The notes below the pieces were generated by a model that did not search any database, was not told where the DNA came from, and worked only from the letters and a program-made list of their open reading frames with translations. Both the position numbers and the translations under genes were made by a program. From Thermoplasmatota archaeon (GTDB lineage: Archaea > Thermoplasmatota > Thermoplasmata > UBA10834), in the NCBI GenBank assembly GCA_018814355.1, contig JAHIZT010000124.1, forward strand, positions 479 to 64,478: a stretch of DNA of 64,000 nucleotides, in the 5' to 3' direction. The number at the start of each line of letters is the position of its first letter. The first letter of the stretch is position 1. Positions 1 through 64,000 of the stretch are shown here, piece after piece.

Positions 1-113
1 CCACCGAAGGAAGGAGGGTCCCATACAGACTAGCGTCCTATGAACACGATCAAGAGGGCAAGAGGTTCAAATCAAGCAACGTCGCGTTCAGCTTCTGGAG
101 CGCATCGAAGTAT

Positions 114-1208
114 GTGCTGATACTGTCTCTTATGCTCTGGTGGCTTCCGATGTTCGGGCAGATGATTGCCGGATATGTTGGTGGCCGAAGGGCAGGCGGT
201 CCGTGGAAGGGAGTCCTGGCATCGATCTTCCCGGTCGTATGTCTATATGCCGTGATGACTGGTTTTGACAGCGGTTTCCTGCCGTCGCACATGCTCGGAG
301 TCGCAATAGCACCTGCGGCCATCGGATCCGCCCTCACTCACAGCGTGCCGTTCATATCGCCGTACCTCCAGTTCTCGTCCGACTATGTCGGGTCGTTTGT
401 CAAAGCGCTCGCTGGAGCCAGCCCATATGGCATAAACACCTACGTGCTCACGGTGGCCTTCGCCTATGTCGGCGGAGTGCTGGCTGAGCAGAACAGGAGA
501 GAGATCGAGTTCACATCCGGATCGGTCATGTCCAACACGACCGTGTTCGTTCACGAGCCCAACGCCCACGCTCAGCGGATGGCGGATGCTCAGGGACAGC
601 CGCGCGGCGCGTTTGCCGGTATCGGCGCGCTGCTGCACCTTCCGAGGCACCGTGATGCCTCCAGTAGTGGCGGCTTCATGTCCAGAGGTCGTGGCGATTG
701 GGCGAACGCGGTCGAGGCGAGGTACGATGATGAGGGCGGAGAGATGGACGATCAGCATCTCCTCCCGGCGGGTGGACCGATGTGCGAACCCAGGGGCCAG
801 GGCTTCATGAGGCAGAAGTCCCGCACGGCTTCGCATCACCACCACTCTCACCACAAGGATCCGTGGCAGAACAAGCAGAAGAGGCGCGGCGCCCCGAACT
901 ACTCGGCGAAGCCGAGGTTCAACTACCCGCAGTACGAGCACGAGCCCAGGCGCGAGACCGGGGGCTACAAGGGCGGCATGGTACGGCGGAGCAAGGACGT
1001 CCCTAGATTCACGCTGACCTCCGATCCGAAGTCGATTAGAAGGGCGGAGAAGATGATTGACAGCGAGTGGGGCGGCCACAGAAAATTCTCCTCCTTCAGA
1101 GATGACGGTGAACGCGAGGAGCCTGCGAGAGTTCCAGAAGAAACTGAGGCAGTCGCTGCTCCGCGCAGAAAAGAACACCACAACAGTCGTCAGTGGGACT
1201 CGATTTAG
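114..1208 (+). CDS. Membrane protein: N-terminal transmembrane helices followed by a charged, His-rich (HHHHSHH) low-complexity C-terminal tail. The start may lie upstream of the listed ATG.
   Basis: The third codon position is strongly GC-biased in this frame. The first ~140 aa are hydrophobic segments; the C-terminus is R/E/K/H-rich and looks disordered. The opposite-strand ORF 243..1397 looks like a GC shadow. Confidence 0.4.
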   Translation: MLILSLMLWWLPMFGQMIAGYVGGRRAGGPWKGVLASIFPVVCLYAVMTGFDSGFLPSHMLGVAIAPAAIGSALTHSVPFISPYLQFSSDYVGSFVKALAGASPYGINTYVLTVAFAYVGGVLAEQNRREIEFTSGSVMSNTTVFVHEPNAHAQRMADAQGQPRGAFAGIGALLHLPRHRDASSSGGFMSRGRGDWANAVEARYDDEGGEMDDQHLLPAGGPMCEPRGQGFMRQKSRTASHHHHSHHKDPWQNKQKRRGAPNYSAKPRFNYPQYEHEPRRETGGYKGGMVRRSKDVPRFTLTSDPKSIRRAEKMIDSEWGGHRKFSSFRDDGEREEPARVPEETEAVAAPRRKEHHNSRQWDSI

Positions 1209-1286
1209 GCCCGAGTCCCAGGCCAAACTCTTTATGCGTCCACCGCTTCGCTCGCCCAGGAATGGGAAGAGTGGAGCGGACGATTC

Positions 1287-1586
1287 ATGTTTTGTGAGAA
1301 GTGCAAGAGCCTTCTGTTCCCTCTGGATGGGAAGCTCGTGTGTAGGAAATGTGGAGCTGAGTACGAGCCGAACTCGAAATCGCAGGTCATCAAGCACAAG
1401 GGCAAGGACAGGGAGTTGGCCGTCATGGGAGAGATCTCGGGTACGCTCCCGACAGACGATGCCGAATGCCCTTCATGTGGGCACAATAAAGCATACTGGG
1501 TCCTCAGACAAACGAGGGCTGCAGATGAGCCCGAGACCAGGATCTTCAGGTGCGTGAAGTGCGGGCACTCGTGGCGCGAATACTAA
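1287..1586 (+). CDS. tfs: Transcription factor S (TFIIS-like RNA polymerase subunit M-type zinc-ribbon protein)
   Basis: 99 aa. N-terminal Zn ribbon CxxC...CxxC (MFCEKCKSLL...CRKCG) and C-terminal TFIIS-type ribbon CPSCGH...RCVKCGHSWRE with an acidic hairpin (RQTRAADEPETRIF). Confidence 0.85.
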   Translation: MFCEKCKSLLFPLDGKLVCRKCGAEYEPNSKSQVIKHKGKDRELAVMGEISGTLPTDDAECPSCGHNKAYWVLRQTRAADEPETRIFRCVKCGHSWREY

Positions 1587-1605
1587 TGCTGGATGCATCC
1601 GCAAG

Positions 1606-1615
1606 TTTTTAAAAG
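1606..1615 (+). promoter_or_regulatory. Archaeal TATA/BRE-like box (TTTTTAAAAG) about 44 nt upstream of the PCNA ATG, followed by an SD-like GGAAGGGGGG
   Basis: AT-rich octamer in an otherwise GC-rich intergenic region. Spacing is consistent with a transcription start about 15-20 nt upstream of the ATG at 1654. Confidence 0.4.
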
Positions 1616-1653
1616 ACCGACTGGTTACAGGTAGGTACACGGAAGGGGGGTCA

Positions 1654-2394
1654 ATGTTTCAGGCTAAAGCCAGAGCTGACATCTTGAAAGAGGTTGTGAA
1701 TGTGGTCTCGACCCTCGTCGATGAAGCGAAGTTCAGTATGAACGCGGATGGGCTGACCCTCAGGGCAGTGGATCCGGCGCACATCGCGATGGTTGACTTG
1801 ACGCTGGGCAAGGACGCCTTCGAGGAGTATAAGGCGGACGATGTGGAGATTGGCATAGACATCGACAAGCTCAGCCAATTCCTCAAGCTCGCGAGGTCCG
1901 ATGACATAATCGACCTCAAGCACGACGAGGAGAAGAGGAGGCTGAGCATAGCAGTGGGGGACATCACGAGGCGGATGAGCCTCATCGACACTACGGGCAT
2001 GAGCGATCCTAAGGTCCCGAGCCTGAACCTGCCCGCAACGCTCTCGGTCAAGGTCGACGACCTCGTCCAAGGAATCAGGGCCAGCGAGACAGTGTCTGAC
2101 CACATTGCGCTCATCGCGGGTCCGGAGAGCTTCGAGATGACATGCGAGGGCGACATGGACCAGGTCAACTGGAAGAAGGCCAAGAAGGACATGCCCATGC
2201 TCGAGGCGCCGAGCAGCGTCAGAAGCCTGTTCCCGCTCGAGTACTTCGCAAACATGTTGAAGGCCGTCTCCGCAGGCAACGAAGTGACCATGCACCTGGG
2301 CAACGACTATCCTGTCAAGGTGGAGTTCAAGATCGCCGGCGGCAAGGGCCGGGTCAGCTATTTGCTGGCTCCGAGGATCGAGAGCGGTGACTGA
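1654..2394 (+). CDS. pcn: DNA polymerase sliding clamp PCNA
   Basis: 246 aa. Archaeal PCNA N-terminus MFQAKARADILKEVVNVVSTLVDEAKF..., typical length, and two similar halves. Confidence 0.9.
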   Translation: MFQAKARADILKEVVNVVSTLVDEAKFSMNADGLTLRAVDPAHIAMVDLTLGKDAFEEYKADDVEIGIDIDKLSQFLKLARSDDIIDLKHDEEKRRLSIAVGDITRRMSLIDTTGMSDPKVPSLNLPATLSVKVDDLVQGIRASETVSDHIALIAGPESFEMTCEGDMDQVNWKKAKKDMPMLEAPSSVRSLFPLEYFANMLKAVSAGNEVTMHLGNDYPVKVEFKIAGGKGRVSYLLAPRIESGD

Positions 2395-2453
2395 GCTAAG
2401 ATGCGAAACCACACCAATTCCTCAGAACTCTCTTCTGATTCATCCAGGAGATC

Positions 2454-3107
2454 GTGAGCGTTCCGGTTAGTTGGTCTAATATGCGCAGGATACGGATCGG
2501 GGCTCTGGCTTCGGGTGGCGGGACGAACCTCCAGGCCATTATCGACTCTTGCGAGAGAGGCGAGATCGATGGCGATGTTGTTGTGGTGATATCCAACATA
2601 CCTGAGGCGTACGCTCTCGAGCGCGCGCGCAAGCACGGAATAGATGCATTCGCATTCCCACATAAGGGCGTGACGCGGGAGCAGCACGAGGCAGACATCG
2701 TAGAGTGCCTTGAGCAGCACAAGGTGGACTTGGTCGTCCTCGCGGGCTATCTGCGAATGCTCACCCCCTTCATGATCAACAAGTACCTTGGTCGGATGAT
2801 GAACACGCATCCTGCCCTGCTCCCGTCCTTCGGTGGCGAGGGCATGCATGGCCTGAATGTGCATCAGGCAGTGCTCGACTACGGCTGCAAGGTGTCAGGC
2901 TGCTCGATACACTTCGTCACCGTCGATGTCGACGGCGGCCAGATCATACTTCAAAAAGCATTGCCGGTCCTAGAGGACGACACCGCGGAGACCCTGCAGG
3001 AACGTGTGCTGAAGGAAGAGCACAGGCTTCTTCCCAGGGCGATCCAGCTGTTCGCTCAGGGGAAGCTGAAGATCGATGGTCGGAAGTGCCATGTGCTCGA
3101 GACCTAG
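2454..3107 (+). CDS. purN: Phosphoribosylglycinamide formyltransferase (PurN). The start is probably the internal ATG near 2481 (MRRIRIGALASGGGTNLQA).
   Basis: Motifs SGGGTNLQAII, NTHPALLP and a formyl-transferase fold of ~210 aa. Confidence 0.85.
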   Translation: MSVPVSWSNMRRIRIGALASGGGTNLQAIIDSCERGEIDGDVVVVISNIPEAYALERARKHGIDAFAFPHKGVTREQHEADIVECLEQHKVDLVVLAGYLRMLTPFMINKYLGRMMNTHPALLPSFGGEGMHGLNVHQAVLDYGCKVSGCSIHFVTVDVDGGQIILQKALPVLEDDTAETLQERVLKEEHRLLPRAIQLFAQGKLKIDGRKCHVLET

Positions 3108-3197
3108 CATGTGAAAACCACTTTGAGGCTCGAATAGTTTAAGGCAGGTCAGTCAATATCCTGCGTGCGCCTGCCAGAAACGAGATGAGGGACGGAC

Positions 3198-4037
3198 TTG
3201 GAAGTCTACGACGGAGAGTTCATCAACGAGCTCGAAACGATCGCTAAGAGGGTTAGGCTCCACTCGATAAAGATGATTTATCATGCCGGCTCCGGCCATC
3301 CTGGCGGTTCTCTTTCTTGCGCGGATATCCTCACTGCGCTGTACTTCCACGTGATGAAGCACGACCCCAAGAGGCTTGATTGGTCCGACAGAGACAGATT
3401 CGTTCTCAGCAAAGGTCATGCCGCGCCCGCATTGTACGCGGTCCTCGCGGAGGCCGGGTACTTCTCGGTGGACGAGCTGAGCTCGCTCAGAAAGATGGGA
3501 AGCAGGCTCCAAGGCCATCCTTGCATGCATAAGACTCCCGGGGTCGAGATGTCCACGGGCTCACTCGGGCACGGCCTGGCCGCAGGAAACGGGATGGCCC
3601 TAGCCGCAAAGCTGGACAGGAAGCTCTACAGGATGTATGTTGTGGTCGGGGACGGTGAGATGGATGTGGGCGAGACATGGGAGGCCGCGATGCTCGCATC
3701 TCACTACAAGCTCGACAACATCACGGTGTACCTCGACAGGAACAAACTCCAGCTTGACGGACCAACAGAGACGATCATGTCTCTCGAGCCGCTCTCGGAC
3801 AAGTGGAAAGCCTTCGGCTGGCATGTGATCGAGATAAACGGTCACAACATGAAGGAGATCATCCACGCGACGAACGAGGCGAAGGCCGTCAAGGGCAAAC
3901 CGACGATAATCATCTGCCACACTATCAAAGGCAAGGGAGTCAGCTACATGGAGGGCTCGCTGCAATTCCACGGCAAGGCCCCGAACAAGCAGGAATACGA
4001 GCAGGCGCTCAAGGAGCTCGGGGGTGAGAAGGCATGA
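3198..4037 (+). CDS. Transketolase, N-terminal (TPP pyrophosphate-binding) subunit, with a TTG start
   Basis: Motif HAGSGHPGGSLSCADIL, a GDGE...motif, 279 aa, immediately followed by the C-terminal subunit gene. Confidence 0.9.
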   Translation: MEVYDGEFINELETIAKRVRLHSIKMIYHAGSGHPGGSLSCADILTALYFHVMKHDPKRLDWSDRDRFVLSKGHAAPALYAVLAEAGYFSVDELSSLRKMGSRLQGHPCMHKTPGVEMSTGSLGHGLAAGNGMALAAKLDRKLYRMYVVVGDGEMDVGETWEAAMLASHYKLDNITVYLDRNKLQLDGPTETIMSLEPLSDKWKAFGWHVIEINGHNMKEIIHATNEAKAVKGKPTIIICHTIKGKGVSYMEGSLQFHGKAPNKQEYEQALKELGGEKA

Positions 4038-4978
4038 AGTGGAAGGAGGAGAGCCAGAGAAAGCAGTACGGCAAGGCCCTGGTGGAGCTCGGAAAGGAGA
4101 GGAGCGACATAGTCGTGCTTGACGCTGACCTCTCGAGTTCCACGAGGACTGCGGACTTCGCGGCGGTTTTCCCTGAGAGGTTCTTCAACTGCGGCATCGC
4201 CGAGCAGAACATGATGGACACCGCGGCTGGGCTCGCGGCCTCTGGCAAGACCGTCTTCGTATCCACGTTCGCTGTGTTTGGAACGGGAAGGTGCTACGAC
4301 CAGATCAGGCAGTCCATTGCCTACCCGAACCTGAACATCAAGATTGTGGCGTCTCACGCGGGCATCACCGTGGGTGGCGACGGCGCCTCCCACCAGATAG
4401 TGGAGGATATTGCACTCATGCGCGTGCTGCCCAACATGACGGTGATCGTCCCTGCCGATTCGCCCGAGACCTACAAGGCCGTGAAGACAGTAGCCAGCAT
4501 GCCCGGACCAGTGTATGTCAGGATAGGCAGGTCGGACATTCCATCGATCACTGACCATGCGAGCCCGTTCGAGGTCGACAAGGCGCCGGTGATGAGGGAT
4601 GGGAAGGACATCACCCTCATAGGGTGCGGCATCATGGTCTCGAAATGCCTCGAGGCCGCGGAGGAGCTGGTTAAGCACGGCGTCGACGCCAGGGTCGTCA
4701 ATCTACACACGATCAAGCCCTTGGACGAGAAGACCATCGTGAGAGCCGCCAGGGAGACTGGCGGCGTCGTCACCGCCGAGGAGCACTCCGTGATGATGGG
4801 CATGGGCAGCGCTGTCGCAATGGTCCTTGTGGAGAACTTCCACGTGCCGATGAAGAGAGTCGGCATACCCGATGTGTTCGGGGAATCGGGAGCGTGTGAC
4901 GAGCTGATGGGCAAGTACGGTCTGACGGTCGACAACATCGTGGAGGCCGCCCACGACGTTCTGAAGAGGAAGAAGTGA
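4034..4978 (+). CDS. Transketolase, C-terminal (pyrimidine-binding and C-terminal domain) subunit
   Basis: 314 aa with the typical split-transketolase C-half sequence ([11 protein letters not shown]..., VRIGR). The ATGA stop/start overlap with the N-terminal subunit gene implies translational coupling. Confidence 0.9.
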
Positions 4979-4991
4979 AGGTGGATCCGAC

Positions 4992-5642
4992 ATGAAGATA
5001 TTCATAGACACCGCAAACCTGGAGCAGATCAAGGAGGCCAACAGCTGGGGCATCTTGGACGGCGTCACGACCAATCCGACGCTCGTTGCTAAAGAAGGCT
5101 GCGAGTTCGAGAAGAGGGTGAAGGACATCTGCGAGATAGTGGACGGGCCTATCAGCGCCGAGGCAGTGTCGATGGACTCGGAGGGCATGATCAAAGAGGC
5201 CCGCCAGCTGTCGAAGATACACAAGAACGTCATCGTGAAGATACCGATGACTGCCGAGGGGCTCAAGGCGGTCAAGGTCTTATCGAAGGAGGGCGTCAAG
5301 ACGAATGTGACGCTCGTGTTCTCGCCGAACCAGGCCCTCCTGGCAGCGAAGGCCGGGGCGACTTACGTTTCACCGTTCGTGGGCCGCCTGGACGATATCA
5401 GCCACAGCGGCATGGACCTGGTGAGAGACATCGTCACAATCTACAGGAACTACGGATTCAAGACCCAGGTCATCGCAGCGAGCATGCGACATCCTGTCCA
5501 TGTGACCGAGGCTGCGCTTGCGGGCGCCCACGTCGCCACTATCCCCTACGATATCCTGAAGAAGATGCTGAAGCACAATCTGACGGATGAGGGCATCCAG
5601 AAGTTCCTCAAGGACTGGGAGAAGGTCCCGAAGAAGAAGTGA
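4992..5642 (+). CDS. tal: Transaldolase / fructose-6-phosphate aldolase (short type 3B)
   Basis: 216 aa, [16 protein letters not shown]...GVTTNPTL..., with the Schiff-base Lys region (VKIPMT). Adjacent to the transketolase genes, forming a non-oxidative pentose-phosphate cluster. Confidence 0.85.
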
Positions 5643-5661
5643 CCGCGCGGGCCGATGCTCT

Positions 5662-6174
5662 CTAGTTGATATAGCTGGCCGTGCTCGACCTGTCGAACCC
5701 TTTCACCAGTTCCAGCTGGTAATCTTCCTGAGGCTGCCAACCGTAGACCGGGTAGACGAGCTTCGGGACGAACCTTGAAAGGTCGGCTGCGAACTGCGTG
5801 ACCGGGTGGTCCTTGCCGAAGGTGGAGGCGCTTATCTCGTACGCCTTCGCCCTAGTGGCCGTCTCGTCGATTATCCCCAGCGTGTGAAGATACTCGTGCA
5901 GCAGTATGTGGAACACGTAAGGTTTGTACAGCGCGGGATCTGTCTCCTTTATCCGTCTCAGGGGGAGGCTGTTCATCACGATTATGTTGGTGGCGACCGG
6001 GTAGAACGCACCTACGAACCCCTGCGGCCCCCCGCCCAGGTTCGCAAGGCCGAGCATCAGCCCCGCCCTCTCCTTTCCAGTGCTTCTCCTGACCACGCTC
6101 TTCACAAGCTCGAAGATGTCCGTCAAATCCTTCGCGGACTTCAGTACCTCATCAACTGATGTCTCTGGTTTCAC
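5662..6174 (-). CDS. Putative minimal zinc metallopeptidase-like protein (HExxH motif: HILLHEYLHTLG)
   Basis: 170 aa with an HEYLH motif followed by GIIDE. Family assignment is uncertain and would need an HMM search. Confidence 0.4.
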   Translation of the reverse strand: MKPETSVDEVLKSAKDLTDIFELVKSVVRRSTGKERAGLMLGLANLGGGPQGFVGAFYPVATNIIVMNSLPLRRIKETDPALYKPYVFHILLHEYLHTLGIIDETATRAKAYEISASTFGKDHPVTQFAADLSRFVPKLVYPVYGWQPQEDYQLELVKGFDRSSTASYIN

Positions 6175-6276
6175 GGGTGACTATTGGGCGTTCGATGCTT
6201 ATAGACACATCGCCTGACAGACAGATGCCTATTGAAGGCGAGGTTTGGACAATGCTGAAATACCGACCAGGGCTCT

Positions 6277-7443
6277 TTGGCACTCGTGCGAACAGAGGTG
6301 CTGGTCGTGGGCGGGGGTCCCGCAGGCTCGACTGCTGCGAGACTCCTGGCAAGAGATCATGATGTTGTCATAGCTGAGGAACACCACGCTCCAGGCGAAC
6401 CGCTCCAGTGCGCTGGTCTGGTGACTCAGAGGGGTGTACCGATGTTCTCCAGGGAGAGCGTCCTTGGAGAGGTCAGGGGCGTCAGGATCCACTCCCCCCT
6501 CGGGTTCATGCTCACTCTTGAAGCTAGGAGCTCGCGCGCGTATGTGTTGGACAGAACGCTATTCGACAGGATCATGTTTCACAAGGCAGTGGACGCCGGC
6601 GCTGTGCCCAAGGTGGGCGCATGCATTAGGTCCGTCGCGGACCATGGACATGAGGTTCGTTCCGAGATGCGGGCCGATGGAATGACGGAGTCGGTGAACT
6701 CGAAGATCGTGATTGGAGCCGACGGCTATAAGTCGATTTGCAGGAAGGCGTCGCGGCTCCCGCCTCCAAGGCACATGCTCACAGGCATACAGGTGGACCT
6801 GAAGGGCGTGGAGGCGGATCCCGAGTTCGTCGAGATCTATCTTGGAAGGGATGTTGCGCCAGGGTTCTTTGCATGGACGATTCCAGCAGCCGATCTGGTA
6901 AGGGTGGGCCTGTGCACCTGGGATGCGGGGGACATTCCGGCGATGTATCTCAAGAGACTCTTAGCTAGGCCGCAGTTCAGGCACGCAAAGAAGGTCTCGA
7001 CGGCTTCTGGGAAGATACCTTTGGGTGCTGGCAGGTCAGCCGTGAGCGGAGGCATAATGCTTGTCGGGGATGCCGCCTGCCACGCGAAACCCCTGTCTGG
7101 CGGAGGGGTCTACACGGGGGTGAGGGGAGCGGAGCTCTGCGCAGATGCTGCGGGCATGTTCCTGGAATCCCGTGGCAGGACATCTCTTGCCGAGTATGAC
7201 TCTCTATGGAAGGACGAGTTCGGGAAGGAGCTCTCAAGGGCGTTCAGGATCAGAAAGGTCTTCCTGAACCTCACGGACAAGAAGATAGACAAAGCCCTGA
7301 GGATCTTTGCTCAGCCGGGCGTGAAGAAGCTCTTAGAGCAGAAGGGAGACATCGACTACCCAACCTCGATCTCTTCATCTGTCCTCAGACTTGTCCCGAA
7401 GCTCGCGCAGTTTTCCCCTCAGATAATAGAATCTCTGCTCTAG
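6277..7443 (+). CDS. FAD-dependent geranylgeranyl reductase family protein (digeranylgeranylglycerophospholipid reductase-like)
   Basis: N-terminal dinucleotide-binding motif VLVVGGGPAGSTAARLLA, the segments IGADGYKS and LVGDAA, and ~390 aa. The start is TTG at 6277 or GTG a few codons in. Confidence 0.8.
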   Translation: MALVRTEVLVVGGGPAGSTAARLLARDHDVVIAEEHHAPGEPLQCAGLVTQRGVPMFSRESVLGEVRGVRIHSPLGFMLTLEARSSRAYVLDRTLFDRIMFHKAVDAGAVPKVGACIRSVADHGHEVRSEMRADGMTESVNSKIVIGADGYKSICRKASRLPPPRHMLTGIQVDLKGVEADPEFVEIYLGRDVAPGFFAWTIPAADLVRVGLCTWDAGDIPAMYLKRLLARPQFRHAKKVSTASGKIPLGAGRSAVSGGIMLVGDAACHAKPLSGGGVYTGVRGAELCADAAGMFLESRGRTSLAEYDSLWKDEFGKELSRAFRIRKVFLNLTDKKIDKALRIFAQPGVKKLLEQKGDIDYPTSISSSVLRLVPKLAQFSPQIIESLL

Positions 7444-8184
7444 CTTCGGGTATCTGCCCGGGTTGTCTAGGACGTAGAAATAGAGCGCTGCAAACGAGAG
7501 ACCACCGATGCTTCCCACGAGCACGGCCAGGGGCCATCTCGGTATGGGGATCTTGATCCCGAAGGAAGAGTCCGGAAGCAACCCGTCCACACCTATCGAC
7601 TTGAGGTAGGTCGTGTTCACAATCGGATCTCCGGACGAGAACGAGACAGCAGTGTTCCATTGTTCGTCCGTGAAGAAACCTCTTGACTTGAGCACCACCT
7701 GGGTACCGGTCGGGGAGCTGAACGTCAGATTGAACCGCACGAAGTACGTGCTCTGTGAAAAGTAGGAACCGTGTGGCGTCTTTCTGGAGGTTTCGATCGG
7801 GAGATCCACCCTTGTCGTCGTGTTCGCGCCTATTCTTGGTAGGAAGATCGAAAGTTGGATCGAGTCCCCTCTGATCAACGGAGGATGCGGAAAGGTCGAT
7901 GTGACATTCTCCGTCTTCTCCTGGGTCGAGTAGCGATATATGCCCACAACGAGCGTGAAATCGATCATCACCTCCGGTGAATCGTTATCGTAATAGGGGT
8001 TGGTGAAGTTGAACGAGAAGTCCACGGTCGTCCCCGGGGACACCACAGGCGTGATGAATCCGCTCAGGATGCTGTTAGCGTACTTCGGGCTGCCGGGGTT
8101 TGTGGGGAATTCGGCCGATGCGAGGCTCGTGCAGATCAGCAGTGCGGAAACAAGAGCCGTCGATGTGGCCAGCACGAGTCTCAT
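7375..8184 (-). CDS. Secreted/surface protein: signal peptide, beta-rich body with many N-glycosylation sequons, C-terminal TM anchor and basic tail
   Basis: N-terminus MRLVLATSTALVSALLICTSLASA. Sequons NFT, NDS, NVT, NTT and NLT. C-terminal hydrophobic helix PLAVLVGSIGGLSFAALYFYVL followed by a KR-rich tail. The 3' end overlaps the convergent GGR gene by 69 bp. Confidence 0.5.
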   Translation of the reverse strand: MRLVLATSTALVSALLICTSLASAEFPTNPGSPKYANSILSGFITPVVSPGTTVDFSFNFTNPYYDNDSPEVMIDFTLVVGIYRYSTQEKTENVTSTFPHPPLIRGDSIQLSIFLPRIGANTTTRVDLPIETSRKTPHGSYFSQSTYFVRFNLTFSSPTGTQVVLKSRGFFTDEQWNTAVSFSSGDPIVNTTYLKSIGVDGLLPDSSFGIKIPIPRWPLAVLVGSIGGLSFAALYFYVLDNPGRYPKLEQRFYYLRGKLRELRDKSEDR

Positions 8185-8281
8185 CCCTGCTGTGAAGTCT
8201 GAGACTGACTATATGACTTTCGGTCAGGCGGCTGGACGCTTTGCAGGAAGCGTTAATATCTGACCGGCCATTGCGAACAGT

Positions 8282-9310
8282 GTGCTGGCAGTAAGGGTAA
8301 GACGGTCAGAAGCAGAGTCCCTCAGGAAACGGCTTGCCAAGGATCATCTTGTGGACAAGACCAGGACGATCATCGACGATTCGGACGGCGTGGTCATTCC
8401 TCTCGTGGCTCTTCCGAGCGCATCCCTTCTGACGTCCTTCGATACCAGCATCGTGGAGAAGGATTTTCCCTCCAGGAGCTGCAGGATCGACCCCATCGTG
8501 AAGGTCCGCCAGGCAGCACAAATACCTGATGAGTTGAAACCCTTGCTCCCGAGCAAATGGGAGCGGTTCGGGGATATCGTTGTCATAAGGCTCGAGGCTG
8601 AGCTGGATGGCTACGAACACGAGATCGCCCAAGCGTATGCTGCCGTGCTCCAGCTCAAAACCGTTCTAAGGGACGTGGGAGGTATCTCGGGAGACCTGCG
8701 ACAGCCGGTCATAAGACGACTGTTCGGAACGGACACGGTCGCCACGCACCTGGAGAATGGGGTCCGCTACAGGTTCGATGCTGCTCAGATCATGTTCTCA
8801 TCCGGCAACACAGAGGAACGACAGCAGATGGCGGATCTGAAGTGCGATGGCGAGACCATTGTGGACATGTTCGCAGGCATCGGTTATTTCTCCCTCCCGC
8901 TCGCAGTGTACCAAAGGCCGAAGAAGGTCATCGCATGCGAGCTCAATCCACTAGCCTGCGGATATCTCGTGGAGAACATCTCGCTCAACGAAGTCCAGGG
9001 AAAGGTCGACCCCTTCCAGGGTGACAACAGAGATCTTCCAGGGGAGGCCTTTGCGGACAGGGTGATCATGGGTTACGTTAAGACCACGCATGAATTCCTT
9101 CCGAAGGCAATGACTATCTTGAAGGACGGCGGCATCATCCACTACCATGAGACCTGCCCCAACGCGCTCCTGCCGGAACGGCCGCTCCGGAGGCTGTCCG
9201 AGAGTGCGAAGGGGGGCAAGGTCGAGGTGCTCAGGATGAAGGAGATAAAATCATACGCACCGGGCGTCTCACATATCGTCGTTGACGCCAAGATAACTAG
9301 GCCTTCTTGA
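8282..9310 (+). CDS. trm5: tRNA (guanine37-N1)-methyltransferase Trm5 (or related Taw2/TYW2 class-I methyltransferase), with a GTG start
   Basis: SAM-binding motif I VDMFAGIGYFSLPLAVY, an acidic CELNP motif and a Met-10+ like architecture, ~340 aa. Confidence 0.75.
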   Translation: MLAVRVRRSEAESLRKRLAKDHLVDKTRTIIDDSDGVVIPLVALPSASLLTSFDTSIVEKDFPSRSCRIDPIVKVRQAAQIPDELKPLLPSKWERFGDIVVIRLEAELDGYEHEIAQAYAAVLQLKTVLRDVGGISGDLRQPVIRRLFGTDTVATHLENGVRYRFDAAQIMFSSGNTEERQQMADLKCDGETIVDMFAGIGYFSLPLAVYQRPKKVIACELNPLACGYLVENISLNEVQGKVDPFQGDNRDLPGEAFADRVIMGYVKTTHEFLPKAMTILKDGGIIHYHETCPNALLPERPLRRLSESAKGGKVEVLRMKEIKSYAPGVSHIVVDAKITRPS

Positions 9311-10859
9311 CCTCATCCGTGCACCCGGCCTCTCTCAGGAAGGTGGCGAAGGCATCGTGGTGTTCCTCCGGGTCCTCGCTCTCGAGGAGCTTCTTTGCGA
9401 ATGTCTGGAGGTGTTTCCCGTACTCCTTCTCCTCGTCTGTGAATCTCCAGGCCTTGTTCATCACGCGCAAGGCGAGATAGAACGCATGGGTCATCGACCT
9501 GATCCTGTGGTCGTTGGACTTGTTCGAGTCAAGCACTGATATGGCTCCCGCCTGACCTCGGGTCTTGTACTCCCTGGCTACCTCGTCGGCGAACTCTCCA
9601 TACTGTGACAGGCAGGAATATTTGGGTATCCGCGCGGAGATCGCTGCGTGCTCTGCGTCCCTGAGTGCGGAACGAATGACCTTCAACGGGGATTTCTCGG
9701 ACTCGTCGTCGTCCTTGTAGTACTTCTCCGCGAGCTCTTTGGACACTACCGCTCTCAGTGCGTCCGTTCCGTTGGTCGTCCAGTATTCCGAAAGCAGTTT
9801 GTTGACCGAGTTTCCTGGTTCCACGACGATAGGGTGGTCTATACCAGATAGGAGACCGATGACCGCTCTCTTCTCCATTTCGTCTGCAGTCAGCTCTTTG
9901 ACGAACGACTCCACATCCTCTCCGAAGCACTTGTCTCCTTTGACATAGACCTTCTTCTTGAGATCGGTCATGGACTCGAGAACGGCCTCCATGTGCTTCT
10001 CGATCAGAGCCCTGTTGTCAAGCTCGCCAGAGGAATACTTCTCGAGCAGGTCCTTGGCGACTGGCCTGTTGAGCAACTCCTCGCAGCCGGTCTTGCCATT
10101 CACGACATTGAGGGGTCTCACGACCGAGATCTCGAACTCGTTCAGGACTTTAGGGACAGCCATTCCCTCTGCGATCTTCGACAGCGTGTTCTTTGTCTTG
10201 CTCACACACTGGTCGCAGAGAAGTATCTTTCTGTCAGCGCTGACCCAATCGAATTCCAAGTGGTTGATAGCAGATGGATTGTGCGGGCAGGAGTAAGTGT
10301 CTCCCTGCAGCCTCCCTGCTCCAATGGATTCGGCCGCCAGCCTGACATACTCCTGAGGTGGCCTCGCGACCTTCCCAGTGCATATGAAGTTGTCTCCGTA
10401 GGAGTAGAAGTGGAGGCCCTTCTTGTGCACCAGGTCGAGCACGCTCAGAACGCGCCATTTTGGAGAGTCGAAGTTCTGAACCCCCATGAGCTTCTCTTTG
10501 TCCGTCTTTCCCCTGAGGGCGTATGTGATCGTACCGCCAGAGTATGTGGCGGTCGCGAGGTAGGGCGTTTTCTCCTCATGCACGAGGCCTATCGTGGCCG
10601 CATATGCCCTCGCGAGCTTGTCACCGCGTCTGGCAAGCTGGGCGAGTTTTCCCTGATCATCCTTGTACTTCTGTATCTTCTCAATGCGTGCCTGGGTCTT
10701 CTTGAACGGACACGAGCCACAGTCCTCAGAGCACTCGGGGATGATCAGCTCAGGGTCGTCCATGAGCATCTTGGCCTTCGCGAGTAGGTCCTTCTCCATG
10801 ACCTTCGACGCGATTCTTGCTTTCACCCTGAGTCTGGGAATACCCTTCTTCTTAGCCAT
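9297..10859 (-). CDS. Conserved uncharacterized protein (520 aa) with Cys clusters (CSEDCGSC; CPHNP...LLCDQC)
   Basis: Long ORF with good coding bias and no low-complexity regions. No family was recognised from the sequence. It has an N-terminal CxxxCxxC and a later C...CxxC. Confidence 0.6.
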   Translation of the reverse strand: MAKKKGIPRLRVKARIASKVMEKDLLAKAKMLMDDPELIIPECSEDCGSCPFKKTQARIEKIQKYKDDQGKLAQLARRGDKLARAYAATIGLVHEEKTPYLATATYSGGTITYALRGKTDKEKLMGVQNFDSPKWRVLSVLDLVHKKGLHFYSYGDNFICTGKVARPPQEYVRLAAESIGAGRLQGDTYSCPHNPSAINHLEFDWVSADRKILLCDQCVSKTKNTLSKIAEGMAVPKVLNEFEISVVRPLNVVNGKTGCEELLNRPVAKDLLEKYSSGELDNRALIEKHMEAVLESMTDLKKKVYVKGDKCFGEDVESFVKELTADEMEKRAVIGLLSGIDHPIVVEPGNSVNKLLSEYWTTNGTDALRAVVSKELAEKYYKDDDESEKSPLKVIRSALRDAEHAAISARIPKYSCLSQYGEFADEVAREYKTRGQAGAISVLDSNKSNDHRIRSMTHAFYLALRVMNKAWRFTDEEKEYGKHLQTFAKKLLESEDPEEHHDAFATFLREAGCTDEVKKA

Positions 10860-10986
10860 GGCGATTTCGGTCTCTAATTAGATGTCATGGTAATAGTTTT
10901 TGCGAGCATACCTCGCCCGCTCCAATCCGGAAAAGGTTATTAGTCTGGCCATGCCATAAGGAGAAACAGCAAAAGCGGATGCGATA

Positions 10987-11715
10987 ATGAGCGCCGAAGA
11001 TGACTCCGCCAGAGGCTACGTCAAAGGGTTTCAGGAGGGCCTCCAGGAGGCTTGGGACGAGATAATCAAGCTCTCCACGAAAGGCTACACCTCCAGAGAA
11101 CTCCAGATCATGGCCAAGACGAAGAGATCGATGCTCTTCCAGAAGGTCCAGCAGAAGGTGGACGAGCTCGAAAGGGCCCTCGGCAGGAAGTTGTCGGTCC
11201 CGGATGTGGCTTCACATGCCCAGCCGGCGCAGCCAGTCCAGTTGATATCTGGCTGGAGCTATGTCATCAAGGAGGAGAGGCCTGAGAAGAGTTTCGCCCT
11301 GTTCACTGCTCTCATCGCCAAAGGTGGAAGGGGACTGTGCATCTCGCGGACCCATCCTGACACTCTGAAGCAGAAGTACAAGTTCGAGGCTGAGGCGCTC
11401 TGGCTCACGAAGACAGAGACCGCCCAGCCAGCGGCCGGCGCCAAAGGTGTCGAATACGTTTCCCCCAACAACCTTGCGCATCTAGCGTCTGCGATCAGGG
11501 AATTCTTCGCGAAGGGCCCGGACGGGGCTGTCATAATCGAAGGGCTCGAGTACCTTACGACTCAGAACGATTTCAGAAGCGTCCTCAAGTTCATACAACT
11601 GATAAACGAGCAGGTCGTTCTCGACAAGGGATATCTGTTTGTACCTGTCGATGAGGCGACGATGGACCCGAAGGACTTCTCATTGATTGAACGAGAGATG
11701 AGCCAGGTGCTCTAG
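10987..11715 (+). CDS. DUF835-family archaeal protein with an N-terminal coiled-coil region
   Basis: C-terminal half carries the DUF835-like signature SYVIKEERPEKSFALFTALIAKGGRGLCISRTHP...AVIIEGLEYL. The N-terminus is a charged helical region. Confidence 0.6.
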   Translation: MSAEDDSARGYVKGFQEGLQEAWDEIIKLSTKGYTSRELQIMAKTKRSMLFQKVQQKVDELERALGRKLSVPDVASHAQPAQPVQLISGWSYVIKEERPEKSFALFTALIAKGGRGLCISRTHPDTLKQKYKFEAEALWLTKTETAQPAAGAKGVEYVSPNNLAHLASAIREFFAKGPDGAVIIEGLEYLTTQNDFRSVLKFIQLINEQVVLDKGYLFVPVDEATMDPKDFSLIEREMSQVL

Positions 11716-11821
11716 CGTCTCCTGGTTTCGACTATAGCGTTTGAGCAGACGATTCCTGAGATGAGAGATGTGGCCTCGCCGGGATATCACTCTGAACTTC
11801 ACCCGCAGCAATTGTTGGGCC

Positions 11822-12160
11822 TTAAGCTGGCTTGACCTTGTCTCTGATGTACTTCATGTAGACTTCGGAGAACATGCCCACCTTCGGGTCGAACTCCGTG
11901 CAAGGAAATTTCTCGCAATCCGAACACATGGATACTCCGTGCTTCTCGGCGCAGTTCAGCTGGGTGCACCATTTCAAGTTCCCATCTCTAGCCCTCTTGT
12001 CGGCCTGGTACCTGCAGCCAAGGCATATGCCCTTCTTGTATGCGAGGCAGAAGCCACAAAAGAAGCCGCAGGGCCCCAAGAGGTTAGCGTCGATTGACTT
12101 TCTCTTTCCCGCACTTGCGTGGGAGCCACTCTTCATGGCTAGTGCAATGCGTTGTGACAT
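11822..12160 (-). CDS. Cys-rich DUF3795-like zinc-binding protein
   Basis: 112 aa with the motif GPCGFFCGFCLAYKKGICLGC plus additional Cys pairs (CSDCEKFPC). Confidence 0.55.
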   Translation of the reverse strand: MSQRIALAMKSGSHASAGKRKSIDANLLGPCGFFCGFCLAYKKGICLGCRYQADKRARDGNLKWCTQLNCAEKHGVSMCSDCEKFPCTEFDPKVGMFSEVYMKYIRDKVKPA

Positions 12161-12189
12161 ATCGAATGTTGCTCTGGGGAGTGGCGATG

Positions 12190-12264
12190 TGCTCCCGCCG
12201 GGATTTGAACCCGGGTATCCAACTCGAAAGGCTGGAATGATTGGCCGGACTACACTACGGGAGC
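12190..12264 (-). tRNA. tRNA-Glu (anticodon TTC)
   Basis: Reverse complement reads GCTCCCG-TAGTGTAGTCCGGCCAATCAT-TCCAGC-CTTTCGA-GTTGGA...-CCCGGGTTCAAATCCCGG-CGGGAGC-A. It has a 7-bp acceptor stem, a T-loop GGTTCAAATCC, the anticodon loop CTTTCGA (anticodon TTC) and a discriminator A. CCA is not encoded. Confidence 0.85.
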
Positions 12265-12303
12265 TTCCTGGCAGTCCATATGCCTTTTCGGCCCTATGAG
12301 ATG

Positions 12304-12317
12304 TTTCTATATAATGG
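12304..12317. promoter_or_regulatory. Near-palindromic TATA box (TTTCTATATAATGG) in the divergent region between tRNA-Glu (-) and the ACT-domain gene (+)
   Basis: Strong AT-rich TATA consensus about 45 nt upstream of the tRNA 5' end on the minus strand and about 85 nt upstream of the ATG at 12402 on the plus strand. Confidence 0.4.
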
Positions 12318-12401
12318 TTCTCGGAGGCCAGCAGGCCGGTTCAAGCCCTAGCGCCACACGAACCAAACATTAATGCTGGACCCGTGGATTCCTGCCACTA
12401 G

Positions 12402-13085
12402 ATGGACGCACCCAAGGGTAAGTCGAGCGCTGCGGAACTCACAAGGAAGTATATCGATCGCCACCCCAGCATACGGGACTGCATCAGCAAGGATCTGGTG
12501 AACTACTCTTCCCTCTCGCGTCTCATCATGAAGGAGCTCGGGGTGAAGAACGAGGAGGCGGTGCTCGCAGCGAGCCGCAGGTACGCCATGAAGCTCGCCA
12601 AGACCGACTCCGAGGGCGCCATCATGGACCTCCTGGAGCGCAGCAGGCTCGAGCTCAAGACGAAGATATGCATCGTCGCGGCGAAGAACGAGTGGATCGT
12701 GCTCAAGAACCTCGAGGATGTCGTCAAGAGGCTCTTGGCGGACAAGAGCACTATGCAGGTTCTCCAGAGCGCGAACGCAATCACCGTGATCTCGGAGGAC
12801 AGGCATCTGTCCGCGATTGTGAAGGCGATAGGCCAGGACCATATCATAAGCGTCAAGGAGAACTTGGCAGAGATAACGGTCAAGAGCTCGCCCGCGATAG
12901 AGGAGACTCCCGGCGTTTTCGTTTATATGATGGGCATGCTCTCAGAGCAGGGCATCAACCTTCTGGAGGCTGTGAGCTGCTACACGGACACGATCTTCAT
13001 AGTCAGCAGAGAGGACATGATGCGCGCGTTCGACATACTCTCATCATGCATCGAGGACAAGATGGTCCCCGAGAACTCGAGTTGA
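12402..13085 (+). CDS. ACT-domain containing regulatory protein (amino-acid binding), adjacent to argH/argG
   Basis: 227 aa. The C-terminal ~80 aa resembles an ACT fold (VFVYMMGMLSEQGINLLEAVSCYTDTIFIVSREDMMRAFDILS). The N-terminal helical domain is of unknown function. Confidence 0.55.
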   Translation: MDAPKGKSSAAELTRKYIDRHPSIRDCISKDLVNYSSLSRLIMKELGVKNEEAVLAASRRYAMKLAKTDSEGAIMDLLERSRLELKTKICIVAAKNEWIVLKNLEDVVKRLLADKSTMQVLQSANAITVISEDRHLSAIVKAIGQDHIISVKENLAEITVKSSPAIEETPGVFVYMMGMLSEQGINLLEAVSCYTDTIFIVSREDMMRAFDILSSCIEDKMVPENSS

Positions 13086-13088
13086 GTT

Positions 13089-14537
13089 TCAATCCAGAAG
13101 TTTGTCGACTGCCGAGATCTGCTCCCTCAGCCTCTTGAGGACAGCCTTGTTCTCATTGAGCGCGGATACCGCCTTCGCCATCTGCTTCGAGACGGCGCCC
13201 TTCGATGTCCCGCCCTCGCTGCCCCTCCTCTCGACGGCTCTTTCGACCTTGAGGAAGTTCAGGTCCGAGGTCCTCAGATCCTTCTTGTTCTTCAGCAGGA
13301 CCTCGTTCGCCAGCCGTATGAACTTCTTATCGTCACCGTCCGCATGCATGGCCAGCTCCTTGACGATGCCGTGCGCGCTCCTGAAAGGTATCCCCAAGGT
13401 TGTGAGGAGGTCGGCGAGGTCGGTCGCGGTCATCAACCCAACCTCTGCCGCCCTCCTCATCCTCACCCTGTCGAACTCGATCTCTCTCAGGAAGTCTGTG
13501 AGGGCATGGAGCGAAGCCTCAACGGTGTCGAAAACATCGAAGAGGTTCTCCTTGTCTTCCTGCAGGTCGCGGTTATATGCGAGGGGAAGAGATTTCATCA
13601 GGGTGAGGATCGCGACTAGGTCACCGACTGCTCTGCCGGATTTCCCTCTGACGAGTTCCGGTAGGTCGGGGTTCCACTTTTGGGGCATCATGCTGGAGCC
13701 GCCGGACAGGTCTTTCGGGAGCTTCAAGAACCCGAACTCGCGAGACGACCAGTAGACCAGCTCCTCGCAGAGCGACGAGAGATGTATCATGAGCAGGGAG
13801 AGAGAGAACGCGGACTCAGCGACGAAGTCCCTGTCGGAGACGGAATCGATGGAGTTCTCCGTGATGCCGTCCAGGCCGAGCATGTCAGCGACTGACTTCC
13901 GGTCGATCTTGTGCCAGACGCCTGCGAGAGCCCCCGACCCGAGGGGAGATACGTTCGTTCTGGAATAGCAGTCGAACATGCGTGATATGTCTCGCTCGAG
14001 CCTCCAATAATGAGCAAGCAGATGATGGGCCAGCAGTATCGGTTGCGCATGCTGGACATGCGTGTATCCGGGCATGATGGCTCCGGCCGCCGCCCTTGCG
14101 CGCAAGACGATGGTCTGCTGGAGTTCCAGCGCCGCGGAGACTGAATCGAGCAACGCTTCTCTGACGAACAGCCTCATGTCAAGGGCGACCTGATCGTTCC
14201 TGCTCCGACCGGTGTGCAGCTTCGCGCCGGCTTCGCCGATTCTGTCCGTGAGCGCGCGCTCCACATTCATGTGAATGTCCTCAAGCTTCGGGTCAAGGGC
14301 CAGCTTCCCCGTCCTGATGTCGTCGGCTACCCCTTTCAGGCCATTCTCAGTCAGCTTCAGCTCTTGTTTGGATATCACGCCCGCGCCCGCCAGGGCGTGC
14401 GCGTGCGCTATGGAGCCAGCTATGTCGTACTTCCAGAGCCTTCGGTCGAAATGGACCGAGGCCGTGAAATCGAGGAACGCATCATTTGCAGACTGTGACC
14501 GTCTCCTCGTTGACCGCGATCTCGTTCGCTGTTCCAT
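13089..14537 (-). CDS. argH: Argininosuccinate lyase
   Basis: 482 aa, with the fumarate-lyase signature GSSMMPQKWNPD, SRNDQVALDMRLFVRE and the N-terminal DIAGSIAHA. Confidence 0.95.
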   Translation of the reverse strand: MEQRTRSRSTRRRSQSANDAFLDFTASVHFDRRLWKYDIAGSIAHAHALAGAGVISKQELKLTENGLKGVADDIRTGKLALDPKLEDIHMNVERALTDRIGEAGAKLHTGRSRNDQVALDMRLFVREALLDSVSAALELQQTIVLRARAAAGAIMPGYTHVQHAQPILLAHHLLAHYWRLERDISRMFDCYSRTNVSPLGSGALAGVWHKIDRKSVADMLGLDGITENSIDSVSDRDFVAESAFSLSLLMIHLSSLCEELVYWSSREFGFLKLPKDLSGGSSMMPQKWNPDLPELVRGKSGRAVGDLVAILTLMKSLPLAYNRDLQEDKENLFDVFDTVEASLHALTDFLREIEFDRVRMRRAAEVGLMTATDLADLLTTLGIPFRSAHGIVKELAMHADGDDKKFIRLANEVLLKNKKDLRTSDLNFLKVERAVERRGSEGGTSKGAVSKQMAKAVSALNENKAVLKRLREQISAVDKLLD

Positions 14538-15762
14538 TGCCGCTCTCTCCCGCCTTCACCATGCTGGCGACCTTCAGGGGCAACCCCCACACATAGATGA
14601 ACCCCTTCGCAGCGGAGTGGTCGAACTCATCCCCTTTGGCGTATGTCGATAGTGAATTGCTGTACAACGAGTACGGAGACTCCCTGCCCACGACGACCGC
14701 GCTGCCTTTGAACAGCTTCAGCTTGACCGTCCCGGTCACGAGCTCCTGGGTCTTGTCGATGAACGCGTCCAGAGCCTCCTTGAGCGGGGAGAACCAGAGG
14801 CCGTTGTAAACGAGCTCCGCATAGTGCTGCTCGATTCCCTTCTTGTAGTGCAGCAGGTCCTTCGTCATGACCAGGCTCTCGAGGTCTTGGTGGGCCTTGA
14901 TGAGCACGACCGCCGCAGGTGCCTCGTAAACCTCTCTCGATTTGATCCCGATCAGACGGTTCTCGATGTGGTCTATCCTGCCTACCCCGTTGTTGCCCGC
15001 GATCTCGTTCAATTTCCTTATGAGATCTAGGAGGTCGATATTGGCTCCGTTCAGGCTCACTGGGTTGCCCTGGACAAAGCCGATCTCGACGTACTCAGGG
15101 GCGTCAGGGGACTTGTCTATCCCCTTGGTCCATTCGAAGATGTCCTCTGGAGGCTCGACCCACGGATCCTCGAGGACTCCGCATTCGATTGCTCTGCCCC
15201 ATATGCTTTCATCTATGCTGTACGGTTTCTCGACTGAGACGGGAATCGGGATGCTGTGCTCATTCGCATAGACTATCTCCTCCTCCCTCGACATCTTCCA
15301 GTCCCTTGTCGGGGCTAGTATGTCCAGGTTGGGGGCGAGCGCCATGATTGACACTTCGAACCTGACCTGGTCGTTGCCCTTGCCCGTGCAGCCGTGGGCA
15401 ATGGCAGTCGCATCCAGTCTCTTGGCCATCTCGACGAGTTTGGCGACCATGAGAGGTCTCGCGATCGCGGTCCCGAGCGGGTAGTTGCCTTCGTAGAGGG
15501 CGTTTGCCTTCAATGCTGGTAGAACGTAGTTCTCGACGAACTCCTTCTTCGCGTCGATGACCCACGCCTTGGATGCGCCTATGCTCTTGGCCCTCCTCAT
15601 CGCGTCCTTGAGGTCGTCCGATTGACCGACGTCTATGGTCACGGCGACGACTTCGTAGCCGTACTTCTCGTTCAGCCAGTGGATAGCCACTGACGTGTCC
15701 AGGCCGCCTGAGTACGCGAGCAGGATCTTATCCTTCTGTTTGCCTTGAGCAGCGCCTTCCAT
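14482..15762 (-). CDS. argG: Argininosuccinate synthase. The true start is probably MEGAAQGKQKDKILLAYSGG, 44 codons inside the listed ORF.
   Basis: PP-loop AYSGGLDTS, the segments NDQVRFE and GRIDHIENRLIGIKSREVYE, ~426 aa. The 3' end overlaps the argH start by 56 nt out of frame. Confidence 0.95.
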   Translation of the reverse strand: MEGAAQGKQKDKILLAYSGGLDTSVAIHWLNEKYGYEVVAVTIDVGQSDDLKDAMRRAKSIGASKAWVIDAKKEFVENYVLPALKANALYEGNYPLGTAIARPLMVAKLVEMAKRLDATAIAHGCTGKGNDQVRFEVSIMALAPNLDILAPTRDWKMSREEEIVYANEHSIPIPVSVEKPYSIDESIWGRAIECGVLEDPWVEPPEDIFEWTKGIDKSPDAPEYVEIGFVQGNPVSLNGANIDLLDLIRKLNEIAGNNGVGRIDHIENRLIGIKSREVYEAPAAVVLIKAHQDLESLVMTKDLLHYKKGIEQHYAELVYNGLWFSPLKEALDAFIDKTQELVTGTVKLKLFKGSAVVVGRESPYSLYSNSLSTYAKGDEFDHSAAKGFIYVWGLPLKVASMVKAGESGNGTANEIAVNEETVTVCK

Positions 15763-15979
15763 GGTCTGCCGCCTCCTAGCATTCGAAACTAGTGTGCGTA
15801 TTTGGCCGTGGTGACATCGAGTGAACATCGTCCGATGAACGATGTCCAATTTGCGACAAGAACACTTCTCATCTCTGACCTGCGATTGGACCACGTTCTG
15901 ATTGTCTGGCTAGTTTGCGACAGTCCATCAGCCTTAAGTAGACCGAGAATATTACTATTCAGTACAACAGGAGAGCCAC

Positions 15980-16330
15980 TTGCCTTTCAGACGACCGCGC
16001 GAAGAGGAACCGCAGATAGGCCCGGACGGGCAGCCCGAGTTCGTCAGGGTACGACTTCCCCACAAGAAGGAGGGGGAGATGTTCGGCATCGCTGACCAGC
16101 TATTGGGAGCCTCTAGAATCAAGATAATGTGCGCGGACGGCAAGTACCGTATGGGCCGCATTCCTGGCAAGATAAAGAAGCGTATGTGGATACGCGAGGG
16201 AGACCTCGTGATCGTCCAGCCATGGGATTTCCAGGACGAGAAGGCGAACATTCAGTATAGGTACACGAAGACCCAGGCAATGTACCTAAGCAGGAAGAAG
16301 ATGATCCCCAAGTCGATCGATGTCTTCTGA
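15980..16330 (+). CDS. eif1A: Translation initiation factor 1A (aIF-1A), with an apparent TTG start
   Basis: RVRLPHKKEGEMFGIADQLLGASRIKIMCADGKYRMGRIPGKIKKRMWIREGDLVIV matches the aIF1A S1/OB fold closely. Confidence 0.85.
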   Translation: MPFRRPREEEPQIGPDGQPEFVRVRLPHKKEGEMFGIADQLLGASRIKIMCADGKYRMGRIPGKIKKRMWIREGDLVIVQPWDFQDEKANIQYRYTKTQAMYLSRKKMIPKSIDVF

Positions 16331-16344
16331 AGGACAACCGGTGG

Positions 16345-17118
16345 ATGCCTGTGCCTCGAGCTGACGAATACCACTCTTTTGAACGCGAGATTGACAAGTG
16401 GCGTATGCGCCGCAAGGACACAAATGATAGGAAGTCGTACGATGAGGTGTTCGACCAGCAGAACCTGATGATCATCTACAAGCTGCTGTCAGATGGTGTT
16501 TTCGATAAGCTCGACTTCCCAATATCCACGGGCAAGGAGGGCAATGTCTACCGTGCCTCAACGAAGGATGGCCAGCTAGTGGCCGTGAAGATATACAGGA
16601 CGGCCACATCGACATTCAAGGACATGGCCAAGTACGTCCATGGAGACCCCAGGTTCGGCGGTCTCACAAACAACAAACGGAAGCTGATCTACGCCTGGGC
16701 AAACAAGGAGTTCCTGAACCTGAAGGCGTTCGCAAGGGCAGGCGTCCGAGTGCCCAAGGCAATAGCTCAGACGAAGAACGTAGTCGTCATGGAATACATT
16801 GGCGATGAGAACGAACCGGCACGTGAGCTGAGGAACGTCAAGCTCGAGGACCCGGAACCTGTCGCCAGAAAGATCCTGGACTACCTCAGGCTGGCGTACA
16901 AGAAGGCCAGGCTTGTGCACAGCGACATCAGCGAGTTCAACATCCTTATGCCGAGCGAAGAGCCGGTCATAATCGATGTCGGGCAAGCAGTCCTGCTGGA
17001 CCATCCGACCGCCCAGGAATGGCTCGAGCGAGATGTGGGCAACGTCGTAAGGTATTTCAAAAAGCTCGGTGTAATCCTGGACGTCAAGAAGGAGCTCGAG
17101 GTGATCAGGAAGCAATGA
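16345..17118 (+). CDS. rio1: RIO-type serine/threonine protein kinase (Rio1)
   Basis: Motifs STGKEGNVYRA, VHSDISEFNIL, IIDVGQAV. Conserved synteny with aIF1A upstream and the KH protein downstream. Confidence 0.85.
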   Translation: MPVPRADEYHSFEREIDKWRMRRKDTNDRKSYDEVFDQQNLMIIYKLLSDGVFDKLDFPISTGKEGNVYRASTKDGQLVAVKIYRTATSTFKDMAKYVHGDPRFGGLTNNKRKLIYAWANKEFLNLKAFARAGVRVPKAIAQTKNVVVMEYIGDENEPARELRNVKLEDPEPVARKILDYLRLAYKKARLVHSDISEFNILMPSEEPVIIDVGQAVLLDHPTAQEWLERDVGNVVRYFKKLGVILDVKKELEVIRKQ

Positions 17119-17657
17119 TCCAGTCCGTCAAGGTCCCAACGGAGAGAGTAGGGGTGCTCATCGGCAAGAGCGGCGAGACGAAGGAGTTCTTGGAGAGGCG
17201 GGCAGGGGTCAAGATATCAATCGATTCTGAAGAGGGTGATGTCGAGATCGATTACACTCACGCCAAGGACCCGGCCATGGCACTGGCCGTGGTGAACGTG
17301 GTCCAGGCGATCGGAAGAGGGTTCGCTCCTTCCAAGGCGATCAAGCTCCTCGAGGACGAGTACTTCCTCGAGATATTCGACATCAGGGACTATGTCGGGA
17401 AGAAGCAGGAGCACGTAATGCGCATGCGCGCGCGGGTCATCGGCACCCACGGGAAGACGCGTGCGATCATCGAAGAACTCACGGGTGCCTTCGTGTCTGT
17501 CTATGGGAACACGGTCGCCGTCATAGGGGATGCGCTGCAGATCGATGTCGCCCACAGGGCCCTCGACATGTTGCTATCAGGCTCGGAGCACGCGGCCGTG
17601 TATCACTACCTCGAGGGCAGACGGGCACAGCTCAAGGTCGAAGGCATGGGCTTCTGA
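17115..17657 (+). CDS. KH-domain RNA-binding protein (aDim2/Pno1-like). The start is MIQSVKVP, overlapping the rio1 stop by 4 nt.
   Basis: Two KH-like GxxG segments (IGKSGETK; IGTHGKTR) in ~180 aa. Conserved neighbour of Rio1 in archaea. Confidence 0.75.
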   Translation: MIQSVKVPTERVGVLIGKSGETKEFLERRAGVKISIDSEEGDVEIDYTHAKDPAMALAVVNVVQAIGRGFAPSKAIKLLEDEYFLEIFDIRDYVGKKQEHVMRMRARVIGTHGKTRAIIEELTGAFVSVYGNTVAVIGDALQIDVAHRALDMLLSGSEHAAVYHYLEGRRAQLKVEGMGF

Positions 17658-17718
17658 AGTTCTGAACACGCACTATTGGTTCTGTTGCGATATCGGGTGA
17701 TGACCCTTAGGTCACGTC

Positions 17719-18925
17719 TCAGATGCAACTCGTTCCATTCGGCTCCGACCGTGCGGCCATCGCTGGCTCGTATAGGATCATCATCACGTCATGCTGGAAC
17801 GCGCCGGGGTCGAACCGTAGACCCCCTGCCATCCCGTTGGAGATGGCTATCTGCAGCAGGTTGATGCTGGCATTGATGTGCCTGTCGAGGTGCCAGCCGC
17901 AATCACATACGAACTCTGTGCCCATTCGGGAATCTTGTATTCTCCCACATGCCGGGCACTTTCTGCTGCTATATCTTGGATCGACTTTGACGACAGGGAT
18001 ACCCTTCCACTGGGCCTTGTATTCGATGATCTGGTGTAGCTTCCTCCTCGGCCACAGGCTGAGGCGACGATTCATATCCTTGCCCCTTTTGTACCGGATT
18101 CCTATAAGGTCCTCGAGTACCACAACCGACCTCTTGCTCTCGGCAAACGAGAGCACGGCGTTTGCCACCTCATGAAGCCTGTGCTCGATCCGGTGGTGCT
18201 CTCTTGTGCCTTCCCGCCTACACAGGTTTCTAGCAGTCTGCCTGTCATGCGCCTTCTTCTTCTGCAGCCTTCTCCGCCTGTCGTGGTGCCGCTGCTGTAT
18301 GATGGCTACGTCAGGGAATTCCGCCTTGACCGTAACCGCTGCTTCAGAGTGGTTGCCGACGAACACGCCATCCAGGCTCCTTTCATTAGTATCTAGAGAA
18401 AGGACCGACTCGGGGATGTATGGTGCAGGGCACCCTTCCTGAAGGCTACTATGACCCGATCTGGAAGTATGGTCAGCGATCCGAGGGAGTGCGTGTTGTC
18501 ATCCAGGTACTTCCGATGATACTGGCTTACTACGAGATTCAATTTTACATGGCAACCCGCCCTTATGGGAAGGTCGATGGTTCCGGACTCACGATCGAGC
18601 TCTACGCCTGGTTCTCTGCTTTCATCATGAGGCGTTTGACATAGGGAACTTTGCACGCAACGCCTTTGCGAATGCGCCTGCGATGGGTCCTAAGAATGCC
18701 GCCAGCTACTTCGAACGCTGATACAAGATGCTGGGAGTACATCTTCGGATGTTCTTGGCGGAATTCCTTGTACGCGATTCTACACAAGGCGTTTCTCGAT
18801 GTCACTCTCGCCTGGAGGCCGGCTCGGATCGCATTGTTGACGGCCAATCTGAAATCCTCAAGCAGGGACTTCGCTTCCGATGGAAGGTCCGTGTCCAGTC
18901 GGAAGACGGCTCCCTTGATTAGCAT
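17719..18925 (-). pseudogene. tnpB: TnpB (IS200/IS605-family OrfB, RNA-guided nuclease-like) relic split into three reading frames by at least two frameshifts. No tnpA is present.
   Basis: Fragment 18602..18925 carries a TnpB N-terminus. Fragment 18393..18656 carries the central IDLPIRAGCHVKLNLVVSQYHRKYL. Fragment 17719..18366 carries the RuvC-like region plus zinc finger (VVVLEDLIGIR...RLSLWPRRKLHQIIEYKAQWKGIPVVKVDPRYSSRKCPACG...CDCGWHLDRHINASINL). Read in one orientation, this is a single ~400-aa protein broken by two shifts. Confidence 0.75.
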
Positions 18926-19094
18926 CTCGTCTTTTACTGTGACCAGTGTATTACTACTCTCTGACTACATGCAGCGATGGGAGGTTAGTGGTTGCTCGAC
19001 ACGGTTCAGCTGGCCATGACCCCGAACTCCGGCCAGCGTAGTTCTTGCAACGGGACCACTATTGAAATAGCCCTGCTGACAATACATCGCTTGG

Positions 19095-19640
19095 ATGACT
19101 GAAGGTCTTCTGAAGCAATTGGACGCCGACCTGACGACTATCCCCCCTGTGATCTCCAAGGGAGAGAGCGGGAGGGATCGCGTGATGCGGTTATGCGCCC
19201 ACGCCTTTCTCAGGCTCTGGACGAGGATCGCGCTCGAGTCGGGCCAGAGGCTGAGCCTTTCCCCCTCTCAGTTCGTCCTCGGGACCTACGAGGGCCAGAT
19301 GAAATGGAACCTCAGCGAGACGGTGGACTACAAGGGGATCGCGCAGCTCGGCATCGCTGGAACATCGAGGAGGCATCACTCGTTGATAGCTGAGACTTAC
19401 ATCGTCAAGGGCGAGGAGAGGGCGAGGTGGTTCTTCGCGCTCGAGGAGGAGAAGGTCAAGAACAGACCGGTCTTTGTGAACTACCTAGTCTACGACGTTC
19501 CTTTGAAGGAGTTCGACCTGTCAAAGGCCGTTGCTGTCCTCAAGCAGGTCTTCCCGCAGTGGCTGGAGAGCGTGAGCACTGGCGACGACAAGCCGCTCTG
19601 GAACATGTGTAAGGAGAAGCTGGAGTGCGTGGGAATCTAG
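19095..19640 (+). CDS. Hypothetical protein (181 aa)
   Basis: ORF with reasonable coding bias and no recognisable motifs. Lies between the TnpB relic and pus10. Confidence 0.4.
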   Translation: MTEGLLKQLDADLTTIPPVISKGESGRDRVMRLCAHAFLRLWTRIALESGQRLSLSPSQFVLGTYEGQMKWNLSETVDYKGIAQLGIAGTSRRHHSLIAETYIVKGEERARWFFALEEEKVKNRPVFVNYLVYDVPLKEFDLSKAVAVLKQVFPQWLESVSTGDDKPLWNMCKEKLECVGI

Positions 19641-19740
19641 TTGGTAGGCAGAATTCTGACTTCGTGAAACATGGACAGGTGCCTAGGTGATTCTGGTGCG
19701 ATCTTCCCTATGGACCAGCGAGCCATTCTTCAGACAAGGG

Positions 19741-19748
19741 ATAAATAG
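19741..19748 (+). promoter_or_regulatory. TATA-like box (ATAAATAG) about 26-33 nt upstream of the pus10 ATG, suggesting a leaderless transcript for the pus10-rpl21e-rpoF-DUF655-ksgA string
   Basis: The AT-rich octamer stands out in its GC-rich surroundings, and the spacing places the transcription start at or near the ATG at 19774. Confidence 0.35.
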
Positions 19749-19773
19749 GCGTTCCGCCTGCTGAGCTTCAACA

Positions 19774-20994
19774 ATGTCCGAAAGGCTCGAGATCGCAGGG
19801 CGAGCGCTTCAGCGCACCCTGTGCAACCACTGCCTGGGAAGGCTTTTTGCATCCGTCTCCAGAGGGCTCTCGAACGACCAGAGGGGGGCTATTGTCAGGT
19901 CATGTCTTCCGGATGCTCCCCAGCAGCCTGTCAGCATGAATGATTGTCATGTCTGCAGAGGGCTATTCTCCGAGCTGCAGAAATTCGCTGAGATTTCAGC
20001 AAGAGCTTCAGAAGGTTACGAGTTCTCAACATTCCTGGTGGGCACCAAGGTCGACGCCGAGGTCTTGGAGCGTGAGGAAACCTTCTGGACAGAGCTCGGA
20101 GCCAAGGAGACCGAGACGATCAAGACCGAGATGAACCGGGAGATAGGCAAGCTCCTGGAAGGCAAGCTCGGGAAGACGGTCGATTTCGCCAATCCGGACA
20201 TGGTGTTCCTGGTCGATACTCAGTTCGACAGGGTGGTGCTCGATGTCGCACCCTTGTTCGTTTACGGCAGGTATAGGAAGTTCTCCAGGGAGCTTCCGCA
20301 GACCCGTTGGATCTGCAGGGAGTGTAGAGGCAAGGGATGTCCGAGGTGCGACGGCAAGGGCAGGATGTATGATATGAGCGTCCAGGACTACACGGGCCCT
20401 ATTGTAATGCGTCATGCCCAGGGTGAGGACGATTTCTTCCACGGCATGGGCAGGGAGGACATCGACGCCCGAATGCTCGGAAACGGCAGGCCGTTCGCAT
20501 TGGAGGTCAGGCGGCCCCGAAAGAGGACCCTAGACATACCTGGGATTGAGCGCGAAATCAACGAGAATGCAGTGGATGTGGTCGAGGTAGAGGGGCTCAG
20601 GATGTCTACGAGGGCCGAGATGAGGGGTCTTAAGGAATCCACACATCCCAAGACCTACAGGGTCAGTGTGCGGTTCCAGACCGATTTTGACCACGGAAAG
20701 CTTAATGATGTAGTGACATCATTGGCCGGAAAGCCTATAAGTCAGCTCACTCCAAACAGGGTAGTCCACAGGCGTGCGAACCTAGAGAGGCTCAGGACCG
20801 TCCGGAGCATCCGGGTGGAGTCCGTGAACGGCTCCGAGGTCGTTTTCGTCGTGGAGGCCGACAGCGGGACGTACATCAAGGAACTGATGCATGGGGACCA
20901 GGGGCGGACGCAGCCCAATGTCGCCGGCATCGTCGGTGTGCCCTGCGAGGTGCTCGAGCTGGACGTCATAGCGATCGGAGACAAGGGGGCGTAG
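19774..20994 (+). CDS. pus10: tRNA pseudouridine synthase Pus10 (archaeal Psi54/Psi55 synthase)
   Basis: 406 aa. N-terminal zinc-binding CNHCLGR...CHVCRG, a THUMP-like middle, a second Cys cluster CRECRGKGCPRCDGKG and a C-terminal synthase core. Conserved position immediately upstream of rpl21e. Confidence 0.8.
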   Translation: MSERLEIAGRALQRTLCNHCLGRLFASVSRGLSNDQRGAIVRSCLPDAPQQPVSMNDCHVCRGLFSELQKFAEISARASEGYEFSTFLVGTKVDAEVLEREETFWTELGAKETETIKTEMNREIGKLLEGKLGKTVDFANPDMVFLVDTQFDRVVLDVAPLFVYGRYRKFSRELPQTRWICRECRGKGCPRCDGKGRMYDMSVQDYTGPIVMRHAQGEDDFFHGMGREDIDARMLGNGRPFALEVRRPRKRTLDIPGIEREINENAVDVVEVEGLRMSTRAEMRGLKESTHPKTYRVSVRFQTDFDHGKLNDVVTSLAGKPISQLTPNRVVHRRANLERLRTVRSIRVESVNGSEVVFVVEADSGTYIKELMHGDQGRTQPNVAGIVGVPCEVLELDVIAIGDKGA

Positions 20995-20998
20995 AAGT

Positions 20999-21292
20999 AT
21001 GGTAAAAGCATCCAAAGGCTACAGGCGCCGGACACGGTATGTGATGCAGAACCGCGTGAGGGATAGAGGACTCTCTCCGATCACTAGGATCTTCCAGAAG
21101 TTCGAGGTTGGCGAGAAGGCGAACATCAACCTGGACCCCAGCATACACAAAGGCATGCCGCATGTGAGGTTCCACGGACACACTGGCACCATCGTGCGAA
21201 TGCAGGGAAAGGCTTATCTCATTGACGTCCGGATGGGCGACATGATGAAGCAGGTTATCGTGAGGCCTGAGCACCTCAGGAAGTCCAAGTGA
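20999..21292 (+). CDS. rpl21e: Ribosomal protein L21e
   Basis: 97 aa: MVKASKGYRRRTRYV...FHGHTGTIV..., characteristic of L21e. Confidence 0.9.
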   Translation: MVKASKGYRRRTRYVMQNRVRDRGLSPITRIFQKFEVGEKANINLDPSIHKGMPHVRFHGHTGTIVRMQGKAYLIDVRMGDMMKQVIVRPEHLRKSK

Positions 21293-21299
21293 CCAGCTG

Positions 21300-21629
21300 G
21301 TGATTCTGATGGAAGACAAGAAGATGGTTACGCTGGCTGAGGTAAAGGACATCCTCTCGGAGAGGCAGAACAATGGTGAGCCTACGGCTGAGCAGAAGCT
21401 CGCCCTCGACCATGCCCAGAAGTTCTCACGTGTCGATTCAAAGAAGGCGAAGAAGCTCGTCAAGGAGCTCACCGAGCTTGGGTTCGTGTCGGAAGTGAAT
21501 GCGGTAAAGATAGCAGATATCCTGCCATCGACCGCGGACGATGTCCGGCTAGTATTCTCGAAGGAGAGGGCTAGCGTAGAGAAAAAGGACATCGAAAAGG
21601 TTCTTAGTGTCGTAGAGAAGTATCTCTGA
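21300..21629 (+). CDS. rpoF: DNA-directed RNA polymerase subunit F (Rpo4)-like protein
   Basis: ~105-aa helical, acidic/basic protein in the conserved L21e-RpoF-DUF655-KsgA position. The call rests mainly on synteny, so it is moderate. Confidence 0.55.
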   Translation: MILMEDKKMVTLAEVKDILSERQNNGEPTAEQKLALDHAQKFSRVDSKKAKKLVKELTELGFVSEVNAVKIADILPSTADDVRLVFSKERASVEKKDIEKVLSVVEKYL

Positions 21630-21647
21630 CGAGCCCGGGGGATTGCT

Positions 21648-22196
21648 GTGGAGGACTACGCAAGAATACTAGATTACCTGCCCCAGGGGCTTCCTGATGA
21701 GAAGATGTTCCACAGGGAGCCCGTAGCGTACGCCGTCGGCGAGGACCAGTTCAAGCTGTTCGAGCTGGTGCCCAAGCAGGGCGTGAACCTGGCGACGGGC
21801 GACAGGGTCTACATAGGCAAGGAACTCGACCTCAGGCAGGAGATCCTCCATGTCAAGAAGCGCATAGGCTTCAACGAGCTAACCAACGCGTCCCAGAGCG
21901 AGCTCCCGTTCGTCATGTTGCAGATCATCAAGGCGCACGAATCAAGGTTCGTGCAGTTCTTCAACGAGTCCCAGGCCATAACGACGAGGTTCCACATGCT
22001 CGAACTTCTGCCAGGCCTAGGCAAGAAGACCATGTGGAGCATCATCGAGGAGAGAAAGAAGGGCCCGTTCAAGGACTTCGCGGACATCTCCAAGAGGGTG
22101 CCGTTGGCCCATCAGATCGAGAAGCTCGTGGCGAAGCGGATAGAGCAGGAGCTCGCCAACCCGGACGAGAAGTACCGTCTGTTCGTGGCGAGATGA
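21648..22196 (+). CDS. DUF655-family RNA-binding protein
   Basis: Characteristic N-terminus EDYARILDYLPQG and a HhH-like C-terminal half. Conserved partner of ksgA and rpoF in archaea. Confidence 0.75.
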   Translation: MEDYARILDYLPQGLPDEKMFHREPVAYAVGEDQFKLFELVPKQGVNLATGDRVYIGKELDLRQEILHVKKRIGFNELTNASQSELPFVMLQIIKAHESRFVQFFNESQAITTRFHMLELLPGLGKKTMWSIIEERKKGPFKDFADISKRVPLAHQIEKLVAKRIEQELANPDEKYRLFVAR

Positions 22197-22202
22197 GCCC
22201 CC

Positions 22203-23042
22203 ATGAGAGCTGAGGAGGTCAAGGCCGTCCTCGAATCGATCGGCAAGCGGCCGACCAAGAGGCTGGGCCAGAACTTCCTGCTCGACGATTCCGTAGTGAG
22301 CAGGTCTGTCGGATTCGCCGCCCTAGACTCTAAGGACACCGTGCTCGAGATTGGTCCTGGCCTCGGCAATCTCACGGAGGAGATACTCAAGTCGGGGGCG
22401 AAGGTCGTAGGCGTGGAGCAGGACCCTGCCTTCTGCAAGTTCTTGGAGAGGCGGTTCGGCGAGAGGGTCCGGATCGTGCAGGCGGACGCTGTCAAGGCCT
22501 TCCTGCCGGGGTTCAACAAGGTCGTCTCGAACCTGCCCTATCAGATATCCTCGCCGATAACATTCAAATTGCTCGACATCGGGTTCGATGTCGCCGTCCT
22601 GATGCTCCAGCGGGAGTTCGCAGAGAGGATGATTGCGAAGCCCGGAACGGATGATTATGGCCGTTTGTCCGTGGGGGTCTACTACAGGGCGGATTGCGAG
22701 ATCATGCTGAATGTTCCAAGACATGCTTTCTGGCCGCAGCCCAAGGTTGACTCGTGCGTCGTCAGGCTCGTTCCGAAGCCTCCACCGTTCAAGGTCAATG
22801 ACCGGCAGGTGTTCTTCGATGTGACCCGCGCCATCTTCTCGCACAGAAGGAAGAAGATCTCTAACTCGCTGAAGGTCGATCCCGCAACGGCCTCTCTGGT
22901 CACATCGGGGATCGAATCCTCGCTCGATAAGCTGCCGTATGCCTCCAAAAGGGCAGAAGAGCTCTCCCCGGAAATGATCGGTGAACTGGCGGATGCGCTA
23001 CTCGACCTCAGCGCTTCTTCTCGGGGAAATAGCGCTCGATGA
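22203..23042 (+). CDS. ksgA: 16S rRNA (adenine1518/1519-N6)-dimethyltransferase KsgA/Dim1
   Basis: Segments RLGQNFLLDDSVV, EIGPGLGNLT and NLPYQISSPI. Confidence 0.9.
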   Translation: MRAEEVKAVLESIGKRPTKRLGQNFLLDDSVVSRSVGFAALDSKDTVLEIGPGLGNLTEEILKSGAKVVGVEQDPAFCKFLERRFGERVRIVQADAVKAFLPGFNKVVSNLPYQISSPITFKLLDIGFDVAVLMLQREFAERMIAKPGTDDYGRLSVGVYYRADCEIMLNVPRHAFWPQPKVDSCVVRLVPKPPPFKVNDRQVFFDVTRAIFSHRRKKISNSLKVDPATASLVTSGIESSLDKLPYASKRAEELSPEMIGELADALLDLSASSRGNSAR

Positions 23043-24084
23043 TCGCATCTGCGATCTTGCCAGTACCGTCCACGAGCGGGTCGCAGGCAGGGATGCCGTA
23101 CTTCGCCTCGTACTCAGCGATCCTCCCCTCGACGTCCTTCCTCGTCATGCCTGTGTGGTTGATGGTGATCCCGATGACATCGCAGTTGGCAAGAACCTTG
23201 ATGAGTTCCATCTCGCGGTCGATTGAACCGTTCGGGATGTGCAGCTCTGTCTCGTGATATGTCCTCCACTTCCTCGCGGGCGCGTGTTGCAGCACGACAG
23301 TTTGCGGCGCGGACGCAGTGACGATGGTCCTCGAACCCGTGACATATGCCGGATGGCTGAGCGCTCCTTGTCCCTCGACGATTATGACCTGCGGATGCTC
23401 GGTCTTGTAGGCCATGTCTATGGCGTTCTCGAGCTCACCGACCACATAGTCCCCTCTGATGGCATCGAGTGGGATCCCGAACCTGGACCCCTGGAGCAGA
23501 CCTGTCTGGCCCGTCGCCACGAAGCTGGTCTTGATGCCTCTCTTGTTCAGCTCCTTCGTTAGGATGACCGCGGTCGTGCGCTTCCCGCTAGCGGCGTCTG
23601 TGCCCAGGATCGGTATCCTGATAGCCTTCATCTTGGACGCCAGGTTCCTGTAATAGTGCATCTTCTCGAGCGGGGGCTCTTTCCTGATGTCCGTGATCGT
23701 GACCTTGTACTTCTTTGCGAGCTCAATCAGCTCGGGATCGTCAGCGAGCCATTGGTGCAGGCCAGAGATGATGTTGATCCTGTTCTTGATGGCCTCTCTC
23801 AAGGCGGGCCTGAAGTTCTTGGGGAGCATGCCGCCGACCGTCGCCACGCCGACGATGAGGTAATCTGGTTTCTTCGGCAGCTTCGAGAGCGCGTCCTTGA
23901 CGGACGAGAAGATGGGTATGCCGGTCTTCTTTCCGTCCAGGACTTCGCCAGCATCCTCGCCGGCCTTGGTGCTGTCCAATATGCCCAGTATCTTGAATCG
24001 CAATGAGTGCCTCACAAGCCCCGCAGCGGTCTTCCCGCCTGTCCTGTTGAACGACGCCTCGCAGAGAACCAACGCAGTTTCCAT
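23008..24084 (-). CDS. DUF1611-domain protein (Rossmann-like, P-loop GTDAASGKRTTA). The start is METALVLCEASFNRTGGKT.
   Basis: ~358 aa with the DUF1611 signatures ILGTDAASGKRTT and VIIVEGQGALSHPAY. The 3' end overlaps the convergent ksgA by about 35 nt. Confidence 0.7.
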   Translation of the reverse strand: METALVLCEASFNRTGGKTAAGLVRHSLRFKILGILDSTKAGEDAGEVLDGKKTGIPIFSSVKDALSKLPKKPDYLIVGVATVGGMLPKNFRPALREAIKNRINIISGLHQWLADDPELIELAKKYKVTITDIRKEPPLEKMHYYRNLASKMKAIRIPILGTDAASGKRTTAVILTKELNKRGIKTSFVATGQTGLLQGSRFGIPLDAIRGDYVVGELENAIDMAYKTEHPQVIIVEGQGALSHPAYVTGSRTIVTASAPQTVVLQHAPARKWRTYHETELHIPNGSIDREMELIKVLANCDVIGITINHTGMTRKDVEGRIAEYEAKYGIPACDPLVDGTGKIADAIIERYFPEKKR

Positions 24085-24207
24085 TGGTTGGCGCAACCGC
24101 GTGGCTCTATAAAACCATTGACTTGTTAGCCGGAATCTGGAAGCTCATCTGGCCATGACACCGAGCAGTTTTTCTAGCCATAGGGTCATTGGCCCTCGGG
24201 GGAGTAG

Positions 24208-25395
24208 ATGCTAGTTGGAATAGTAGGCAAACCTAACGTGGGGAAGTCCACATTCTTCTCAGCGCTCACGCTGGCGACGGCGCAGATCGCAGCATATCCA
24301 TTCACGACCATCCAGGCGAACAGAGGCGTCGGCTATGTCAGAGGGCAGTGTCCACACGTGGCATTCGGCCATCAATGCACCCCGAACAATTCGCCCTGCG
24401 AAAGCGGCACGAGATTCGTGCCGATCGAGGTCCTCGATGTCGCGGGCCTTGTCCCGGACGCGCATGCTGGGAGAGGTCTTGGGAACAAGTTCCTGGACGA
24501 CCTCAGACAGGCGGACGCTTTCGTCCATGTCGTCGATGCGAGCGGCGGGACGGACTTCGAGGGGAATCCTGTAGGCGTGGGAGACCACGACCCTGTCTTG
24601 GATGTCAACTTCCTCGAGAAGGAGATATCGTATTGGATATTCGGCATACTTGAGAAGAACTTCGCCAAGATAGCCAAGCAGTCTAAGTTGGCCGGGACGA
24701 AGATTGAGAAGACGCTTCACGAGAAACTCACTGGCCTCTCTATCACCGAGAGCCAGATCCTGATCGCCCTTAGAAAGACGCCTGCAGATGCTGACATGTC
24801 GTTGTGGACCGACCAGAATCTGTTGAGGTTCTGCCAGGAGCTGCAGAAGATAGCCAAGCCCATGATCATCGCGGCGAATAAGGCGGACATCGCGCCTGCC
24901 GAGAACATCGAGAAGCTGAGGGCCACTGGCTACCCGGTCGTGCCGACCAGCGCGGAATATGAGCTCGCCCTAAGGCGCGCGACTAAGGCAGGGCTCGTGA
25001 ACTACGTTCCGGGAGATGACCACTTCGAGTTCAAGGACAAGTCCAAGCTGAACGAGAAGCAGGTGGCGGCGTGCAGCAAGATGGGCGATTGGCTCAAGCA
25101 GAACGGGACCACAGGCGTGCAGGCCGTCCTCGAGGACGTGGTGTTCAAGGTTCTGGACATGATGATCATCTACCCGGTCGAGGACGAACACAAATGGACG
25201 GATAAGCAGGAGCGCGTGCTCCCGGATGCCTATCTGATGCGGAGGGGCTCCAACGCCAAGGAACTGGCGTTCAAGGTCCACACTGACCTGGGTGATAACT
25301 TTATTAGGGCGATTGATGGAAAGACCCACATGACCATAGGTCATGACCACGTGCTGAAGGACAACGACGTGATCAAGATAGTCGCAAGAGCTTGA
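24208..25395 (+). CDS. Obg-family GTPase (YchF/DRG-like) with a C-terminal TGS domain
   Basis: G1 motif GIVGKPNVGKST, G3 DVAGLV, G4 NKAD, and a TGS-like C-terminus (HMTIGHDHVLKDNDVIKIVA). Confidence 0.8.
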   Translation: MLVGIVGKPNVGKSTFFSALTLATAQIAAYPFTTIQANRGVGYVRGQCPHVAFGHQCTPNNSPCESGTRFVPIEVLDVAGLVPDAHAGRGLGNKFLDDLRQADAFVHVVDASGGTDFEGNPVGVGDHDPVLDVNFLEKEISYWIFGILEKNFAKIAKQSKLAGTKIEKTLHEKLTGLSITESQILIALRKTPADADMSLWTDQNLLRFCQELQKIAKPMIIAANKADIAPAENIEKLRATGYPVVPTSAEYELALRRATKAGLVNYVPGDDHFEFKDKSKLNEKQVAACSKMGDWLKQNGTTGVQAVLEDVVFKVLDMMIIYPVEDEHKWTDKQERVLPDAYLMRRGSNAKELAFKVHTDLGDNFIRAIDGKTHMTIGHDHVLKDNDVIKIVARA

Positions 25396-27812
25396 TGCTG
25401 ATGGGATATTGGGATATCAGGCTCATCGGAGCCTCGTACAAGAAGATGGAGAACGACCTCGCAATCCACCTCTACGGCAAGACGCAGGATGGCCAGTCCG
25501 TCGCCGTCAAGTACGTCGGGTTCGAACCGTATTTTTTCTTCGTGGAGCCAGATAGGAAGGAGGCCCTGGACGGCATCGTCGGGATGCTCAACAACGATAC
25601 GCGCGTCAAGAGGCTCGAGGACGCCGAGCTCCTCTACAAGGGCGAGAAGAGGAAGTGCAAGAAGGTCGTCGCCACGTTCCCGTGGCTGGTTCCCGACATT
25701 AGGAAGACAATCATGCCTCAGGCGACGGTCCTGGCAGCCGACATCCCTTTTCACTTCAGGTTCGTGTACGACATGAACATCGGCTCCTGTGTTCGCGTGA
25801 TAGGAGAGCCGATCGATGACAGCACTTACAGGACGGACATCGTCGTCAAGGCGGAGAGGTTCGAACCGATCAAGGCCTTCAGGCCGAAGCTGACCATCCT
25901 CAGCTTCGATGTCGAGACCAGCCTCAAGGAGCCGAAGATATTCTGCATCTGCTGCGTCGTCAAGAACGGAGACAAGGTCGATGGCAAGCAGTTCGCGGGC
26001 GATGGACCTGGCGGCGAGAGGAAGATGATCGAGGACTTCACGAAGTTCATCGAGGAGGTCGACCCAGATGTCATAACGGGGTACAATATCGACGGGTTCG
26101 ACATCCCCCAGATATTGCAGCGCGCGGAGGCGCTCAGGATGCCCGAGCCCTCTTGGGGCAGATATCCAGGCGCGATGTCGCAGTACAACAACCGATTCTG
26201 GTGGACCGAGGGCAGGATCATAGTCGATGCTTGGTGGGCGATCAAGAAGATACTGAAGCCGAAGCAGGAGACTTTGAACGCCGTCTCGAAGCAGCTCCTG
26301 GGCGAGGAGAAGCATGACGTCGATCCCAAGAAGATGGACGACGAGTGGGACTCCGATAAAGAGAAGGTCATGAAATACTGCGAGCACGACTCCGATCTCG
26401 CTCTGAGGGTGCTCGAGAAGGTCGCGGTTCTTCAAAGGGGCATGGATCTCGCAACAGTGTCGATGCTCCCCCTGGACGATGTGGTAAGCGGGACGACATC
26501 TCAGTTCGTGGACTCCATACTCATCAGGGAGGCTGACAAGGAAAAGGTCGCTGTGCCGATGACCATGCGCTCCTCAGAGGACGTTGAGACCATCGAGGGC
26601 GGGTACGTGCACGAGATGAAGCAGGGACTCTATCACTGGGTCCTGACCCTGGACTTCAGGAGCATGTACCCGAGCATGATCATTTCGAAGAACATCTGCT
26701 TCACGACGTTGCATCCGAACGGTATGATCGTTTCTCCGACCGGTGCGAAGTTCCTGGACAAGAGCGTCAGGGAAGGACTTCTGCCACGCATCCTCCTGAA
26801 GCTGATGGACGAACGCGCTGCTACAAAGAAGGCCATGAAGGATGCCCAGACGACTGATGACAAGGACTACTACAACGGTCTTCAGGAAGCCATCAAGATA
26901 CTGATGAACTCCTTCTACGGGGTCCTCGCATCGTCGTTCTACAGGTTCACCGACCCGAAGATAGGCGCGAGCATAACCGCATTCGCCAGGGAGGCCACGA
27001 AAGGCCTCATCAAGAAGCTTGAGGCTGAGAGCCTCGAAGTCATCTACTCCGACACCGATTCAGTGTTCTTCCTGTCGCCCAAGCCGGACCTGGATGAGAG
27101 CGTGAAGCTGGGCCAGCAGATCGCGGAACGGTTCTCGTCTGAAGGTGTGGTGCTCGAGTTCGAGAAGGTCATGGAGCCTTTCTTCTCACACGGCATGAAG
27201 AAGAGGTATGTCGGACGCATGGTCTGGCCTAGGCAGGAACTCATAGTCCGGGGCTACGAGATGCGCAGGACAGACTCGTTCGACCTTCAGAGTGAGGTGC
27301 TCTCCAATGTCCTCGAAAAGGTCCTCGACGGCGACAACCAGGGTGCAGTCACATACACGCGGGGCGTAATCGATGACCTCATGAAGGGGAAGATCGACCC
27401 TTCGAGGCTGGTCATCTCGCGGTCCGTTAGAGCGGCGAGCCAATACAAGGCTGGCGACAGCATGATCAATGTGAGGGTCTTCAAGAAACTGAAGGAGTTG
27501 GGGTACGAGGTGGTTCCGGGCATGAAGGTGTCCTGGGTCGTCACCGACAGCCACGCGTCCCCGCAGAAGTTCGAACCGTGGATCGAGGGCAGGCCGTTCG
27601 ATGCGAAGCCAGACCACAGGTACTACGCCACTAGATTGGCAGCTACGATCTCCAGGGTCACGGATTCCTTCGGGTGGGATGAGAAGTCGCTCGTATCAGG
27701 CATTCAGCAGTCGTCTTTCTTGAACAATGATTACGAGACAAAGCGGGAGGCAAGAGCCACCAGCCAGCCGAAGAAGACCGACAAGAAGCTCAACCTGAAC
27801 AACTTCATGTGA
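25395..27812 (+). CDS. polB: Family-B DNA polymerase
   Basis: Exo I LSFDVET, Exo II YNIDGFDIPQI, Pol A DFRSMYPSMII, Pol B KILMNSFYG and Pol C YSDTDS. ~805 aa with no intein. The start codon shares one nucleotide with the GTPase stop. Confidence 0.92.
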   Translation: MLMGYWDIRLIGASYKKMENDLAIHLYGKTQDGQSVAVKYVGFEPYFFFVEPDRKEALDGIVGMLNNDTRVKRLEDAELLYKGEKRKCKKVVATFPWLVPDIRKTIMPQATVLAADIPFHFRFVYDMNIGSCVRVIGEPIDDSTYRTDIVVKAERFEPIKAFRPKLTILSFDVETSLKEPKIFCICCVVKNGDKVDGKQFAGDGPGGERKMIEDFTKFIEEVDPDVITGYNIDGFDIPQILQRAEALRMPEPSWGRYPGAMSQYNNRFWWTEGRIIVDAWWAIKKILKPKQETLNAVSKQLLGEEKHDVDPKKMDDEWDSDKEKVMKYCEHDSDLALRVLEKVAVLQRGMDLATVSMLPLDDVVSGTTSQFVDSILIREADKEKVAVPMTMRSSEDVETIEGGYVHEMKQGLYHWVLTLDFRSMYPSMIISKNICFTTLHPNGMIVSPTGAKFLDKSVREGLLPRILLKLMDERAATKKAMKDAQTTDDKDYYNGLQEAIKILMNSFYGVLASSFYRFTDPKIGASITAFAREATKGLIKKLEAESLEVIYSDTDSVFFLSPKPDLDESVKLGQQIAERFSSEGVVLEFEKVMEPFFSHGMKKRYVGRMVWPRQELIVRGYEMRRTDSFDLQSEVLSNVLEKVLDGDNQGAVTYTRGVIDDLMKGKIDPSRLVISRSVRAASQYKAGDSMINVRVFKKLKELGYEVVPGMKVSWVVTDSHASPQKFEPWIEGRPFDAKPDHRYYATRLAATISRVTDSFGWDEKSLVSGIQQSSFLNNDYETKREARATSQPKKTDKKLNLNNFM

Positions 27813-27826
27813 GCGCCCCAACAGGT

Positions 27827-27836
27827 TTATATAAGT
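27827..27836 (+). promoter_or_regulatory. Strong archaeal TATA box (TTTATATAAG) upstream of rpl15e
   Basis: Near-consensus TATA about 100 nt upstream of the ATG at 27935. Confidence 0.45.
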
Positions 27837-27934
27837 CAACTCTTTTGGAGTCCTTCGCAGCGGCGAGATCCGCCTGGTCTCGCAAGGGAATGTGCGCTTA
27901 GGCGTGAACCCGTGAACGGCTGGATGTGACTTGA

Positions 27935-28642
27935 ATGGCAGAAGAGGCGACAAAGGCTCCGTCTAAGAAGGAGCGCAAGACTAAGGCACCGGAGGCGCCC
28001 GTTGCACCTGCGCCAGAGGCAGAAGCCCCTGAGGCGAAGAAGGGCGGCAGCACTAGGAACATGTATCATTTCATGGGCGAGGCCTGGAAGGACCCGTCCA
28101 GCGATGCGATGAAGCGGCTGATGTGGCAGAGGCTCGTAGACTGGAGGAAGGAAGGCACCTTCGTCCGGGTCGACAAGCCACTTAGGCTCGACCGCGCTCG
28201 CACTCTTGGCTACAAGGCGAAGCAGGGCTTCGTCGTCGTTCGGGCAAAGGTCCGGAAGGGCGGCCTCAGAAAGCACAGGATCAAGAAGGGGCGCAGGGCG
28301 AAGAGAATGGGTATCCTGAAGATCACCATGAGGAAGAGCATCCAGAGGATCGCAGAGGAAAGGACCTCGAAGAGGTATCCGAACCTGGAGGTCCTGTCAT
28401 CCTATTGGGTTGGTGAGGACGGCCGGCACAAGTGGTACGAGATCATACTTGTCGATGTGAACCACCCGGTCATCAAGGCCGACCCGAAGCTGAACTGGAT
28501 CTGCTCGAGCAAGCACTCGAACAGGGCCAACAGGGGTCTGACTCCTGCCGGCAAGAAAGGCAGAGGGCTTGTGAGGACGAGGGGCATGGGCGTCGAGAAG
28601 AACAGGCCATCGTTGAGGGCTCACAACAGACAGGGCACCTAG
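27935..28642 (+). CDS. rpl15e: Ribosomal protein L15e with an unusual ~42-aa K/A/P/E-rich N-terminal extension. An alternative start at 28061 (MYHFMGEAWKDP) is possible.
   Basis: The core MYHFMGEAWKDP...RLVDWRKEG...GYKAKQGFVVVRAKVRKGG...YWVGEDGRHKWYEIILVD is typical L15e. Confidence 0.85.
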   Translation: MAEEATKAPSKKERKTKAPEAPVAPAPEAEAPEAKKGGSTRNMYHFMGEAWKDPSSDAMKRLMWQRLVDWRKEGTFVRVDKPLRLDRARTLGYKAKQGFVVVRAKVRKGGLRKHRIKKGRRAKRMGILKITMRKSIQRIAEERTSKRYPNLEVLSSYWVGEDGRHKWYEIILVDVNHPVIKADPKLNWICSSKHSNRANRGLTPAGKKGRGLVRTRGMGVEKNRPSLRAHNRQGT

Positions 28643-29553
28643 CCGCGTATCTTGTCCAGCAAACCACTTACTTCCTTTTCACTCATGCCTACCAGAGGGT
28701 AGAAGACCGGGAGCTCGCCCTTGGGCGCGCCGCGCTTCTCGATATCATCCAATCGCCAAGCGAACGCGATGCCGATGCACCCGTTTGCCCTTGCGAGGGA
28801 GAACAGGTCATCCTCCGGTTCCACGATCTTGAGATGAGGGTACCACTTCCTCAACGGCTCCAGCAATGATTCGGTCCTTGTTGCGACAAGCGCGCTGCTG
28901 CCGCGCTTCATCATCAGCCAAGTCGATGCGAGGCCATTCTCAGAATCAACGGCGGAAAGCACCCTTCCCTGACTTCCCAGAGGCATTCCACCAGGGCCTG
29001 GCAGCACCGAACTGAACAAGTATGCGTTCCTGTCCCTGACCTCGACGAAGATCTCAACATCCGGCTCGTCCAGTCCGACTTTGATCCCGAGGCCTTCATG
29101 TTCCCTCAGGACCGCCTCGCCGAGATGCTCCGCCAGCGACTGGCTGGTGTAGCTGTGGTTGCCAGACCTTCTCGATCTGATGGCGAACGCCGCGCCCTTG
29201 AACATCAGAGGTCTCGAAAACTCCACAACCGACTTCGTCAGTGATTCCATGTCGCTTGGAGCCCTCTCGACCGGGCTGAATGAAACGATGCCAAAGGTCC
29301 TGGAGAGTATCTCGCACGACTTCCTCCAGTCGTCAGAGTCCACGAACAGCCTCCCTCTTGTCTGAGAGATCACGCAGGCAGTGTTGGCGAGCACATGCCT
29401 CTTCCTGATGTCGTCCAAGAGCTGATGTTCGAACCTCCTCCGCACAGACTCGCTCTTGAGACCGATCTCGCCGTACCTTACGAGCAGCGTTGGCATCGGC
29501 TCTGCCATGCCCATCTCCTCCATTAAATGTTTCACAGGAGGGCGTAGCGTCAT
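28639..29553 (-). CDS. ThiI-like THUMP-domain protein with a degenerate PP-loop (SAVDS in place of SGGxDS) and a shortened ATPase domain
   Basis: Segments LLVRYGEIGLKS (ferredoxin-like/THUMP start), RTFGIVSFSPV and GMPLGSQGRVLSAVDSENGLASTWLMMKRG align with the ThiI pre-PP-loop region. The C-terminal ELPVFYPLVGMSEKEV matches the ThiI RPL.G.dK.E motif. Only ~300 aa, versus ~380 or more for ThiI. Confidence 0.65.
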   Translation of the reverse strand: MTLRPPVKHLMEEMGMAEPMPTLLVRYGEIGLKSESVRRRFEHQLLDDIRKRHVLANTACVISQTRGRLFVDSDDWRKSCEILSRTFGIVSFSPVERAPSDMESLTKSVVEFSRPLMFKGAAFAIRSRRSGNHSYTSQSLAEHLGEAVLREHEGLGIKVGLDEPDVEIFVEVRDRNAYLFSSVLPGPGGMPLGSQGRVLSAVDSENGLASTWLMMKRGSSALVATRTESLLEPLRKWYPHLKIVEPEDDLFSLARANGCIGIAFAWRLDDIEKRGAPKGELPVFYPLVGMSEKEVSGLLDKIRG

Positions 29554-29611
29554 GCAAAGTCTAAATTAGGTGTTCGGCATTCGGTAATTCTAGAAACCCA
29601 AGAGGGGTAAA

Positions 29612-30970
29612 TTGAACACAAATCGAAAGACAAAGGTTTCTTTGAAAAGAGTGTGTGAGCCCCCCGGACCAAAGGCAAAAGCTTGGGTGAAGCGCGACAA
29701 CGCGGTTCTGTCTCCGTACAACCGGCCCTACTACTACCCGATGGTGGTCGAGAAGGGCCACGGCTGCATAGTCGAGGACGTGGACGGGAACGAGTATATC
29801 GACTTCAACAGCGGGCTCGGGGCGATGAATGTAGGGCACTGCCACCCGGAGGTGGTCAAGGCCATATGCGAGCAGTCGAAGCGTCTGCTGCACTATTCGT
29901 ACACGGATTTCTACTACCGGTACGCAGTAGAGCTGGGCGAGAAACTCAACAAGATCACGCCCGGCAGCTTCCAGAAGAAGGTCTTCCTGAGCGGAAGCGG
30001 TGCCGAGAGCATCGAGGCGTTCGCGAAGGTCGCCAGATGGCATAGCAAGAGGCCGATGTTCCTCGCCTTTACGGGCGGGTTCCACGGGAGATCGATGGGC
30101 GCTCTGAGCTTCACGGCAAGCTCCATCGGTCAGAAGGCCAGGTACTTCCCGACTATGCCGGGCGTGGAGCATGTGCCGTATGCGTATTGCTACAGGTGCC
30201 CATACAAGATGACCTTCCCCGAGTGCGACTATTGGTGCGTGGATTTCATCGATGATTGGGTTCTGAAGAAGTTCCTGCCGCCTCAGGAGGTCGCCGCATC
30301 CTTGATCGAACCCATACAGGGCGAGGGCGGATACATCGTCCCGCCGAAGGATTACCACAGACGACTGAAGAAGCTCATGGACAAGTACGGCATCCTCTAC
30401 GCCGTGGACGAGGTCCAGTCAGGCATGGGCAGGACCGGCAAGTGGTGCGCAATTGAGCACTTCGGAGTCATACCCGACATAGTCTGCATGTCCAAGGCGC
30501 TCGGAGGAGGCATATCTCTGGGCGCGACGATAGGGCGCGCGGAGATCTATGATTGGTCCGCTGGCTCGCACTGCACGACGCTGGGCGGAACCCCAGTGGC
30601 ATGTGAGGCCTCCCTAGCCACGATGCGCGTGATCGAGAAGGAGAAGCTCCGCGAGAACGCGACGAAGCAGGGTGAATATGTGCTCAAGCGGCTCCGGGAA
30701 TGGGTCGACAAGTACGAGATCGTCGGCGATGTCAGAGGCAAAGGCCTCATGATAGGCGTTGAGATCATCAAGGATAAGAAGTCCAAGGAGAAGGACGGAG
30801 ACGCTGCCCACGACATCATACACCACGCCTGGAAGAAGGGCGTGGTCGCGATAGGCGCTGGTGAGAACTGCTTCAGGATCGCGCCTCCGCTGGTCATCAC
30901 GAGAGACCTCTTGGACGCCGGCCTCGACGCGCTCGAGGAGTCCATCAAGGAGGTAATGAAGGCCAAGTGA
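29612..30970 (+). CDS. Class-III PLP-dependent aminotransferase (GABA/ornithine/acetylornithine aminotransferase family), paralog 1
   Basis: Segments DVDGNEYIDFNSGLGAMNVGHCHPEV, LSGSGAESIE, DEVQSGMGRTGK (PLP Lys region) and GGGISLGA. Carries a Cys4 insertion YAYCYRCPYKMTFPECDYWC. Confidence 0.85.
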   Translation: MNTNRKTKVSLKRVCEPPGPKAKAWVKRDNAVLSPYNRPYYYPMVVEKGHGCIVEDVDGNEYIDFNSGLGAMNVGHCHPEVVKAICEQSKRLLHYSYTDFYYRYAVELGEKLNKITPGSFQKKVFLSGSGAESIEAFAKVARWHSKRPMFLAFTGGFHGRSMGALSFTASSIGQKARYFPTMPGVEHVPYAYCYRCPYKMTFPECDYWCVDFIDDWVLKKFLPPQEVAASLIEPIQGEGGYIVPPKDYHRRLKKLMDKYGILYAVDEVQSGMGRTGKWCAIEHFGVIPDIVCMSKALGGGISLGATIGRAEIYDWSAGSHCTTLGGTPVACEASLATMRVIEKEKLRENATKQGEYVLKRLREWVDKYEIVGDVRGKGLMIGVEIIKDKKSKEKDGDAAHDIIHHAWKKGVVAIGAGENCFRIAPPLVITRDLLDAGLDALEESIKEVMKAK

Positions 30971-31043
30971 TCAGGCCGTTCACGGGACGGCTCTGGCAAA
31001 ACCTTTTCATTGTCATTTGTTCCGAGGTTTGGAGGGAGATAAC

Positions 31044-32402
31044 ATGGTGAAATCATACAAGCTGAAGGGTCCCAAGATCGTGGTGGAGCCGCCAGGACCC
31101 AAGTCTAGGAAGGCATTGGCTCGAAAGGAGAAGTACATCACTAACGGCATCAGAATTGGCCTGCCGGCCGAGCTGGACGTGGCTTAGGGGCCGTTCATGA
31201 GAGATGTCGACGGGAACGTCTACCTAGACTTCACCTCCGGTATCGGAGTCCACAACTGCGGGCACAGGCCTGCGGCGATGGTCAAGGCGTGCCAAGACCA
31301 GTTGGACAAGTTCATACACATATGCTTCATGGTCTCTCCGTACGAGAGCTACCTGAGGCTCGCCGAGGAGATGGCGAAGATATGCCCGGGAAACCTGCAG
31401 AAGAGCATATTCCTGAACAGCGGGTCCGAGGCGATTGAGAACGCAGTGAAGATCGCCAGGGCGTACACGAAGAAGAAGTGGATCATGTCGTACAAGACCT
31501 CGTTCCACGGAAGGACTTTCCTGGACATCTCCCTGACTGGCAAGGAGAAGCCGTACAGGGAAGGCTTCGGCCCACTGGTTCCGTACATCCAGCACGTGGA
31601 TTTCGCATACTGCTACAGATGCCCGTTGTGCCTTGAGTACCCATCTTGCACCCTGGCATGTGCCGACACCATCAGGACGGTCATGGAGACGTCCCCGCTC
31701 CAGGGCGATGTGTGTTGCCTGGTCGGAGAACCCATCCAGGGCGAGGGCGGATTCATCAACCCACCGCCGGGCTACTGGGAGAAGATGAGGAAGATCTTCG
31801 ACGACAACGGTGTTGTGTTCATCGACGACGAGGTCCAGACGGGCTTCGGCAGGACTGGCAAGATGTTCGGCATAGAGCACTGGAAGTGCGATCCGGACAT
31901 GCTCATATCCGGTAAGGGCCTGTCACTGGGCATGCCCCTGGGAGGCGTCACGGGCAAGGATGAGATCATGTCCGCACCCGGACCCGCGAGCCTTGGCGGA
32001 ACCTTCGGCGGCAACCCGGTCTGCTGCGCTGGAGCGCTTGAGTCCATCAAGCTGACCAATAAGGCCATGCCCAACACGAAGATGATCAACAAGGTCGAGT
32101 TGAAGCGCCTCAAGGAGTGGAAGCAGGACATAGAGGTCGTGGGCGATGTCCGCGGCCTCGGCGCAATGATTGGTCTTGAACTCGTTAGGACAAAGAAGGG
32201 CAAGGAGCCGGTGCCCGAGCTCACCAGGAACATCCAGCTGAACTGCTTCAAGAAGGGCCTGTATATCTTGACGGCCGGTCAGTTCGGCAATGTCATCAGG
32301 CTGCACCCGCCGTTGGTCATCAAGCAGAACCTTCTCGAGAAGGGCCTGGACATACTCGAGTCAGCTATCAAGGAAGAGGCCAAGAAAGCCGGTATGACGT
32401 AG
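31044..32402 (+). pseudogene. Class-III aminotransferase paralog 2 interrupted by an in-frame TAG at 31185-31187. If translation restarts at the ATG at 31197, a 401-aa product lacking ~50 N-terminal residues would result.
   Basis: Upstream of the TAG, MVKSYKLKGPKIVVEPPGPKSRKALARKEKYITNGIRIGLPAELDVA is homologous to the paralog 1 N-terminus (VCEPPGPKAKAWVKRDN...). It is in the same frame as the downstream 401-aa ORF (153-nt offset). The TAG aligns with a Lys/Arg position (VEKGHG in paralog 1). The gene has its own Cys-rich insertion FAYCYRCPLCLEYPSCTLAC. Confidence 0.6.
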
Positions 32403-32508
32403 AACAGCATATCATTGAAACCCCTTAATCCCATTTTGACTTCTTCTTACGTCAGAATCGCTGCAACCCAGCATATTCTCTCTCGTCAAGTTCGATAATG
32501 GCCACATG

Positions 32509-33165
32509 TCATCTCGTAGGCGGACCTGCTTCCGCCCATCTCTGGATGACTATCGATGAGCAGATGCTCACGATCAGCTCTATCCATCTGATCGTTCGCC
32601 TCGGGGGGAGCTTCCCGGCAATCGGGTTGGACAGTTCGAACCAGCCAATGAGCTCCTTGTTGGGACCGTACATCCAGAAGTCAAGGTAATCTCCCTCGTG
32701 GAAGTCATCTAGTGATTCCCTCACGACCGTCAACTGATATGGACGGTTGAACAGAGTCTTCTCCTCTTCGGGGAGGCCCTCGACTGGGTTCAACTCTGAC
32801 AGTCTTCCCGTCTTGATGTTGGGGTACCTGTCCTGGTTCACCATATCCTCATATGTATACCTCAGTTTCCTGAAACCGTCGATGATGTCCGGCCTGTAGC
32901 CGAGCAGGATTTCGTACTTGTAGATGTCGGATGTCCTGCTTTTCAGGCCGACGCCCACCTCTCTGAAATCGAAGTGTCTGAAGATCAACTTCGCCGCCTG
33001 TTCTAGAACGGCATTGAGGGAGTACCTCTTGTCCATGGCCATCTCGGCCAGTGAGACTATGTTGTCGATGATCTTCTCATCGGCGTCTCTCGGAATAGGG
33101 GAGTAGTTGTCCTCGATGAACGCCCGATGCTTGCGGTCAATCGCATCTCTCTTACCAGGAATCAT
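32509..33165 (-). CDS. Hypothetical protein (218 aa)
   Basis: Long ORF convergent with the aminotransferase pair. Good codon bias, no motif recognised. Confidence 0.45.
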   Translation of the reverse strand: MIPGKRDAIDRKHRAFIEDNYSPIPRDADEKIIDNIVSLAEMAMDKRYSLNAVLEQAAKLIFRHFDFREVGVGLKSRTSDIYKYEILLGYRPDIIDGFRKLRYTYEDMVNQDRYPNIKTGRLSELNPVEGLPEEEKTLFNRPYQLTVVRESLDDFHEGDYLDFWMYGPNKELIGWFELSNPIAGKLPPRRTIRWIELIVSICSSIVIQRWAEAGPPTR

Positions 33166-33364
33166 GGTGCATCACGTTTTCAACGGGCTCTGCCTTGTGA
33201 ATCTGAAGACCCGTATTTTGAACTTGTTGTCGTAGCTTGTCAGAAGGCAGACTGCACCTATGTCGACTGGAGATGCGTCGCGGTGTAGACGGCTCAACCT
33301 AACAAGGAAGGCAACATCTCTATTCTCCCCCCCAGCGTTGCTCTGTCCTCGAGATGACCCGTAA

Positions 33365-33910
33365 ATGAAACCGACTGACGATCTGATGAACGAACACAGA
33401 GTAATCGAGAGGATGCTTGGGATCGTGTCAGTTGCCTGTGACAGAGTGGAGGATGGGCAGGAATTGGAGCGTGAGCTGTTTGTGGGTGCGGTTGACTTCT
33501 TCAAGAACTTCGCAGACAAGTGCCATCACAGCAAGGAGGAGAAGCAGCTTTTTGAGAAGATGCAGGCGAGAGGTGTGTCGGGAGAGGTTGGCCCAATCTC
33601 GGTGATGCTGAGAGAGCACCAGGGCGGAAGGGCACATGTGAAGAAGATAACTGAGCTCTCGGGGCAGAAATTGACAAAGAAGACAATGGATGAATTGACC
33701 AAAGCAAGCAGGTCATACGTCGACCTTCTGTCCAAGCACATCCAGAAGGAGGACAATATCCTCTACCCTCTTGCCAATCAGATACTCACTGAGGAGGACC
33801 AGGAGGAGCTTGAGCGCGGATTCGAGGAGGTAGAGGAGAAGGTCATGGGCCCGGGCGTGCACGAGAAGTACCACCACATGATCGAGGAGTGGGAGAAGAG
33901 GTATCATTGA
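33365..33910 (+). CDS. Hemerythrin-like (HHE cation-binding) domain protein
   Basis: His/Glu spacing typical of hemerythrin-like four-helix bundles (HRVIER..., HHSKEEKQLF, HQGGRAH, HIQKEDNILYP, HEKYHH). Confidence 0.75.
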   Translation: MKPTDDLMNEHRVIERMLGIVSVACDRVEDGQELERELFVGAVDFFKNFADKCHHSKEEKQLFEKMQARGVSGEVGPISVMLREHQGGRAHVKKITELSGQKLTKKTMDELTKASRSYVDLLSKHIQKEDNILYPLANQILTEEDQEELERGFEEVEEKVMGPGVHEKYHHMIEEWEKRYH

Positions 33911-34369
33911 GAGTCTGGCAGTACGGCCATCTCCTCCTCGAAACAGTTCTCAGGAAGCTTTTCGATTTTTCCGTGCGGGATTCGCACCTTGTATTGGCCA
34001 GGCTTGTCTTCTTTTTCGCGGCCTCTGAGAAGTAGACAGCCAGAGATGCGTCTTCACTATCCTCAGCTGAATCGTAGCCGGCAAAGGTCCGACCACAATC
34101 TATATTACAAGGAAGCACATTCGGGCGAACAAGGCCACGATTCACTGACGTATCTGCGGATTTAGGCCAACAAAGCTGAACATCTTCCGAATGGAACGAT
34201 AGAATGAAGAATGGAATGGGGGCAGTGGAGAGATTTCTTATGATTTCATTCCATCCCCTGCACATGCCTGCCATCCGGGTTCAGCATGGGGAAAGTGCAA
34301 GCCTTTTCGAGCAGATGCCAGGTCCTCTGGCCAAGTTACATCGTAGATTAGCGGAGGAGAACGGATAGC

Positions 34370-35851
34370 ATGGCACTCTTGTCTGAAGTGAAGAAAGACT
34401 ACGGAAAACTGAAGAACTACGTGAACGGGGAGTGGATAGACTCTACCTCTGGCAAGTTCATTGACATTGAGAACCCGACCACGGGGGAGATCATAGGCCA
34501 GGTTCCTATGTCCAGCGTCGATGAGACCAAAGCCGCCATCGACGCGGCTGACGAGGCATGGTGGGCGTGGAGAGAGACCCCTCCGATAACGAGGGCCAGG
34601 GTGTTCTTCAAGCTCAAGGAAATAATGGAACAGCATTTCGAGAACATCGCGCGGATAATGGTGCAGGAGCAGGGCAAGACGATCGACGAGGCGCGAGGCG
34701 AGACAAGGCGGACGATCGAAAACGTCGAGACTGCCGCTGGGATTCCATCGCTCATGATGGGATACAGTCTTGAGGATGGCGGAGCTGAGGGCATCGACGA
34801 GGAAGCCGTGACATCTCCTCTGGGCGTCTTCGGAGCAGTATGCCCGTTCAACTTCCCCGCAATGATACCATATTGGTTCTGGCCATACGCTGTTGCCACG
34901 GGCAACACCTATATCATCAAGCCTTCGAGCCAAGTGCCAGTGACCCAGAACTACTTGACAAAGCTGGTCGAGCAGGCGGGGTTCCCACCCGGGGTGCTCA
35001 ACATCGTGAATGGCAGTCATGAGGTATCCGACACGCTCATGGAGCACCCGAAGGTGAAGGGGATATCCTTTGTTGGCTCCACGCCGGTTGCGAAGTACAT
35101 CTACAAGAAGTCGGCTGAGAACGGGAAGAGGGTTCAAGCTCAGGGCGGGGCCAAGAACTCCCTCGTGGTCATGCCGGACGCGGTCCTCGACAGGACTGTT
35201 TCGAACATGCTCGCGTCCTTCTACGGATGCGCTGGCCAGAGATGCCTCGCGGGCTCGAACCTGGTGGCAATAGGCGACGTGGCCGAGCCGCTCCTTAAGA
35301 AGTGGGTTGAGACATCGAAAAAAATGAAGATGGGCTATGGTATGGACGAGAGCGTGAACATGGGGCCGGTAATCTCCGCCAAGGCCAAGAAGAAGGTCAT
35401 CGATTACATCGACGGAGCAGAGGCAGATGGTGCCAAGATCCTGCTGGACGGCAGAAATGCAAAGGTGCCTGGCTACGAGAAGGGCCACTTCGTCGGCCCG
35501 ACGGTCATCGACGATGTCGCACCCGACATGAAGATTGCCCAGGAAGAGATTTTCGGACCGGTCGTGAGCTTCATGAGGATGAAGGACATGGACGAGGCAC
35601 TCGACTTCATTCACTCGAGCCCATTCGGAAACGCCGCATCGATATACACACAGAGCGGCAAGTGGGCCCGCGAGTTCCGATACAGATGTCAGTGCGGGAA
35701 CATCGGCATCAACGTCGGCGTAGTTGCGGCGATGGCCTACTTCCCGTTCGCGGGGTACAAGGGCTCGTTCTATGGGGACCTTCACGGTCAGGGTCAGGAC
35801 GCCATAAAGTTCTTTACGGACAGAAAGGTTGTCATCACTCGGTGGTTCTGA
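34370..35851 (+). CDS. mmsA: CoA-acylating methylmalonate-semialdehyde dehydrogenase (aldehyde dehydrogenase family)
   Basis: 493 aa with the ALDH motifs FVGSTPVAKYIY, the catalytic region CAGQRCLAGS and a C-terminal FPFAGYKGSFYGDLHG...ITRW typical of MmsA. Confidence 0.85.
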   Translation: MALLSEVKKDYGKLKNYVNGEWIDSTSGKFIDIENPTTGEIIGQVPMSSVDETKAAIDAADEAWWAWRETPPITRARVFFKLKEIMEQHFENIARIMVQEQGKTIDEARGETRRTIENVETAAGIPSLMMGYSLEDGGAEGIDEEAVTSPLGVFGAVCPFNFPAMIPYWFWPYAVATGNTYIIKPSSQVPVTQNYLTKLVEQAGFPPGVLNIVNGSHEVSDTLMEHPKVKGISFVGSTPVAKYIYKKSAENGKRVQAQGGAKNSLVVMPDAVLDRTVSNMLASFYGCAGQRCLAGSNLVAIGDVAEPLLKKWVETSKKMKMGYGMDESVNMGPVISAKAKKKVIDYIDGAEADGAKILLDGRNAKVPGYEKGHFVGPTVIDDVAPDMKIAQEEIFGPVVSFMRMKDMDEALDFIHSSPFGNAASIYTQSGKWAREFRYRCQCGNIGINVGVVAAMAYFPFAGYKGSFYGDLHGQGQDAIKFFTDRKVVITRWF

Positions 35852-36300
35852 TGGTTGAGTGTGATTTCCCGGAGTGCAATACGTTCGGTTCGGTGATTAG
35901 GTTCGCTCTCGAGCTGGAGAAAGGCGCCTCAGGAGTATACGAGGACCTGGCCAAGGAACCTCGTGCGGCACCTGCTGCGGAGATGTTCAACGCCCTTGCA
36001 GCAGCCCATAAGAAGCGGGGGGAATTGCTTGAGTTCACGAGGCAGCAGAAGCTCAACGAGATGATTCTCGAACCCATCCAGGACTTGAATGGCAAGGACT
36101 ACCTGATTGATACAAGGACACCGAAGGGCGTCGATGTCAAGACCGCGGCGAAGTTCGCGGGGAAGATCGAGGAGACTTCAGCCAGGTTCTACCTCGATGC
36201 CGCCAAGATCGCGAAGATGCTCATGGCCGAGGCCGCAAGGGTCATGGACAAGCTAGGAAAGGAGAGTCAGGCGAACAAAGCCAAGCTGGATGCGCTCTGA
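35851..36300 (+). CDS. Hypothetical helical protein (149 aa) whose start overlaps the mmsA stop (TGATG). Probably co-transcribed.
   Basis: The in-frame ATG at 35851 begins MVECDFPECNTFGSVIRFALELEKG. No family recognised. Confidence 0.45.
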   Translation: MVECDFPECNTFGSVIRFALELEKGASGVYEDLAKEPRAAPAAEMFNALAAAHKKRGELLEFTRQQKLNEMILEPIQDLNGKDYLIDTRTPKGVDVKTAAKFAGKIEETSARFYLDAAKIAKMLMAEAARVMDKLGKESQANKAKLDAL

Positions 36301-36403
36301 GACCGGACCTTTGAAAACCTCTTCCTCCAACCCATTTCTTCGTTTTTCCGAGCGTCGTGAATCTGTCCATGCCGATCGATGGTCCTTTCGGTGGATTCTC
36401 TAA

Positions 36404-38290
36404 TCACTCTCTGGTGAAGATGTCGCCGTAGAGCTTGCTCGAGGCGAGTGCGCCGCCGATGATCAGGACTGCAGGTATGATGAACACCCAGAGGTCTAGA
36501 GCCCAGTGCGTCCCGATGAGCGAATTGGAGAGGAACATGCCGCCCTGGTGGAACGGGGAGAGGACCGCTACCCAAGCGTAGTCATGGTACAGAGCGTCCC
36601 AGCTCGTTGTCTTCTGCCACTGGTCGAGCACGAACGACAGCCATTCGAAGACGGTCAGAGTGCCGAGCAGCGAGAAGTAGAGGAACATCCTTGAAATGAC
36701 GCTGGGCTTCAGCACCATCTTCTTCGCAACGATGTAAATCAAGGCCGAACCGTACGCGGCGCTGACCATGGTGACCGCTGCCATCAGGTATGAGATGAGT
36801 GTGATTTTCAGCACATCTGCAGTCGACTGTTCGAATTGCGAAAGGCCGATAAACACCACTGGGAATATGAAGAGCGGGGCGATTACCAGCGGGTAGAGGA
36901 TTTTCGAGAAGATCATTGTGGTGACCGAGATAGGTCCGAAGAACAGCACTTTGACTGTTCCCTTTGTGATCTCGTGCGTGAACCCCTTTGCGAACAACCC
37001 ACCTACAAAGATGACCGAAGCCAGTAGCGCAATCCCGTAGGAATATGTCAGCAGGTTGAACGAGATGTCCACATCAAATGGGGTGCTGGTCCAGGAGATC
37101 ATGCTGAAGCTCATGCCGGGAGGTGTTGCGATCGTCGTTCCTTCTGTCCTGCCGTAGTTGCCAGAACCGTCCCTGACAATCAAAGTCACCTCATACGGCC
37201 CGAATTCGTTGGCCGTGAACGAGACAGTGTCTCCGTTGAATGTGGTCATGGTGTTGTTGTGCTTCACGAACCAGGTGGTGGAGGAAATACCCTGATTGTC
37301 GGTCGAGTCTCTAGATGAGAGCTGGATAGTGTCGCCAATTTGAACGTTCTGTGGAATGTCCGCCCTAGCCTGAGGCTGTTCAGTGTCCCCGCCCATGCTA
37401 AGGACATTGACCGATGCCCATTGCTGGGCGGTGTTTCCCGCGGCGTCTCGAACCACGAGTCTAATGCTGAAGGGGTGGTCGAAGGAACTAACGTAGTTGA
37501 ATGAATATGATTGGTTCTCACCGTAGAGTATCGTTTCTCTCACGTCCTCAATGATCCATGTCCAGTTCACGACCCCTACGTTGTCAGTGGCGATTGAACC
37601 GTTGAGATCAACTGGTGCCCCTATGTTGGCATCGAACGGTGGAGCGCCAGGTATGTTTGGGTCCTCAGTATCGGTCGATCCCGTTGCATGCGCGACCTCG
37701 ATTCTGACGGAAGTCTTGCCGAAGTTCCACTCGTCATCCACAACTGTCACACCCACATCGTAGGAACCCACTGCGTAGAATGTGAGATGGATTATCTGTC
37801 CGTAGAGGTCCACATCGCGGGCTCCGTCGGTTGTATTCCAGACGTAGTACACGATTCTACCATTGTCAGTCGACGTAGACGCATCTAGAGTGATGCTCGT
37901 CCCCACAACGATGGACCTGCTTGGAGTGACGGTGGCGTTCGCGGTAGGCGGGTCTACCCCTGAGGCGCCAGGAATCCCTTCGCTCTTGCCATCACCACCT
38001 TGATCGAAACTGAACTGCATTGCCTGCTTCATCGAGAAGCTCATAATGGAGAAAACAACTGCAAGGAAAATGAACAGTATCACTGCGCTGACAAGTCCGT
38101 GCTTCGCCATCGTCCTGATGTCCTTCTCGAAGATGATGAACGCTCGGCGCATTGTAGCCAAGGGTTTTGGCTTCTTGACCTTGAGCTCCGGGAATTCCTT
38201 CGATTCCGCGACGATGTCAGTCGGAGGTGGAGGCAATTCGTCGTCGCTCGGGGGAGCTGGAGGTTCTGGCACCATTTCGTCGTCGTTCAT
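36404..38290 (-). CDS. ABC-2-type transporter permease fused to extracellular PKD/Ig-like repeat domains
   Basis: N-terminal Pro/Asp/Glu-rich tail, one TM, then ~300 aa of beta-rich repeats (VTVVDDEWNFGKTSVRIEV; LIVRDGSGNYGRTEG), then a six-TM ABC-2 permease C-terminus. The 4-nt overlap with the downstream ATPase gene implies one operon. Confidence 0.7.
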   Translation of the reverse strand: MNDDEMVPEPPAPPSDDELPPPPTDIVAESKEFPELKVKKPKPLATMRRAFIIFEKDIRTMAKHGLVSAVILFIFLAVVFSIMSFSMKQAMQFSFDQGGDGKSEGIPGASGVDPPTANATVTPSRSIVVGTSITLDASTSTDNGRIVYYVWNTTDGARDVDLYGQIIHLTFYAVGSYDVGVTVVDDEWNFGKTSVRIEVAHATGSTDTEDPNIPGAPPFDANIGAPVDLNGSIATDNVGVVNWTWIIEDVRETILYGENQSYSFNYVSSFDHPFSIRLVVRDAAGNTAQQWASVNVLSMGGDTEQPQARADIPQNVQIGDTIQLSSRDSTDNQGISSTTWFVKHNNTMTTFNGDTVSFTANEFGPYEVTLIVRDGSGNYGRTEGTTIATPPGMSFSMISWTSTPFDVDISFNLLTYSYGIALLASVIFVGGLFAKGFTHEITKGTVKVLFFGPISVTTMIFSKILYPLVIAPLFIFPVVFIGLSQFEQSTADVLKITLISYLMAAVTMVSAAYGSALIYIVAKKMVLKPSVISRMFLYFSLLGTLTVFEWLSFVLDQWQKTTSWDALYHDYAWVAVLSPFHQGGMFLSNSLIGTHWALDLWVFIIPAVLIIGGALASSKLYGDIFTRE

Positions 38291-39201
38291 GCTACATCAC
38301 CCCTTGCAGTTCGCTCGAAGACTTCCTCCATCGTTCCCATGCTCTTCATCTCGAAGATGTCGATTCCCTCTTGAACTAGGATCTTGGCGACTTGGGGGGC
38401 ATCCTGTCGTCTCTGGAGAGTCAGCGCGACGTCGCCTTCGATTATCTTTATGGACGTCAGCCTGAGGCTCCTGTTGAGCATCTCCTTGGCCTTCTGCGGG
38501 TCCGAGACCCTCAGCAAGTAGGCGGGCGCTAGGTACTTGTCCTTCAGCTCTTCTGCGGTTCCCACGGCAGTAAGCTTCCCGTGGTTTATGAACGCGAACT
38601 TGTCGACTATGTACTCTGCCTCGATCAGGTTGTGGGATGTGTAGAAGATCGTGTTGCCGCCCTTGACGGTCTTCTTGAAATGCTCTCTCAGCTTCCGCCT
38701 GTGGATGATGTCGATACCCTCGAAGGGTTCGTCTAGGAACGCCAGCGGAGCATCGGTCATGAGGACTCTGGCCAAGGAGACCCTCTGACGCTGTCCCTGC
38801 GATAGAAAGGCGATCTTCTGATCTATGAAGCCACGGAGGTCCGCAAGGTCCGCAGCACCGTTGAGGGCCGAGAGCCTGTCTGACCTGCGCATCAGCATGA
38901 GCTTCCCGAACATGTCGAGGTATCTCCTCGGGGTCATCTCCTCGTAGAACCGAGTCTCCTCCGATAGGATTGCGATATTGTCCCTCACCTGGACAGGATG
39001 CTTGCGCACATCGATACCGAGGACGGTCGCGTCGCCCTGCGTAGCGGGCGTGAGGCCGCACAGGACCCGAATGCATGTAGTCTTGCCAGCACCGTTCGGG
39101 CCGAAGAAACCGAAGATCTCTCCTCTGCCTACCTTGATAGTGACATCATCGAGCGCTCGTATCGCACTGAAGTCCTTGAATAGTCCATTGGCTTCGATCA
39201 A
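38287..39201 (-). CDS. ABC transporter ATP-binding protein
   Basis: Walker A GPNGAGKTT, ABC signature LSQGQRQRV and Walker B LAFLDEP. Confidence 0.9.
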   Translation of the reverse strand: MIEANGLFKDFSAIRALDDVTIKVGRGEIFGFFGPNGAGKTTCIRVLCGLTPATQGDATVLGIDVRKHPVQVRDNIAILSEETRFYEEMTPRRYLDMFGKLMLMRRSDRLSALNGAADLADLRGFIDQKIAFLSQGQRQRVSLARVLMTDAPLAFLDEPFEGIDIIHRRKLREHFKKTVKGGNTIFYTSHNLIEAEYIVDKFAFINHGKLTAVGTAEELKDKYLAPAYLLRVSDPQKAKEMLNRSLRLTSIKIIEGDVALTLQRRQDAPQVAKILVQEGIDIFEMKSMGTMEEVFERTARGDVA

Positions 39202-39315
39202 ATGAACGCACCGGCGTTTGACTAGGTTGGCCGGGGTTCATATATCCCCGAGAAGTGGATATCATGATTGATAATGCTTCCTGGCTGTGTCGGAAGACCG
39301 TGCTCCCCAGCCGGA

Positions 39316-39789
39316 TCACTTCTTCTTGACCGGCATCATGATTTTCGCATATATGATCGTCTCGCTCTTGACGACCTCTGGCTTCTTGCTGTAGACCTCC
39401 ATAGGGCAGGCCGCAACAGTGTATCCTTTCTCATTGATCCAGGCCTCCAACCTGCTGTATGAGTTCTGATACTCGCTTGAAGGCCCCTTGTGCGAGTAGC
39501 TGGCTACTTTCATCGCCGGCAGTTTCTTGATCTTGATGTCGCCGCTTGGCTTCCCCTTCCCGTAGATCGGGATCGCGATGCTTGCCTTGCATTCCTCTGG
39601 AGGGGTCTCCTTGGGAATGCTATGATAGATTCCCATCGGATGGAACCCCGGCATGACCTTGTTCTCTTTTGCCCAGCCGTAGAGTTGGCCGAAGTACCTA
39701 TCGAAGGGTATGTTGCTGTAGCTCCCGACATGCTCGATGTATGCTATCGTCATCGGTTTCCTCGATTCAAGCTTTACACTCGCCATCAT
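39316..39789 (-). CDS. GyrI-like small-molecule-binding domain protein (AraC-effector-binding / SRPBCC-like)
   Basis: 157 aa with the two-repeat GyrI-like pattern (IEHVGSY...; YEVYSKKPEV...). Confidence 0.65.
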   Translation of the reverse strand: MMASVKLESRKPMTIAYIEHVGSYSNIPFDRYFGQLYGWAKENKVMPGFHPMGIYHSIPKETPPEECKASIAIPIYGKGKPSGDIKIKKLPAMKVASYSHKGPSSEYQNSYSRLEAWINEKGYTVAACPMEVYSKKPEVVKSETIIYAKIMMPVKKK

Positions 39790-40086
39790 AGCACCTGAAC
39801 GGTGAACGTCAATCTAACGTATTTCAAGTCTTTGTGCAGTAAGCCGTCTGCATTCTTGAATGACAAGTTCTATCTCAATCGGAGGATTGTTGCACCGAGA
39901 CACCGACTATCTCGTCGCTCGCACCTTATCAGATATGTAATGTGATGTGAGCTCTTCACTGCAGAATCTAAGGCTTGACGCATGAACGACCATTGCCGAT
40001 GATAGTCGGATGTCGAAGTCGCATCACACCACGTTCTTATACATGTTCTTTCTTGTCGCCTTTCCTGGATAGATCCCAATGCAACT

Positions 40087-40917
40087 ATGGTGGGTGATGC
40101 TCTGCCGTTCGTTGATGAACATGGCTACATGAACATATTTGGCAAGTTGCTGAAGAACGTGGGGAACGTGTGTCTCATCGGCGAGTCAGGCTGTGGAAAA
40201 ACCCAGCTAGTGCATGACTACTGCGCGAAGAACGACGTACTTCTACTGGAGACAAGTCTGACAGCCGACACATCGAGGTTACAGCTCGTCGCCAAGAGTT
40301 CCTCTAGTCCAGGCATAATTCTGCAGTGGCTCGAAACCGATCCTCTGCAGACTAGGGATGAACGAGGTAGGCCATACGAGGCAATCATGTGCTACCTCGA
40401 CGGTTTCAACTACGCTGCGCCGAGCATCACGGCATTGCTCGAGTCGTTGGCAGACTTCAGAGGAATGCTGAGGATACCAGAAACTGGCAAAGTTTACTTC
40501 AGATCTGATAAGCATCTGCTTGTGATCTCGATGAACCCGGCTGAGAAGAACAGTTACTCGGGCACTTTCCACGGGAATACCGCTTTGCGTCGTCGGTTCG
40601 AAACGATTAGAATAAGATGGCTCGCACCTGCTACGGAGATTTCGTTGTTGATGCAACGGACAGGTGTGGCCTACGGTTTCGCCCGAGCCCTTGTGGAGTT
40701 CGCCAGCAGAACTAGGGATGCTTACGCCAAAGGTGAGTTGTCCGCAACAATAACTACGGGCAACCTTCTCAACTATTCGACCTTGTACAACGACGAGGTT
40801 GATGAGAACAGTATAGTGATGTTGGCCGCAAACCTGTTTCGGGAAGATGAGGCAGATAGAGTTACGGACTTCTGGCATGCCTCATTCAAACCGCAGTCTT
40901 TCGGTCGTCTACCCTGA
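40087..40917 (+). CDS. AAA+ ATPase of the MoxR/CbbQ/GvpN-like (AAA_5) type, standalone
   Basis: Walker A LIGESGCGKTQLV, Walker B LLVISMNPAE and a sensor region. 276 aa, with no VWA partner gene visible. Confidence 0.7.
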   Translation: MVGDALPFVDEHGYMNIFGKLLKNVGNVCLIGESGCGKTQLVHDYCAKNDVLLLETSLTADTSRLQLVAKSSSSPGIILQWLETDPLQTRDERGRPYEAIMCYLDGFNYAAPSITALLESLADFRGMLRIPETGKVYFRSDKHLLVISMNPAEKNSYSGTFHGNTALRRRFETIRIRWLAPATEISLLMQRTGVAYGFARALVEFASRTRDAYAKGELSATITTGNLLNYSTLYNDEVDENSIVMLAANLFREDEADRVTDFWHASFKPQSFGRLP

Positions 40918-41180
40918 TGTTGCACCGAGCCAAACCTCAGCGGCGCTGCCGAACTAGCGGGACTCGCCCATTGAAACCTCGGAATGCATTTCTGCAGGTG
41001 CGAAACTCGGGCATCTTGATGCTCATCTGGATTTGAGGATTCTAGCTCCATCCCTCAATCACTGGCAAGTTCCGGGCCGACACCCGGGCCCTCGCACATT
41101 TCGACTTATGAGCGCGAGTCAATGTTCGAATCTCCATTCGATCTGGTTTGCAGGGAGCCGAATCTGTGCCCATCCTAAGG

Positions 41181-42971
41181 TCACATTCCGAGCTTGTCGA
41201 GGGCGTCCTTGGTCGGGACTCCATCGCTCGTCCAGCCCCAGAGCTTGTAGTACTCTTCAAGCTCCTTGTCGAAGTCGGCCTTGTTCACCACTGCTCCTTT
41301 GGAGGGCCCGTCGTCTATCGGGAGCGTGAACAGTCTCTCAGGCAGAGTGTCGTCCTTCTTGCCCAATCCCTCCCTGAGGTTGAAAAGACGTTCCATGGTC
41401 CACGATCTCGCACCGACCTTCCTGAGCTCGTCCACGTTGTATCCGAAGCCCGTGGCTGCGTTAACGAGCGTGACCATCTCGTCCCAAGAGTTGGCGAACG
41501 CATTCCGTGCTCCGAACTTACACAGAATCATGCAGTCGTACAAGGTGAACAGTTCCTGCAGGTCCTTCAGAACGGGTGATTTGCCCTTCACCGTGAACCT
41601 GTCGAGCTTCCCCTGGAACAGCTCGGGGACGTACATGGTCGCTCTAAGGTGGCACGCGCCCCTTGTAGATGTTGCGAACGCCAGGGCCATGCCCTGGATC
41701 CCTCTCGGGTCATAGCCAGGGAACTCCATTCCCTTCACATTCATAGCGTACTTCCCGGCCTCAGGACCGTATTTCGCAGCAAGCCGCCTCGAACCCTCGC
41801 CTATGAGCTTGCCAAAGCCCTCCCTCTTGCCGGTCATCTCGACGAGCTTCACCATGGCCGCGTGGTCGCCCCACTTGAGCTTGAGCCCGCCCGTGTCCTT
41901 CTCGGTGATGATTCCCATCTCGAACAGTTCGTACGCGCACGCTATTGTGTCCGCGCACGATATGGTGTCCATGCCATATTTGTTGCAGAGGCTGTTCGCC
42001 ATCATGATCGATTCAATGTTCGAGTTGCCGAGGTTGGAGCCGAACATGGCAAGAGTCTCATACTCAGGACCTTCCGTCTCCACCTTGTACTCCTTGTCGG
42101 CCTTGGTCATGTTCCCACAGTGGAGCGGGCATCTGGCGCAGGCCGTATCCTTGGTCTTGTAGTTGTTCACCAGGGTATCCCCGCCGATCTTCTCGTACTC
42201 GGGGAAGTTGCCTGTCTGGAAGTTGCGAGTCGGGATCGTTCCGGCCTTGCCAGTGATTCCCACGACCATGGATGTGCCGTACTTCGCGAACGCCTGTGAC
42301 TTCTCCTTCACGGTCGCAGTCGCGGTTTTGAAAGTCTCCTTGAGCTTCTCCGCGTCCGCCTGAGGGACCTCTTTCGTCCCGTGGACGACGACGGCTTTCA
42401 GGTTCTTGGAGCCCATCACCGCTCCGACACCGCCTCTCCCCGCAGCCCTGTGATGGTCGTTCATTATTGCGGCGTACCTGATGAACTTCTCTCCCGCGGG
42501 ACCGATGACGGCCGCCCTGGCCTTATCGTGCCTTTTCTGCAGGTCGTCGATGGTCTCGAAGACGTCCTTGCCCCAGATGTCAGATGCGTCCTTGAGCTCA
42601 CCTCCCTTGTCTGTGATAAGGAGATAGACTGGTATGGGCGACTTCCCCCTGAACACGATGCCGTCGTAGCCAGTTTTCCTGAACATCGGCCCCCAGTGAC
42701 CACCCGAGTGAGCGGAAAGGATCGCCCCGGTCAGCGGAGATTTCGTCGTGACATTGTAGAATGCCGTGAAGGACCCGTATGTGCCCGTGTAAGGTCCAGC
42801 CATGAATATGAGCCGGTTCTCTGGGTCGAACGCGTCGATCCTGGGTTTGTTCTCTTCGTACAGGATCTTTGCGGCCAGTCCCCTGCCGCCCAGGTACTTG
42901 TGTGCGTCCTCTTCCGAAACCTCTTGGTCCGCGAACTTCCCACTTGTGAGATCGACCCTCAGTAGCTTCAT
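41181..42971 (-). CDS. aor: Aldehyde:ferredoxin oxidoreductase (tungsten-containing AOR family)
   Basis: 596 aa. N-terminus MKLLRVDLTSGKF, the tungstopterin/4Fe-4S Cys motifs and a typical AOR family layout. Confidence 0.9.
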   Translation of the reverse strand: MKLLRVDLTSGKFADQEVSEEDAHKYLGGRGLAAKILYEENKPRIDAFDPENRLIFMAGPYTGTYGSFTAFYNVTTKSPLTGAILSAHSGGHWGPMFRKTGYDGIVFRGKSPIPVYLLITDKGGELKDASDIWGKDVFETIDDLQKRHDKARAAVIGPAGEKFIRYAAIMNDHHRAAGRGGVGAVMGSKNLKAVVVHGTKEVPQADAEKLKETFKTATATVKEKSQAFAKYGTSMVVGITGKAGTIPTRNFQTGNFPEYEKIGGDTLVNNYKTKDTACARCPLHCGNMTKADKEYKVETEGPEYETLAMFGSNLGNSNIESIMMANSLCNKYGMDTISCADTIACAYELFEMGIITEKDTGGLKLKWGDHAAMVKLVEMTGKREGFGKLIGEGSRRLAAKYGPEAGKYAMNVKGMEFPGYDPRGIQGMALAFATSTRGACHLRATMYVPELFQGKLDRFTVKGKSPVLKDLQELFTLYDCMILCKFGARNAFANSWDEMVTLVNAATGFGYNVDELRKVGARSWTMERLFNLREGLGKKDDTLPERLFTLPIDDGPSKGAVVNKADFDKELEEYYKLWGWTSDGVPTKDALDKLGM

Positions 42972-43143
42972 GATACAAAGCCCCCATCTTTGGCCGTCGA
43001 ACGAATTGCTATAGAATATAAAAGGATTTGGGGCATTTCAATTTTGTTTGGTGATTGTTCGCACCGAATTCATCAAAAGTGATGATTGTTCGAACGTCTG
43101 TACAAACACACTCATTTAATACGCAGGATTTGTTCACACGCGT

Positions 43144-43953
43144 ATGGTCTTTGACGGTCTGAGCGTCGAGTCCATCATCATCGTGGCAATACTCATCGCC
43201 ACCGTGGCGTTCTTCTACTCCAACCTGGGCCTTGGAGGCGGCCAGCTCTACGTGCCGATCATGCTCGTGTTCTTCGTCAGCCTTTCCATGAAGGAGATCG
43301 TCCCGCTCTCCCTGACATTCGCTTTCGTCACGATGCTCAGTTCGACATACGCCCACAGCAAGAAGCACCTGGTGGACTTCAGGTTGGGACTGCTGCTTGC
43401 GGCTGCTGGTCTCATTGGGGTGGTCGCAGGTGTCTTCTTCACCTTGGGAGTCGACGAGTGGGTCGTCAAGGCAGGGTTCGCGACACTGCTCGTCGTCGTC
43501 GCAACGAAGATGATCTACGATATATACATGGCGAAGAAGGATAACATGATCAGCCCAACGAGCTTCACCTTTAGGCGCAAGCTGGCAGGGATAGGTGTGA
43601 GCATCCTCACAGGATTCTTGATTGGGAGCTTCGGGATCGGAGGCGGAGTGGTCAGCGTCCCGCTCATCATCTATGTCTTCAAGTTCGAGCCGAGGAAGGC
43701 GATTGGGACATCAGCACTTCTGGGCGCTATCCTCACTCCAGCCGCATTCATCGCATATGTTATCAGTGCCGAGGAGGGGGTAGTCATCCAATACCAGTTG
43801 GCCTTGGTTCTTGCTCCCATCGTCTTCATAATGGCGATCATAGGGTCGACATGGGGACTGCAGAAGCTAGAGACACCTGTGGTGAAGACGATCTTCACAT
43901 GCGGCGCTTACCTCGCGGCTACGTGGATGATTTACAGCCTATTGTTTCAATGA
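43144..43953 (+). CDS. TauE/SafE family sulfite/anion exporter (DUF81)
   Basis: 269 aa, ~8 TM, with the internal repeat GxGGG (GLGGGQLYVP; GIGGGVVSVP). Confidence 0.8.
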   Translation: MVFDGLSVESIIIVAILIATVAFFYSNLGLGGGQLYVPIMLVFFVSLSMKEIVPLSLTFAFVTMLSSTYAHSKKHLVDFRLGLLLAAAGLIGVVAGVFFTLGVDEWVVKAGFATLLVVVATKMIYDIYMAKKDNMISPTSFTFRRKLAGIGVSILTGFLIGSFGIGGGVVSVPLIIYVFKFEPRKAIGTSALLGAILTPAAFIAYVISAEEGVVIQYQLALVLAPIVFIMAIIGSTWGLQKLETPVVKTIFTCGAYLAATWMIYSLLFQ

Positions 43954-43963
43954 GCGGTCGGTC

Positions 43964-46042
43964 CTACTCTCTCATCCCGAACCGGTCGAGTATGAACGCG
44001 TACATGAACGCGAACCATTTCAGGTAGTCGTACCTTCCAGATGCGCCTGCATGTCCTTCCACGATCCCTGTCTTGAGCAGCAGGATATTGTCGTCGGTCT
44101 TTAGCGCCCTCAGCTTCGCCGCCCATTTAGCAGGCTCCCAGTAGGGCACCCGAGTGTCGTTCAGGCTGGAAGTGATCAGCATGTTGGGATATGCCTTCGC
44201 CGCCACATTGTCGTAGGGCGAGTATTCCTTAATGTTGTGGTAGTGTTCCTTGATCGCAGGGTTCCCCCACTCCTCGAATTCGCCGACAGTCATCGGTATT
44301 GTCGGATCGAGCATGGTGGTCACGCCATCGACGAACGGTACCTCCGCCACGACGACTTTGAACAGGTCCGGGCGCATGTTGGTGATCGCACCCATGAGCA
44401 GCCCTCCCGCGCTCCTCCCTCTTACCACCAGTCGGTCGCTTGAAGTGTACCCGTCCACGATCAGGTGTTCCGCGCACGCGATGAAGTCCGTGAAGGAGTT
44501 GATCTTCATGAGCATCCGGCCGTCAGCGTGCCAACCCCTGCCCATATCCCCGCCCCCGCGTATGTGCGCGTTGGCACAGACGAATCCGCGTGAGAGCAGG
44601 CTCACCAGCATCGTGTTGAACCTTGGACCGGCCCATTCGAAAGTGCCGTATGCCCCGTATCCATAGAGGTAGGCCGGGTTCTTCCCGTTCTTCTTGAGCT
44701 CCTTGTGGCGGACGAGCGAGATCGGTATCCTGATGCCGTCCTTCGCTGTCGCGAAAACCATTTCCTGTACATAGTCAGTCGGGTCGTATCCATTGATTTC
44801 ATCTTGTTTCATCAGCTCGAGTGTTCTGGTCTTGAGATCATATTCATATACACTCGTGGGAGTGACCAACGACCAGTATTTGAACCGGAATCTGTTCGAT
44901 TTCGGGTCTGCGTTCTCCATCGGCATCACGAAGTAGACTGACTCTGGAAAGTTGATCAGGTGCGAGTCCTTGTCCTTGAGGTCGTAGACTCGTATCCTTC
45001 CCTGGGCGTTCTCCCTCTCGAACACGACAAGGTGGTCCTTGAAAGCCTCGACCCACGGGTGCGGGTCGCTGACATCGATAGCGACCGTTTTCCTGTGAGG
45101 TACCAGCTCCTTCCAGTTCTTGGCGGTCGGATCCGATGTCGGTGCTTCCATGATCTTGAAGTTGATGGCGTTCTCATTGGTCACAATAAAGAACCGGTCG
45201 TCGTGGTGCACGGCGAAGTATTCCATCCCGTGCTTCCTCGGACGCATGAGCGTGAACGGGTCTGTTGGCCTGTCAGAACGGACATAATGTACCTCGGAGG
45301 TGGTCGCGCTCTCGACCGTGATCAGGATGTAGGTTCTCGATCTGGTCTTCGCGATATCCATGTAGTAGAATCCTGCATCCTTCTCGTGATAGACCTCCAC
45401 ATCGTGCTTTGGGTCCATGCCTAGGACATGCCTGAAAACCTTGTACGGCCTGTACTCATTGTCCATCACCGAATAGAAGATGGTTCTGTCGTCGCTGGCC
45501 CATTCCGCGCTCGAGGTCTCGACGATCTGATCCTTGAGGAGTCGTCCCGTTCTGAGGTCCTTGACGTAGAGCGTGTTCTTCTCAGAGCCGTTCGTGTCGG
45601 CAAGAAACATCATCAGGTTGTGATCAGGACTCATTTTCACGAGGTTGACTCTGAAGAAAACGTTCCCGTTGGCGACCAGATTCTCGTCGAGGATAATCTC
45701 CTCGTCTGCATCGAGAGATCCTTTCTTCCTGCAGTGAATTGGATACTGCTTGCCGGCTTCCGTTCGCGTGTAATAGTAGTAATCATCGATCCTCTCAGGA
45801 ACCGAACAGTCTGTCTCCTTGGTCCTGCTCTTCATCTCCTCGAAGAGCTTCTTCTGCAAAGCCTCTGTGTGCTTCATGAAGTCGAGTGCGTAGCGGTTCT
45901 CAGCCTCGATGTACTCGATCACTCCTGGATTGCCCCTGTCCCGGATCCAGTGGTAGTCGTCTGTCCGTACATCGCTGTGCGCCTCAAGCTTCTTGGGGAC
46001 TTTTCTGGCCACGGGCGGCCGAAGTGTCTCATCTCTGCTCAT
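43964..46042 (-). CDS. Oligopeptidase B / prolyl oligopeptidase family S9A serine peptidase
   Basis: 692 aa with an N-terminal beta-propeller, the catalytic GRSAGGLLMGA serine motif, and C-terminal Asp/His. Confidence 0.85.
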   Translation of the reverse strand: MSRDETLRPPVARKVPKKLEAHSDVRTDDYHWIRDRGNPGVIEYIEAENRYALDFMKHTEALQKKLFEEMKSRTKETDCSVPERIDDYYYYTRTEAGKQYPIHCRKKGSLDADEEIILDENLVANGNVFFRVNLVKMSPDHNLMMFLADTNGSEKNTLYVKDLRTGRLLKDQIVETSSAEWASDDRTIFYSVMDNEYRPYKVFRHVLGMDPKHDVEVYHEKDAGFYYMDIAKTRSRTYILITVESATTSEVHYVRSDRPTDPFTLMRPRKHGMEYFAVHHDDRFFIVTNENAINFKIMEAPTSDPTAKNWKELVPHRKTVAIDVSDPHPWVEAFKDHLVVFERENAQGRIRVYDLKDKDSHLINFPESVYFVMPMENADPKSNRFRFKYWSLVTPTSVYEYDLKTRTLELMKQDEINGYDPTDYVQEMVFATAKDGIRIPISLVRHKELKKNGKNPAYLYGYGAYGTFEWAGPRFNTMLVSLLSRGFVCANAHIRGGGDMGRGWHADGRMLMKINSFTDFIACAEHLIVDGYTSSDRLVVRGRSAGGLLMGAITNMRPDLFKVVVAEVPFVDGVTTMLDPTIPMTVGEFEEWGNPAIKEHYHNIKEYSPYDNVAAKAYPNMLITSSLNDTRVPYWEPAKWAAKLRALKTDDNILLLKTGIVEGHAGASGRYDYLKWFAFMYAFILDRFGMRE

Positions 46043-46328
46043 CGCTCATCGACATTGTCGCACGACTAATAAAGAAAGCGTTGATAGTCTCCTTCTTTGG
46101 CGACTTCCTGAGGTCCTTGTTCGCTTTCAGCTCCGCTCCCATGGCCGTGCCATCATCTATTCCCGTTCCTGGGAAATCCTCATCCGAACGAAGCCTCTGG
46201 AAAAGCGCGGACCACCTATGAGCATCCGTCTTGTCGAAGCCAACCCAGTGGTCTCCGAAATACATGTAAACATTGATATCCGGAATTGAGCATGGTCTAG
46301 AATCAGTCCATGTGAGCCGGTGAGCTAG

Positions 46329-47720
46329 GTGGATGGTCAGACCGAGAAGAGATCGGCCCTTGTCGTGGCCATGTTGAGCTCGTTCTTCGCACCCTTCATG
46401 GCGTCTTCAATCAATGTGGCGTTGCCTTCGATCGCGGACGAATTCGAGATGGACGCCGTTCTGCTGACCTGGGTGGCTACATCGTACCTTCTCTCGGCCG
46501 CTGTTTTCATGGTTCCCTTCGGAAAGCTGGCCGACATCCACGGTCGAAAGAGGGTGTTTATTCTCGGGATGTGGGTTGTCGGAATCGCCAGCGTCCTATG
46601 TGCCATCGCGCCGTCCTCATGGATTCTCATCGGAGCTCGCATCTTTCAGGGCCTCGGAAGCGCCATGGTTTTCGGGACCTCAATCGCCCTCCTCACATCG
46701 GTCTACCCTCCTCAAGAGAGAGGAAAGGTATTGGGGCTCACCGTCGCGGTGACATATGTGGGACTGTCTGTTGGCCCGTCTTTCGGAGGGTTCCTGACTG
46801 GCATTCTCGGATGGAGGAGCATATTCGTGTTCATACTCCCGTTCGCGGCGACTGTGATAATCGTGGCCTCCAGGCGACTGAAAGGGGAGTGGGCGGACGC
46901 AAAGGGTGAGGCCTTTGATTTTGGAGGGTCCGTCATTTACGCGTTATCACTCACGGGAGTGATACTCGGATTCTCCTTTCTTCCGGACCTTCTTGGCGTG
47001 ACCATTTCCTTGGCAGGGGTCGCTGGCATGGGTGTGTTTGTGTACTGGGAGTCTCGGTTCCAGAACCCGGTCCTGGACATGGCCCTCTTCAGGCGCAACA
47101 AGGCTTTCGCTTTCTCCAACATGGCAGCCCTGATAAACTATAGCGCGACCTTTGCGGTCACATTCCTGATGAGCCTGTACCTGCAATATGTGAAGGAACT
47201 CACGCCGGAGGAGGCAGGCCTCATACTCGTTGCCCAGCCGGTCGTTATGGCTGCTTTCTCACCGCTGGCGGGAAGGCTCTCCGACATCGTCGAGCCGCAG
47301 ATCATCTCATCCATCGGCATGGCTATCAGCGCAGTCGGCCTAGTGCTGCTTTCCTTCACGGCAGAGGAAACCTCCCTCTGGGTCATCATCGCTTCGCTCG
47401 CTGTCCTCGGGTTCGGTTTTGCTCTCTTCTCGTCCCCGAACATGAACGCGATCATGAGCTCTGTCGAGAAGAAATCCTATGGAGTGGCTTCGTCGACCGT
47501 GGGAACCATGAGGTTGGTTGGCCAGGTACTCAGCCTGGGAATAGCCACGCTCTTCATCTCCCTATATATCGGGAGCACGGACCTGACGCACGAGTTGGCG
47601 CCAGAGTTCCTCAAGAGCTTCCGGCTTTCATTCACGATCTTCGCTGCCATGTGCTTTGTCGGAGTGTTCGCCTCACTGGCTAGGGGAAAGGTGCGAAGGG
47701 ATTCTCCCAACGGCCTCTGA
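46329..47720 (+). CDS. MFS transporter (14-TM drug:H+ antiporter DHA2-like)
   Basis: 463 aa with the motif GKLADIHGRKRVFILG (MFS motif A) and ~14 hydrophobic segments. Confidence 0.8.
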   Translation: MDGQTEKRSALVVAMLSSFFAPFMASSINVALPSIADEFEMDAVLLTWVATSYLLSAAVFMVPFGKLADIHGRKRVFILGMWVVGIASVLCAIAPSSWILIGARIFQGLGSAMVFGTSIALLTSVYPPQERGKVLGLTVAVTYVGLSVGPSFGGFLTGILGWRSIFVFILPFAATVIIVASRRLKGEWADAKGEAFDFGGSVIYALSLTGVILGFSFLPDLLGVTISLAGVAGMGVFVYWESRFQNPVLDMALFRRNKAFAFSNMAALINYSATFAVTFLMSLYLQYVKELTPEEAGLILVAQPVVMAAFSPLAGRLSDIVEPQIISSIGMAISAVGLVLLSFTAEETSLWVIIASLAVLGFGFALFSSPNMNAIMSSVEKKSYGVASSTVGTMRLVGQVLSLGIATLFISLYIGSTDLTHELAPEFLKSFRLSFTIFAAMCFVGVFASLARGKVRRDSPNGL

Positions 47721-47755
47721 CTGAGATCTTGGCATAAGGAATGTAGGGTCTTCGC

Positions 47756-49813
47756 TCAGACGAACTTCACGAGCTTGCTGCTCTTCAGGTCCCTTACGAA
47801 CCTAAGCGCCATCTCCATGTCCATCGGTGTATACTCTGACGAGACCGCCTTGACGATCTCATGAAGCGATTTCTTCCCGTCCATGAAATTGAGCAGCTCG
47901 TACATCTTGTTGCCGGAGTTGTAGTCGCCCTCGTCAAGATGGCGGTACCAGTCATACTCCTTCTCGCTCAGCGTTTCCATGAGTATTTCGAGATTCAGAG
48001 TCCCCTTGAACATCCTTTTCGGGACCAGTCTCTTCGCCTCTTTGTCAGCTTTTGTCTTCTTCAGTCTCGATGGAATCTTCATTGCCGCGGTCCTGGCGAC
48101 GAATTCAGCCGCCTCTGCCAGTTTCGTAAGCTCCTTCCGGCCGTGATTCATGATGTCCCTGCAATGTCGTTCCACAACAGCATCGAGCTCCGGGTCATCG
48201 GTCAGCCTGTTCACTGATCTGACAGCCTGCTGTTCGCGCCAGATCACATGCTGCAGCCTGTTGCTGTGGTACTCTGCGGATCTCGCCAGCTCTGAGGGCT
48301 TGTTCTTGATCGTGTGTTCTTGGCTCTTCTTGAAAAGCTCCTCTGCAGCAGCGTGGCCTTCCTCAGAGATCCTGCTCAGGCCCTTTGCCACCGTCTTGCT
48401 CGCGAACCTGTACGCCGTTGTCCTGTCTGCATTTGCCAGCATGAGCGCAGCCATAGTGGTTATCCATCCGACTCTCTTCAGGCTGTCTTCGCTCACCTTG
48501 TCGATCGTGTCCTCGCTCGTGTGGTAGAACAGGTCGGGCCACTGGGTCATGCTTACGCACGGGACCGCTACGGTCGTATCGTCGAACTCCGCGTGGTCGC
48601 TGCCGGCGCTGAACGTTGTGCTAGCGTATCGGAAAGTGCTAGCTGAGCCGTGTGCTGTCCCCTTGTCGTACACCGTGATCGATTGCTCTATCAGCGAGAG
48701 AACGAAATCGTTCAGGTACGATGGCAACGAGTCAGGCGTACGGGTCAGATTCAGGGTCGATCCGCAGAGCTCCTGGTCCTGACCGACCATGTCGAGGTTA
48801 ACGCCCGCAACGAACCTGTCATGCGCGTCAGTATGCCGTTCCAGGTAGGCTACGGTGCCGAGTGTTTCCGGGACCCAGAGGAATCTGATTGTTCTCAAGG
48901 GCCTGTTGATCTTCCCAGACTCGATAAGACGCATGATCGTCCTCGCAATCTCTAGGAGCGTTCCGCTTCCAGACGCATTGTCGTTTGCGCTGGGTTTTGG
49001 ATGGCAAAGGTGGGCGATGACGAACACCTCATCCTTCGATTTGGCGGTTCCGGGTATGGTCGCGGTCACAACCTCCTCCCAGCCAGAGAACAGCTTCGCG
49101 TCGACACTGGCAAGAAGCTTGACCTTCTTGCCGCTTGAGAGGAACTTGCGAATCTGGGTTCCTTGGCGTCTGGATATCGAGAATCCGAACCTGGTCTTCT
49201 TGATCTCCTTTCCCTTGGGCCAGATGCCGTTGTAGGAGTGCGCGTCCGGGAGGTCAAGAGTCTCCCTGACATGTGGTAGTTCGATCGCGATTGAGTCGGT
49301 GATCACGCCCGCTGCCCCACGTTTGAAAACCGCTTCCTCATGTACTCTATCTGCTCTGCCGGTCGCGAGGACGATCTTCCCTTTCACGCTCTTGTCTTTG
49401 TAGTCCTCAGATCTCATGCCGGATCCAACATCGACGAGCCCGGCTGTGATCCCGTCCTTCGGAGTACCGTTGCTGAAAGTGTGAAGGCTCTGAGGGATGT
49501 CCTCGTACCTTGCAAGAAGCCTGTTCTCAGGCTCCAGGATCCTTAGCTCTGCGCGTCTGACTGTCCATCCGACCGGAGAAAGATACGTCCAGTATCGGCA
49601 CTTGCCATCAGCAACGAACCGTTCAATTCGCGCATCCTTGAGCCCTAGCCCTCTCGCTTCGCTACGAACGTATTCTGCAGCGTCGTGATACATCGTCGAC
49701 CCCTGGATCCTGTGGAACCTTGAGATCTGGGTGACATACGATCTCGCGATGCTCCCGGAGAGCTCCTCCTTGACTGCCTTGCTGAAATCCATCGACAAAC
49801 CTGAGATTCTCAA
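47756..49813 (-). CDS. M28-family zinc peptidase with PA/TfR-like architecture
   Basis: Metal-ligand motifs HLCHPKPSANDNASGSG and HTSEDTIDKV. 685 aa. Confidence 0.7.
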   Translation of the reverse strand: MRISGLSMDFSKAVKEELSGSIARSYVTQISRFHRIQGSTMYHDAAEYVRSEARGLGLKDARIERFVADGKCRYWTYLSPVGWTVRRAELRILEPENRLLARYEDIPQSLHTFSNGTPKDGITAGLVDVGSGMRSEDYKDKSVKGKIVLATGRADRVHEEAVFKRGAAGVITDSIAIELPHVRETLDLPDAHSYNGIWPKGKEIKKTRFGFSISRRQGTQIRKFLSSGKKVKLLASVDAKLFSGWEEVVTATIPGTAKSKDEVFVIAHLCHPKPSANDNASGSGTLLEIARTIMRLIESGKINRPLRTIRFLWVPETLGTVAYLERHTDAHDRFVAGVNLDMVGQDQELCGSTLNLTRTPDSLPSYLNDFVLSLIEQSITVYDKGTAHGSASTFRYASTTFSAGSDHAEFDDTTVAVPCVSMTQWPDLFYHTSEDTIDKVSEDSLKRVGWITTMAALMLANADRTTAYRFASKTVAKGLSRISEEGHAAAEELFKKSQEHTIKNKPSELARSAEYHSNRLQHVIWREQQAVRSVNRLTDDPELDAVVERHCRDIMNHGRKELTKLAEAAEFVARTAAMKIPSRLKKTKADKEAKRLVPKRMFKGTLNLEILMETLSEKEYDWYRHLDEGDYNSGNKMYELLNFMDGKKSLHEIVKAVSSEYTPMDMEMALRFVRDLKSSKLVKFV

Positions 49814-49887
49814 AGGCTCCTATGCATAAGAAGGTTGCCAATATCCGTGGATATGGGTCAGCGTGAACCGGCCGCACATGGGCTTGA

Positions 49888-50298
49888 TCACTTGTCCTTT
49901 TCCTCTTCGAACTTGAGCGCTGCAGAGTTGATGCAGTATCTCTGTCCTGTCGGAGCTGGCCCGTCGTCGAACAGGTGTCCGAGGTGACTTCCGCATTTGC
50001 TGCACAGTACTTCGGTTCTTCTCATGAATAGACTCAAGTCGAGCTTGAACTCCATCTTCTCTTCGTCTTTGGGTGCGTAGAAGCTAGGCCAGCCGCAGCC
50101 TGCATCGAACTTCGTTTCGGATATGAAAAGCTCGTTTCCGCAGGCGGCGCACTTGTAGACCCCTTCCTTCTTGTTGTCCACATACTCACCAGTGAAGGGT
50201 CTCTCGGTCGCCTTCTGCCTTAGGACTCTGAATTGGTCTGGAGTCAATGTCTTCTTCCATTCCTCGTCGGTCTTCTTGATCTTGATCATCGTTGCCAA
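49888..50298 (-). CDS. msrB: Peptide methionine-R-sulfoxide reductase MsrB
   Basis: CAACGNELF...CGWPSF...[17 protein letters not shown], with the SelR zinc and catalytic Cys motifs. Confidence 0.9.
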
Positions 50299-50432
50299 GC
50301 CAGCGAGCTATGTAGTTTAATCATTTCCCCGATAGGCTGCGCCCTCGGAACAACTGTAGTCCTGATGGCCAGATCGAGCTCGATCCGATTCGTACGGTCC
50401 CAGCCATGATGACTGAGTCGGCCGCTCGGCCC

Positions 50433-50990
50433 TCAGTTCTTGTTCATCCCGAATTCCTCGTAGCTCAGGATCTCGTCCATCTTCTTCCTGTTGCGCGATC
50501 TCGCGACTTTCGCGGTGAGGTCCAGCTTCTCTCTAGTGTATCCGACCGCGAGCATGGCGACGATTCTGAGCTCCTCAGGAACCTTGAGAGCCTTCCTTAC
50601 CCTATTCTCGTAGAAGCTGCCTATCCAGCATGTGCCCAGACCTTCCGCAGTCGCAGCGATGACCATCTGCTGCATCGCGATCGTCACATCGATCACATTC
50701 CATCCAGGAGATTTCTTCTTGTTCCCGCACCCGACTATGACGACAGGTGATTCTGTGAGGAACTTCGCCCATTTCCCGTCCGATAGCGCCTTCCGCCTCT
50801 CAGGGTCTTTGACCACGATGAAATGCCACGGCTGTATGTTGGAGGCAGACGGAGCGATCCTTCCCGTCTCAAGTACCTTCATCAGGACATCGTCCGGCAC
50901 CGGCCGGGAATCATACGCTCTCACTGACCTTCTCCTCTCAATCGCCTCGAAGACTTCCAAATCTAACACACTCCTCAGCAGAGGCGGCAA
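50433..50990 (-). CDS. Nitroreductase family protein
   Basis: RRSVRAY...PSASNIQPWHFIVV, characteristic of the FMN-dependent nitroreductase fold. Confidence 0.8.
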   Translation of the reverse strand: MPPLLRSVLDLEVFEAIERRRSVRAYDSRPVPDDVLMKVLETGRIAPSASNIQPWHFIVVKDPERRKALSDGKWAKFLTESPVVIVGCGNKKKSPGWNVIDVTIAMQQMVIAATAEGLGTCWIGSFYENRVRKALKVPEELRIVAMLAVGYTREKLDLTAKVARSRNRKKMDEILSYEEFGMNKN

Positions 50991-51454
50991 TGAGCAAGGC
51001 CGCGCTTCTGCAGATATTGCTGATGATAATCCTCCGCCCGGTAAAACTCCTTTGCGGTCACGATTTCCGTAACGATGCGCTTCTTATTGAACCGGTCCGA
51101 GCTCTGGAGTTTGTCCCGGGAGGCTATGGCGGCTGTCTTCTGCTTTTCGTCATGGTAGAATATGGCTGACCTGTACTGCGAGCCGAAGTCGGGGCCCTGC
51201 CGGTTCGGTGTTGTGGGGTCGTGCGACTCCCAGAAGACCTTGAGCAGGTCCTCATATGACACCACTGATGGGTCGTATTCCACCTGCACGACCTCTGCAT
51301 GGCTCGTCTTGTCCGTGCACACTTCCTCGTAGGTTGGATTCCTTGTGGTCCCTCCTGTGTATCCAACGGTCGTCGACCTGACCCCGTTGACCTTTCGAAA
51401 AGCCTCTTCGACTCTCCAGAAACAGCCCGCTGCGAACGTGGCTCGCTCAGTCAT
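50975..51454 (-). CDS. msrA: Peptide methionine-S-sulfoxide reductase MsrA
   Basis: ATFAAGCFWRVEEAF (GCFWC-type active site) and GYTGG...TDKTSHAEVV. Confidence 0.9.
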   Translation of the reverse strand: MTERATFAAGCFWRVEEAFRKVNGVRSTTVGYTGGTTRNPTYEEVCTDKTSHAEVVQVEYDPSVVSYEDLLKVFWESHDPTTPNRQGPDFGSQYRSAIFYHDEKQKTAAIASRDKLQSSDRFNKKRIVTEIVTAKEFYRAEDYHQQYLQKRGLAHCRLC

Positions 51455-51773
51455 GTTTCAGGATTATGAGAGGCTGTGGGATTACCTTTTCCCCCAATAC
51501 TCGCGTGACTGAGGACATTGACCTAGACGACCAATCTCCGCTTTATCATGTTGACTGACACGATGAAGACACGAACACCCAAATCTCGGGGACCTGGCGG
51601 ATTTCGTTATGCTGATGCTTCCGATGATATTCCTACTCGTGTTCGCAATCGGCTATCTGTTGGTAGCGCTGTCGGTAATGGGCTGGCAGATCACGCAGGA
51701 ACACAAATGATATCTGTTTCATGCTCCCTTGACGTGCCAGGAATGATCCGGGCCACTTCGTCGGACTAGCAGG

Positions 51774-52544
51774 GTGGGGGACCATATGATAGAACCGAAA
51801 CGCGCGATTGTCCGTGAACCAGGGAAGAACTACACACAGTGCATTTCCTGTCATCGCTTGAGAGACACCATAGATATGGTTCTTGTCAGAGAGCAGCACG
51901 CCCGTTACAGAAAGACACTCACTGACCTGGGCCTGGAAATCATATCCGTCCCGCCGGACGACGGGCACGCGGATGCGTGCTTTGTGGAGGACAATGCTGT
52001 AGTCCACGGCAAGAAGTCGTTGATCTGCCGTATGGGGGCAGAGAGCAGGCGCGGAGAGGAGAGCGCTATCGAGGAGGTCCTGAAGCAGTATGTCAGAACG
52101 AAACGGGCGACGACTCCCGCGACTGTCGAAGGCGGGGATGTTGTGCACTTCAACGATCGGCTGCTTAGCGGTGTCAGCGAGCGAACGAACCAGGAAGGCG
52201 TTTCACAGATGAGAAAATGGCTCGAGGTCAGAGTTGATACGATTGTGGACCCCGGGATCATGCACCTGAAGAACTACGTTACGTCATTGGGCAGGGACAC
52301 GGTGATATCGACACAGAGATACGCCAAGCACGTCGCACTTAGGGATCTGTCTGCAATCATAGTCCCCGAGGACGAGGAGTACGCAGCCGACACGCTCACA
52401 GTCGGAGATACGGTGATCATGCCCGCGGGCCGCCCGCGTGCGCTGGAGCTAGTCTGCAAAGCTGGGTTCAAAGTCGTCTCAATGGACATGAGCGAATTCG
52501 AGAAATGCGGTGGAGCTTTGACATGCTTGTCGCTTCTTCTGTAG
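51774..52544 (+). CDS. Amidinotransferase-superfamily enzyme (dimethylarginine dimethylaminohydrolase / DDAH-like)
   Basis: C-terminal catalytic motif EFEKCGGALTCLSLL (the nucleophilic Cys is the penultimate conserved C), central His/Asp regions, ~250 aa. Confidence 0.7.
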   Translation: MGDHMIEPKRAIVREPGKNYTQCISCHRLRDTIDMVLVREQHARYRKTLTDLGLEIISVPPDDGHADACFVEDNAVVHGKKSLICRMGAESRRGEESAIEEVLKQYVRTKRATTPATVEGGDVVHFNDRLLSGVSERTNQEGVSQMRKWLEVRVDTIVDPGIMHLKNYVTSLGRDTVISTQRYAKHVALRDLSAIIVPEDEEYAADTLTVGDTVIMPAGRPRALELVCKAGFKVVSMDMSEFEKCGGALTCLSLLL

Positions 52545-52607
52545 AAGATGCGATTCATAGAGAGGTTGCTGCACCACGATTCTCTGTAGAATCAGACCAC
52601 GCTTGCG

Positions 52608-52757
52608 CTAGTGCTTCACCCAGCCGTTGGCCTCTTCGTGATGGTAGAGTTCCATACCGCAACGTGCGCAATAACTGTCCTTGTGTTCGTTGTGAGCTCC
52701 ACAATGAGGGCATCTCGTAGCAACCACTTCCGAGATGAGATTCTCTGTGGAGGTCAT
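52608..52757 (-). CDS. Small zinc-ribbon protein (49 aa; CPHCG...CARCG), not in the supplied ORF track
   Basis: The minus-strand translation MTSTENLISEVVATRCPHCGAHNEHKDSYCARCGMELYHHEEANGWVKH has two CxxCG knuckles with a 9-aa spacer. Confidence 0.4.
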   Translation of the reverse strand: MTSTENLISEVVATRCPHCGAHNEHKDSYCARCGMELYHHEEANGWVKH

Positions 52758-52895
52758 ATATGGTTTTCGGCACGATTATCAGTTAGTGAACCATCAAAGG
52801 ATATATGGAGCGAGGTCTATGCACCAATCGGCCAGAGGTGGGGAATCGAGTCAGTTAGCAGTCTGTCGAATGTAGACAGGACCCGATGAACGCTT

Positions 52896-54299
52896 TTGGC
52901 GTGGGAGGTGAGCGCGATGGTACAGATACTCGATGTCATGGAGAAGGCCTTGACAGGTCTGCCTCTGAGCGAAAACGACTACCAGCTCAGGAGGTTCGCC
53001 CCGAAGGTCCAGGAGAAAGTCAGGGAATTCAAGATCAGGTACGACCCAGAGAACCCGGTCCCGAGCGACAACTCCCTCGCGGACGATCTCTTCGAGGCCG
53101 GTTTGGAGCTGTTGGTTGATGTGGGCGCTTATTGCATAGACAGCGGTAGAGTGATCTCGTTCACCGAATCGGAGGTAAGGACCGCTCTCAGGAACGCTCC
53201 TGACAGACTCGAGATGGGCGAGGGTAAGGATAGGAAGACCTTCATGCCAAGGAAGATCGGGGACAGGACGAAGCCATGGTGCCTATTGGGCGCCGCCGGA
53301 GGAGCGGTCTCCGGTGATGAGGCGTTCGCGACTCTAATGGAAGGTTACGCTGAGATACCCGAGGTCGATGCCATCACGACGCCAGCCTTGACGCGCGTGG
53401 GCGGAATGAGGATCAGGCCGAGGTCTCCCCTTGAGGTTCTGGGCGCAATGAGGAGCGCAGCGCTGGGCCGGGAAGCGTGCAACAGAGCAGGCAGACAGGG
53501 CATTCCGTTCATGAACACTCTCTCCACAGCGGAATCCGCCATCGCTCTTGCGGCTGCGATGCATCCCAAGTACGGCCTGAGGCCATCGGACGGCTTCATG
53601 ATTGCGAGCATGGACCCGATGAAGATAGATTTCGACAGGCTGAACAAGGTCACGGTGGCCTTGTCGATGGGTGCTCCAATCGGCATGGATTTCGCCCCTC
53701 TCATGGGTGGATATTCAGGCGGACCCGAGGGGACTGCCGTCACGACCGTCGCGAGCCATATGATGGGCCTACTGACCCTTCAGACGAGCTATCTGATACC
53801 GTTCCCGCTACATCTGAAGTACGTCTCGAACAGCAGCAGGGACATGCTTTGGATCATAAGCGCGATGGGCCAGGCGATCAGCAGGAACACCCACCTGCTC
53901 AGCCTGAGCCTGAACTACACAGCTGCGGGTCCGGCCACGCCCATGGTCCTTCAGGAGACCTCGGCTTCTGCGATTTCGGCAGTAGCATCTGGGCTCTCAG
54001 TCGAGTCAGTAGGCGCGGCGCAGAACAAATACGAGGACAGGATGTCGCCTGTCGAGCCAAGAATCTCTGGCGAGGTGGCGCACGCAGTTGCGGGGATCAA
54101 GCTGCAAGAGGCAAATGAGATTGTCAAAAGCCTATTGAAGAAGTACGAGAAGAAGCTCCCGAATCCACCTCTGGGAAAGACGCTCTGGGAGTGCTGGGAT
54201 TCTGAGAAGCGGAGGCCCACCAAGGAGCATAGCGCGGTCGTGAGGAAGTTCAAGAAGGAGATGCTGGACCTAGGAGTGGAGCTGAGGCCTGAGGAATAG
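52896..54299 (+). CDS. Monomethylamine methyltransferase MtmB-family homolog lacking the pyrrolysine (UAG) codon
   Basis: Collinear similarity to MtmB: DDLFEAGLELLVDVGAYCIDSGRVISFTESEV vs EKLFKAGFEMLLECGIYCTDTHRIVKYTEDEI; MGGYSGGPEGTAVTTVASHM vs FGGYAGGIEETTIVDVATHI; and the C-terminal GKTLWECWD vs GKTFQECYD. At the Pyl position (AGRPGMGV-O-GPETSLS), this protein has AGRQGIPFMNTLS: a 3-aa deletion and no TAG. Confidence 0.75.
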   Translation: MAWEVSAMVQILDVMEKALTGLPLSENDYQLRRFAPKVQEKVREFKIRYDPENPVPSDNSLADDLFEAGLELLVDVGAYCIDSGRVISFTESEVRTALRNAPDRLEMGEGKDRKTFMPRKIGDRTKPWCLLGAAGGAVSGDEAFATLMEGYAEIPEVDAITTPALTRVGGMRIRPRSPLEVLGAMRSAALGREACNRAGRQGIPFMNTLSTAESAIALAAAMHPKYGLRPSDGFMIASMDPMKIDFDRLNKVTVALSMGAPIGMDFAPLMGGYSGGPEGTAVTTVASHMMGLLTLQTSYLIPFPLHLKYVSNSSRDMLWIISAMGQAISRNTHLLSLSLNYTAAGPATPMVLQETSASAISAVASGLSVESVGAAQNKYEDRMSPVEPRISGEVAHAVAGIKLQEANEIVKSLLKKYEKKLPNPPLGKTLWECWDSEKRRPTKEHSAVVRKFKKEMLDLGVELRPEE

Positions 54300-54314
54300 G
54301 TCCATAGGTCAGAC

Positions 54315-55268
54315 TCATGACGGTAGGCCAAGCGTCTCCATGTCGATGTTACCGCCCGAGATTACAACGGCCACCTTCTCTCCTTTTTCTAGCTTGATCT
54401 TCCCTTGCATTATCGCCGCCGGCCCGACCACAGCGGAACCTTCGACCACCTGACGCTCGTTCTTCAGCAGCCACAGAATCGCGCTTTTCAGCTTCTCCTC
54501 ATCAGCGAGAACGATGTCGTCGAACCACTTAAGGGCTAGATCTAGATTGAGCTGCGTTATGCCGCCTACCAGTCCCTCACAGATCGTCGGAGGTACAGGG
54601 ACCTCGACGAGCTTTCCTGCTCTGAAGCATTCGTGCAAAGTATGGGCAGCGGTCGACTGCGCCCCCACGATCCTGATTTTCGGATTGACGGTCTTTGCCC
54701 AGACTGCGGTGCCTGTAAGGAGACCCCCTCCCCCTACGGGACACAGGATGGTCTCGACATCAGGCAGGTCTTCGAGTATCTCGTGACCGACAGTCCCATG
54801 GCCGGCGAACACGTTGTAGTCATCTGTCCCGGACAAGTACGGCCTGCTGCTCTTCTTGGCCAGCTCCTGACAATACGTATACGCCTCATCGAAGTATCTG
54901 CCGTGTAGAACGATCTCGGCTCCGAGCGCCCTGCATCTCTCGACCTTGACTCTTGGAGTGTTTGCAGGAACGCATATCGTTGCCTTGATGCCAAGGTTCC
55001 TCGCCCCTAGTGCGACTCCTAGCGCCCAGTTGCCTGCGGAGGCGGTGACAACGCCTCCATTCCTCTCCTCGGGTGTAAGCAGACTCATCCTAAAGAGCGC
55101 TCCGCGGGGTTTGTACGATCCTGTCATCTGCAGGTTCTCCCACTTCAGATATATCTCGGCTCCGCTGATATCGCTCAGCGCCTTCGAGTGAGTCAGCGGG
55201 GTCCTGTTGACTAGGCCAGTCAAAACCCTCCTCGCCTTCAAGACGTCGACCGCTGTTGTGCTCACCAT
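54315..55268 (-). CDS. PLP-dependent threonine/serine dehydratase-like enzyme (tryptophan-synthase beta superfamily)
   Basis: PLP-Lys motif variant LQMTGSYKPRGALF (canonical SFKIRGA), a Gly-rich loop GGGGLLTG, 317 aa. Confidence 0.75.
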   Translation of the reverse strand: MVSTTAVDVLKARRVLTGLVNRTPLTHSKALSDISGAEIYLKWENLQMTGSYKPRGALFRMSLLTPEERNGGVVTASAGNWALGVALGARNLGIKATICVPANTPRVKVERCRALGAEIVLHGRYFDEAYTYCQELAKKSSRPYLSGTDDYNVFAGHGTVGHEILEDLPDVETILCPVGGGGLLTGTAVWAKTVNPKIRIVGAQSTAAHTLHECFRAGKLVEVPVPPTICEGLVGGITQLNLDLALKWFDDIVLADEEKLKSAILWLLKNERQVVEGSAVVGPAAIMQGKIKLEKGEKVAVVISGGNIDMETLGLPS

Positions 55269-55431
55269 TGCTCAACTCCGGACGGCTTCGATTCGTATCC
55301 AGCGCAGCCTGAAACGATACACGTTGTATTAACCTTTGAGATGGAAGCCAAAGAATACCTGTGACTAGAAACAGGACAAAAGAGGTTTGCGAAAATGGTT
55401 TGCTGGCCGGGAGCGTATCCCGGTCGTGCGC

Positions 55432-56205
55432 TCATCTCAAAGTTCCGCCGAACACCTGCCACGCGAGGGCGCTCTTTGCCGTGAGGCTTAGGATGATGTA
55501 CACTCTCTCGCCGAACAGGTAGTCCTTCCATCTGCCCTTTCCTCTGTACTGCAGGATCATGTTGATGGCGAAGATGTTGAAGAATATCGCGAGGGACACG
55601 AAGATGAAGTACACGAATGTCGGAACCGCATCTGACGCGGTCAGAAGCGCCCCAAAGAAGTACAGGCCCAGAACGATCCAGCATATGAGTCCCGCGAACG
55701 AACCGAAGATAAAAGCCGTCCAGTTGGTCTTTTTCGTTGTCTGGTTGTGTAGTTCCATCATGAGTCCGAACAGGTTCATGGTGGCGTTGAGCGCGAAGAT
55801 CAGTATGAGGCTCGAAAGCTCGTAGATGCCGCACAGGGCCGCGATGACCACTATCATGATGGATGAGCTGATGGCGTATTCGTACCATCTTGCATAGTTG
55901 ATGCCCCTCTTCAGATTCCGCACGTACCAAGAGTAACCGTACGTGGACACCGAGAAGTGAGCAATCGCGGAAACGAACAGAAACATGGCAATCATCGGTC
56001 CGAGTCTCAGGTTGATGATCGTGTTCGTCACCGTGGTGAAGGCCTGATTCACGGCGTCATAGCCAAGCAGGGTCTCTTTGACCGGCACCGAGTACTTGTT
56101 GCTCAACCAGAGCATCAAGCCACCTTGAAACAGGTGGAGAAACCCCATCACAAGGTTGAACCTCTTCAGCTTTTCGAACTTGACTTCTTCCGTTGCATCT
56201 GCCAT
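55432..56205 (-). CDS. Heliorhodopsin (7-TM retinal protein). The start is MADATEEVKFEKLKRFN, and there is a GAGGAG SD 9 nt upstream.
   Basis: Close collinear match to heliorhodopsin 48C12: FNLVMGFLHLFQ vs FNRIAGVFHLLQ; RWYEYAISSSIMIVVIAALCGI vs RWVEYSLSSSVMIVLIAQICGI (counterion Glu conserved); C-terminal RGERVYIILSLTAKSALAWQVFGG vs RGERAYIVLSLVAKSALAWQIFSG (Schiff-base Lys conserved). Seven hydrophobic segments. Confidence 0.85.
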   Translation of the reverse strand: MADATEEVKFEKLKRFNLVMGFLHLFQGGLMLWLSNKYSVPVKETLLGYDAVNQAFTTVTNTIINLRLGPMIAMFLFVSAIAHFSVSTYGYSWYVRNLKRGINYARWYEYAISSSIMIVVIAALCGIYELSSLILIFALNATMNLFGLMMELHNQTTKKTNWTAFIFGSFAGLICWIVLGLYFFGALLTASDAVPTFVYFIFVSLAIFFNIFAINMILQYRGKGRWKDYLFGERVYIILSLTAKSALAWQVFGGTLR

Positions 56206-56385
56206 ATTGCCACTCCTCAGCATCGAAACCTTCTGGTCGTTATTATGCCTTTCCCAAACGGCGTTCGATTGCCTCAACTTCAGGTGTTGCCTTAGTTCAT
56301 ATCCTCTTCATCGATTGGTGTGGCCATCTCGACGAAGCAAAGAATGTGGTAATGAATCGCCGATTACGCTTGGCATGTCATCTTC

Positions 56386-57225
56386 TTGGACCGTGGTTCT
56401 CAGATCCGAGAATATCCACCGCTAGCTTTTATATGGGCGCAACAGATAATTCGTTGGCTAGGACAGATGGCAAAGAGAGTTTCGTATTTCATCAGAACCG
56501 AAGGGCCCGACAGGGGAGCCGTCAAGAAAGCCTTGGAATGGCTCCTACAGGTCTCACCAGCGAAGGGTTTCGTAGCGGTACCTGGGCTTAGGAACCTAGA
56601 CGGTGTGCTGGCAGAGGAGCTCGGACCATCAGCCGTTAAGGACTTGAAGACAAAGGGTAAAGCCATCGTATCGGGCAGAGAGCTGTATGTGATAACGAGG
56701 CTCAAACCGGTCCGTAGCGCTGACAATGCTGCCATCGTGGCATTCTATCCTTACGGGCGGATGCTAGATGTCCTGGACGCCATCAGGGATATCTCGGCCA
56801 TACTTATCGTCCCTTGGTCGATGCAGGAGATCGATCATTGGGTAAGTACGTGGAACGCGAAGGAACTCGGGAGCCGGAAGAGGTCCAAGAAGGCGGACCA
56901 TGTCAGCAACCGGGTTGTTGAGGAGGCATTGAGGGACATCTCGGATCGAGTCAACGTGCCCACAGGAATGGAGCACCAGATCGACAGGGACTTGATCATT
57001 CAGGCGCTGCTAATACTCAAGAAGGGCGGCGAGGAGTTCACGCCATCTTCTCTGAAGTCCTGGTTTGTGGCCAATGGAGGATGGAAGGCGACCCACGCTC
57101 AGGAAGTCGCTGAGGCCGCGGCTGAGGTTCTCGAGGGCAAGAGAGTCAATCGGGGGAAGTCAGCTTGGCCAGACGATATCTTGCAGAAATGGCGTGCAAG
57201 GAGTGCCGATGCGAAGACTGGGTAA
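56386..57225 (+). CDS. Hypothetical protein (about 250-279 aa) immediately downstream of, and divergent from, the heliorhodopsin gene
   Basis: Long ORF with good coding bias and no motif recognised. The start is possibly the internal MAKRVSYFIRTEGPD. Confidence 0.45.
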   Translation: MDRGSQIREYPPLAFIWAQQIIRWLGQMAKRVSYFIRTEGPDRGAVKKALEWLLQVSPAKGFVAVPGLRNLDGVLAEELGPSAVKDLKTKGKAIVSGRELYVITRLKPVRSADNAAIVAFYPYGRMLDVLDAIRDISAILIVPWSMQEIDHWVSTWNAKELGSRKRSKKADHVSNRVVEEALRDISDRVNVPTGMEHQIDRDLIIQALLILKKGGEEFTPSSLKSWFVANGGWKATHAQEVAEAAAEVLEGKRVNRGKSAWPDDILQKWRARSADAKTG

Positions 57226-57410
57226 CACAATTGCCGGGTACTAAAGTCTCTTGCATCGCCTCTATCCAATCCAGCGGCCTGCAACTTGTGTGTCGTCGTC
57301 ATTCCTAGTATCCGAGTCGTTTACAGTCACCTGCTGTCTGGAGAAGGCAGTCGAATGCCTTCGGCATCCGGTCGAACATGAACCTTCGCAGCAGGAATCT
57401 ACCCTGATCT

Positions 57411-58999
57411 ATGGGGGTCTGTTCCCTTTTATCTACACGTAGGACGTTTTCTTTAGTCGGAGGGTCGGTCGCTCGGCCCGGATCCTCCAAGAAAGGAGAT
57501 GCGAACTTGGTCTCTGGGAAGAGCATGGTGAGGATTCTTGACAAGAGCGATCTGGAAGCGGTCCACGGAGCCACAATGAGAGTCCTGGACGATGTTGGAG
57601 TGAAGATCGATTCCCCCGAAACCCTCGACCTCCTAGTGAAGAACGGGTTCGAGGTCGACAGGAAGTCCAAGATCGTGAGAATGCCGGAGTCAAAAGTCAT
57701 GGAAGCAGTCAATAGCTGCAGAAAGAACTTCAAATGGCACGCTCGCAACGAGAAGCATTCTATCGACTTTGTGGACGGAAGGACCAAGTTCGGTCCTGGA
57801 GCGCAGTGCCTGTACTACATCAACCTGATACCGAGCGCGTGAGGGCGGCCACTCTTCAGGATGGCATCAGTATCTGCAGACTCTTGGACGCGCTCGACTC
57901 GTCTGCCCTGGGCTACATCCCTGTGTATCCGAGCGATGTCCCCGTCCCAGCAATGAGCGTCGTCATGTGGGCCGCGGGCCTCGTGAACTCATCCAAACCT
58001 GCCTTTGGCGGCGGGGGAGGTGAATCCGAGTTCGAGTTGATGTTGCGGATCGCAGACATATTCCTAGGGGACCGGGAGCTTCTGAGGACGAAGCCGATGT
58101 TCCCCGGATACATCGACCCGATAAGTCCGCTCGGACACGATCAGGGAATGCTCGAGACGCTCCTCCGGTACTCCGAATGGGATCTTCCGATGTTCATAAT
58201 GGTCATGGCCCTTGCCGGCGGGACAGCTCCCGCATCTCTTGCCGGTCTTCTAGTGCAGCAGAACGCAGAGATCCTGAGCTCAGCAGTGATAGCCAAGTGC
58301 GTCACGAAGGCTCCAAAGATCGTCTACGGCTCTGTATCCTGCCCTCTGGACATGAGGTCGGGCATTGCGTCGACGGGCTCTCCTGAGTTCTCTCTCATAG
58401 GCGTCGGATCCGTCCAGATGGCCAAGTTCTACGGGCTTCCGAGCGACATTGGGGTTCAGAGCGATTCGAAGACTGTGGACGCACAGACATCCTATGAGAA
58501 GATGCAGGCCGCGCTGATGGCGACCATGTCCGGTGCCGATTTCGCAGAGCTTTTCCTCGGCTCGACCGAGACCTTCAACGCATATTCGCTGGTCCAGCTC
58601 ATGATCGATGACGAGATAGCCTCATATGTCCAGCGGATCTCCGACGGGATCGAGGTCAATGAAGAGACGTTGTCAGTGGACGTTATCGCAAAGACGGGCC
58701 CTCTCGGGAACTACCTGAAGCACCCTAGGACCATGAAGCAGTTCAAACGGGAGCATTCGCAGGCGAGGCTCTCTGATAGGACCACCAGACGACACTGGAC
58801 CGCTGGCGGAGCCAAGGATGTCAAGGAACGTGCAAGGGAGCGCGCGGCTAACCTGTTGAGATCTCATACGCCTGACCCACTCGAGCCAGATATGAAGAAG
58901 AGCCTGAATGGCCTGATCAGGGAGTACACCAAGGACTACGATGTGGACAAGCTTGGCGGCTCAAGTCCCCAGGCCAGGTCAGAATCGTCCTGCTCTTGA
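57411..58999 (+). pseudogene. MttB-superfamily (trimethylamine methyltransferase-like) homolog, non-pyrrolysine, split by a -1/+2 frameshift near 57828-57842
   Basis: Frame-0 part: ILDKSDLEAVHGATMRVLDDVGVKIDSPETLDLLVKNGFEV...IVRMPESKVMEAV matches the MttB N-terminus. Frame-2 continuation RVRAATLQDG...GSVQMAKFYGLPSDIGVQSDSK aligns with MttB [16 protein letters not shown] but has CAG (Gln) where MttB has TAG (Pyl). The two ORFs are offset by 323 nt. Confidence 0.7.
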
Positions 59000-59062
59000 C
59001 CAAGTATCCAGTCAACTTTTAAGTAGCACGGACGGGTATGGATATGCGCTCGGAGAGATGCT

Positions 59063-59386
59063 TTGGCCGGTTACAGAGGAAAATACAAAGGGCGAAAAAG
59101 AAACGAACCTAGAGCTCACGGCCCTCGCGAGAACGAGAAGACCGTCATGCTGAACCAGGGCAGGCTCTCTATGTTCAGGTATGGGCTCAGGGAGATAATG
59201 GACAACTACAAAGTGGACGAAGCCTCTGCCTCTTCTCTGGTAGCAAGTGTCATAGCGAAAGGGTCTCGGGTGTCGATCGATTCTGCAAGGATGTATGTTC
59301 TCGAGCAGGAGAAATTGGGCCTGTGTCCGAAGGAAGCCACGGACGAGATCTGCGATCTTCTGGACAAGTTCTCGAGGTATCGATAA
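59063..59386 (+). CDS. Small hypothetical protein. The likely start is the internal MLNQGRLSMFRYG, giving ~79 aa.
   Basis: ORF only. The N-terminal part of the listed ORF is Arg/Lys-rich and may be non-coding. Confidence 0.3.
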   Translation: MAGYRGKYKGRKRNEPRAHGPRENEKTVMLNQGRLSMFRYGLREIMDNYKVDEASASSLVASVIAKGSRVSIDSARMYVLEQEKLGLCPKEATDEICDLLDKFSRYR

Positions 59387-59475
59387 GCCTTCTGATGGCC
59401 GCAATGCGTGTGTCGCTTAGAGTGCGGCCTCGTGCCATGCCTCTTCTCTGGGCGATGTTTTCGACCGAGATAGTC

Positions 59476-59775
59476 TCATGGAGTCGAGTCCTTGAAGACA
59501 TAGCCACACGGTTGATGGATCTGCTCGCGCTTCGTTCTTGGATACTTCCTGCACTGCGGAGGCCTTATCAAGTAGGCCCCGCACGATGCCGAATTCGGCT
59601 TGCCATCTTCGAACTCGAGGAAAGGGCACCTGACCAGGAATATGCAGCAGGCGCCGCATCGATTGCATTCGCCAGTTCTGTTCTTGTCCACTGGAAGGAC
59701 CAGACTCGTAGCGAACCTCGTGGCTTTCCCGTCGAACGGGCCCTTCGACTCTCTGGGCACCAGCGCTCTCCTCAT
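59476..59775 (-). CDS. YkgJ-family CxxCxxCC cysteine-cluster protein (putative Fe-S/zinc-binding, UPF0153-like)
   Basis: Motif GECNRCGACCIFLVRCPFLE plus downstream CGAY...C residues, ~99 aa. Confidence 0.55.
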   Translation of the reverse strand: MRRALVPRESKGPFDGKATRFATSLVLPVDKNRTGECNRCGACCIFLVRCPFLEFEDGKPNSASCGAYLIRPPQCRKYPRTKREQIHQPCGYVFKDSTP

Positions 59776-59828
59776 ACCCCTATCGTGATTCCTGCTCCTT
59801 GTTCCTTTCTGTCGTCACCTAGCAGTGC

Positions 59829-60926
59829 TCATCTCCCGGTCCACACAGGGGCTGTCCACGCCGTCACGCCGGGTCCGCCATTCAAAGGAGATGCCGTGCT
59901 CACTCTCAAGTAGAAGTAGTGAGCGGAATCGGAGCTCAACGTGATGGTCAGGTCAACGGTCGTCCCACTCGTTGGCACGCTCGCGACTACGCGCCCTCCG
60001 TCGGAGATTATCTCGACGAGGGTGATGGCATCACTCTTGACCCTGTCAGGGTCCACAATGCTGATGGATGCCTTGTAGACGCTCGCGCCCGCCGCAAGCA
60101 CAGACCCCATGACCGCGCCGTTCAGAGTGTACGAGATCCTGAGGTTCTTGTCGAGGGTGGCGTAGCCCCGGCATGCACTCATGGCAGCGTACAGGTTATC
60201 CGGTGTGAGGCTCGGCGCAAGGAGCACTGTCCTCATTTCATGGCCCGCAATCCAGTCGGAATAGTGTGTGTCCGAGTTGGCAGAGGGCATCAAGTGCCAG
60301 CCTGCATCCAACGCCATTATGTAGCTGTCCTCTGTGAACTCATCGTTGTACACCTCGAGGATGTCCATTCCAGTGTCCCTGTTCTCGTTGTAGAAGCTGT
60401 AGTCCTGGAAATTGTCGCTGACATAGAGCGGATGGTTGAACTGGCCGATTGCGCCTGGTTCTTGCGCGAGCCAGTCATAGAAATTGGGGAGCCGGTCAAA
60501 TTGTCCTCCTTGCGGTTGATACGGAGGAAACTCCCGCGTGTTGTACACATTGATCTCCCCAAGGTTCGCGAGCAGCCAAGCCTCATAGCCCGCCATCGCA
60601 ACGAACTTCTTAGAGGTGTAGTAGTCCACCGCTGCCAAGGTGTCATTCCACTCGTCTGAGTCAAGGATCCACGCCTCATAGCCGTGCCAGATTGCGACGT
60701 GGTCTGTCAGGGACATGAAGTCAGCGCCCGCCGCGATAGCCGCCTTGTAGGCATCCCACGGGGTGCTGTCCTCGTAGGCGTCGGAGTACCCAGTATGGGA
60801 GTGCAGGTCTCCGAAGTACATGTTGTAGGAAACCCGAGGAGCTTTTGCCTCCCTTTCCGACTGAACATTGCTGCTGAAGTACGGTCCCATCAGCACGAAG
60901 ATGGCTCCAAGACACGCTATGGTCAC
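59829..60926 (-). CDS. Secreted PHP-domain metal-dependent phosphoesterase
   Basis: N-terminal signal/TM MTIACLGAIFVLMG, then the PHP His motifs FGDLHSHTGYSD, SLTDHV and NSDTH. Confidence 0.7.
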   Translation of the reverse strand: MTIACLGAIFVLMGPYFSSNVQSEREAKAPRVSYNMYFGDLHSHTGYSDAYEDSTPWDAYKAAIAAGADFMSLTDHVAIWHGYEAWILDSDEWNDTLAAVDYYTSKKFVAMAGYEAWLLANLGEINVYNTREFPPYQPQGGQFDRLPNFYDWLAQEPGAIGQFNHPLYVSDNFQDYSFYNENRDTGMDILEVYNDEFTEDSYIMALDAGWHLMPSANSDTHYSDWIAGHEMRTVLLAPSLTPDNLYAAMSACRGYATLDKNLRISYTLNGAVMGSVLAAGASVYKASISIVDPDRVKSDAITLVEIISDGGRVVASVPTSGTTVDLTITLSSDSAHYFYLRVSTASPLNGGPGVTAWTAPVWTGR

Positions 60927-61044
60927 TAGTGTTCTCTTTATCGTAGAATCTCCCCCCGAGCTGATTCAAGATATCGTCGAAGCGGTATTGATCGATTTGG
61001 TCTGGCACCCCCAACAATCATCCTCGGATGCCTCTGCTTCAGCC

Positions 61045-61395
61045 TCAAAACAAAGTATCATCTTTGATAACCACCTTGCCGTTTCTCATGGGGACGCCCT
61101 CGCTCTCAACGTGTTCCCTCCTGCTAGCTGCTGCCCTCTCTTCTCCCCCGAACCCTCCATCGGACTTGACAACACGCCAACAAGGCACTATTGGGTAGAG
61201 CGGGTTGTTATGCAGCGTATTTGCGACAGCCCTCATGGCCTTTGGTTTTCCGATTTTCTTGGCGATTCTCTGATATGTGCAAACCTTTCCGTAGGGGATC
61301 TCGTATGTCGCCATGTAGACCGCCATCTCGAACTCCGACCATTCACTCAGGTACTGGACTACGTCCTGCTTTGTCTTCACATCTTCCTTTCGCAC
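61045..61395 (-). CDS. MGMT-family (O6-alkylguanine-DNA alkyltransferase C-terminal DNA-binding domain) protein with a variant active-site PCWR in place of PCHR
   Basis: IPYGKVCTYQRIAKKIG.PKAMRAVANTLHNNPLYPIVPCWRVVKSDGGFGG matches the alkyltransferase HTH and active-site region. Only 116 aa, with no N-terminal domain. Confidence 0.6.
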   Translation of the reverse strand: MRKEDVKTKQDVVQYLSEWSEFEMAVYMATYEIPYGKVCTYQRIAKKIGKPKAMRAVANTLHNNPLYPIVPCWRVVKSDGGFGGEERAAASRREHVESEGVPMRNGKVVIKDDTLF

Positions 61396-61542
61396 AGGCC
61401 TCGCCTCTGGGATCTATCATCTGTTCACGTGAAATGATGACATCTCAAAGACGATGTCATTGGGGTCCGCGAAACTGCCCATCCTTCAAGATGCTCCTTG
61501 GAGTGAATGTAGAAAGGCGATTTTCCAACCTAGTGTTCTTGG

Positions 61543-63102
61543 TCATGGTCGTTGAGCCAATTCCTTCTCTCTCTTCCGGATAATCTCGTTTCCCTGTTGG
61601 ATTATTGACCTATCCAGCGCTGGCACGACATGGTCCTTCAGTAGCCTGATAGCAATCTCCCTCGCCTCTGCCACCATCGCCTTCGACATCGTTGCCTCGA
61701 ACCGCCCCTTCTCTGGGTCCCTCATCACGATCTCCTTCCTGAAGTTCCTCATTGTGTGCATGCTCGTTAGGAAAGTGTTTCCGTGGCCTACCTGCCTTGT
61801 GACATCGAGGGCTACGGTCTCCTTGCTGATCTCGAACGGAGTCATCTGTTTCTTCACGTTCTCCCAAACATACGCGTCGATGACCTCCTGTTCTAGGGCG
61901 ACTCCCTTGGCGTGGTCGAGCGCGCCGATTCCTCCCTGCATGTCCGTGCCGGACATGGTGCTAAGTGCTATCCCCATGGTCTCGGTGAACGTGTGCGGGA
62001 TCCCGGGTTCCTCTGAATCGTTCAACCCCCAGTCCCCCACCATGCACGGCAGCCCGTATCTCTTGGCCATCTGTGCCAATCCAGCCGCTATGAGCGGCTG
62101 GTTCACGCTTTCGTAGTTGATCATGCCCGTCTTCATGTTCACAGGGGTGGATGAAGAGCAGTAGATGGTGCGCGCGCCCTTGGCCGCGGCTTGGCCGATG
62201 ACCAAGCTCGCTAGGTTCTCCGAGTTTGCATTGACAAGCGTGCCCGCCATTGTGACGGGCGCTGTCCCGCCTGAGAGCGACATGGTCATGGTGGTAACGG
62301 ACACTCCTGCTTTGGCGAACTCCACGAGCGCTTCGACGGCGTCATGTTCGAACATCAATGGGGCGATGGAACAGTGGATCACCGTGAAGTATGGCTTCTT
62401 CTTGAGCTCGTCTAATCCTCCAGCGATCAAAGCTCCCAGCTCGATCTGTTTCCTGGCATCCTCAGCGTTGAATATCTCTACTCCCTGGACGTGCTTGGTC
62501 GTGTTCTGGAACGCTGTCCAGAGTTCGTGCAGTCCGTGTGTTGCATGAGGGACTTCAGTGGCCGTGAGGTTCGTCTGGACATAGTCCGCCCCCGTCAGCG
62601 CATCCCCGAGCCTGACGGTGTCGGCTATGTCCTTGACTGTGGAATCGCGCTTCTTGCCCGTCTGTATGTCCAGGATATACGTGCCCAAGCCAGTGGTGCC
62701 AACGTAGGGCCATGAGCTGACTGGGATCCTAAGGTCGTTCTTCGGATCCCTCGCGTGAAGTGTCATGCTCTTCGGGACTGTTTTCAATGCTTCCCTGACA
62801 AAGCCCTCAGGGATTCTCGCAATCTGATTCTTGTAATCGACCTGCGCTCCAGCTTTGTCCAGCATTCGAAGGACGCTCTCGCTCTTCACCTTCACACCGA
62901 TGGTCTCAAGGCATTCCATGCTCTGCTGGTCGATCAGATCTTCTTCGCCCTTGTCCAGGAACTTCAAACGCGCTACTGCCACTTGAACACCTCCTAAGCA
63001 AGCTCGCTTAGCTCGTCGCCACCCCGAAGCGGAAGAATATGAAAAGGATTTCCCTCCTCGGCCGTCGCAATCCAGACGATTCTCGTTCTTCTGATGTCGC
63101 AT
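61543..63102 (-). CDS. MttB-superfamily (trimethylamine methyltransferase-like) homolog lacking pyrrolysine. The N-terminal ~40 aa of the listed ORF may be upstream of the real start.
   Basis: VAVARLKFLDKGEEDLIDQQSMECLETIGVKVKSESVLRMLDKAGAQV...IPEGFVREALKTVPKSMTLHARDP matches the MttB N-terminal half. Near the Pyl position it has AKRYGLPCMVGDWGLNDSEEPG (MttB: [25 protein letters not shown]), with no TAG. Confidence 0.8.
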   Translation of the reverse strand: MRHQKNENRLDCDGRGGKSFSYSSASGWRRAKRACLGGVQVAVARLKFLDKGEEDLIDQQSMECLETIGVKVKSESVLRMLDKAGAQVDYKNQIARIPEGFVREALKTVPKSMTLHARDPKNDLRIPVSSWPYVGTTGLGTYILDIQTGKKRDSTVKDIADTVRLGDALTGADYVQTNLTATEVPHATHGLHELWTAFQNTTKHVQGVEIFNAEDARKQIELGALIAGGLDELKKKPYFTVIHCSIAPLMFEHDAVEALVEFAKAGVSVTTMTMSLSGGTAPVTMAGTLVNANSENLASLVIGQAAAKGARTIYCSSSTPVNMKTGMINYESVNQPLIAAGLAQMAKRYGLPCMVGDWGLNDSEEPGIPHTFTETMGIALSTMSGTDMQGGIGALDHAKGVALEQEVIDAYVWENVKKQMTPFEISKETVALDVTRQVGHGNTFLTSMHTMRNFRKEIVMRDPEKGRFEATMSKAMVAEAREIAIRLLKDHVVPALDRSIIQQGNEIIRKREKELAQRP

Positions 63103-63165
63103 TTCAGAAAAGAATAACTACGCTGGTCGTATTCAGAGTCCGAGCCCATAGTAGGGGAGATGTCG

Positions 63166-64000
63166 ATGAGGAAGATCGAGCGCATGCGAATCAGAGAGCT
63201 GTTGGCGAAGGAAGAGAAGCAGTTCGTGAAGGAGCATCCTCGGTCCAAAGCGCTCTTCAAGAGGGCGAAGTCAGTCCTGTTGGCTGGCGTACCCATGCAC
63301 TGGATGACCAGATGGGCCGGCCCGTACCCGATATTCGTCGAAAGGGGATGGGGGAATCATGTTCTCGATGTGGATGGACATGAATATTTGGACTTCTGCC
63401 TCGGAGACACAGGCTCGATGTTCGGACACTCTCCCAAAGCCGTGGTTGACGCCGTAACGAACCAGGTCAGGAACGGCATCACGATGATGCTGCCGACGGA
63501 GGACTCGATATGGGTGGGGGAGGAGCTGGGTCGGCGGTTCGGCCTTCCCTATTGGCAGATGGCGATGACCGCGACAGATGCCAATAGATACTCCATCAGG
63601 TTGGCACGCGAAGCCACGGGAAGGAAGAAAGTGCTCGTCATGAGCGGCTGCTATCACGGGTCCGTCGACGAGGCGCTGGTCACTCTCGAGAAGGGCAAGA
63701 TGGTCTTGCGGAGCGGAAACAAGGGAGCGCCCGTCGACCCGGTACTGACCACGAAGGCTGTCGAGTTCAATGATGTCAAAGCCTTGGAACGGGCACTGAG
63801 GCCGGAGGATGTTGCGTGCGTGCTGGCAGAGCCAGCAATGACGAACCATGGGATCATACTTCCCGACCCCGGCTATCACGATGAACTGAGGAAGTTGACT
63901 CGCAAGCACGGGACTCTGCTCATCATGGATGAGACCCACACACTATGCTGCGGGATTGGAGGGTACACAGGGGAGTATGGACTTGAGCCGGACATGATGA
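63166..64000 (+). CDS. Class-III aminotransferase-fold PLP enzyme resembling glutamate-1-semialdehyde 2,1-aminomutase, 5' partial (runs off the window end; not in the ORF track)
   Basis: My translation from the ATG at 63166: MRKIERMRIRELL...FVERGWGNHVLDVDGHEYLDFCLGDTGSMFGHSP...LVMSGCYHGSVDEAL...AEPAMTNHGIILPDPGYHDELRKLTRKHGTLLIMDETHTL. No stop before 64000. Confidence 0.75.
   Translation, partial: MRKIERMRIRELLAKEEKQFVKEHPRSKALFKRAKSVLLAGVPMHWMTRWAGPYPIFVERGWGNHVLDVDGHEYLDFCLGDTGSMFGHSPKAVVDAVTNQVRNGITMMLPTEDSIWVGEELGRRFGLPYWQMAMTATDANRYSIRLAREATGRKKVLVMSGCYHGSVDEALVTLEKGKMVLRSGNKGAPVDPVLTTKAVEFNDVKALERALRPEDVACVLAEPAMTNHGIILPDPGYHDELRKLTRKHGTLLIMDETHTLCCGIGGYTGEYGLEPDMM

Follow-up and report, generated by a model that had tools for sequence, protein, structure and literature searches.

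What an MtmB-type methyltransferase may do without pyrrolysine (Pyl), in an archaeon whose relatives are described as lacking MCR, is the question raised by this locus. The window, that is, the whole 64,000-nucleotide stretch analysed, carries such a gene together with a DDAH-like gene and two genes of the MttB superfamily (Table 1).

Table 1. Positions of the features in the window.
Feature	Position	Strand	Basis or remark
MtmB-family gene without pyrrolysine (clade A paralogue, 460 aa)	52917..54299	+	ORF, NCBI product, Pfam, PDB, model, dN/dS
Codons ATG-AAC (Met199-Asn200) at the MtmB UAG/pyrrolysine position	53511..53516	+	Translation, HMMER and MAFFT alignments
DDAH-like gene (dimethylarginine dimethylaminohydrolase family)	51786..52544	+	NCBIfam dimethylargininase, 3RHY/1H70
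Zinc-ribbon ORF, 49 aa (CPHC...CARC), in the DDAH-MtmB spacer	52608..52757	-	Uncalled in the NCBI record
MttB-superfamily gene in two pieces owing to a 1-nt deletion near 57818	57411..58999	+	Both pieces match Pfam MTTB
Intact non-pyrrolysine MttB-superfamily gene, 519 aa	61543..63102	-	Pfam MTTB, E 7.9e-67

A full-length MtmB-family protein without pyrrolysine

The open reading frame 52896..54299 on the forward strand is uninterrupted, with zero in-frame stop codons and zero TAG. Its first codon, taken as the start in the earlier note, is an in-frame TTG 21 nt 5' of ATG 52917. The ATG is probably the true start, because the 460-aa product from it is exactly the product called in NCBI record GCA_043817215.1, the relatives are also about 460 aa long, and GGAGGTGA sits immediately 5' of it. 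Purifying selection on the gene is strong: dN/dS is 0.034 at dS 0.60 in comparison with the orthologue at locus L008, and more distant relatives give 0.06-0.13. In an alignment of 65 sequences, 144 of 460 positions were at least 97% conserved. Low dN/dS and this conservation together support a functional gene.

The protein matched the Pfam MtmB family (PF05369) from end to end, residues 9-460 on profile positions 1-449 of 450, with 317.6 bits (E 1.7e-94; gathering cut-off 25 bits). HMMER aligned it collinearly with residues 10-456 of Methanosarcina barkeri MtmB (1L2Q; E 1.4e-70), i.e. over 447 residues with 32% identity. The AlphaFold2 model (pLDDT 88.7, pTM 0.91) superposed with Foldseek, over about 455 columns, on the crystal structures 1L2Q, 1TV2 and 1NTH (TM 0.92-0.94, rmsd 1.8-2.0 A). 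The NCBIfam search with this protein gave no matching model. The protein is a full-length pyrrolysine-free member of the MtmB family with the MtmB TIM-barrel fold, full length and collinear with MtmB as the earlier note had said, and Pfam, the 1L2Q alignment and the modelled fold all agree on this. The non-pyrrolysine MttB superfamily (MtgB etc.) is comparable in that its members are Pyl-free relatives using other methylated amines with a corrinoid protein and a pterin methyltransferase; however, it is a different family (PF06253) and only a distant fold match, at TM about 0.5.

Pyl202 of MtmB stands opposite Met199 (ATG 53511-53513) in the HMMER alignment and in two MAFFT alignments, and the motif QGIPFMNTLSTAES at 53496-53537 corresponds to GMGV-Pyl-GPET. 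Both motifs had been quoted correctly before, and ordinary codons do replace the UAG; the 3-residue deletion proposed for this site is in fact a 1-residue insertion, Asn200. Met199 and Asn200 are each at least 97% conserved in 65 clade sequences from independent assemblies, so a TAG hidden by assembly error, which would have overturned the first interpretation, is excluded. Canonical MtmB (EC 2.1.1.248) has an in-frame UAG at the Pyl202 position and an adjoining corrinoid gene (mtmC); the window gene has neither. Compared with M. barkeri MtmB, the window protein conserves His300, Tyr335, the GGY motif and Pro262, but Glu229 is replaced by Met, Gln333 by Leu and Glu259 by Asp. A literature search on the role of MtmB Glu259 found nothing, so the roles of the MtmB glutamates are taken here only from the conservation that we observed.

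Two other sequences were considered at this column. P0143 looked like a Pyl-containing close relative since it starts at query residue 199, yet its first residues are the same Met-Asn motif and it is a truncated non-Pyl sequence. The P0320 group was considered as the closest non-Pyl relatives of the Pyl-type MtmBs; its members are probably read-through calls of Pyl genes, because 202-aa and 244-aa pieces share the same cluster.

All 69 related genome loci found belong to Thermoplasmata MAGs, including RBG_13_57_23, RBG_19FT_COMBO_56_21, UBA10834 and UBA9653. These clades are described in the literature as MCR-less, pyl-less and basal to Methanomassiliicoccales, so the host is very probably non-methanogenic, which had been raised as a possibility and is another difference from M. 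barkeri. TAG terminates 10 of the 44 window genes, i.e. it is not avoided. No pyl gene and no tRNA-Pyl were found in the 64-kb window, and the only Rfam match was tRNA. An earlier paper already lists 'mtmB' for these Thermoplasmata (PMC11264602).

Non-Pyl MtmB homologues in general are a large and already known group: 984 clusters at 50% identity matched the window protein, and a published tree held 1,061 such sequences, of which the first function, MtqB, was assigned in 2026 (PMC13044021). The novelty of the window protein is therefore moderate.

Two paralogue clades and the corrinoid protein

The MtmB-like genes of these non-methanogenic Thermoplasmata form two paralogue clades, A with the window gene and B with proteins 64-72% identical to it. 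The two differ in their neighbours. In 30 loci, a 215-aa corrinoid protein (B12-binding_2 and B12-binding domains, GDVHEIGKN) is encoded on the same strand 4-7 bp upstream of the clade-B gene or overlapping with it, which supports the corrinoid dependence of the clade, whereas no corrinoid gene adjoins the clade-A gene in any of 27 clade-A loci. Two complete chromosomes, CP070748 and CP070736, carry a clade-A copy only, as judged by a pattern scan.

Among the scanned window ORFs of at least 150 aa there was no B12-binding protein, pterin/CoM methyltransferase or activase. The search for a cognate DxHxxG corrinoid protein, as suggested in the earlier note, was nevertheless positive in the same assembly. 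Contig JBDRHC010000043.1 of GCA_043817215.1 encodes the corrinoid protein P0458 (215 aa, PF02607 and PF02310, DVHEIG motif), and 4 bp behind it the clade-B paralogue P0058. P0058 and its orthologues resemble the window protein closely (72% identity, 460 aa, the same Met-Asn at the Pyl column), but the locus is different, with also a PAS/GAF sensor, DUF835, an HAD hydrolase, an MttB gene and an SBP_bac_5 ABC transporter. The 120 matches listed in the corrinoid-protein search were all clade-B partners with 80% identity or more. A Pterin_bind gene lies near the clade-B loci of two genomes (L007/L037 and L040), the sole tblastn matches, with no match in the window; neither a methylcorrinoid:pterin or CoM methyltransferase (MT2) nor a RamA-type activase was seen in the window or in locus L079.

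The strands assigned to the pocket, by strand positions in the DSSP string of the model only, are conserved and common to clades A and B (WCLLGA, ITTP, FMN, GGY, PFPLH, LNY), which supports a chemistry common to the two paralogues. Nine positions are fixed differently (A/B): 141 M/V, 230 A/C, 231 S/C, 258 D/C, 288 L/Y, 292 Y/W, 294 I/L, 305 N/S and 331 S/N, so that P0058 has Cys230, Cys231 and Cys258 for Ala, Ser and Asp of the window protein. Seven of them (230, 231, 258, 288, 292, 294 and 331) are on the C-terminal halves of barrel strands of the model or beside such strands (226-231, 255-259, 292-295 and 328-334; residue 288 is a helix end beside strand 292-295). These differences support a different specificity, and the clade-A substrate is probably not that of the corrinoid-linked clade B.

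In a neighbour-joining (NJ) tree, the nearest neighbours of the window clade were sequences of Bathyarchaeota and Thermoleophilia, 40-42% identical. The closest outside relative examined (Thermoleophilia, 40% identical) is encoded in an operon of corrinoid protein, MtmB-like protein, MttB, aminotransferase and AFOR.

Neighbouring genes in the window

The DDAH-like protein matched the NCBIfam dimethylargininase models with E 1.4e-52, although its score of 178.9 is below the equivalog cut-off of 340. It aligned at full length (residues 10-254) with Pseudomonas aeruginosa DDAH 3RHY/1H70 (E 1e-40), and the active-site Cys and His motifs are matched in the alignment, TCLSL with SCMSL and MHLK with LHLK. 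In 13 of the 27 clade-A loci the next gene upstream, on the same strand, is DDAH-like, in most with a gap of 7-74 bp; in four clade-B loci such a gene lies upstream at a distance of about 2.8 kb. In the window itself a spacer of 372 bp, which holds a minus-strand ORF, separates the DDAH-like gene from the MtmB-like gene. The adjacency falls inside a wider syntenic block (PKD-ABC-AFOR-TauE ... MttB), so it may be partly inherited gene order rather than functional coupling.

The minus-strand ORF is a 49-aa zinc ribbon, and L008 has an 80% identical counterpart in the corresponding position. In L011, L013, L046 and L048, divergent genes for 260-290-aa proteins start with zinc ribbons of a similar kind, and the short ORF may be a remnant or relative of this zinc-ribbon/sensor-like gene of other clade-A loci.

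In 19 loci, MttB genes are found no more than 10 kb away from the MtmB-like gene. The first of the two in the window switches frame between ...LYYINL and DTERVRAAT..., and may belong to the same methyl-transfer metabolism as the MtmB-like gene. The intact one aligned with M. barkeri MttB (7XCL, E 1.6e-57) with Leu opposite Pyl334.

Proposed function and its alternatives

For the window protein we infer the activity, partner, methyl acceptor and substrate class of a pyrrolysine-independent MtmB-family MT1 (the first methyltransferase, specific for the substrate) in a corrinoid-dependent system, with a methylated-nitrogen substrate and a pterin acceptor; this is the reading we favour, with reasonable but limited confidence. 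The protein would bind a methylated nitrogen compound in the pocket where Met199 and Asn200 replace pyrrolysine. The methyl group would be passed to Co(I) in a small corrinoid protein of the MtxC type whose gene lies elsewhere in the genome, for example on JBDRHC010000043.1, and from there to a pterin carrier (tetrahydrofolate or H4MPT), not to coenzyme M. That a DDAH-like gene recurs next to it is a hint of a connection with methylamines freed from methylarginines. The protein is a candidate for a new substrate specificity. Against this role in methyl transfer, the scanned window ORFs hold no corrinoid protein, MT2 or activase, and clade A is never beside a corrinoid gene, with CP070748 and CP070736 showing just a clade-A copy in the pattern scan.

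The precedent for such an enzyme is MtqB, the tetramethylammonium/choline:corrinoid methyltransferase of Methanococcoides methylutens Q3c (PMC13044021). It is a non-Pyl member of the MtmB family for which tetramethylammonium or choline is the methyl donor to its corrinoid protein, and it shows that the scaffold can methylate such a protein without pyrrolysine (PMC13044021); by analogy the window protein might act in the same way. It differs in that its gene adjoins that of MtqC, in a methanogen, whereas the window clade has no adjoining corrinoid gene.

The window protein could itself be a quaternary-amine methyltransferase of the MtqB type, for tetramethylammonium, choline or a related betaine, whose permanently charged nitrogen would make pyrrolysine unnecessary. 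We regard this as unlikely, though it is the strongest of the alternatives. Quaternary amines are the substrates of the sole characterised non-Pyl MtmB homologue, and many sulfur-containing and aromatic residues are reported for the MtqB pocket (PMC13044021). The window protein agrees with such a pocket, having Met199 for Pyl202, Met228 for MtmB Glu229 and Leu332 for Gln333, with Phe198, Met232, Phe259 and Tyr292 on the same strands. Non-Pyl MttB genes, which usually encode quaternary-amine enzymes, are also nearby in those 19 loci, twice in the window. However, MtqB is placed near the Pyl-encoding MtmBs (PMC13044021), and compared by this described placement the window clade lies in another part of the family, far from the Pyl-MtmB region of our NJ tree, with nearest neighbours at 40-42% identity and only 32% to M. 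barkeri MtmB. Clade A also keeps an acidic residue, Asp258, at the column of Glu259, which is invariant in the Pyl-type sequences aligned (M. barkeri MtmB and its closest relatives), and a quaternary amine would not obviously need it.

The same Asp258 could be read in another way. DDAH yields mono- or dimethylamine and citrulline, and the clade-A enzyme might be a Pyl-independent MMA/DMA:corrinoid methyltransferase fed by methylamines that DDAH releases from methylarginines, or a direct methylarginine demethylase. The frequent position of the DDAH-like gene directly upstream in clade A, its more distant position in the four clade-B loci, the aligned active-site motifs and the retained acidic residue are in accordance with this, and MtqB has small monomethylamine activity without pyrrolysine (PMC13044021). 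But a DDAH gene is missing from the surroundings of half of the clade-A loci, whose pocket residues are identical all the same, the adjacency lies inside a conserved syntenic block, and the window pair is separated by the spacer ORF. MtmB Glu229 and Gln333 are replaced, and no link between DDAH and corrinoid methyltransferases was found in the literature searched. To our knowledge, all MMA, DMA or TMA methyltransferases characterised so far use pyrrolysine. We therefore consider this reading doubtful, and less probable than an enzyme like MtqB.

A decaying or non-catalytic paralogue without partner and function would fit the absence of an adjoining corrinoid gene from every clade-A locus and the frameshifted MttB gene nearby, but this, like a TAG lost by assembly artefact, is very improbable given the low dN/dS against both L008 and more distant relatives, the full-length gene seen across independent assemblies in 27 clade-A loci, invariant strand-end residues and an ATG at the Pyl column conserved throughout the clade.

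Only one function has been assigned among the numerous non-Pyl MtmB homologues, and the present clade occurs exclusively in Thermoplasmata that are abundant in sediment and soil. In published genome surveys of these organisms this gene is taken as 'monomethylamine methyltransferase' and methylamine use is inferred from it; with the catalytic pyrrolysine missing, that reading is unsafe. The paralogue split, the nine discriminating positions, most of them on barrel strands, and the recurrent DDAH neighbour give handles for finding the substrates, and are relevant to the relationship between the family's pyrrolysine-dependent and pyrrolysine-independent branches. If the DDAH-linked clade-A enzyme did demethylate MMA or DMA released from methylarginines, or methylarginine itself, onto a corrinoid without pyrrolysine, it would mean that non-methanogenic archaea activate simple methylamines independently of pyrrolysine and that protein-derived methyl groups enter C1 metabolism.

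The MtmB-like gene and its pyrrolysine site

The MtmB-like gene lies in an uninterrupted frame and probably starts at ATG 52917, because the resulting 460-aa product is identical to the public-record protein, its relatives are about 460 aa, and GGAGGTGA is found a few bases 5' of this codon. The product matched Pfam MtmB (PF05369) end to end (317.6 bits, E 1.7e-94) and, by HMMER, was collinear with M. barkeri MtmB (1L2Q) over its positions 10-456 (E 1.4e-70); it is a full-length homologue as the earlier note described. An AlphaFold2 model built with 40 relatives as input (pLDDT 88.7, pTM 0.91) gave TM 0.92-0.94 against the crystal entries of MtmB, three in number, at an rmsd of 1.8-2.0 Å; the next best structural matches, MttB and MtgB, reached only about 0.5. 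The dN/dS was 0.034 at dS 0.60 against the 96% identical orthologue of locus L008, and 0.06-0.13 against more distant relatives, but dS was saturated there.

The motifs quoted in the earlier note are right (QGIPFMNTLSTAES at 53496-53537), and ordinary codons occupy the pyrrolysine (Pyl) site in a frame without stop. The three-residue deletion it had placed there is wrong: in HMMER and two MAFFT alignments Pyl202 is opposite Met199, with one extra residue, Asn200. Among 65 sequences of the clade, drawn from independent assemblies, at least 97% keep Met199-Asn200, which excludes that an assembly error hides an in-frame TAG, as the note had considered. The observation stands in all but the indel detail, and the hedged interpretation of the gene, as a non-Pyl homologue and candidate for a new specificity, was borne out.

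A family search against 1.84 billion cluster representatives matched 984 clusters at E <=1e-3 and 223 at E <=1e-30. The top full-length representative beyond the protein's own clade showed only 42% identity, and named members of the nearest clusters were Bathyarchaeota, one Thermoleophilia bacterium and one unclassified bacterium. Nearly all representatives listed were full length, with a highly variable residue at the Pyl column; true Pyl-MtmBs in the databases were C-terminal fragments of about 250 aa. Neighbour joining, with no bootstrap support computed, put the Thermoplasmata sequences into one long-stemmed group, nested in a sub-family with Asn directly after the Pyl column and apart from M. 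barkeri MtmB and the sequences closest to it.

The window is contained in contig JBDRHC010000036.1 (85.8 kb) of MAG GCA_043817215.1. Genes for Pus10, ribosomal protein L15e, PCNA and family-B DNA polymerase indicate its archaeal origin. With 10 of the 44 genes in the window ending in TAG, this codon is not avoided. Scanning one genome per GTDB species gave 69 related loci, all in MAGs labelled Thermoplasmata, 'Thermoplasmatota' or 'Methanobacteriota', including RBG_13_57_23, RBG_19FT_COMBO_56_21, UBA10834 and UBA9653. According to the literature these are clades basal to Methanomassiliicoccales, without MCR and pyl genes, and Ca. Gimiplasmatales includes genus COMBO-56-21 (PMC11264602). The order-level placement of the window MAG is one that we infer.

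Two paralogue clades

Genes were called at the loci, and neighbours were clustered and mapped onto a tree of 65 sequences (clade B 38, clade A 27). Many genomes, the window's own assembly included, have one copy of each clade. In 30 clade-B loci, the product of the gene directly upstream on the same strand, with a 4-7 bp gap or overlap, has about 215 aa and carries GDVHEIGKN; members are annotated B12-binding_2 and B12-binding in Pfam. Other frequent clade-B neighbours were a divergent PAS/GAF/HATPase sensor, DUF835 (after the MtmB-like gene in 17 loci), HAD hydrolase, MttB and an SBP_bac_5 ABC transporter, and two genomes had a Pterin_bind gene and a second corrinoid protein nearby. Neighbour clustering found no adjacent corrinoid gene across the 27 clade-A sequences, which include the window. 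The corrinoid protein that the earlier note proposed to seek in the same genome was found: contig JBDRHC010000043.1 encodes P0458 with a sensor, a clade-B MtmB-like protein (72% identity to the window protein), DUF835, HAD, MttB and an ABC transporter. In L079, the clade-B locus of the window's own assembly, IS605-type TnpA and TnpB are inserted between the sensor and ABC transporter genes (5979-7581).

At least 97% conservation in both clades was found at 144 of the 460 positions, including WCLLGA 121-126, ITTP 153-156, FMN 198-200, GGY 264-266, PF..H 295-299 and LNY 332-334, so that most barrel strands predicted in the model have such residues. Nine differences are fixed between A and B (141 M/V, 230 A/C, 231 S/C, 258 D/C, 288 L/Y, 292 Y/W, 294 I/L, 305 N/S, 331 S/N). 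Positions 230, 231, 258, 292, 294 and 331 lie on model strands 226-231, 255-259, 292-295 and 328-334, and 288 ends the helix immediately before strand 292-295. As the differences are mostly on strands and the conserved strands are common, we infer that the clades may act on different substrates with common chemistry.

MtmB Glu229, His300, Gln333 and Tyr335 correspond to Met228, His299, Leu332 and Tyr334 of the window protein. Glu259, present in M. barkeri MtmB and every one of its closest relatives aligned, corresponds to Asp258 (HMMER instead pairs Asp258 with MtmB Asp258). In clade B (e.g. L079 10653-12035, L027 4036-5418), Cys 230, 231 and 258 are nearly invariant on adjacent barrel strands; in clade A these positions are Ala, Ser and Asp. 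Methanol methyltransferase MtaB has a zinc site, and by analogy the Cys trio could be a metal site resembling it.

Genes around the window copy

Coordinates of features in the window and in locus L079
Feature	Position	Strand	Remark
MtmB-like frame	52896..54299	+	
Met199 codon	53511-53513	+	ATG, at Pyl202 column
DDAH-like gene	51786..52544		full-length alignment with P. aeruginosa DDAH structures, E 1e-40
Zinc-ribbon ORF	52608-52757	-	49 aa, CPHC..CARC, uncalled; between DDAH-like and MtmB-like genes
MsrB-nitroreductase-MsrA	49888-51454	-	upstream of DDAH-like gene
Heliorhodopsin	55432-56205	-	Pfam E 6e-96; above NCBIfam HeR cut-off
MttB superfamily, split in two frames	57411-58999	+	apparently single base missing near 57818
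Intact non-Pyl MttB	61543-63102	-	M. barkeri Pyl334 opposite Leu
Class-III aminotransferase	63160-64000	+	past window end; divergent from intact MttB
TnpB-like ORF	17719-18366	-	Cas12f1-like TNB domain
Argininosuccinate lyase, synthase	13089-15894	-	about 37 kb from DDAH-like gene
DUF835 copy	10987-11715	+	far from MtmB-like gene
DUF835 proteins, L079	12500-13078; 16904-18178		

The split MttB gene reads ...aac ctg at acc... where relatives have L-D-T; the cause is either pseudogenisation or an error in the assembly, and the public record enters it as two genes (111 and 397 aa). The pairing of the intact MttB with a class-III aminotransferase recurs in a Thermoleophilia contig (L077, 7345-16452), which has MttB, Aminotran_3, a corrinoid protein, MtmB-like and AFOR genes in a single operon.

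Heliorhodopsin lies two genes 3' of the MtmB-like gene; L004/L005, L011 and L013 also have one, no more than a few genes away from their clade-A copies. MsrA/MsrB or nitroreductase occurs again near clade-A genes in L004, L008 and L012-L014. The zinc-ribbon ORF is 80% identical in L008. At its spot, clade-A loci L011, L013, L046 and L048 have a divergently placed gene of 260-290 aa that has this zinc ribbon at its N-terminus and clusters with the PAS/GAF sensors upstream of clade B.

Mechanism and substrate candidates

The first function of a non-Pyl MtmB homologue, that of MtqB acting on tetramethylammonium and choline with partner MtqC, appeared in March 2026, and the remaining clades in the 1,061-sequence tree of that paper had no known function (PMC13044021). 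Growth of 'Ca. Formimonas warabiya' on dichloromethane induced a non-Pyl MtmB-superfamily protein more strongly than any other protein (PMC9768040). For Ca. Gimiplasmatales and neighbouring clades, 'mtmB' was listed as a methylamine gene in a paper whose main text does not contain the word pyrrolysine (PMC11264602).

The best-supported mechanism for the window protein is a pyrrolysine-independent MT1, the substrate-specific first methyltransferase. Its methyl acceptor would be a corrinoid protein from a gene elsewhere, and it would use a different substrate from the clade-B paralogue. There are two concrete substrate candidates. Quaternary amines, for which MtqB is the precedent, are an outside chance.

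Methylamines derived from DDAH (dimethylarginine dimethylaminohydrolase) are the other. DDAH enzymes free mono- or dimethylamine from methylarginines, so the pairing of an MtmB-family gene with a DDAH-like gene is suggestive. The DDAH-like gene is the same-strand upstream neighbour in 13 clade-A loci (27 sequences), at 7-74 bp in most and, in the window and L008, at 351-355 bp counted from the start of the ORF; four clade-B genes have one about 2.8 kb upstream. Its product has ...TCLSL and MHLK opposite ...SCMSL and LHLK of P. aeruginosa DDAH, and scores under the NCBIfam equivalog cut-offs. However, a DDAH-like neighbour is absent from half of the clade-A loci, whose pocket residues are the same, the window shares synteny with the CP0707xx genomes over the wider region (PKD, ABC, AFOR, TauE ... 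MttB, peptidase M28), and the conserved opposite-strand zinc-ribbon ORF separates both genes in the window. This substrate is improbable, more so than quaternary amines. A literature search found no paper connecting DDAH with corrinoid methyltransferases. Argininosuccinate lyase and synthase turn citrulline into arginine, and those of the window could recycle DDAH-derived citrulline.

As a pyrrolysine-independent MT1 candidate, the window gene belongs to a known, poorly characterised group and does not represent a new type of system.

Follow-up and report, generated by a model that had tools for sequence, protein, structure and literature searches.

The window (the whole 64-kb stretch of Thermoplasmatota DNA analyzed here) carries a gene for heliorhodopsin (HeR), a membrane protein that senses light; the gene is genuine, intact and canonical, an ordinary TaHeR-type member of a well-studied family. 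The reading preferred here (probability of about 0.8) is that this HeR occupies a chromosomal site conserved within its clade, that its neighbors represent lineage-specific insertions and inherited synteny, and that a SOUL-family gene is the sole recurring operon-like neighbor. A partner that is robustly conserved would be of great help in understanding archaeal HeR function; the locus in the window supplies none. The appearance of a gene embedded among methyltransferases, from which the initial annotation had drawn a co-localization hypothesis, dissolves when related genomes are compared, and what is left is a regional synteny with an MtmB-like gene that is restricted to one clade, together with the already published HeR–SOUL and oxidative-stress themes. 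The outcome is negative but useful: the gene is a standard TaHeR-type HeR, and phylogenetic correction is required where HeR function is argued from neighboring genes. The features of the locus are:

49888..51454, minus strand: MsrB–nitroreductase–MsrA cluster, part of the chromosomal block found with HeR throughout the clade
51786..52544, plus strand: DDAH/amidinotransferase-fold gene (dimethylargininase-like) that precedes the MtmB-like gene on its strand, all NCBIfam matches below cut-offs
52896/52917..54299, plus strand: non-pyrrolysine MtmB homolog, convergent with the HeR/PALP pair (Pfam MtmB, 318 bits)
54315..55268, minus strand: PLP-dependent serine/threonine dehydratase-family enzyme (PALP; Pfam PALP, 255 bits)
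55325..55340, minus strand: invariant box CTCAAAGGTTAATACA, 57 nt upstream of the PALP ATG
55432..56205, minus strand: HeR coding sequence
56240..56255, minus strand: BRE/TATA-like box GGGAAAGGCATAATAA, 35–50 nt upstream of the HeR ATG
56467..57225, plus strand: divergently transcribed DUF1889-like gene (252 aa)
57507..58999, plus strand: non-pyrrolysine MttB-superfamily gene, frameshifted and read as the open reading frames 57411..57842 and 57734..58999
61543..63102, minus strand: second non-pyrrolysine MttB-superfamily gene (519 aa; Pfam MTTB, 226 bits)

Identity and predicted mode of action of the heliorhodopsin

The HeR gene is an uninterrupted open reading frame that encodes 257 amino acids followed by a stop, so the product length of 258 given previously counts the stop codon. 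The protein matches the Pfam heliorhodopsin model PF18761 (E = 4.6e-96, 321.3 bits, cut-off 26.7) over profile positions 1–242 of 242 and the NCBIfam equivalog NF038020 “heliorhodopsin HeR” (340.7 bits, cut-off 100), in both cases above the curated cut-off. Alignment with TaHeR (PDB 6is6) shows 54% identity over 248 aligned residues (E = 7e-83), and the collinearity with the prototype HeR 48C12 that had been proposed holds over the full length (E = 7e-56). The AF2 model (pLDDT 80.9) contains seven TM helices (residues 10–34, 67–84, 103–123, 129–156, 161–187, 196–219, and 225–252) and a beta-hairpin in ECL1 (strands 38–49 and 54–66); the hydropathy profile displays six hydrophobic blocks, one of which (107–150) covers both TM3 and TM4. 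Foldseek aligns the model to 6IS6 with TM-scores of 0.87/0.89 and an rmsd of 2.6 Å, and the best matches are all HeR structures. The N-terminus and the loops that follow TM2, TM4, and TM6 together contain 15 Lys and Arg residues, against 3 in the remaining loops and the C-terminus, which by the positive-inside rule points to the inverted topology with a cytoplasmic N-terminus that is expected of a HeR.

The two functional residues named in the initial annotation were recovered at their aligned positions. The TM3 counterion E109 (RWYEYAISSS) aligns with E108 of TaHeR (RWFEYSISAS), a column that contains D in the E108D mutant entry 7clj, and the TM7 retinal lysine K244 (SLTAKSALAW) aligns with the Lys of TaHeR in SLVAKSALAW. 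K244 is invariant across 21 homologs, and E109 is invariant as well. Conservation extends to the pocket, to H24 and H83, and to the hydrophobic extracellular-half residues Y110, M117, F209, and F212. The gene evolves with a dN/dS of 0.05–0.11 against its orthologs. None of the signs that would speak against a HeR (no match to the family models, fewer than seven TM helices, a missing Lys or Glu) was found.

The window belongs to an archaeal chromosome, as had been stated, and contains genes for eIF-1A, Pus10, L21e, L15e, Rpb4, and a family-B DNA polymerase. A neighbor-joining tree sets the HeR within a clade that consists of Thermoplasmata only, whereas TaHeR, from Thermoplasmatales archaeon SG8-52-1 (PDB 6IS6, 7U55, and 7CLJ), groups outside this clade with Hadarchaeota and Thermoplasmatales sequences. 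The two proteins share the family, the fold, and the phylum Thermoplasmatota; in both, the counterion Glu, the Schiff-base Lys, and the two conserved His residues are present, as are the hydrophobic extracellular half and the beta-hairpin in ECL1. They differ in sub-clade and in the TM5–TM6 region, which is five residues longer in the window HeR. TaHeR has been crystallized (6IS6). The prototype actinobacterial HeR 48C12 (PDB 6SU3 and 6UH3) is more distant (~42% identity, TM-score 0.80–0.82), resides in a bacterial host, and has an unrelated gene neighborhood.

By homology, the HeR would be a seven-helix protein with the N-terminus inside, in which Lys244 would bind retinal and Glu109 would serve as the counterion. 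Light would isomerize the retinal and produce a long-lived photointermediate, probably with no ion being pumped, as in the prokaryotic HeRs, and the positively charged intracellular loops may then relay the signal to a partner in the cytoplasm. The TM6–TM7 loop (RGKGRWKDYLFGER) contains five Lys/Arg residues, and HeRs have been found to bind and regulate neighboring enzymes through Lys residues in the intracellular loops (PMC9529153; PMC11109279). The statement that HeRs have no settled function is partly outdated, as bacterial HeRs have been shown to regulate an adjacent glutamine synthetase, photolyase, or ABC transporter (PMC9529153, PMC9769723, PMC11109279). Large surveys of HeR neighbors have also been published (PMC8612252; bioRxiv 10.1101/2021.02.16.431466).

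It is highly improbable that the protein is instead a light-driven or light-gated ion transporter, as a viral HeR is reported to be, or a light harvester with a carotenoid antenna. The viral V2HeR3 is reported to transport protons (cited in PMC12873467), and F165, G172, F209, N210, and A213 of the window HeR match the proposed carotenoid fenestration. However, the characterized prokaryotic HeRs pump no ions (PMC9529153, PMC11109279), the residues that close the extracellular half of TaHeR (Y109, M116, F203, and F206) are kept as Y110, M117, F209, and F212, and the support for the antenna idea so far comes from a preprint that compared structures and used docking and bioinformatics. Genes for retinal or carotenoid biosynthesis were absent from the Pfam labels covering 14–64 kb of the window.

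The dehydratase-like and DUF1889-like neighbors

A total of ~95 HeR loci, with ~10 kb on each side, were compared with the 64 kb of the source genome. According to the locus matrix, the PALP gene, the DUF1889-like gene, and MttB are present only where HeR identity is at least 91%, which comprises three lineages (window/L001/L002, L083/L084, and L086/L087). At 81–82% identity, a co-directional SOUL gene lies at +46 bp from HeR and MtmB at +589 bp in convergent orientation; loci at 72–75% vary in their arrangement; and at 68% or less none of these genes is found nearby. The methyltransferases, the dehydratase, and the unknown gene had together been put forward as a clue to HeR function. This is weakly supported: the PALP gene, the DUF1889-like gene, and both MttB homologs flank HeR only in the source lineage and two close relatives (HeR identity 91–93%) and are gone at 81–82%, and the MtmB-like gene persists near HeR in one clade.

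The PLP threonine-dehydratase-like gene noted beside HeR was confirmed as a PALP-family gene. It is the next gene downstream of HeR, co-directional with it, and encodes 317 amino acids that contain the catalytic domain only. The best NCBIfam match is the threonine ammonia-lyase TIGR01127 (324 bits over model positions 1–291 of 380, below the cut-off of 378.75), and the 17 dehydratase-family models listed all fall short of their cut-offs, so that an assignment to the threonine ammonia-lyases (IlvA/TdcB) is not supported. Judged from its sequence, the most fitting description is a PLP enzyme of the serine/threonine dehydratase family.

Two promoter-like elements flank the HeR gene. The GGGAAAGGCATAATAA box is nearly invariant in three species at a synonymous divergence of ~0.6 and is accompanied by a conserved GGAG 8–11 nt upstream of the HeR ATG; it is a putative archaeal promoter of HeR itself. 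The CTCAAAGGTTAATACA box lies within the 163-bp HeR–PALP spacer, is identical at all 16 nt in the window, L083, and L086, and may represent a separate promoter for the PALP gene. A strong oligo-T terminator conserved among the lineages with the pair was not found in the spacer, and read-through transcription from HeR into PALP may therefore occur.

HeR and the PALP enzyme might form a functional pair in which HeR binds the enzyme and modulates it by light, much as AbHeR does with glutamine synthetase. Wherever the pair occurs, in three lineages, the two genes are co-directional with a gap of 161–167 bp; purifying selection acts on the PALP gene (dN/dS 0.08–0.13), and there is precedent for HeRs that regulate adjacent soluble enzymes via basic intracellular loops (PMC9529153). 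Such a pair is nevertheless unlikely: it is restricted to HeR identities of at least 91%, the same slot is taken by SOUL at 81–82%, and PALP is not among the ten recurrent HeR operon partners of PMC11109279. In L086 the PALP gene lies between HeR and SOUL, suggesting a recent insertion, and the invariant TATA-like box in the spacer suggests that PALP has an independent promoter; for these two reasons the operon reading was down-weighted. The AbHeR–glutamine synthetase, TfHeR–photolyase, and OcHeR–ABC transporter systems (PMC9529153, PMC9769723, PMC11109279) are non-pumping and have basic intracellular loops, as predicted for the window HeR, which makes light-dependent regulation through protein–protein contacts plausible, but none of their partner genes lies beside the window HeR. 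Compared with an operon of the AbHeR–glutamine synthetase type, the PALP gene is 163 bp away behind its own promoter-like box and does not form a tight operon, and the MtmB, MttB, and DUF1889-like genes are neither co-directional with nor adjacent to HeR.

The unknown protein on the other side of HeR, described as divergently transcribed from 56386, is a real gene, but its start is most likely the ATG at 56467 rather than the TTG at 56386, because the public annotation begins there and a conserved TATA-like box lies ~40 nt upstream. A precomputed match to DUF1889 (PF08986) exists, while searches of the current Pfam (E ≤ 0.1), NCBIfam, PADLOC, and PDB sequences gave no match. The family is rare (20 homologs found). 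The distant homologs are not beside HeR: one is located with MtmB and MttB, and another with a DUF87-domain protein, a SNF2 helicase, and many hypothetical genes. As these more distant homologs occur without a HeR alongside, the protein was rejected as a HeR partner.

Methyltransferase homologs

The block had been said to contain three methylamine-methyltransferase homologs. All three are homologs, but the absence of an in-frame amber codon from each indicates non-pyrrolysine homologs and not methylamine methyltransferases proper, and one of them is split by a 1-nt deletion. The MtmB homolog is a continuous open reading frame and aligns with Methanosarcina barkeri MtmB (1l2q, E = 1.4e-70) with Met in the column of Pyl202, and it has no NCBIfam family match at E ≤ 0.01. 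The MttB homologs score 318–360 bits against TIGR02369 (cut-off 525) and contain no in-frame TAG; the second scores 360 bits against the NCBIfam model trimeth_pyl (cut-off 525), and its PDB relatives include glycine betaine methyltransferases.

In the split MttB gene, comparison with intact orthologs of 488 aa places the 1-nt deletion near 57821. Repair of the frameshift yields a clean open reading frame of 491 codons without further stops and with a dN/dS of 0.11–0.15, similar to the intact orthologs, so that an old pseudogenization was rejected and the lesion is either very recent or an assembly error. A Logan assembly (L002), possibly built from the same reads, shows the deletion as well.

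Pyrrolysine-dependent methylamine methyltransferases have an in-frame UAG at the active site and an adjacent cognate corrinoid protein, and the window homologs have neither. A tblastn search of the 64-kb window with the corrinoid protein of L094 found nothing (best E = 0.54), and the precomputed Pfam labels for 14–64 kb of the window include no B12-binding domain. The homologs lack the amber codon and score below the cut-offs for pyrrolysine enzymes, in line with the non-pyrrolysine quaternary-amine enzymes MtqB (tetramethylammonium/choline, PMC13044021) and MtgB (glycine betaine, PDB 2QNE/9YCE); the window differs from these systems in that it has no corrinoid-protein gene and one frameshifted copy.

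An MtmB-like gene lies ~0.6–10 kb from HeR throughout one Thermoplasmata clade (HeR identity of at least 72%) and within ~10 kb in 10–11 of the clade's 12 loci that have sufficient flanks, on varying sides and at varying distances. It is never co-directional with HeR: it either lies kilobases from HeR or is encoded on the other strand, and it belongs to a larger block of synteny. Of the neighbors that the initial annotation proposed to check in related genomes, the MtmB-like gene recurs near orthologous HeRs within this clade, and MttB and PALP do so at HeR identities of at least 91%. Most methyltransferase neighbors are recent lineage-specific arrangements and inherited synteny rather than a conserved HeR functional module, and the co-localization idea is partly supported. 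The persistence of the MtmB-like gene near HeR could reflect selection rather than inertia.

A functional coupling of HeR to corrinoid-dependent methyl transfer by the MtmB/MttB homologs, for example with HeR as a switch that responds to light by regulating or protecting the photolabile methyl-corrinoid chemistry, would fit with the MtmB-like gene lying 0.6–6 kb from HeR in the window, L083, L086, L092, L003, L004, L006, L007, L094, and L095 (and ~10 kb in L008) despite rearrangements that switch its side. At L094, L006, and L007, the gene is paired with a B12-binding corrinoid protein ~3 kb from HeR, and cobalamin-binding proteins are among the recurrent HeR neighbors in a published survey (bioRxiv 10.1101/2021.02.16.431466). 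The coupling is quite unlikely, however, as the MtmB-like gene is neither co-directional with nor immediately adjacent to HeR at any locus, is absent from L093, and is confined to a single clade: a scan of 80 species found it missing from all loci at or below 68% HeR identity, including all Methanomassiliicoccales and bacterial HeR loci. MttB adjoins HeR at identities of at least 91% only, and the 16.8 kb recovered at L096 contain an MtmB ortholog (76%) beside a DUF1889-like gene and an MttB, but no HeR. The missing corrinoid-protein gene and the frameshifted MttB in the window also argue against it. Among the results listed by the literature search, no paper ties HeR to MtmB, MttB, or corrinoid methyltransferases, and MtmB and MTTB do not appear in the available part of the HeR neighbor table of Chazan et al. 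A more specific version, in which the HeR of this clade would be a light sensor for corrinoid-dependent quaternary-amine demethylation that signals to a non-pyrrolysine MtmB-like (MtqB-like) system with a photolabile methyl-cobalamin intermediate, is very unlikely; if true, it would explain why the MtmB-like gene is kept within a few kilobases of HeR through local rearrangements.

SOUL and oxidative-stress genes

HeR adjoins a block of genes encoding MsrA, a nitroreductase, MsrB, SRAP, an S9 peptidase, a TauE-family protein, and an aldehyde:ferredoxin oxidoreductase (AFOR). The backbone of this block (the Msr, nitroreductase, S9 peptidase, TauE, and AFOR genes) is common to the window, L095, and L004. 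The GC content is flat (0.52–0.59) over 44–64 kb and thus shows no island signature, and the only tRNA gene is at 12.2 kb; a horizontally acquired island was rejected.

A role of HeR in the response to photo-oxidative damage, with light sensing that tunes MsrA, MsrB, nitroreductase, SRAP, and SOUL, is possible but rather doubtful. Across the clade, MsrA, MsrB, and nitroreductase genes are located within 2.5–7 kb of HeR, and at L008 the MsrB, SRAP, nitroreductase, HeR, and MsrA genes are contiguous on one strand. MsrA directly adjoins HeR in the Thermoleophilia bacterium L030, SOUL is adjacent to HeR in several lineages, and a link to oxidative stress has been proposed (PMC8612252). Within the clade, however, the association may be plain synteny, and the Beja-lab survey places the same oxidative-stress families beside proton-pumping rhodopsins of the same taxa (bioRxiv 10.1101/2021.02.16.431466), so that these neighbors are not specific to HeR.

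The preferred reading of a canonical HeR at a clade-conserved site leaves the SOUL-family gene as the only operon-like HeR neighbor that recurs independently, in an association that is already published; the gene is missing from the window. SOUL is co-directional with and adjacent to HeR at L003, L004, L092, L095, and L086, and likewise, though on the other side of HeR, at L010 and in the Anaerolineales bacterium L077. The Thermoplasmata fosmid HULAa36F11 carries a HeR with an adjoining gene for a SOUL heme-binding domain, and oxidative-stress genes are a theme of the published neighbor surveys (bioRxiv 10.1101/2021.02.16.431466; PMC8612252). Relatives of the window HeR at 74–91% identity have the same HeR–SOUL arrangement, whereas in the window SOUL has been lost and the PALP gene occupies its slot. 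In the source lineage, PALP was probably inserted between HeR and SOUL, after which SOUL would have been lost. The arrangements HeR–SOUL, HeR–PALP–SOUL, and HeR–PALP represent three closely related natural variants in which potential HeR partners can be tested.

Identity, fold and phylogenetic placement of the heliorhodopsin

Family membership, key residues, fold, topology bias and purifying selection were established for the product of the heliorhodopsin (HeR) gene (55432..56205, minus strand). The ORF comprises 257 residues and a stop codon; the initial annotation had placed it correctly but gave the product as 258 aa. Its identification as a heliorhodopsin collinear with the prototype was borne out by the Pfam Heliorhodopsin model PF18761 (321 bits, E = 4.6e-96, whole model covered), by the NCBIfam equivalog NF038020 "heliorhodopsin HeR" (340.7 bits, cut-off 100) and by the solved structures, among which the best match was the HeR of Thermoplasmatales archaeon SG8-52-1 (TaHeR, 6is6, E = 7e-83; 54% identity over 248 aligned residues), followed by the actinobacterial prototype 48C12 (E ~7e-56). 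TaHeR is the closest characterised protein, and the NCBI equivalog model NF038020 would name the window HeR automatically. The proposed TM3 counterion in RWYEYAISSS is E109 in the protein's own numbering and aligns with the E108 column of TaHeR (RWFEYSISAS; D in the E108D mutant entry 7clj), and the proposed retinal lysine of TM7 in SLTAKSALAW is K244, aligned with the retinal Lys of TaHeR (SLVAKSALAW). The conserved histidines H24 and H83 are both kept. Furthermore, Y110, M117, F209 and F212 correspond to the hydrophobic residues that seal the extracellular half in TaHeR, which argues against ion pumping; a role in ion transport or as a carotenoid antenna, ranked fourth among the candidate functions, is considered highly improbable.

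An AlphaFold2 model (21 homologues, pLDDT 80.9) contains seven long helices, which agree with the hydrophobic segments from hydropathy, and, linking TM1 to TM2, a hairpin of two strands like that seen in the solved HeR structures. A Foldseek comparison of the model with the PDB returned only HeR structures at the top (6IS6, TM 0.87/0.89, rmsd 2.6 A; 48C12, TM ~0.81), with type-1 rhodopsins far lower. The N-terminus and the loops after TM2, TM4 and TM6 carry 15 K/R against 3 elsewhere, a distribution that fits the inverted, N-terminus-inside topology. With a HeR model match, seven helices and the aligned Lys and Glu all found, the initial identification holds. Strong purifying selection acts on the gene, with dN/dS of 0.05-0.11 in comparisons with three orthologues (dS 0.56-1.17). 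By analogy with characterised HeRs, the protein would bind retinal at K244, undergo a slow photocycle, pump no ions and pass its signal via its basic cytoplasmic loops. The TM6-TM7 loop (RGKGRWKDYLFGER) contains five K/R; in AbHeR, which regulates glutamine synthetase, the equivalent lysines bind that enzyme (PMC9529153).

At least 7,475 database proteins match the window HeR at E<1e-20, the closest being 96% identical, and both MAG GCA_043817215.1, on its 85.8-kb contig JBDRHC010000036.1, and a Logan assembly of SRR2544004 encode an identical protein. Among genomes scanned at species level, the closest 14 HeRs (66-82% identity) came from Thermoplasmata/Thermoplasmatota-labelled MAGs, except one labelled Methanobacteriota archaeon; next were HeRs of Hadarchaeota, Candidate Phyla Radiation (CPR; Patescibacteria), Chloroflexota and Methanomassiliicoccales (55-64%). 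A neighbour-joining tree without bootstraps places the window HeR among archaeal HeRs inside a Thermoplasmata-only clade, with a second Thermoplasmata clade as sister and TaHeR further out. It is an ordinary archaeal HeR, a new yet unremarkable member of the family. Archaeal housekeeping genes (eIF-1A, RIO1, Pus10, L21e, L15e, Rpb4, family-B DNA polymerase) lie elsewhere in the window; a TnpB/Cas12f1-like_TNB domain protein among housekeeping genes (~17718..18542, minus strand; 274 aa in public annotation) is probably an IS200/IS605-type remnant.

Gene layout and regulatory signals

The HeR gene lies between a dehydratase-like PLP enzyme (PALP) downstream and a divergent unknown gene upstream, as initially described.

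Genes around the window HeR, from upstream to downstream
61543..63102, minus (strand of HeR): second MttB homologue, 519 aa, ~5.3 kb upstream of HeR
61045..61395, minus: MGMT-like DNA-binding-domain protein, 116 aa
Upstream, minus: CehA/McbA-type PHP metallohydrolase
57507..58999, opposite strand to HeR: MttB homologue over two frames
56467..57225, plus, divergent from HeR: unknown DUF1889-like protein, 252 aa
55432..56205, minus: HeR, followed by a 163-bp spacer
54315..55268, minus: PALP-family enzyme, 317 aa
51786..54299, convergent with HeR and PALP: DDAH-like (dimethylargininase-fold) gene, then MtmB homologue on the same strand
Further downstream, minus: MsrA, nitroreductase, MsrB
Beyond the Msr genes: M28 peptidase, MFS transporter, S9 peptidase, TauE, aldehyde:ferredoxin oxidoreductase

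Neither a corrinoid-protein gene nor a SOUL heme-binding-family gene was found in the 64-kb window. The MGMT-domain protein, situated between the PHP/CehA-type metallohydrolase and the second MttB, consists of the DNA-binding domain alone, with PCWRV where methyltransferases have PCHRV, and may be an alkyltransferase-like variant.

In three species with a synonymous divergence of ~0.6, the HeR ATG is preceded at 35-50 nt by a GGGAAAGGCATAATAA box that hardly varies, with a conserved GGAG ahead of the ATG; a CTCAAAGGTTAATACA box located 57 nt before the PALP ATG is invariant. The two boxes resemble archaeal BRE/TATA elements and would provide separate putative promoters for HeR and PALP. The HeR-PALP spacer has no conserved strong oligo-T terminator, so read-through transcription may occur. 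About 100 nt upstream of the DUF1889-like gene (56370..56466), including a TTTTATATGG box ~40 nt before the ATG at 56467, are conserved about as well as coding sequence in the three species and could hold a promoter and regulator sites; this argues for a start at 56467 and not at 56386.

Conservation of the neighbourhood across HeR loci

Two sets of HeR loci, 80 in species-representative genomes and 15 of metagenomic or MAG origin picked by HeR identity, were searched with every window protein, and all flanking ORFs were also clustered without prior assumptions.

Neighbours by identity to the window HeR (L numbers are comparison loci)
At least 91% (window, L083, L086): DUF1889-like divergent at ~-180 bp; MttB at -1.4 to -1.5 kb; PALP at +165 bp; MtmB at +1.1 to +1.7 kb; second MttB at ~-5 kb in the window and L083 (L086 shows one MttB before the contig end)
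81-82% (L092, L003, L004, the last the same locus as L088): PALP, DUF1889-like and MttB all absent; SOUL 46 bp after HeR, same strand; MtmB convergent at +589 bp
72-75%: L095, SOUL at +356 bp, MtmB 5.9 kb away on the opposite side of HeR; L094, L006 and L007, DDAH divergent at -160 bp, corrinoid protein at -3.1 kb, MtmB at -3.7 kb; L008 (8016..11368), MsrB, SRAP, nitroreductase, HeR and MsrA contiguous on one strand; L093, MtmB absent
At most 68% (further Thermoplasmata clade, Methanomassiliicoccales, Hadarchaeota, Chloroflexota, CPR, Actinomycetota): these genes not with HeR, except SOUL in L010 and the Anaerolineales bacterium L077 and MsrA or MsrB in two bacteria

The proposed co-localisation with methyltransferase and dehydratase genes therefore survives in part: an MtmB-like gene is kept near HeR through one Thermoplasmata clade (L093 excepted), but PALP, the DUF1889-like gene and MttB accompany HeR only at 91% identity or more, and none of the methyltransferase or dehydratase genes does so at 68% or less. 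MttB, PALP and the unknown protein joined the HeR flank recently. Nitroreductase, MsrB and S9 peptidase are also kept in much of the clade, and TauE and aldehyde:ferredoxin oxidoreductase in some loci, which makes the MtmB signal inseparable from inherited regional synteny; MtmB was never in an operon-like placement relative to HeR in the loci compared. No report of a clade-restricted proximity of HeR to an MtmB without pyrrolysine (non-Pyl) was found in the searchable part of the literature, and this proximity is a weakly supported, minor lead. The most widespread HeR neighbour family, apparently an ABC ATPase, occurs in at most 13 loci among the 80 species.

A 16.8-kb locus of GCA_052744255.1 (L096; genes at 2048..8783) carries an orthologous MtmB, which at 76% identity is as near to the window copy as the L004 one. 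Alongside it are a DUF1889-like gene (56%), a further MttB, an MFS gene and saccharopine dehydrogenase, and the locus contains no HeR, so the methyltransferase/DUF1889 module is also found apart from HeR. A search of 5.8 billion proteins yielded 20 homologues of this rare DUF1889-like family, and a more distant member (L097) is surrounded by many hypothetical genes, a DUF87-domain protein and an SNF2 helicase.

In Methanomassiliicoccales, each of the six HeR genes (L043, L045, L046, L055, L058, L066) is followed after 30-41 bp by a convergent gene of ~500 aa with an ACT domain (with a weak threonine-dehydratase C-terminal-like match) and a metallo-beta-lactamase domain, a different, clade-specific neighbour. 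Two 81-82% relatives have small zinc-ribbon ORFs ahead of HeR (L088, 9597..9824, 177 bp upstream; L092, 962..1189, ~7 kb upstream), whereas the window HeR has none; these ORFs recall the Znf-HeR fusions reported in Thermoplasmatales (PMC8612252).

Candidate partners of the heliorhodopsin

The SOUL gene, of Pfam family PF04832, is the sole neighbour that is co-directional, closely spaced and in independent arrangements with HeR. It adjoins HeR in L003, L004/L088, L092, L095, L086, L010 and L077 (Thermoplasmata and one Anaerolineales) in two gene orders, downstream of HeR in four loci and upstream in two, and also in a bacterium. The HeR-SOUL association, a Thermoplasmata fosmid included, was published by Chazan et al. 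(bioRxiv 10.1101/2021.02.16.431466), and Thermoplasmata HeRs, the occurrence of SOUL and oxidative-stress genes beside them, and neighbour statistics on a large scale are likewise on record (PMC8612252; bioRxiv 10.1101/2021.02.16.431466; PMC11109279). The oxidative-stress theme of the literature is matched by the L008 block and by a Thermoleophilia bacterium in which 23 bp separate the end of MsrA (L030, 9514..9978) from HeR. For the window HeR, the highest-ranked role, at about one chance in four, is one in photo-oxidative stress or of the SOUL type that was inherited from the clade.

The orders HeR-SOUL (L004), HeR-PALP-SOUL (L086) and HeR-PALP (window, L083) suggest that PALP was inserted and SOUL lost afterwards in the window lineage. 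PALP as a lineage-specific partner, second in rank, is unlikely. The gene follows HeR on the same strand and has its own putative promoter. The enzyme falls below every threonine/serine dehydratase cut-off among the models displayed and lacks a C-terminal regulatory domain.

Three methylamine-methyltransferase homologues had been noted around HeR; one MtmB and two MttB homologues are present, but none is a pyrrolysine enzyme and one MttB is frameshifted. The MtmB has Met at the column of M. barkeri MtmB Pyl202, and both MttB homologues lack a TAG interruption and score well under the Pyl-MttB cut-off; glycine betaine methyltransferases are among their solved relatives. The split MttB differs from intact 488-aa orthologues in L083 and L086 by a single-base deletion near 57821 (ATC-GAA to ATC-AA), shared by a second assembly (L002). 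Once repaired, the ORF (57507..58999) has no other defects and a dN/dS of 0.11-0.15, which points either to a frameshift of very recent date or to a sequencing error. A corrinoid methyltransferase system as partner ranks third and is slightly less likely than PALP; MtmB persists near HeR in the clade, and no corrinoid partner for the window copy lies within 64 kb. The idea that HeR senses light in connection with photolabile corrinoid methyl transfer is slightly less likely again.

In L094 (2958..4984) and L006/L007 (4887..7093), a B12-binding corrinoid protein takes the place of DDAH before the MtmB orthologue, with a 4-bp overlap in L006 and L007 and a 5-bp gap in L094. A DDAH or corrinoid gene before MtmB may point to the breakdown of methylated nitrogen compounds; tetramethylammonium/choline demethylation was the first function demonstrated for an MtmB of the non-Pyl type (PMC13044021).
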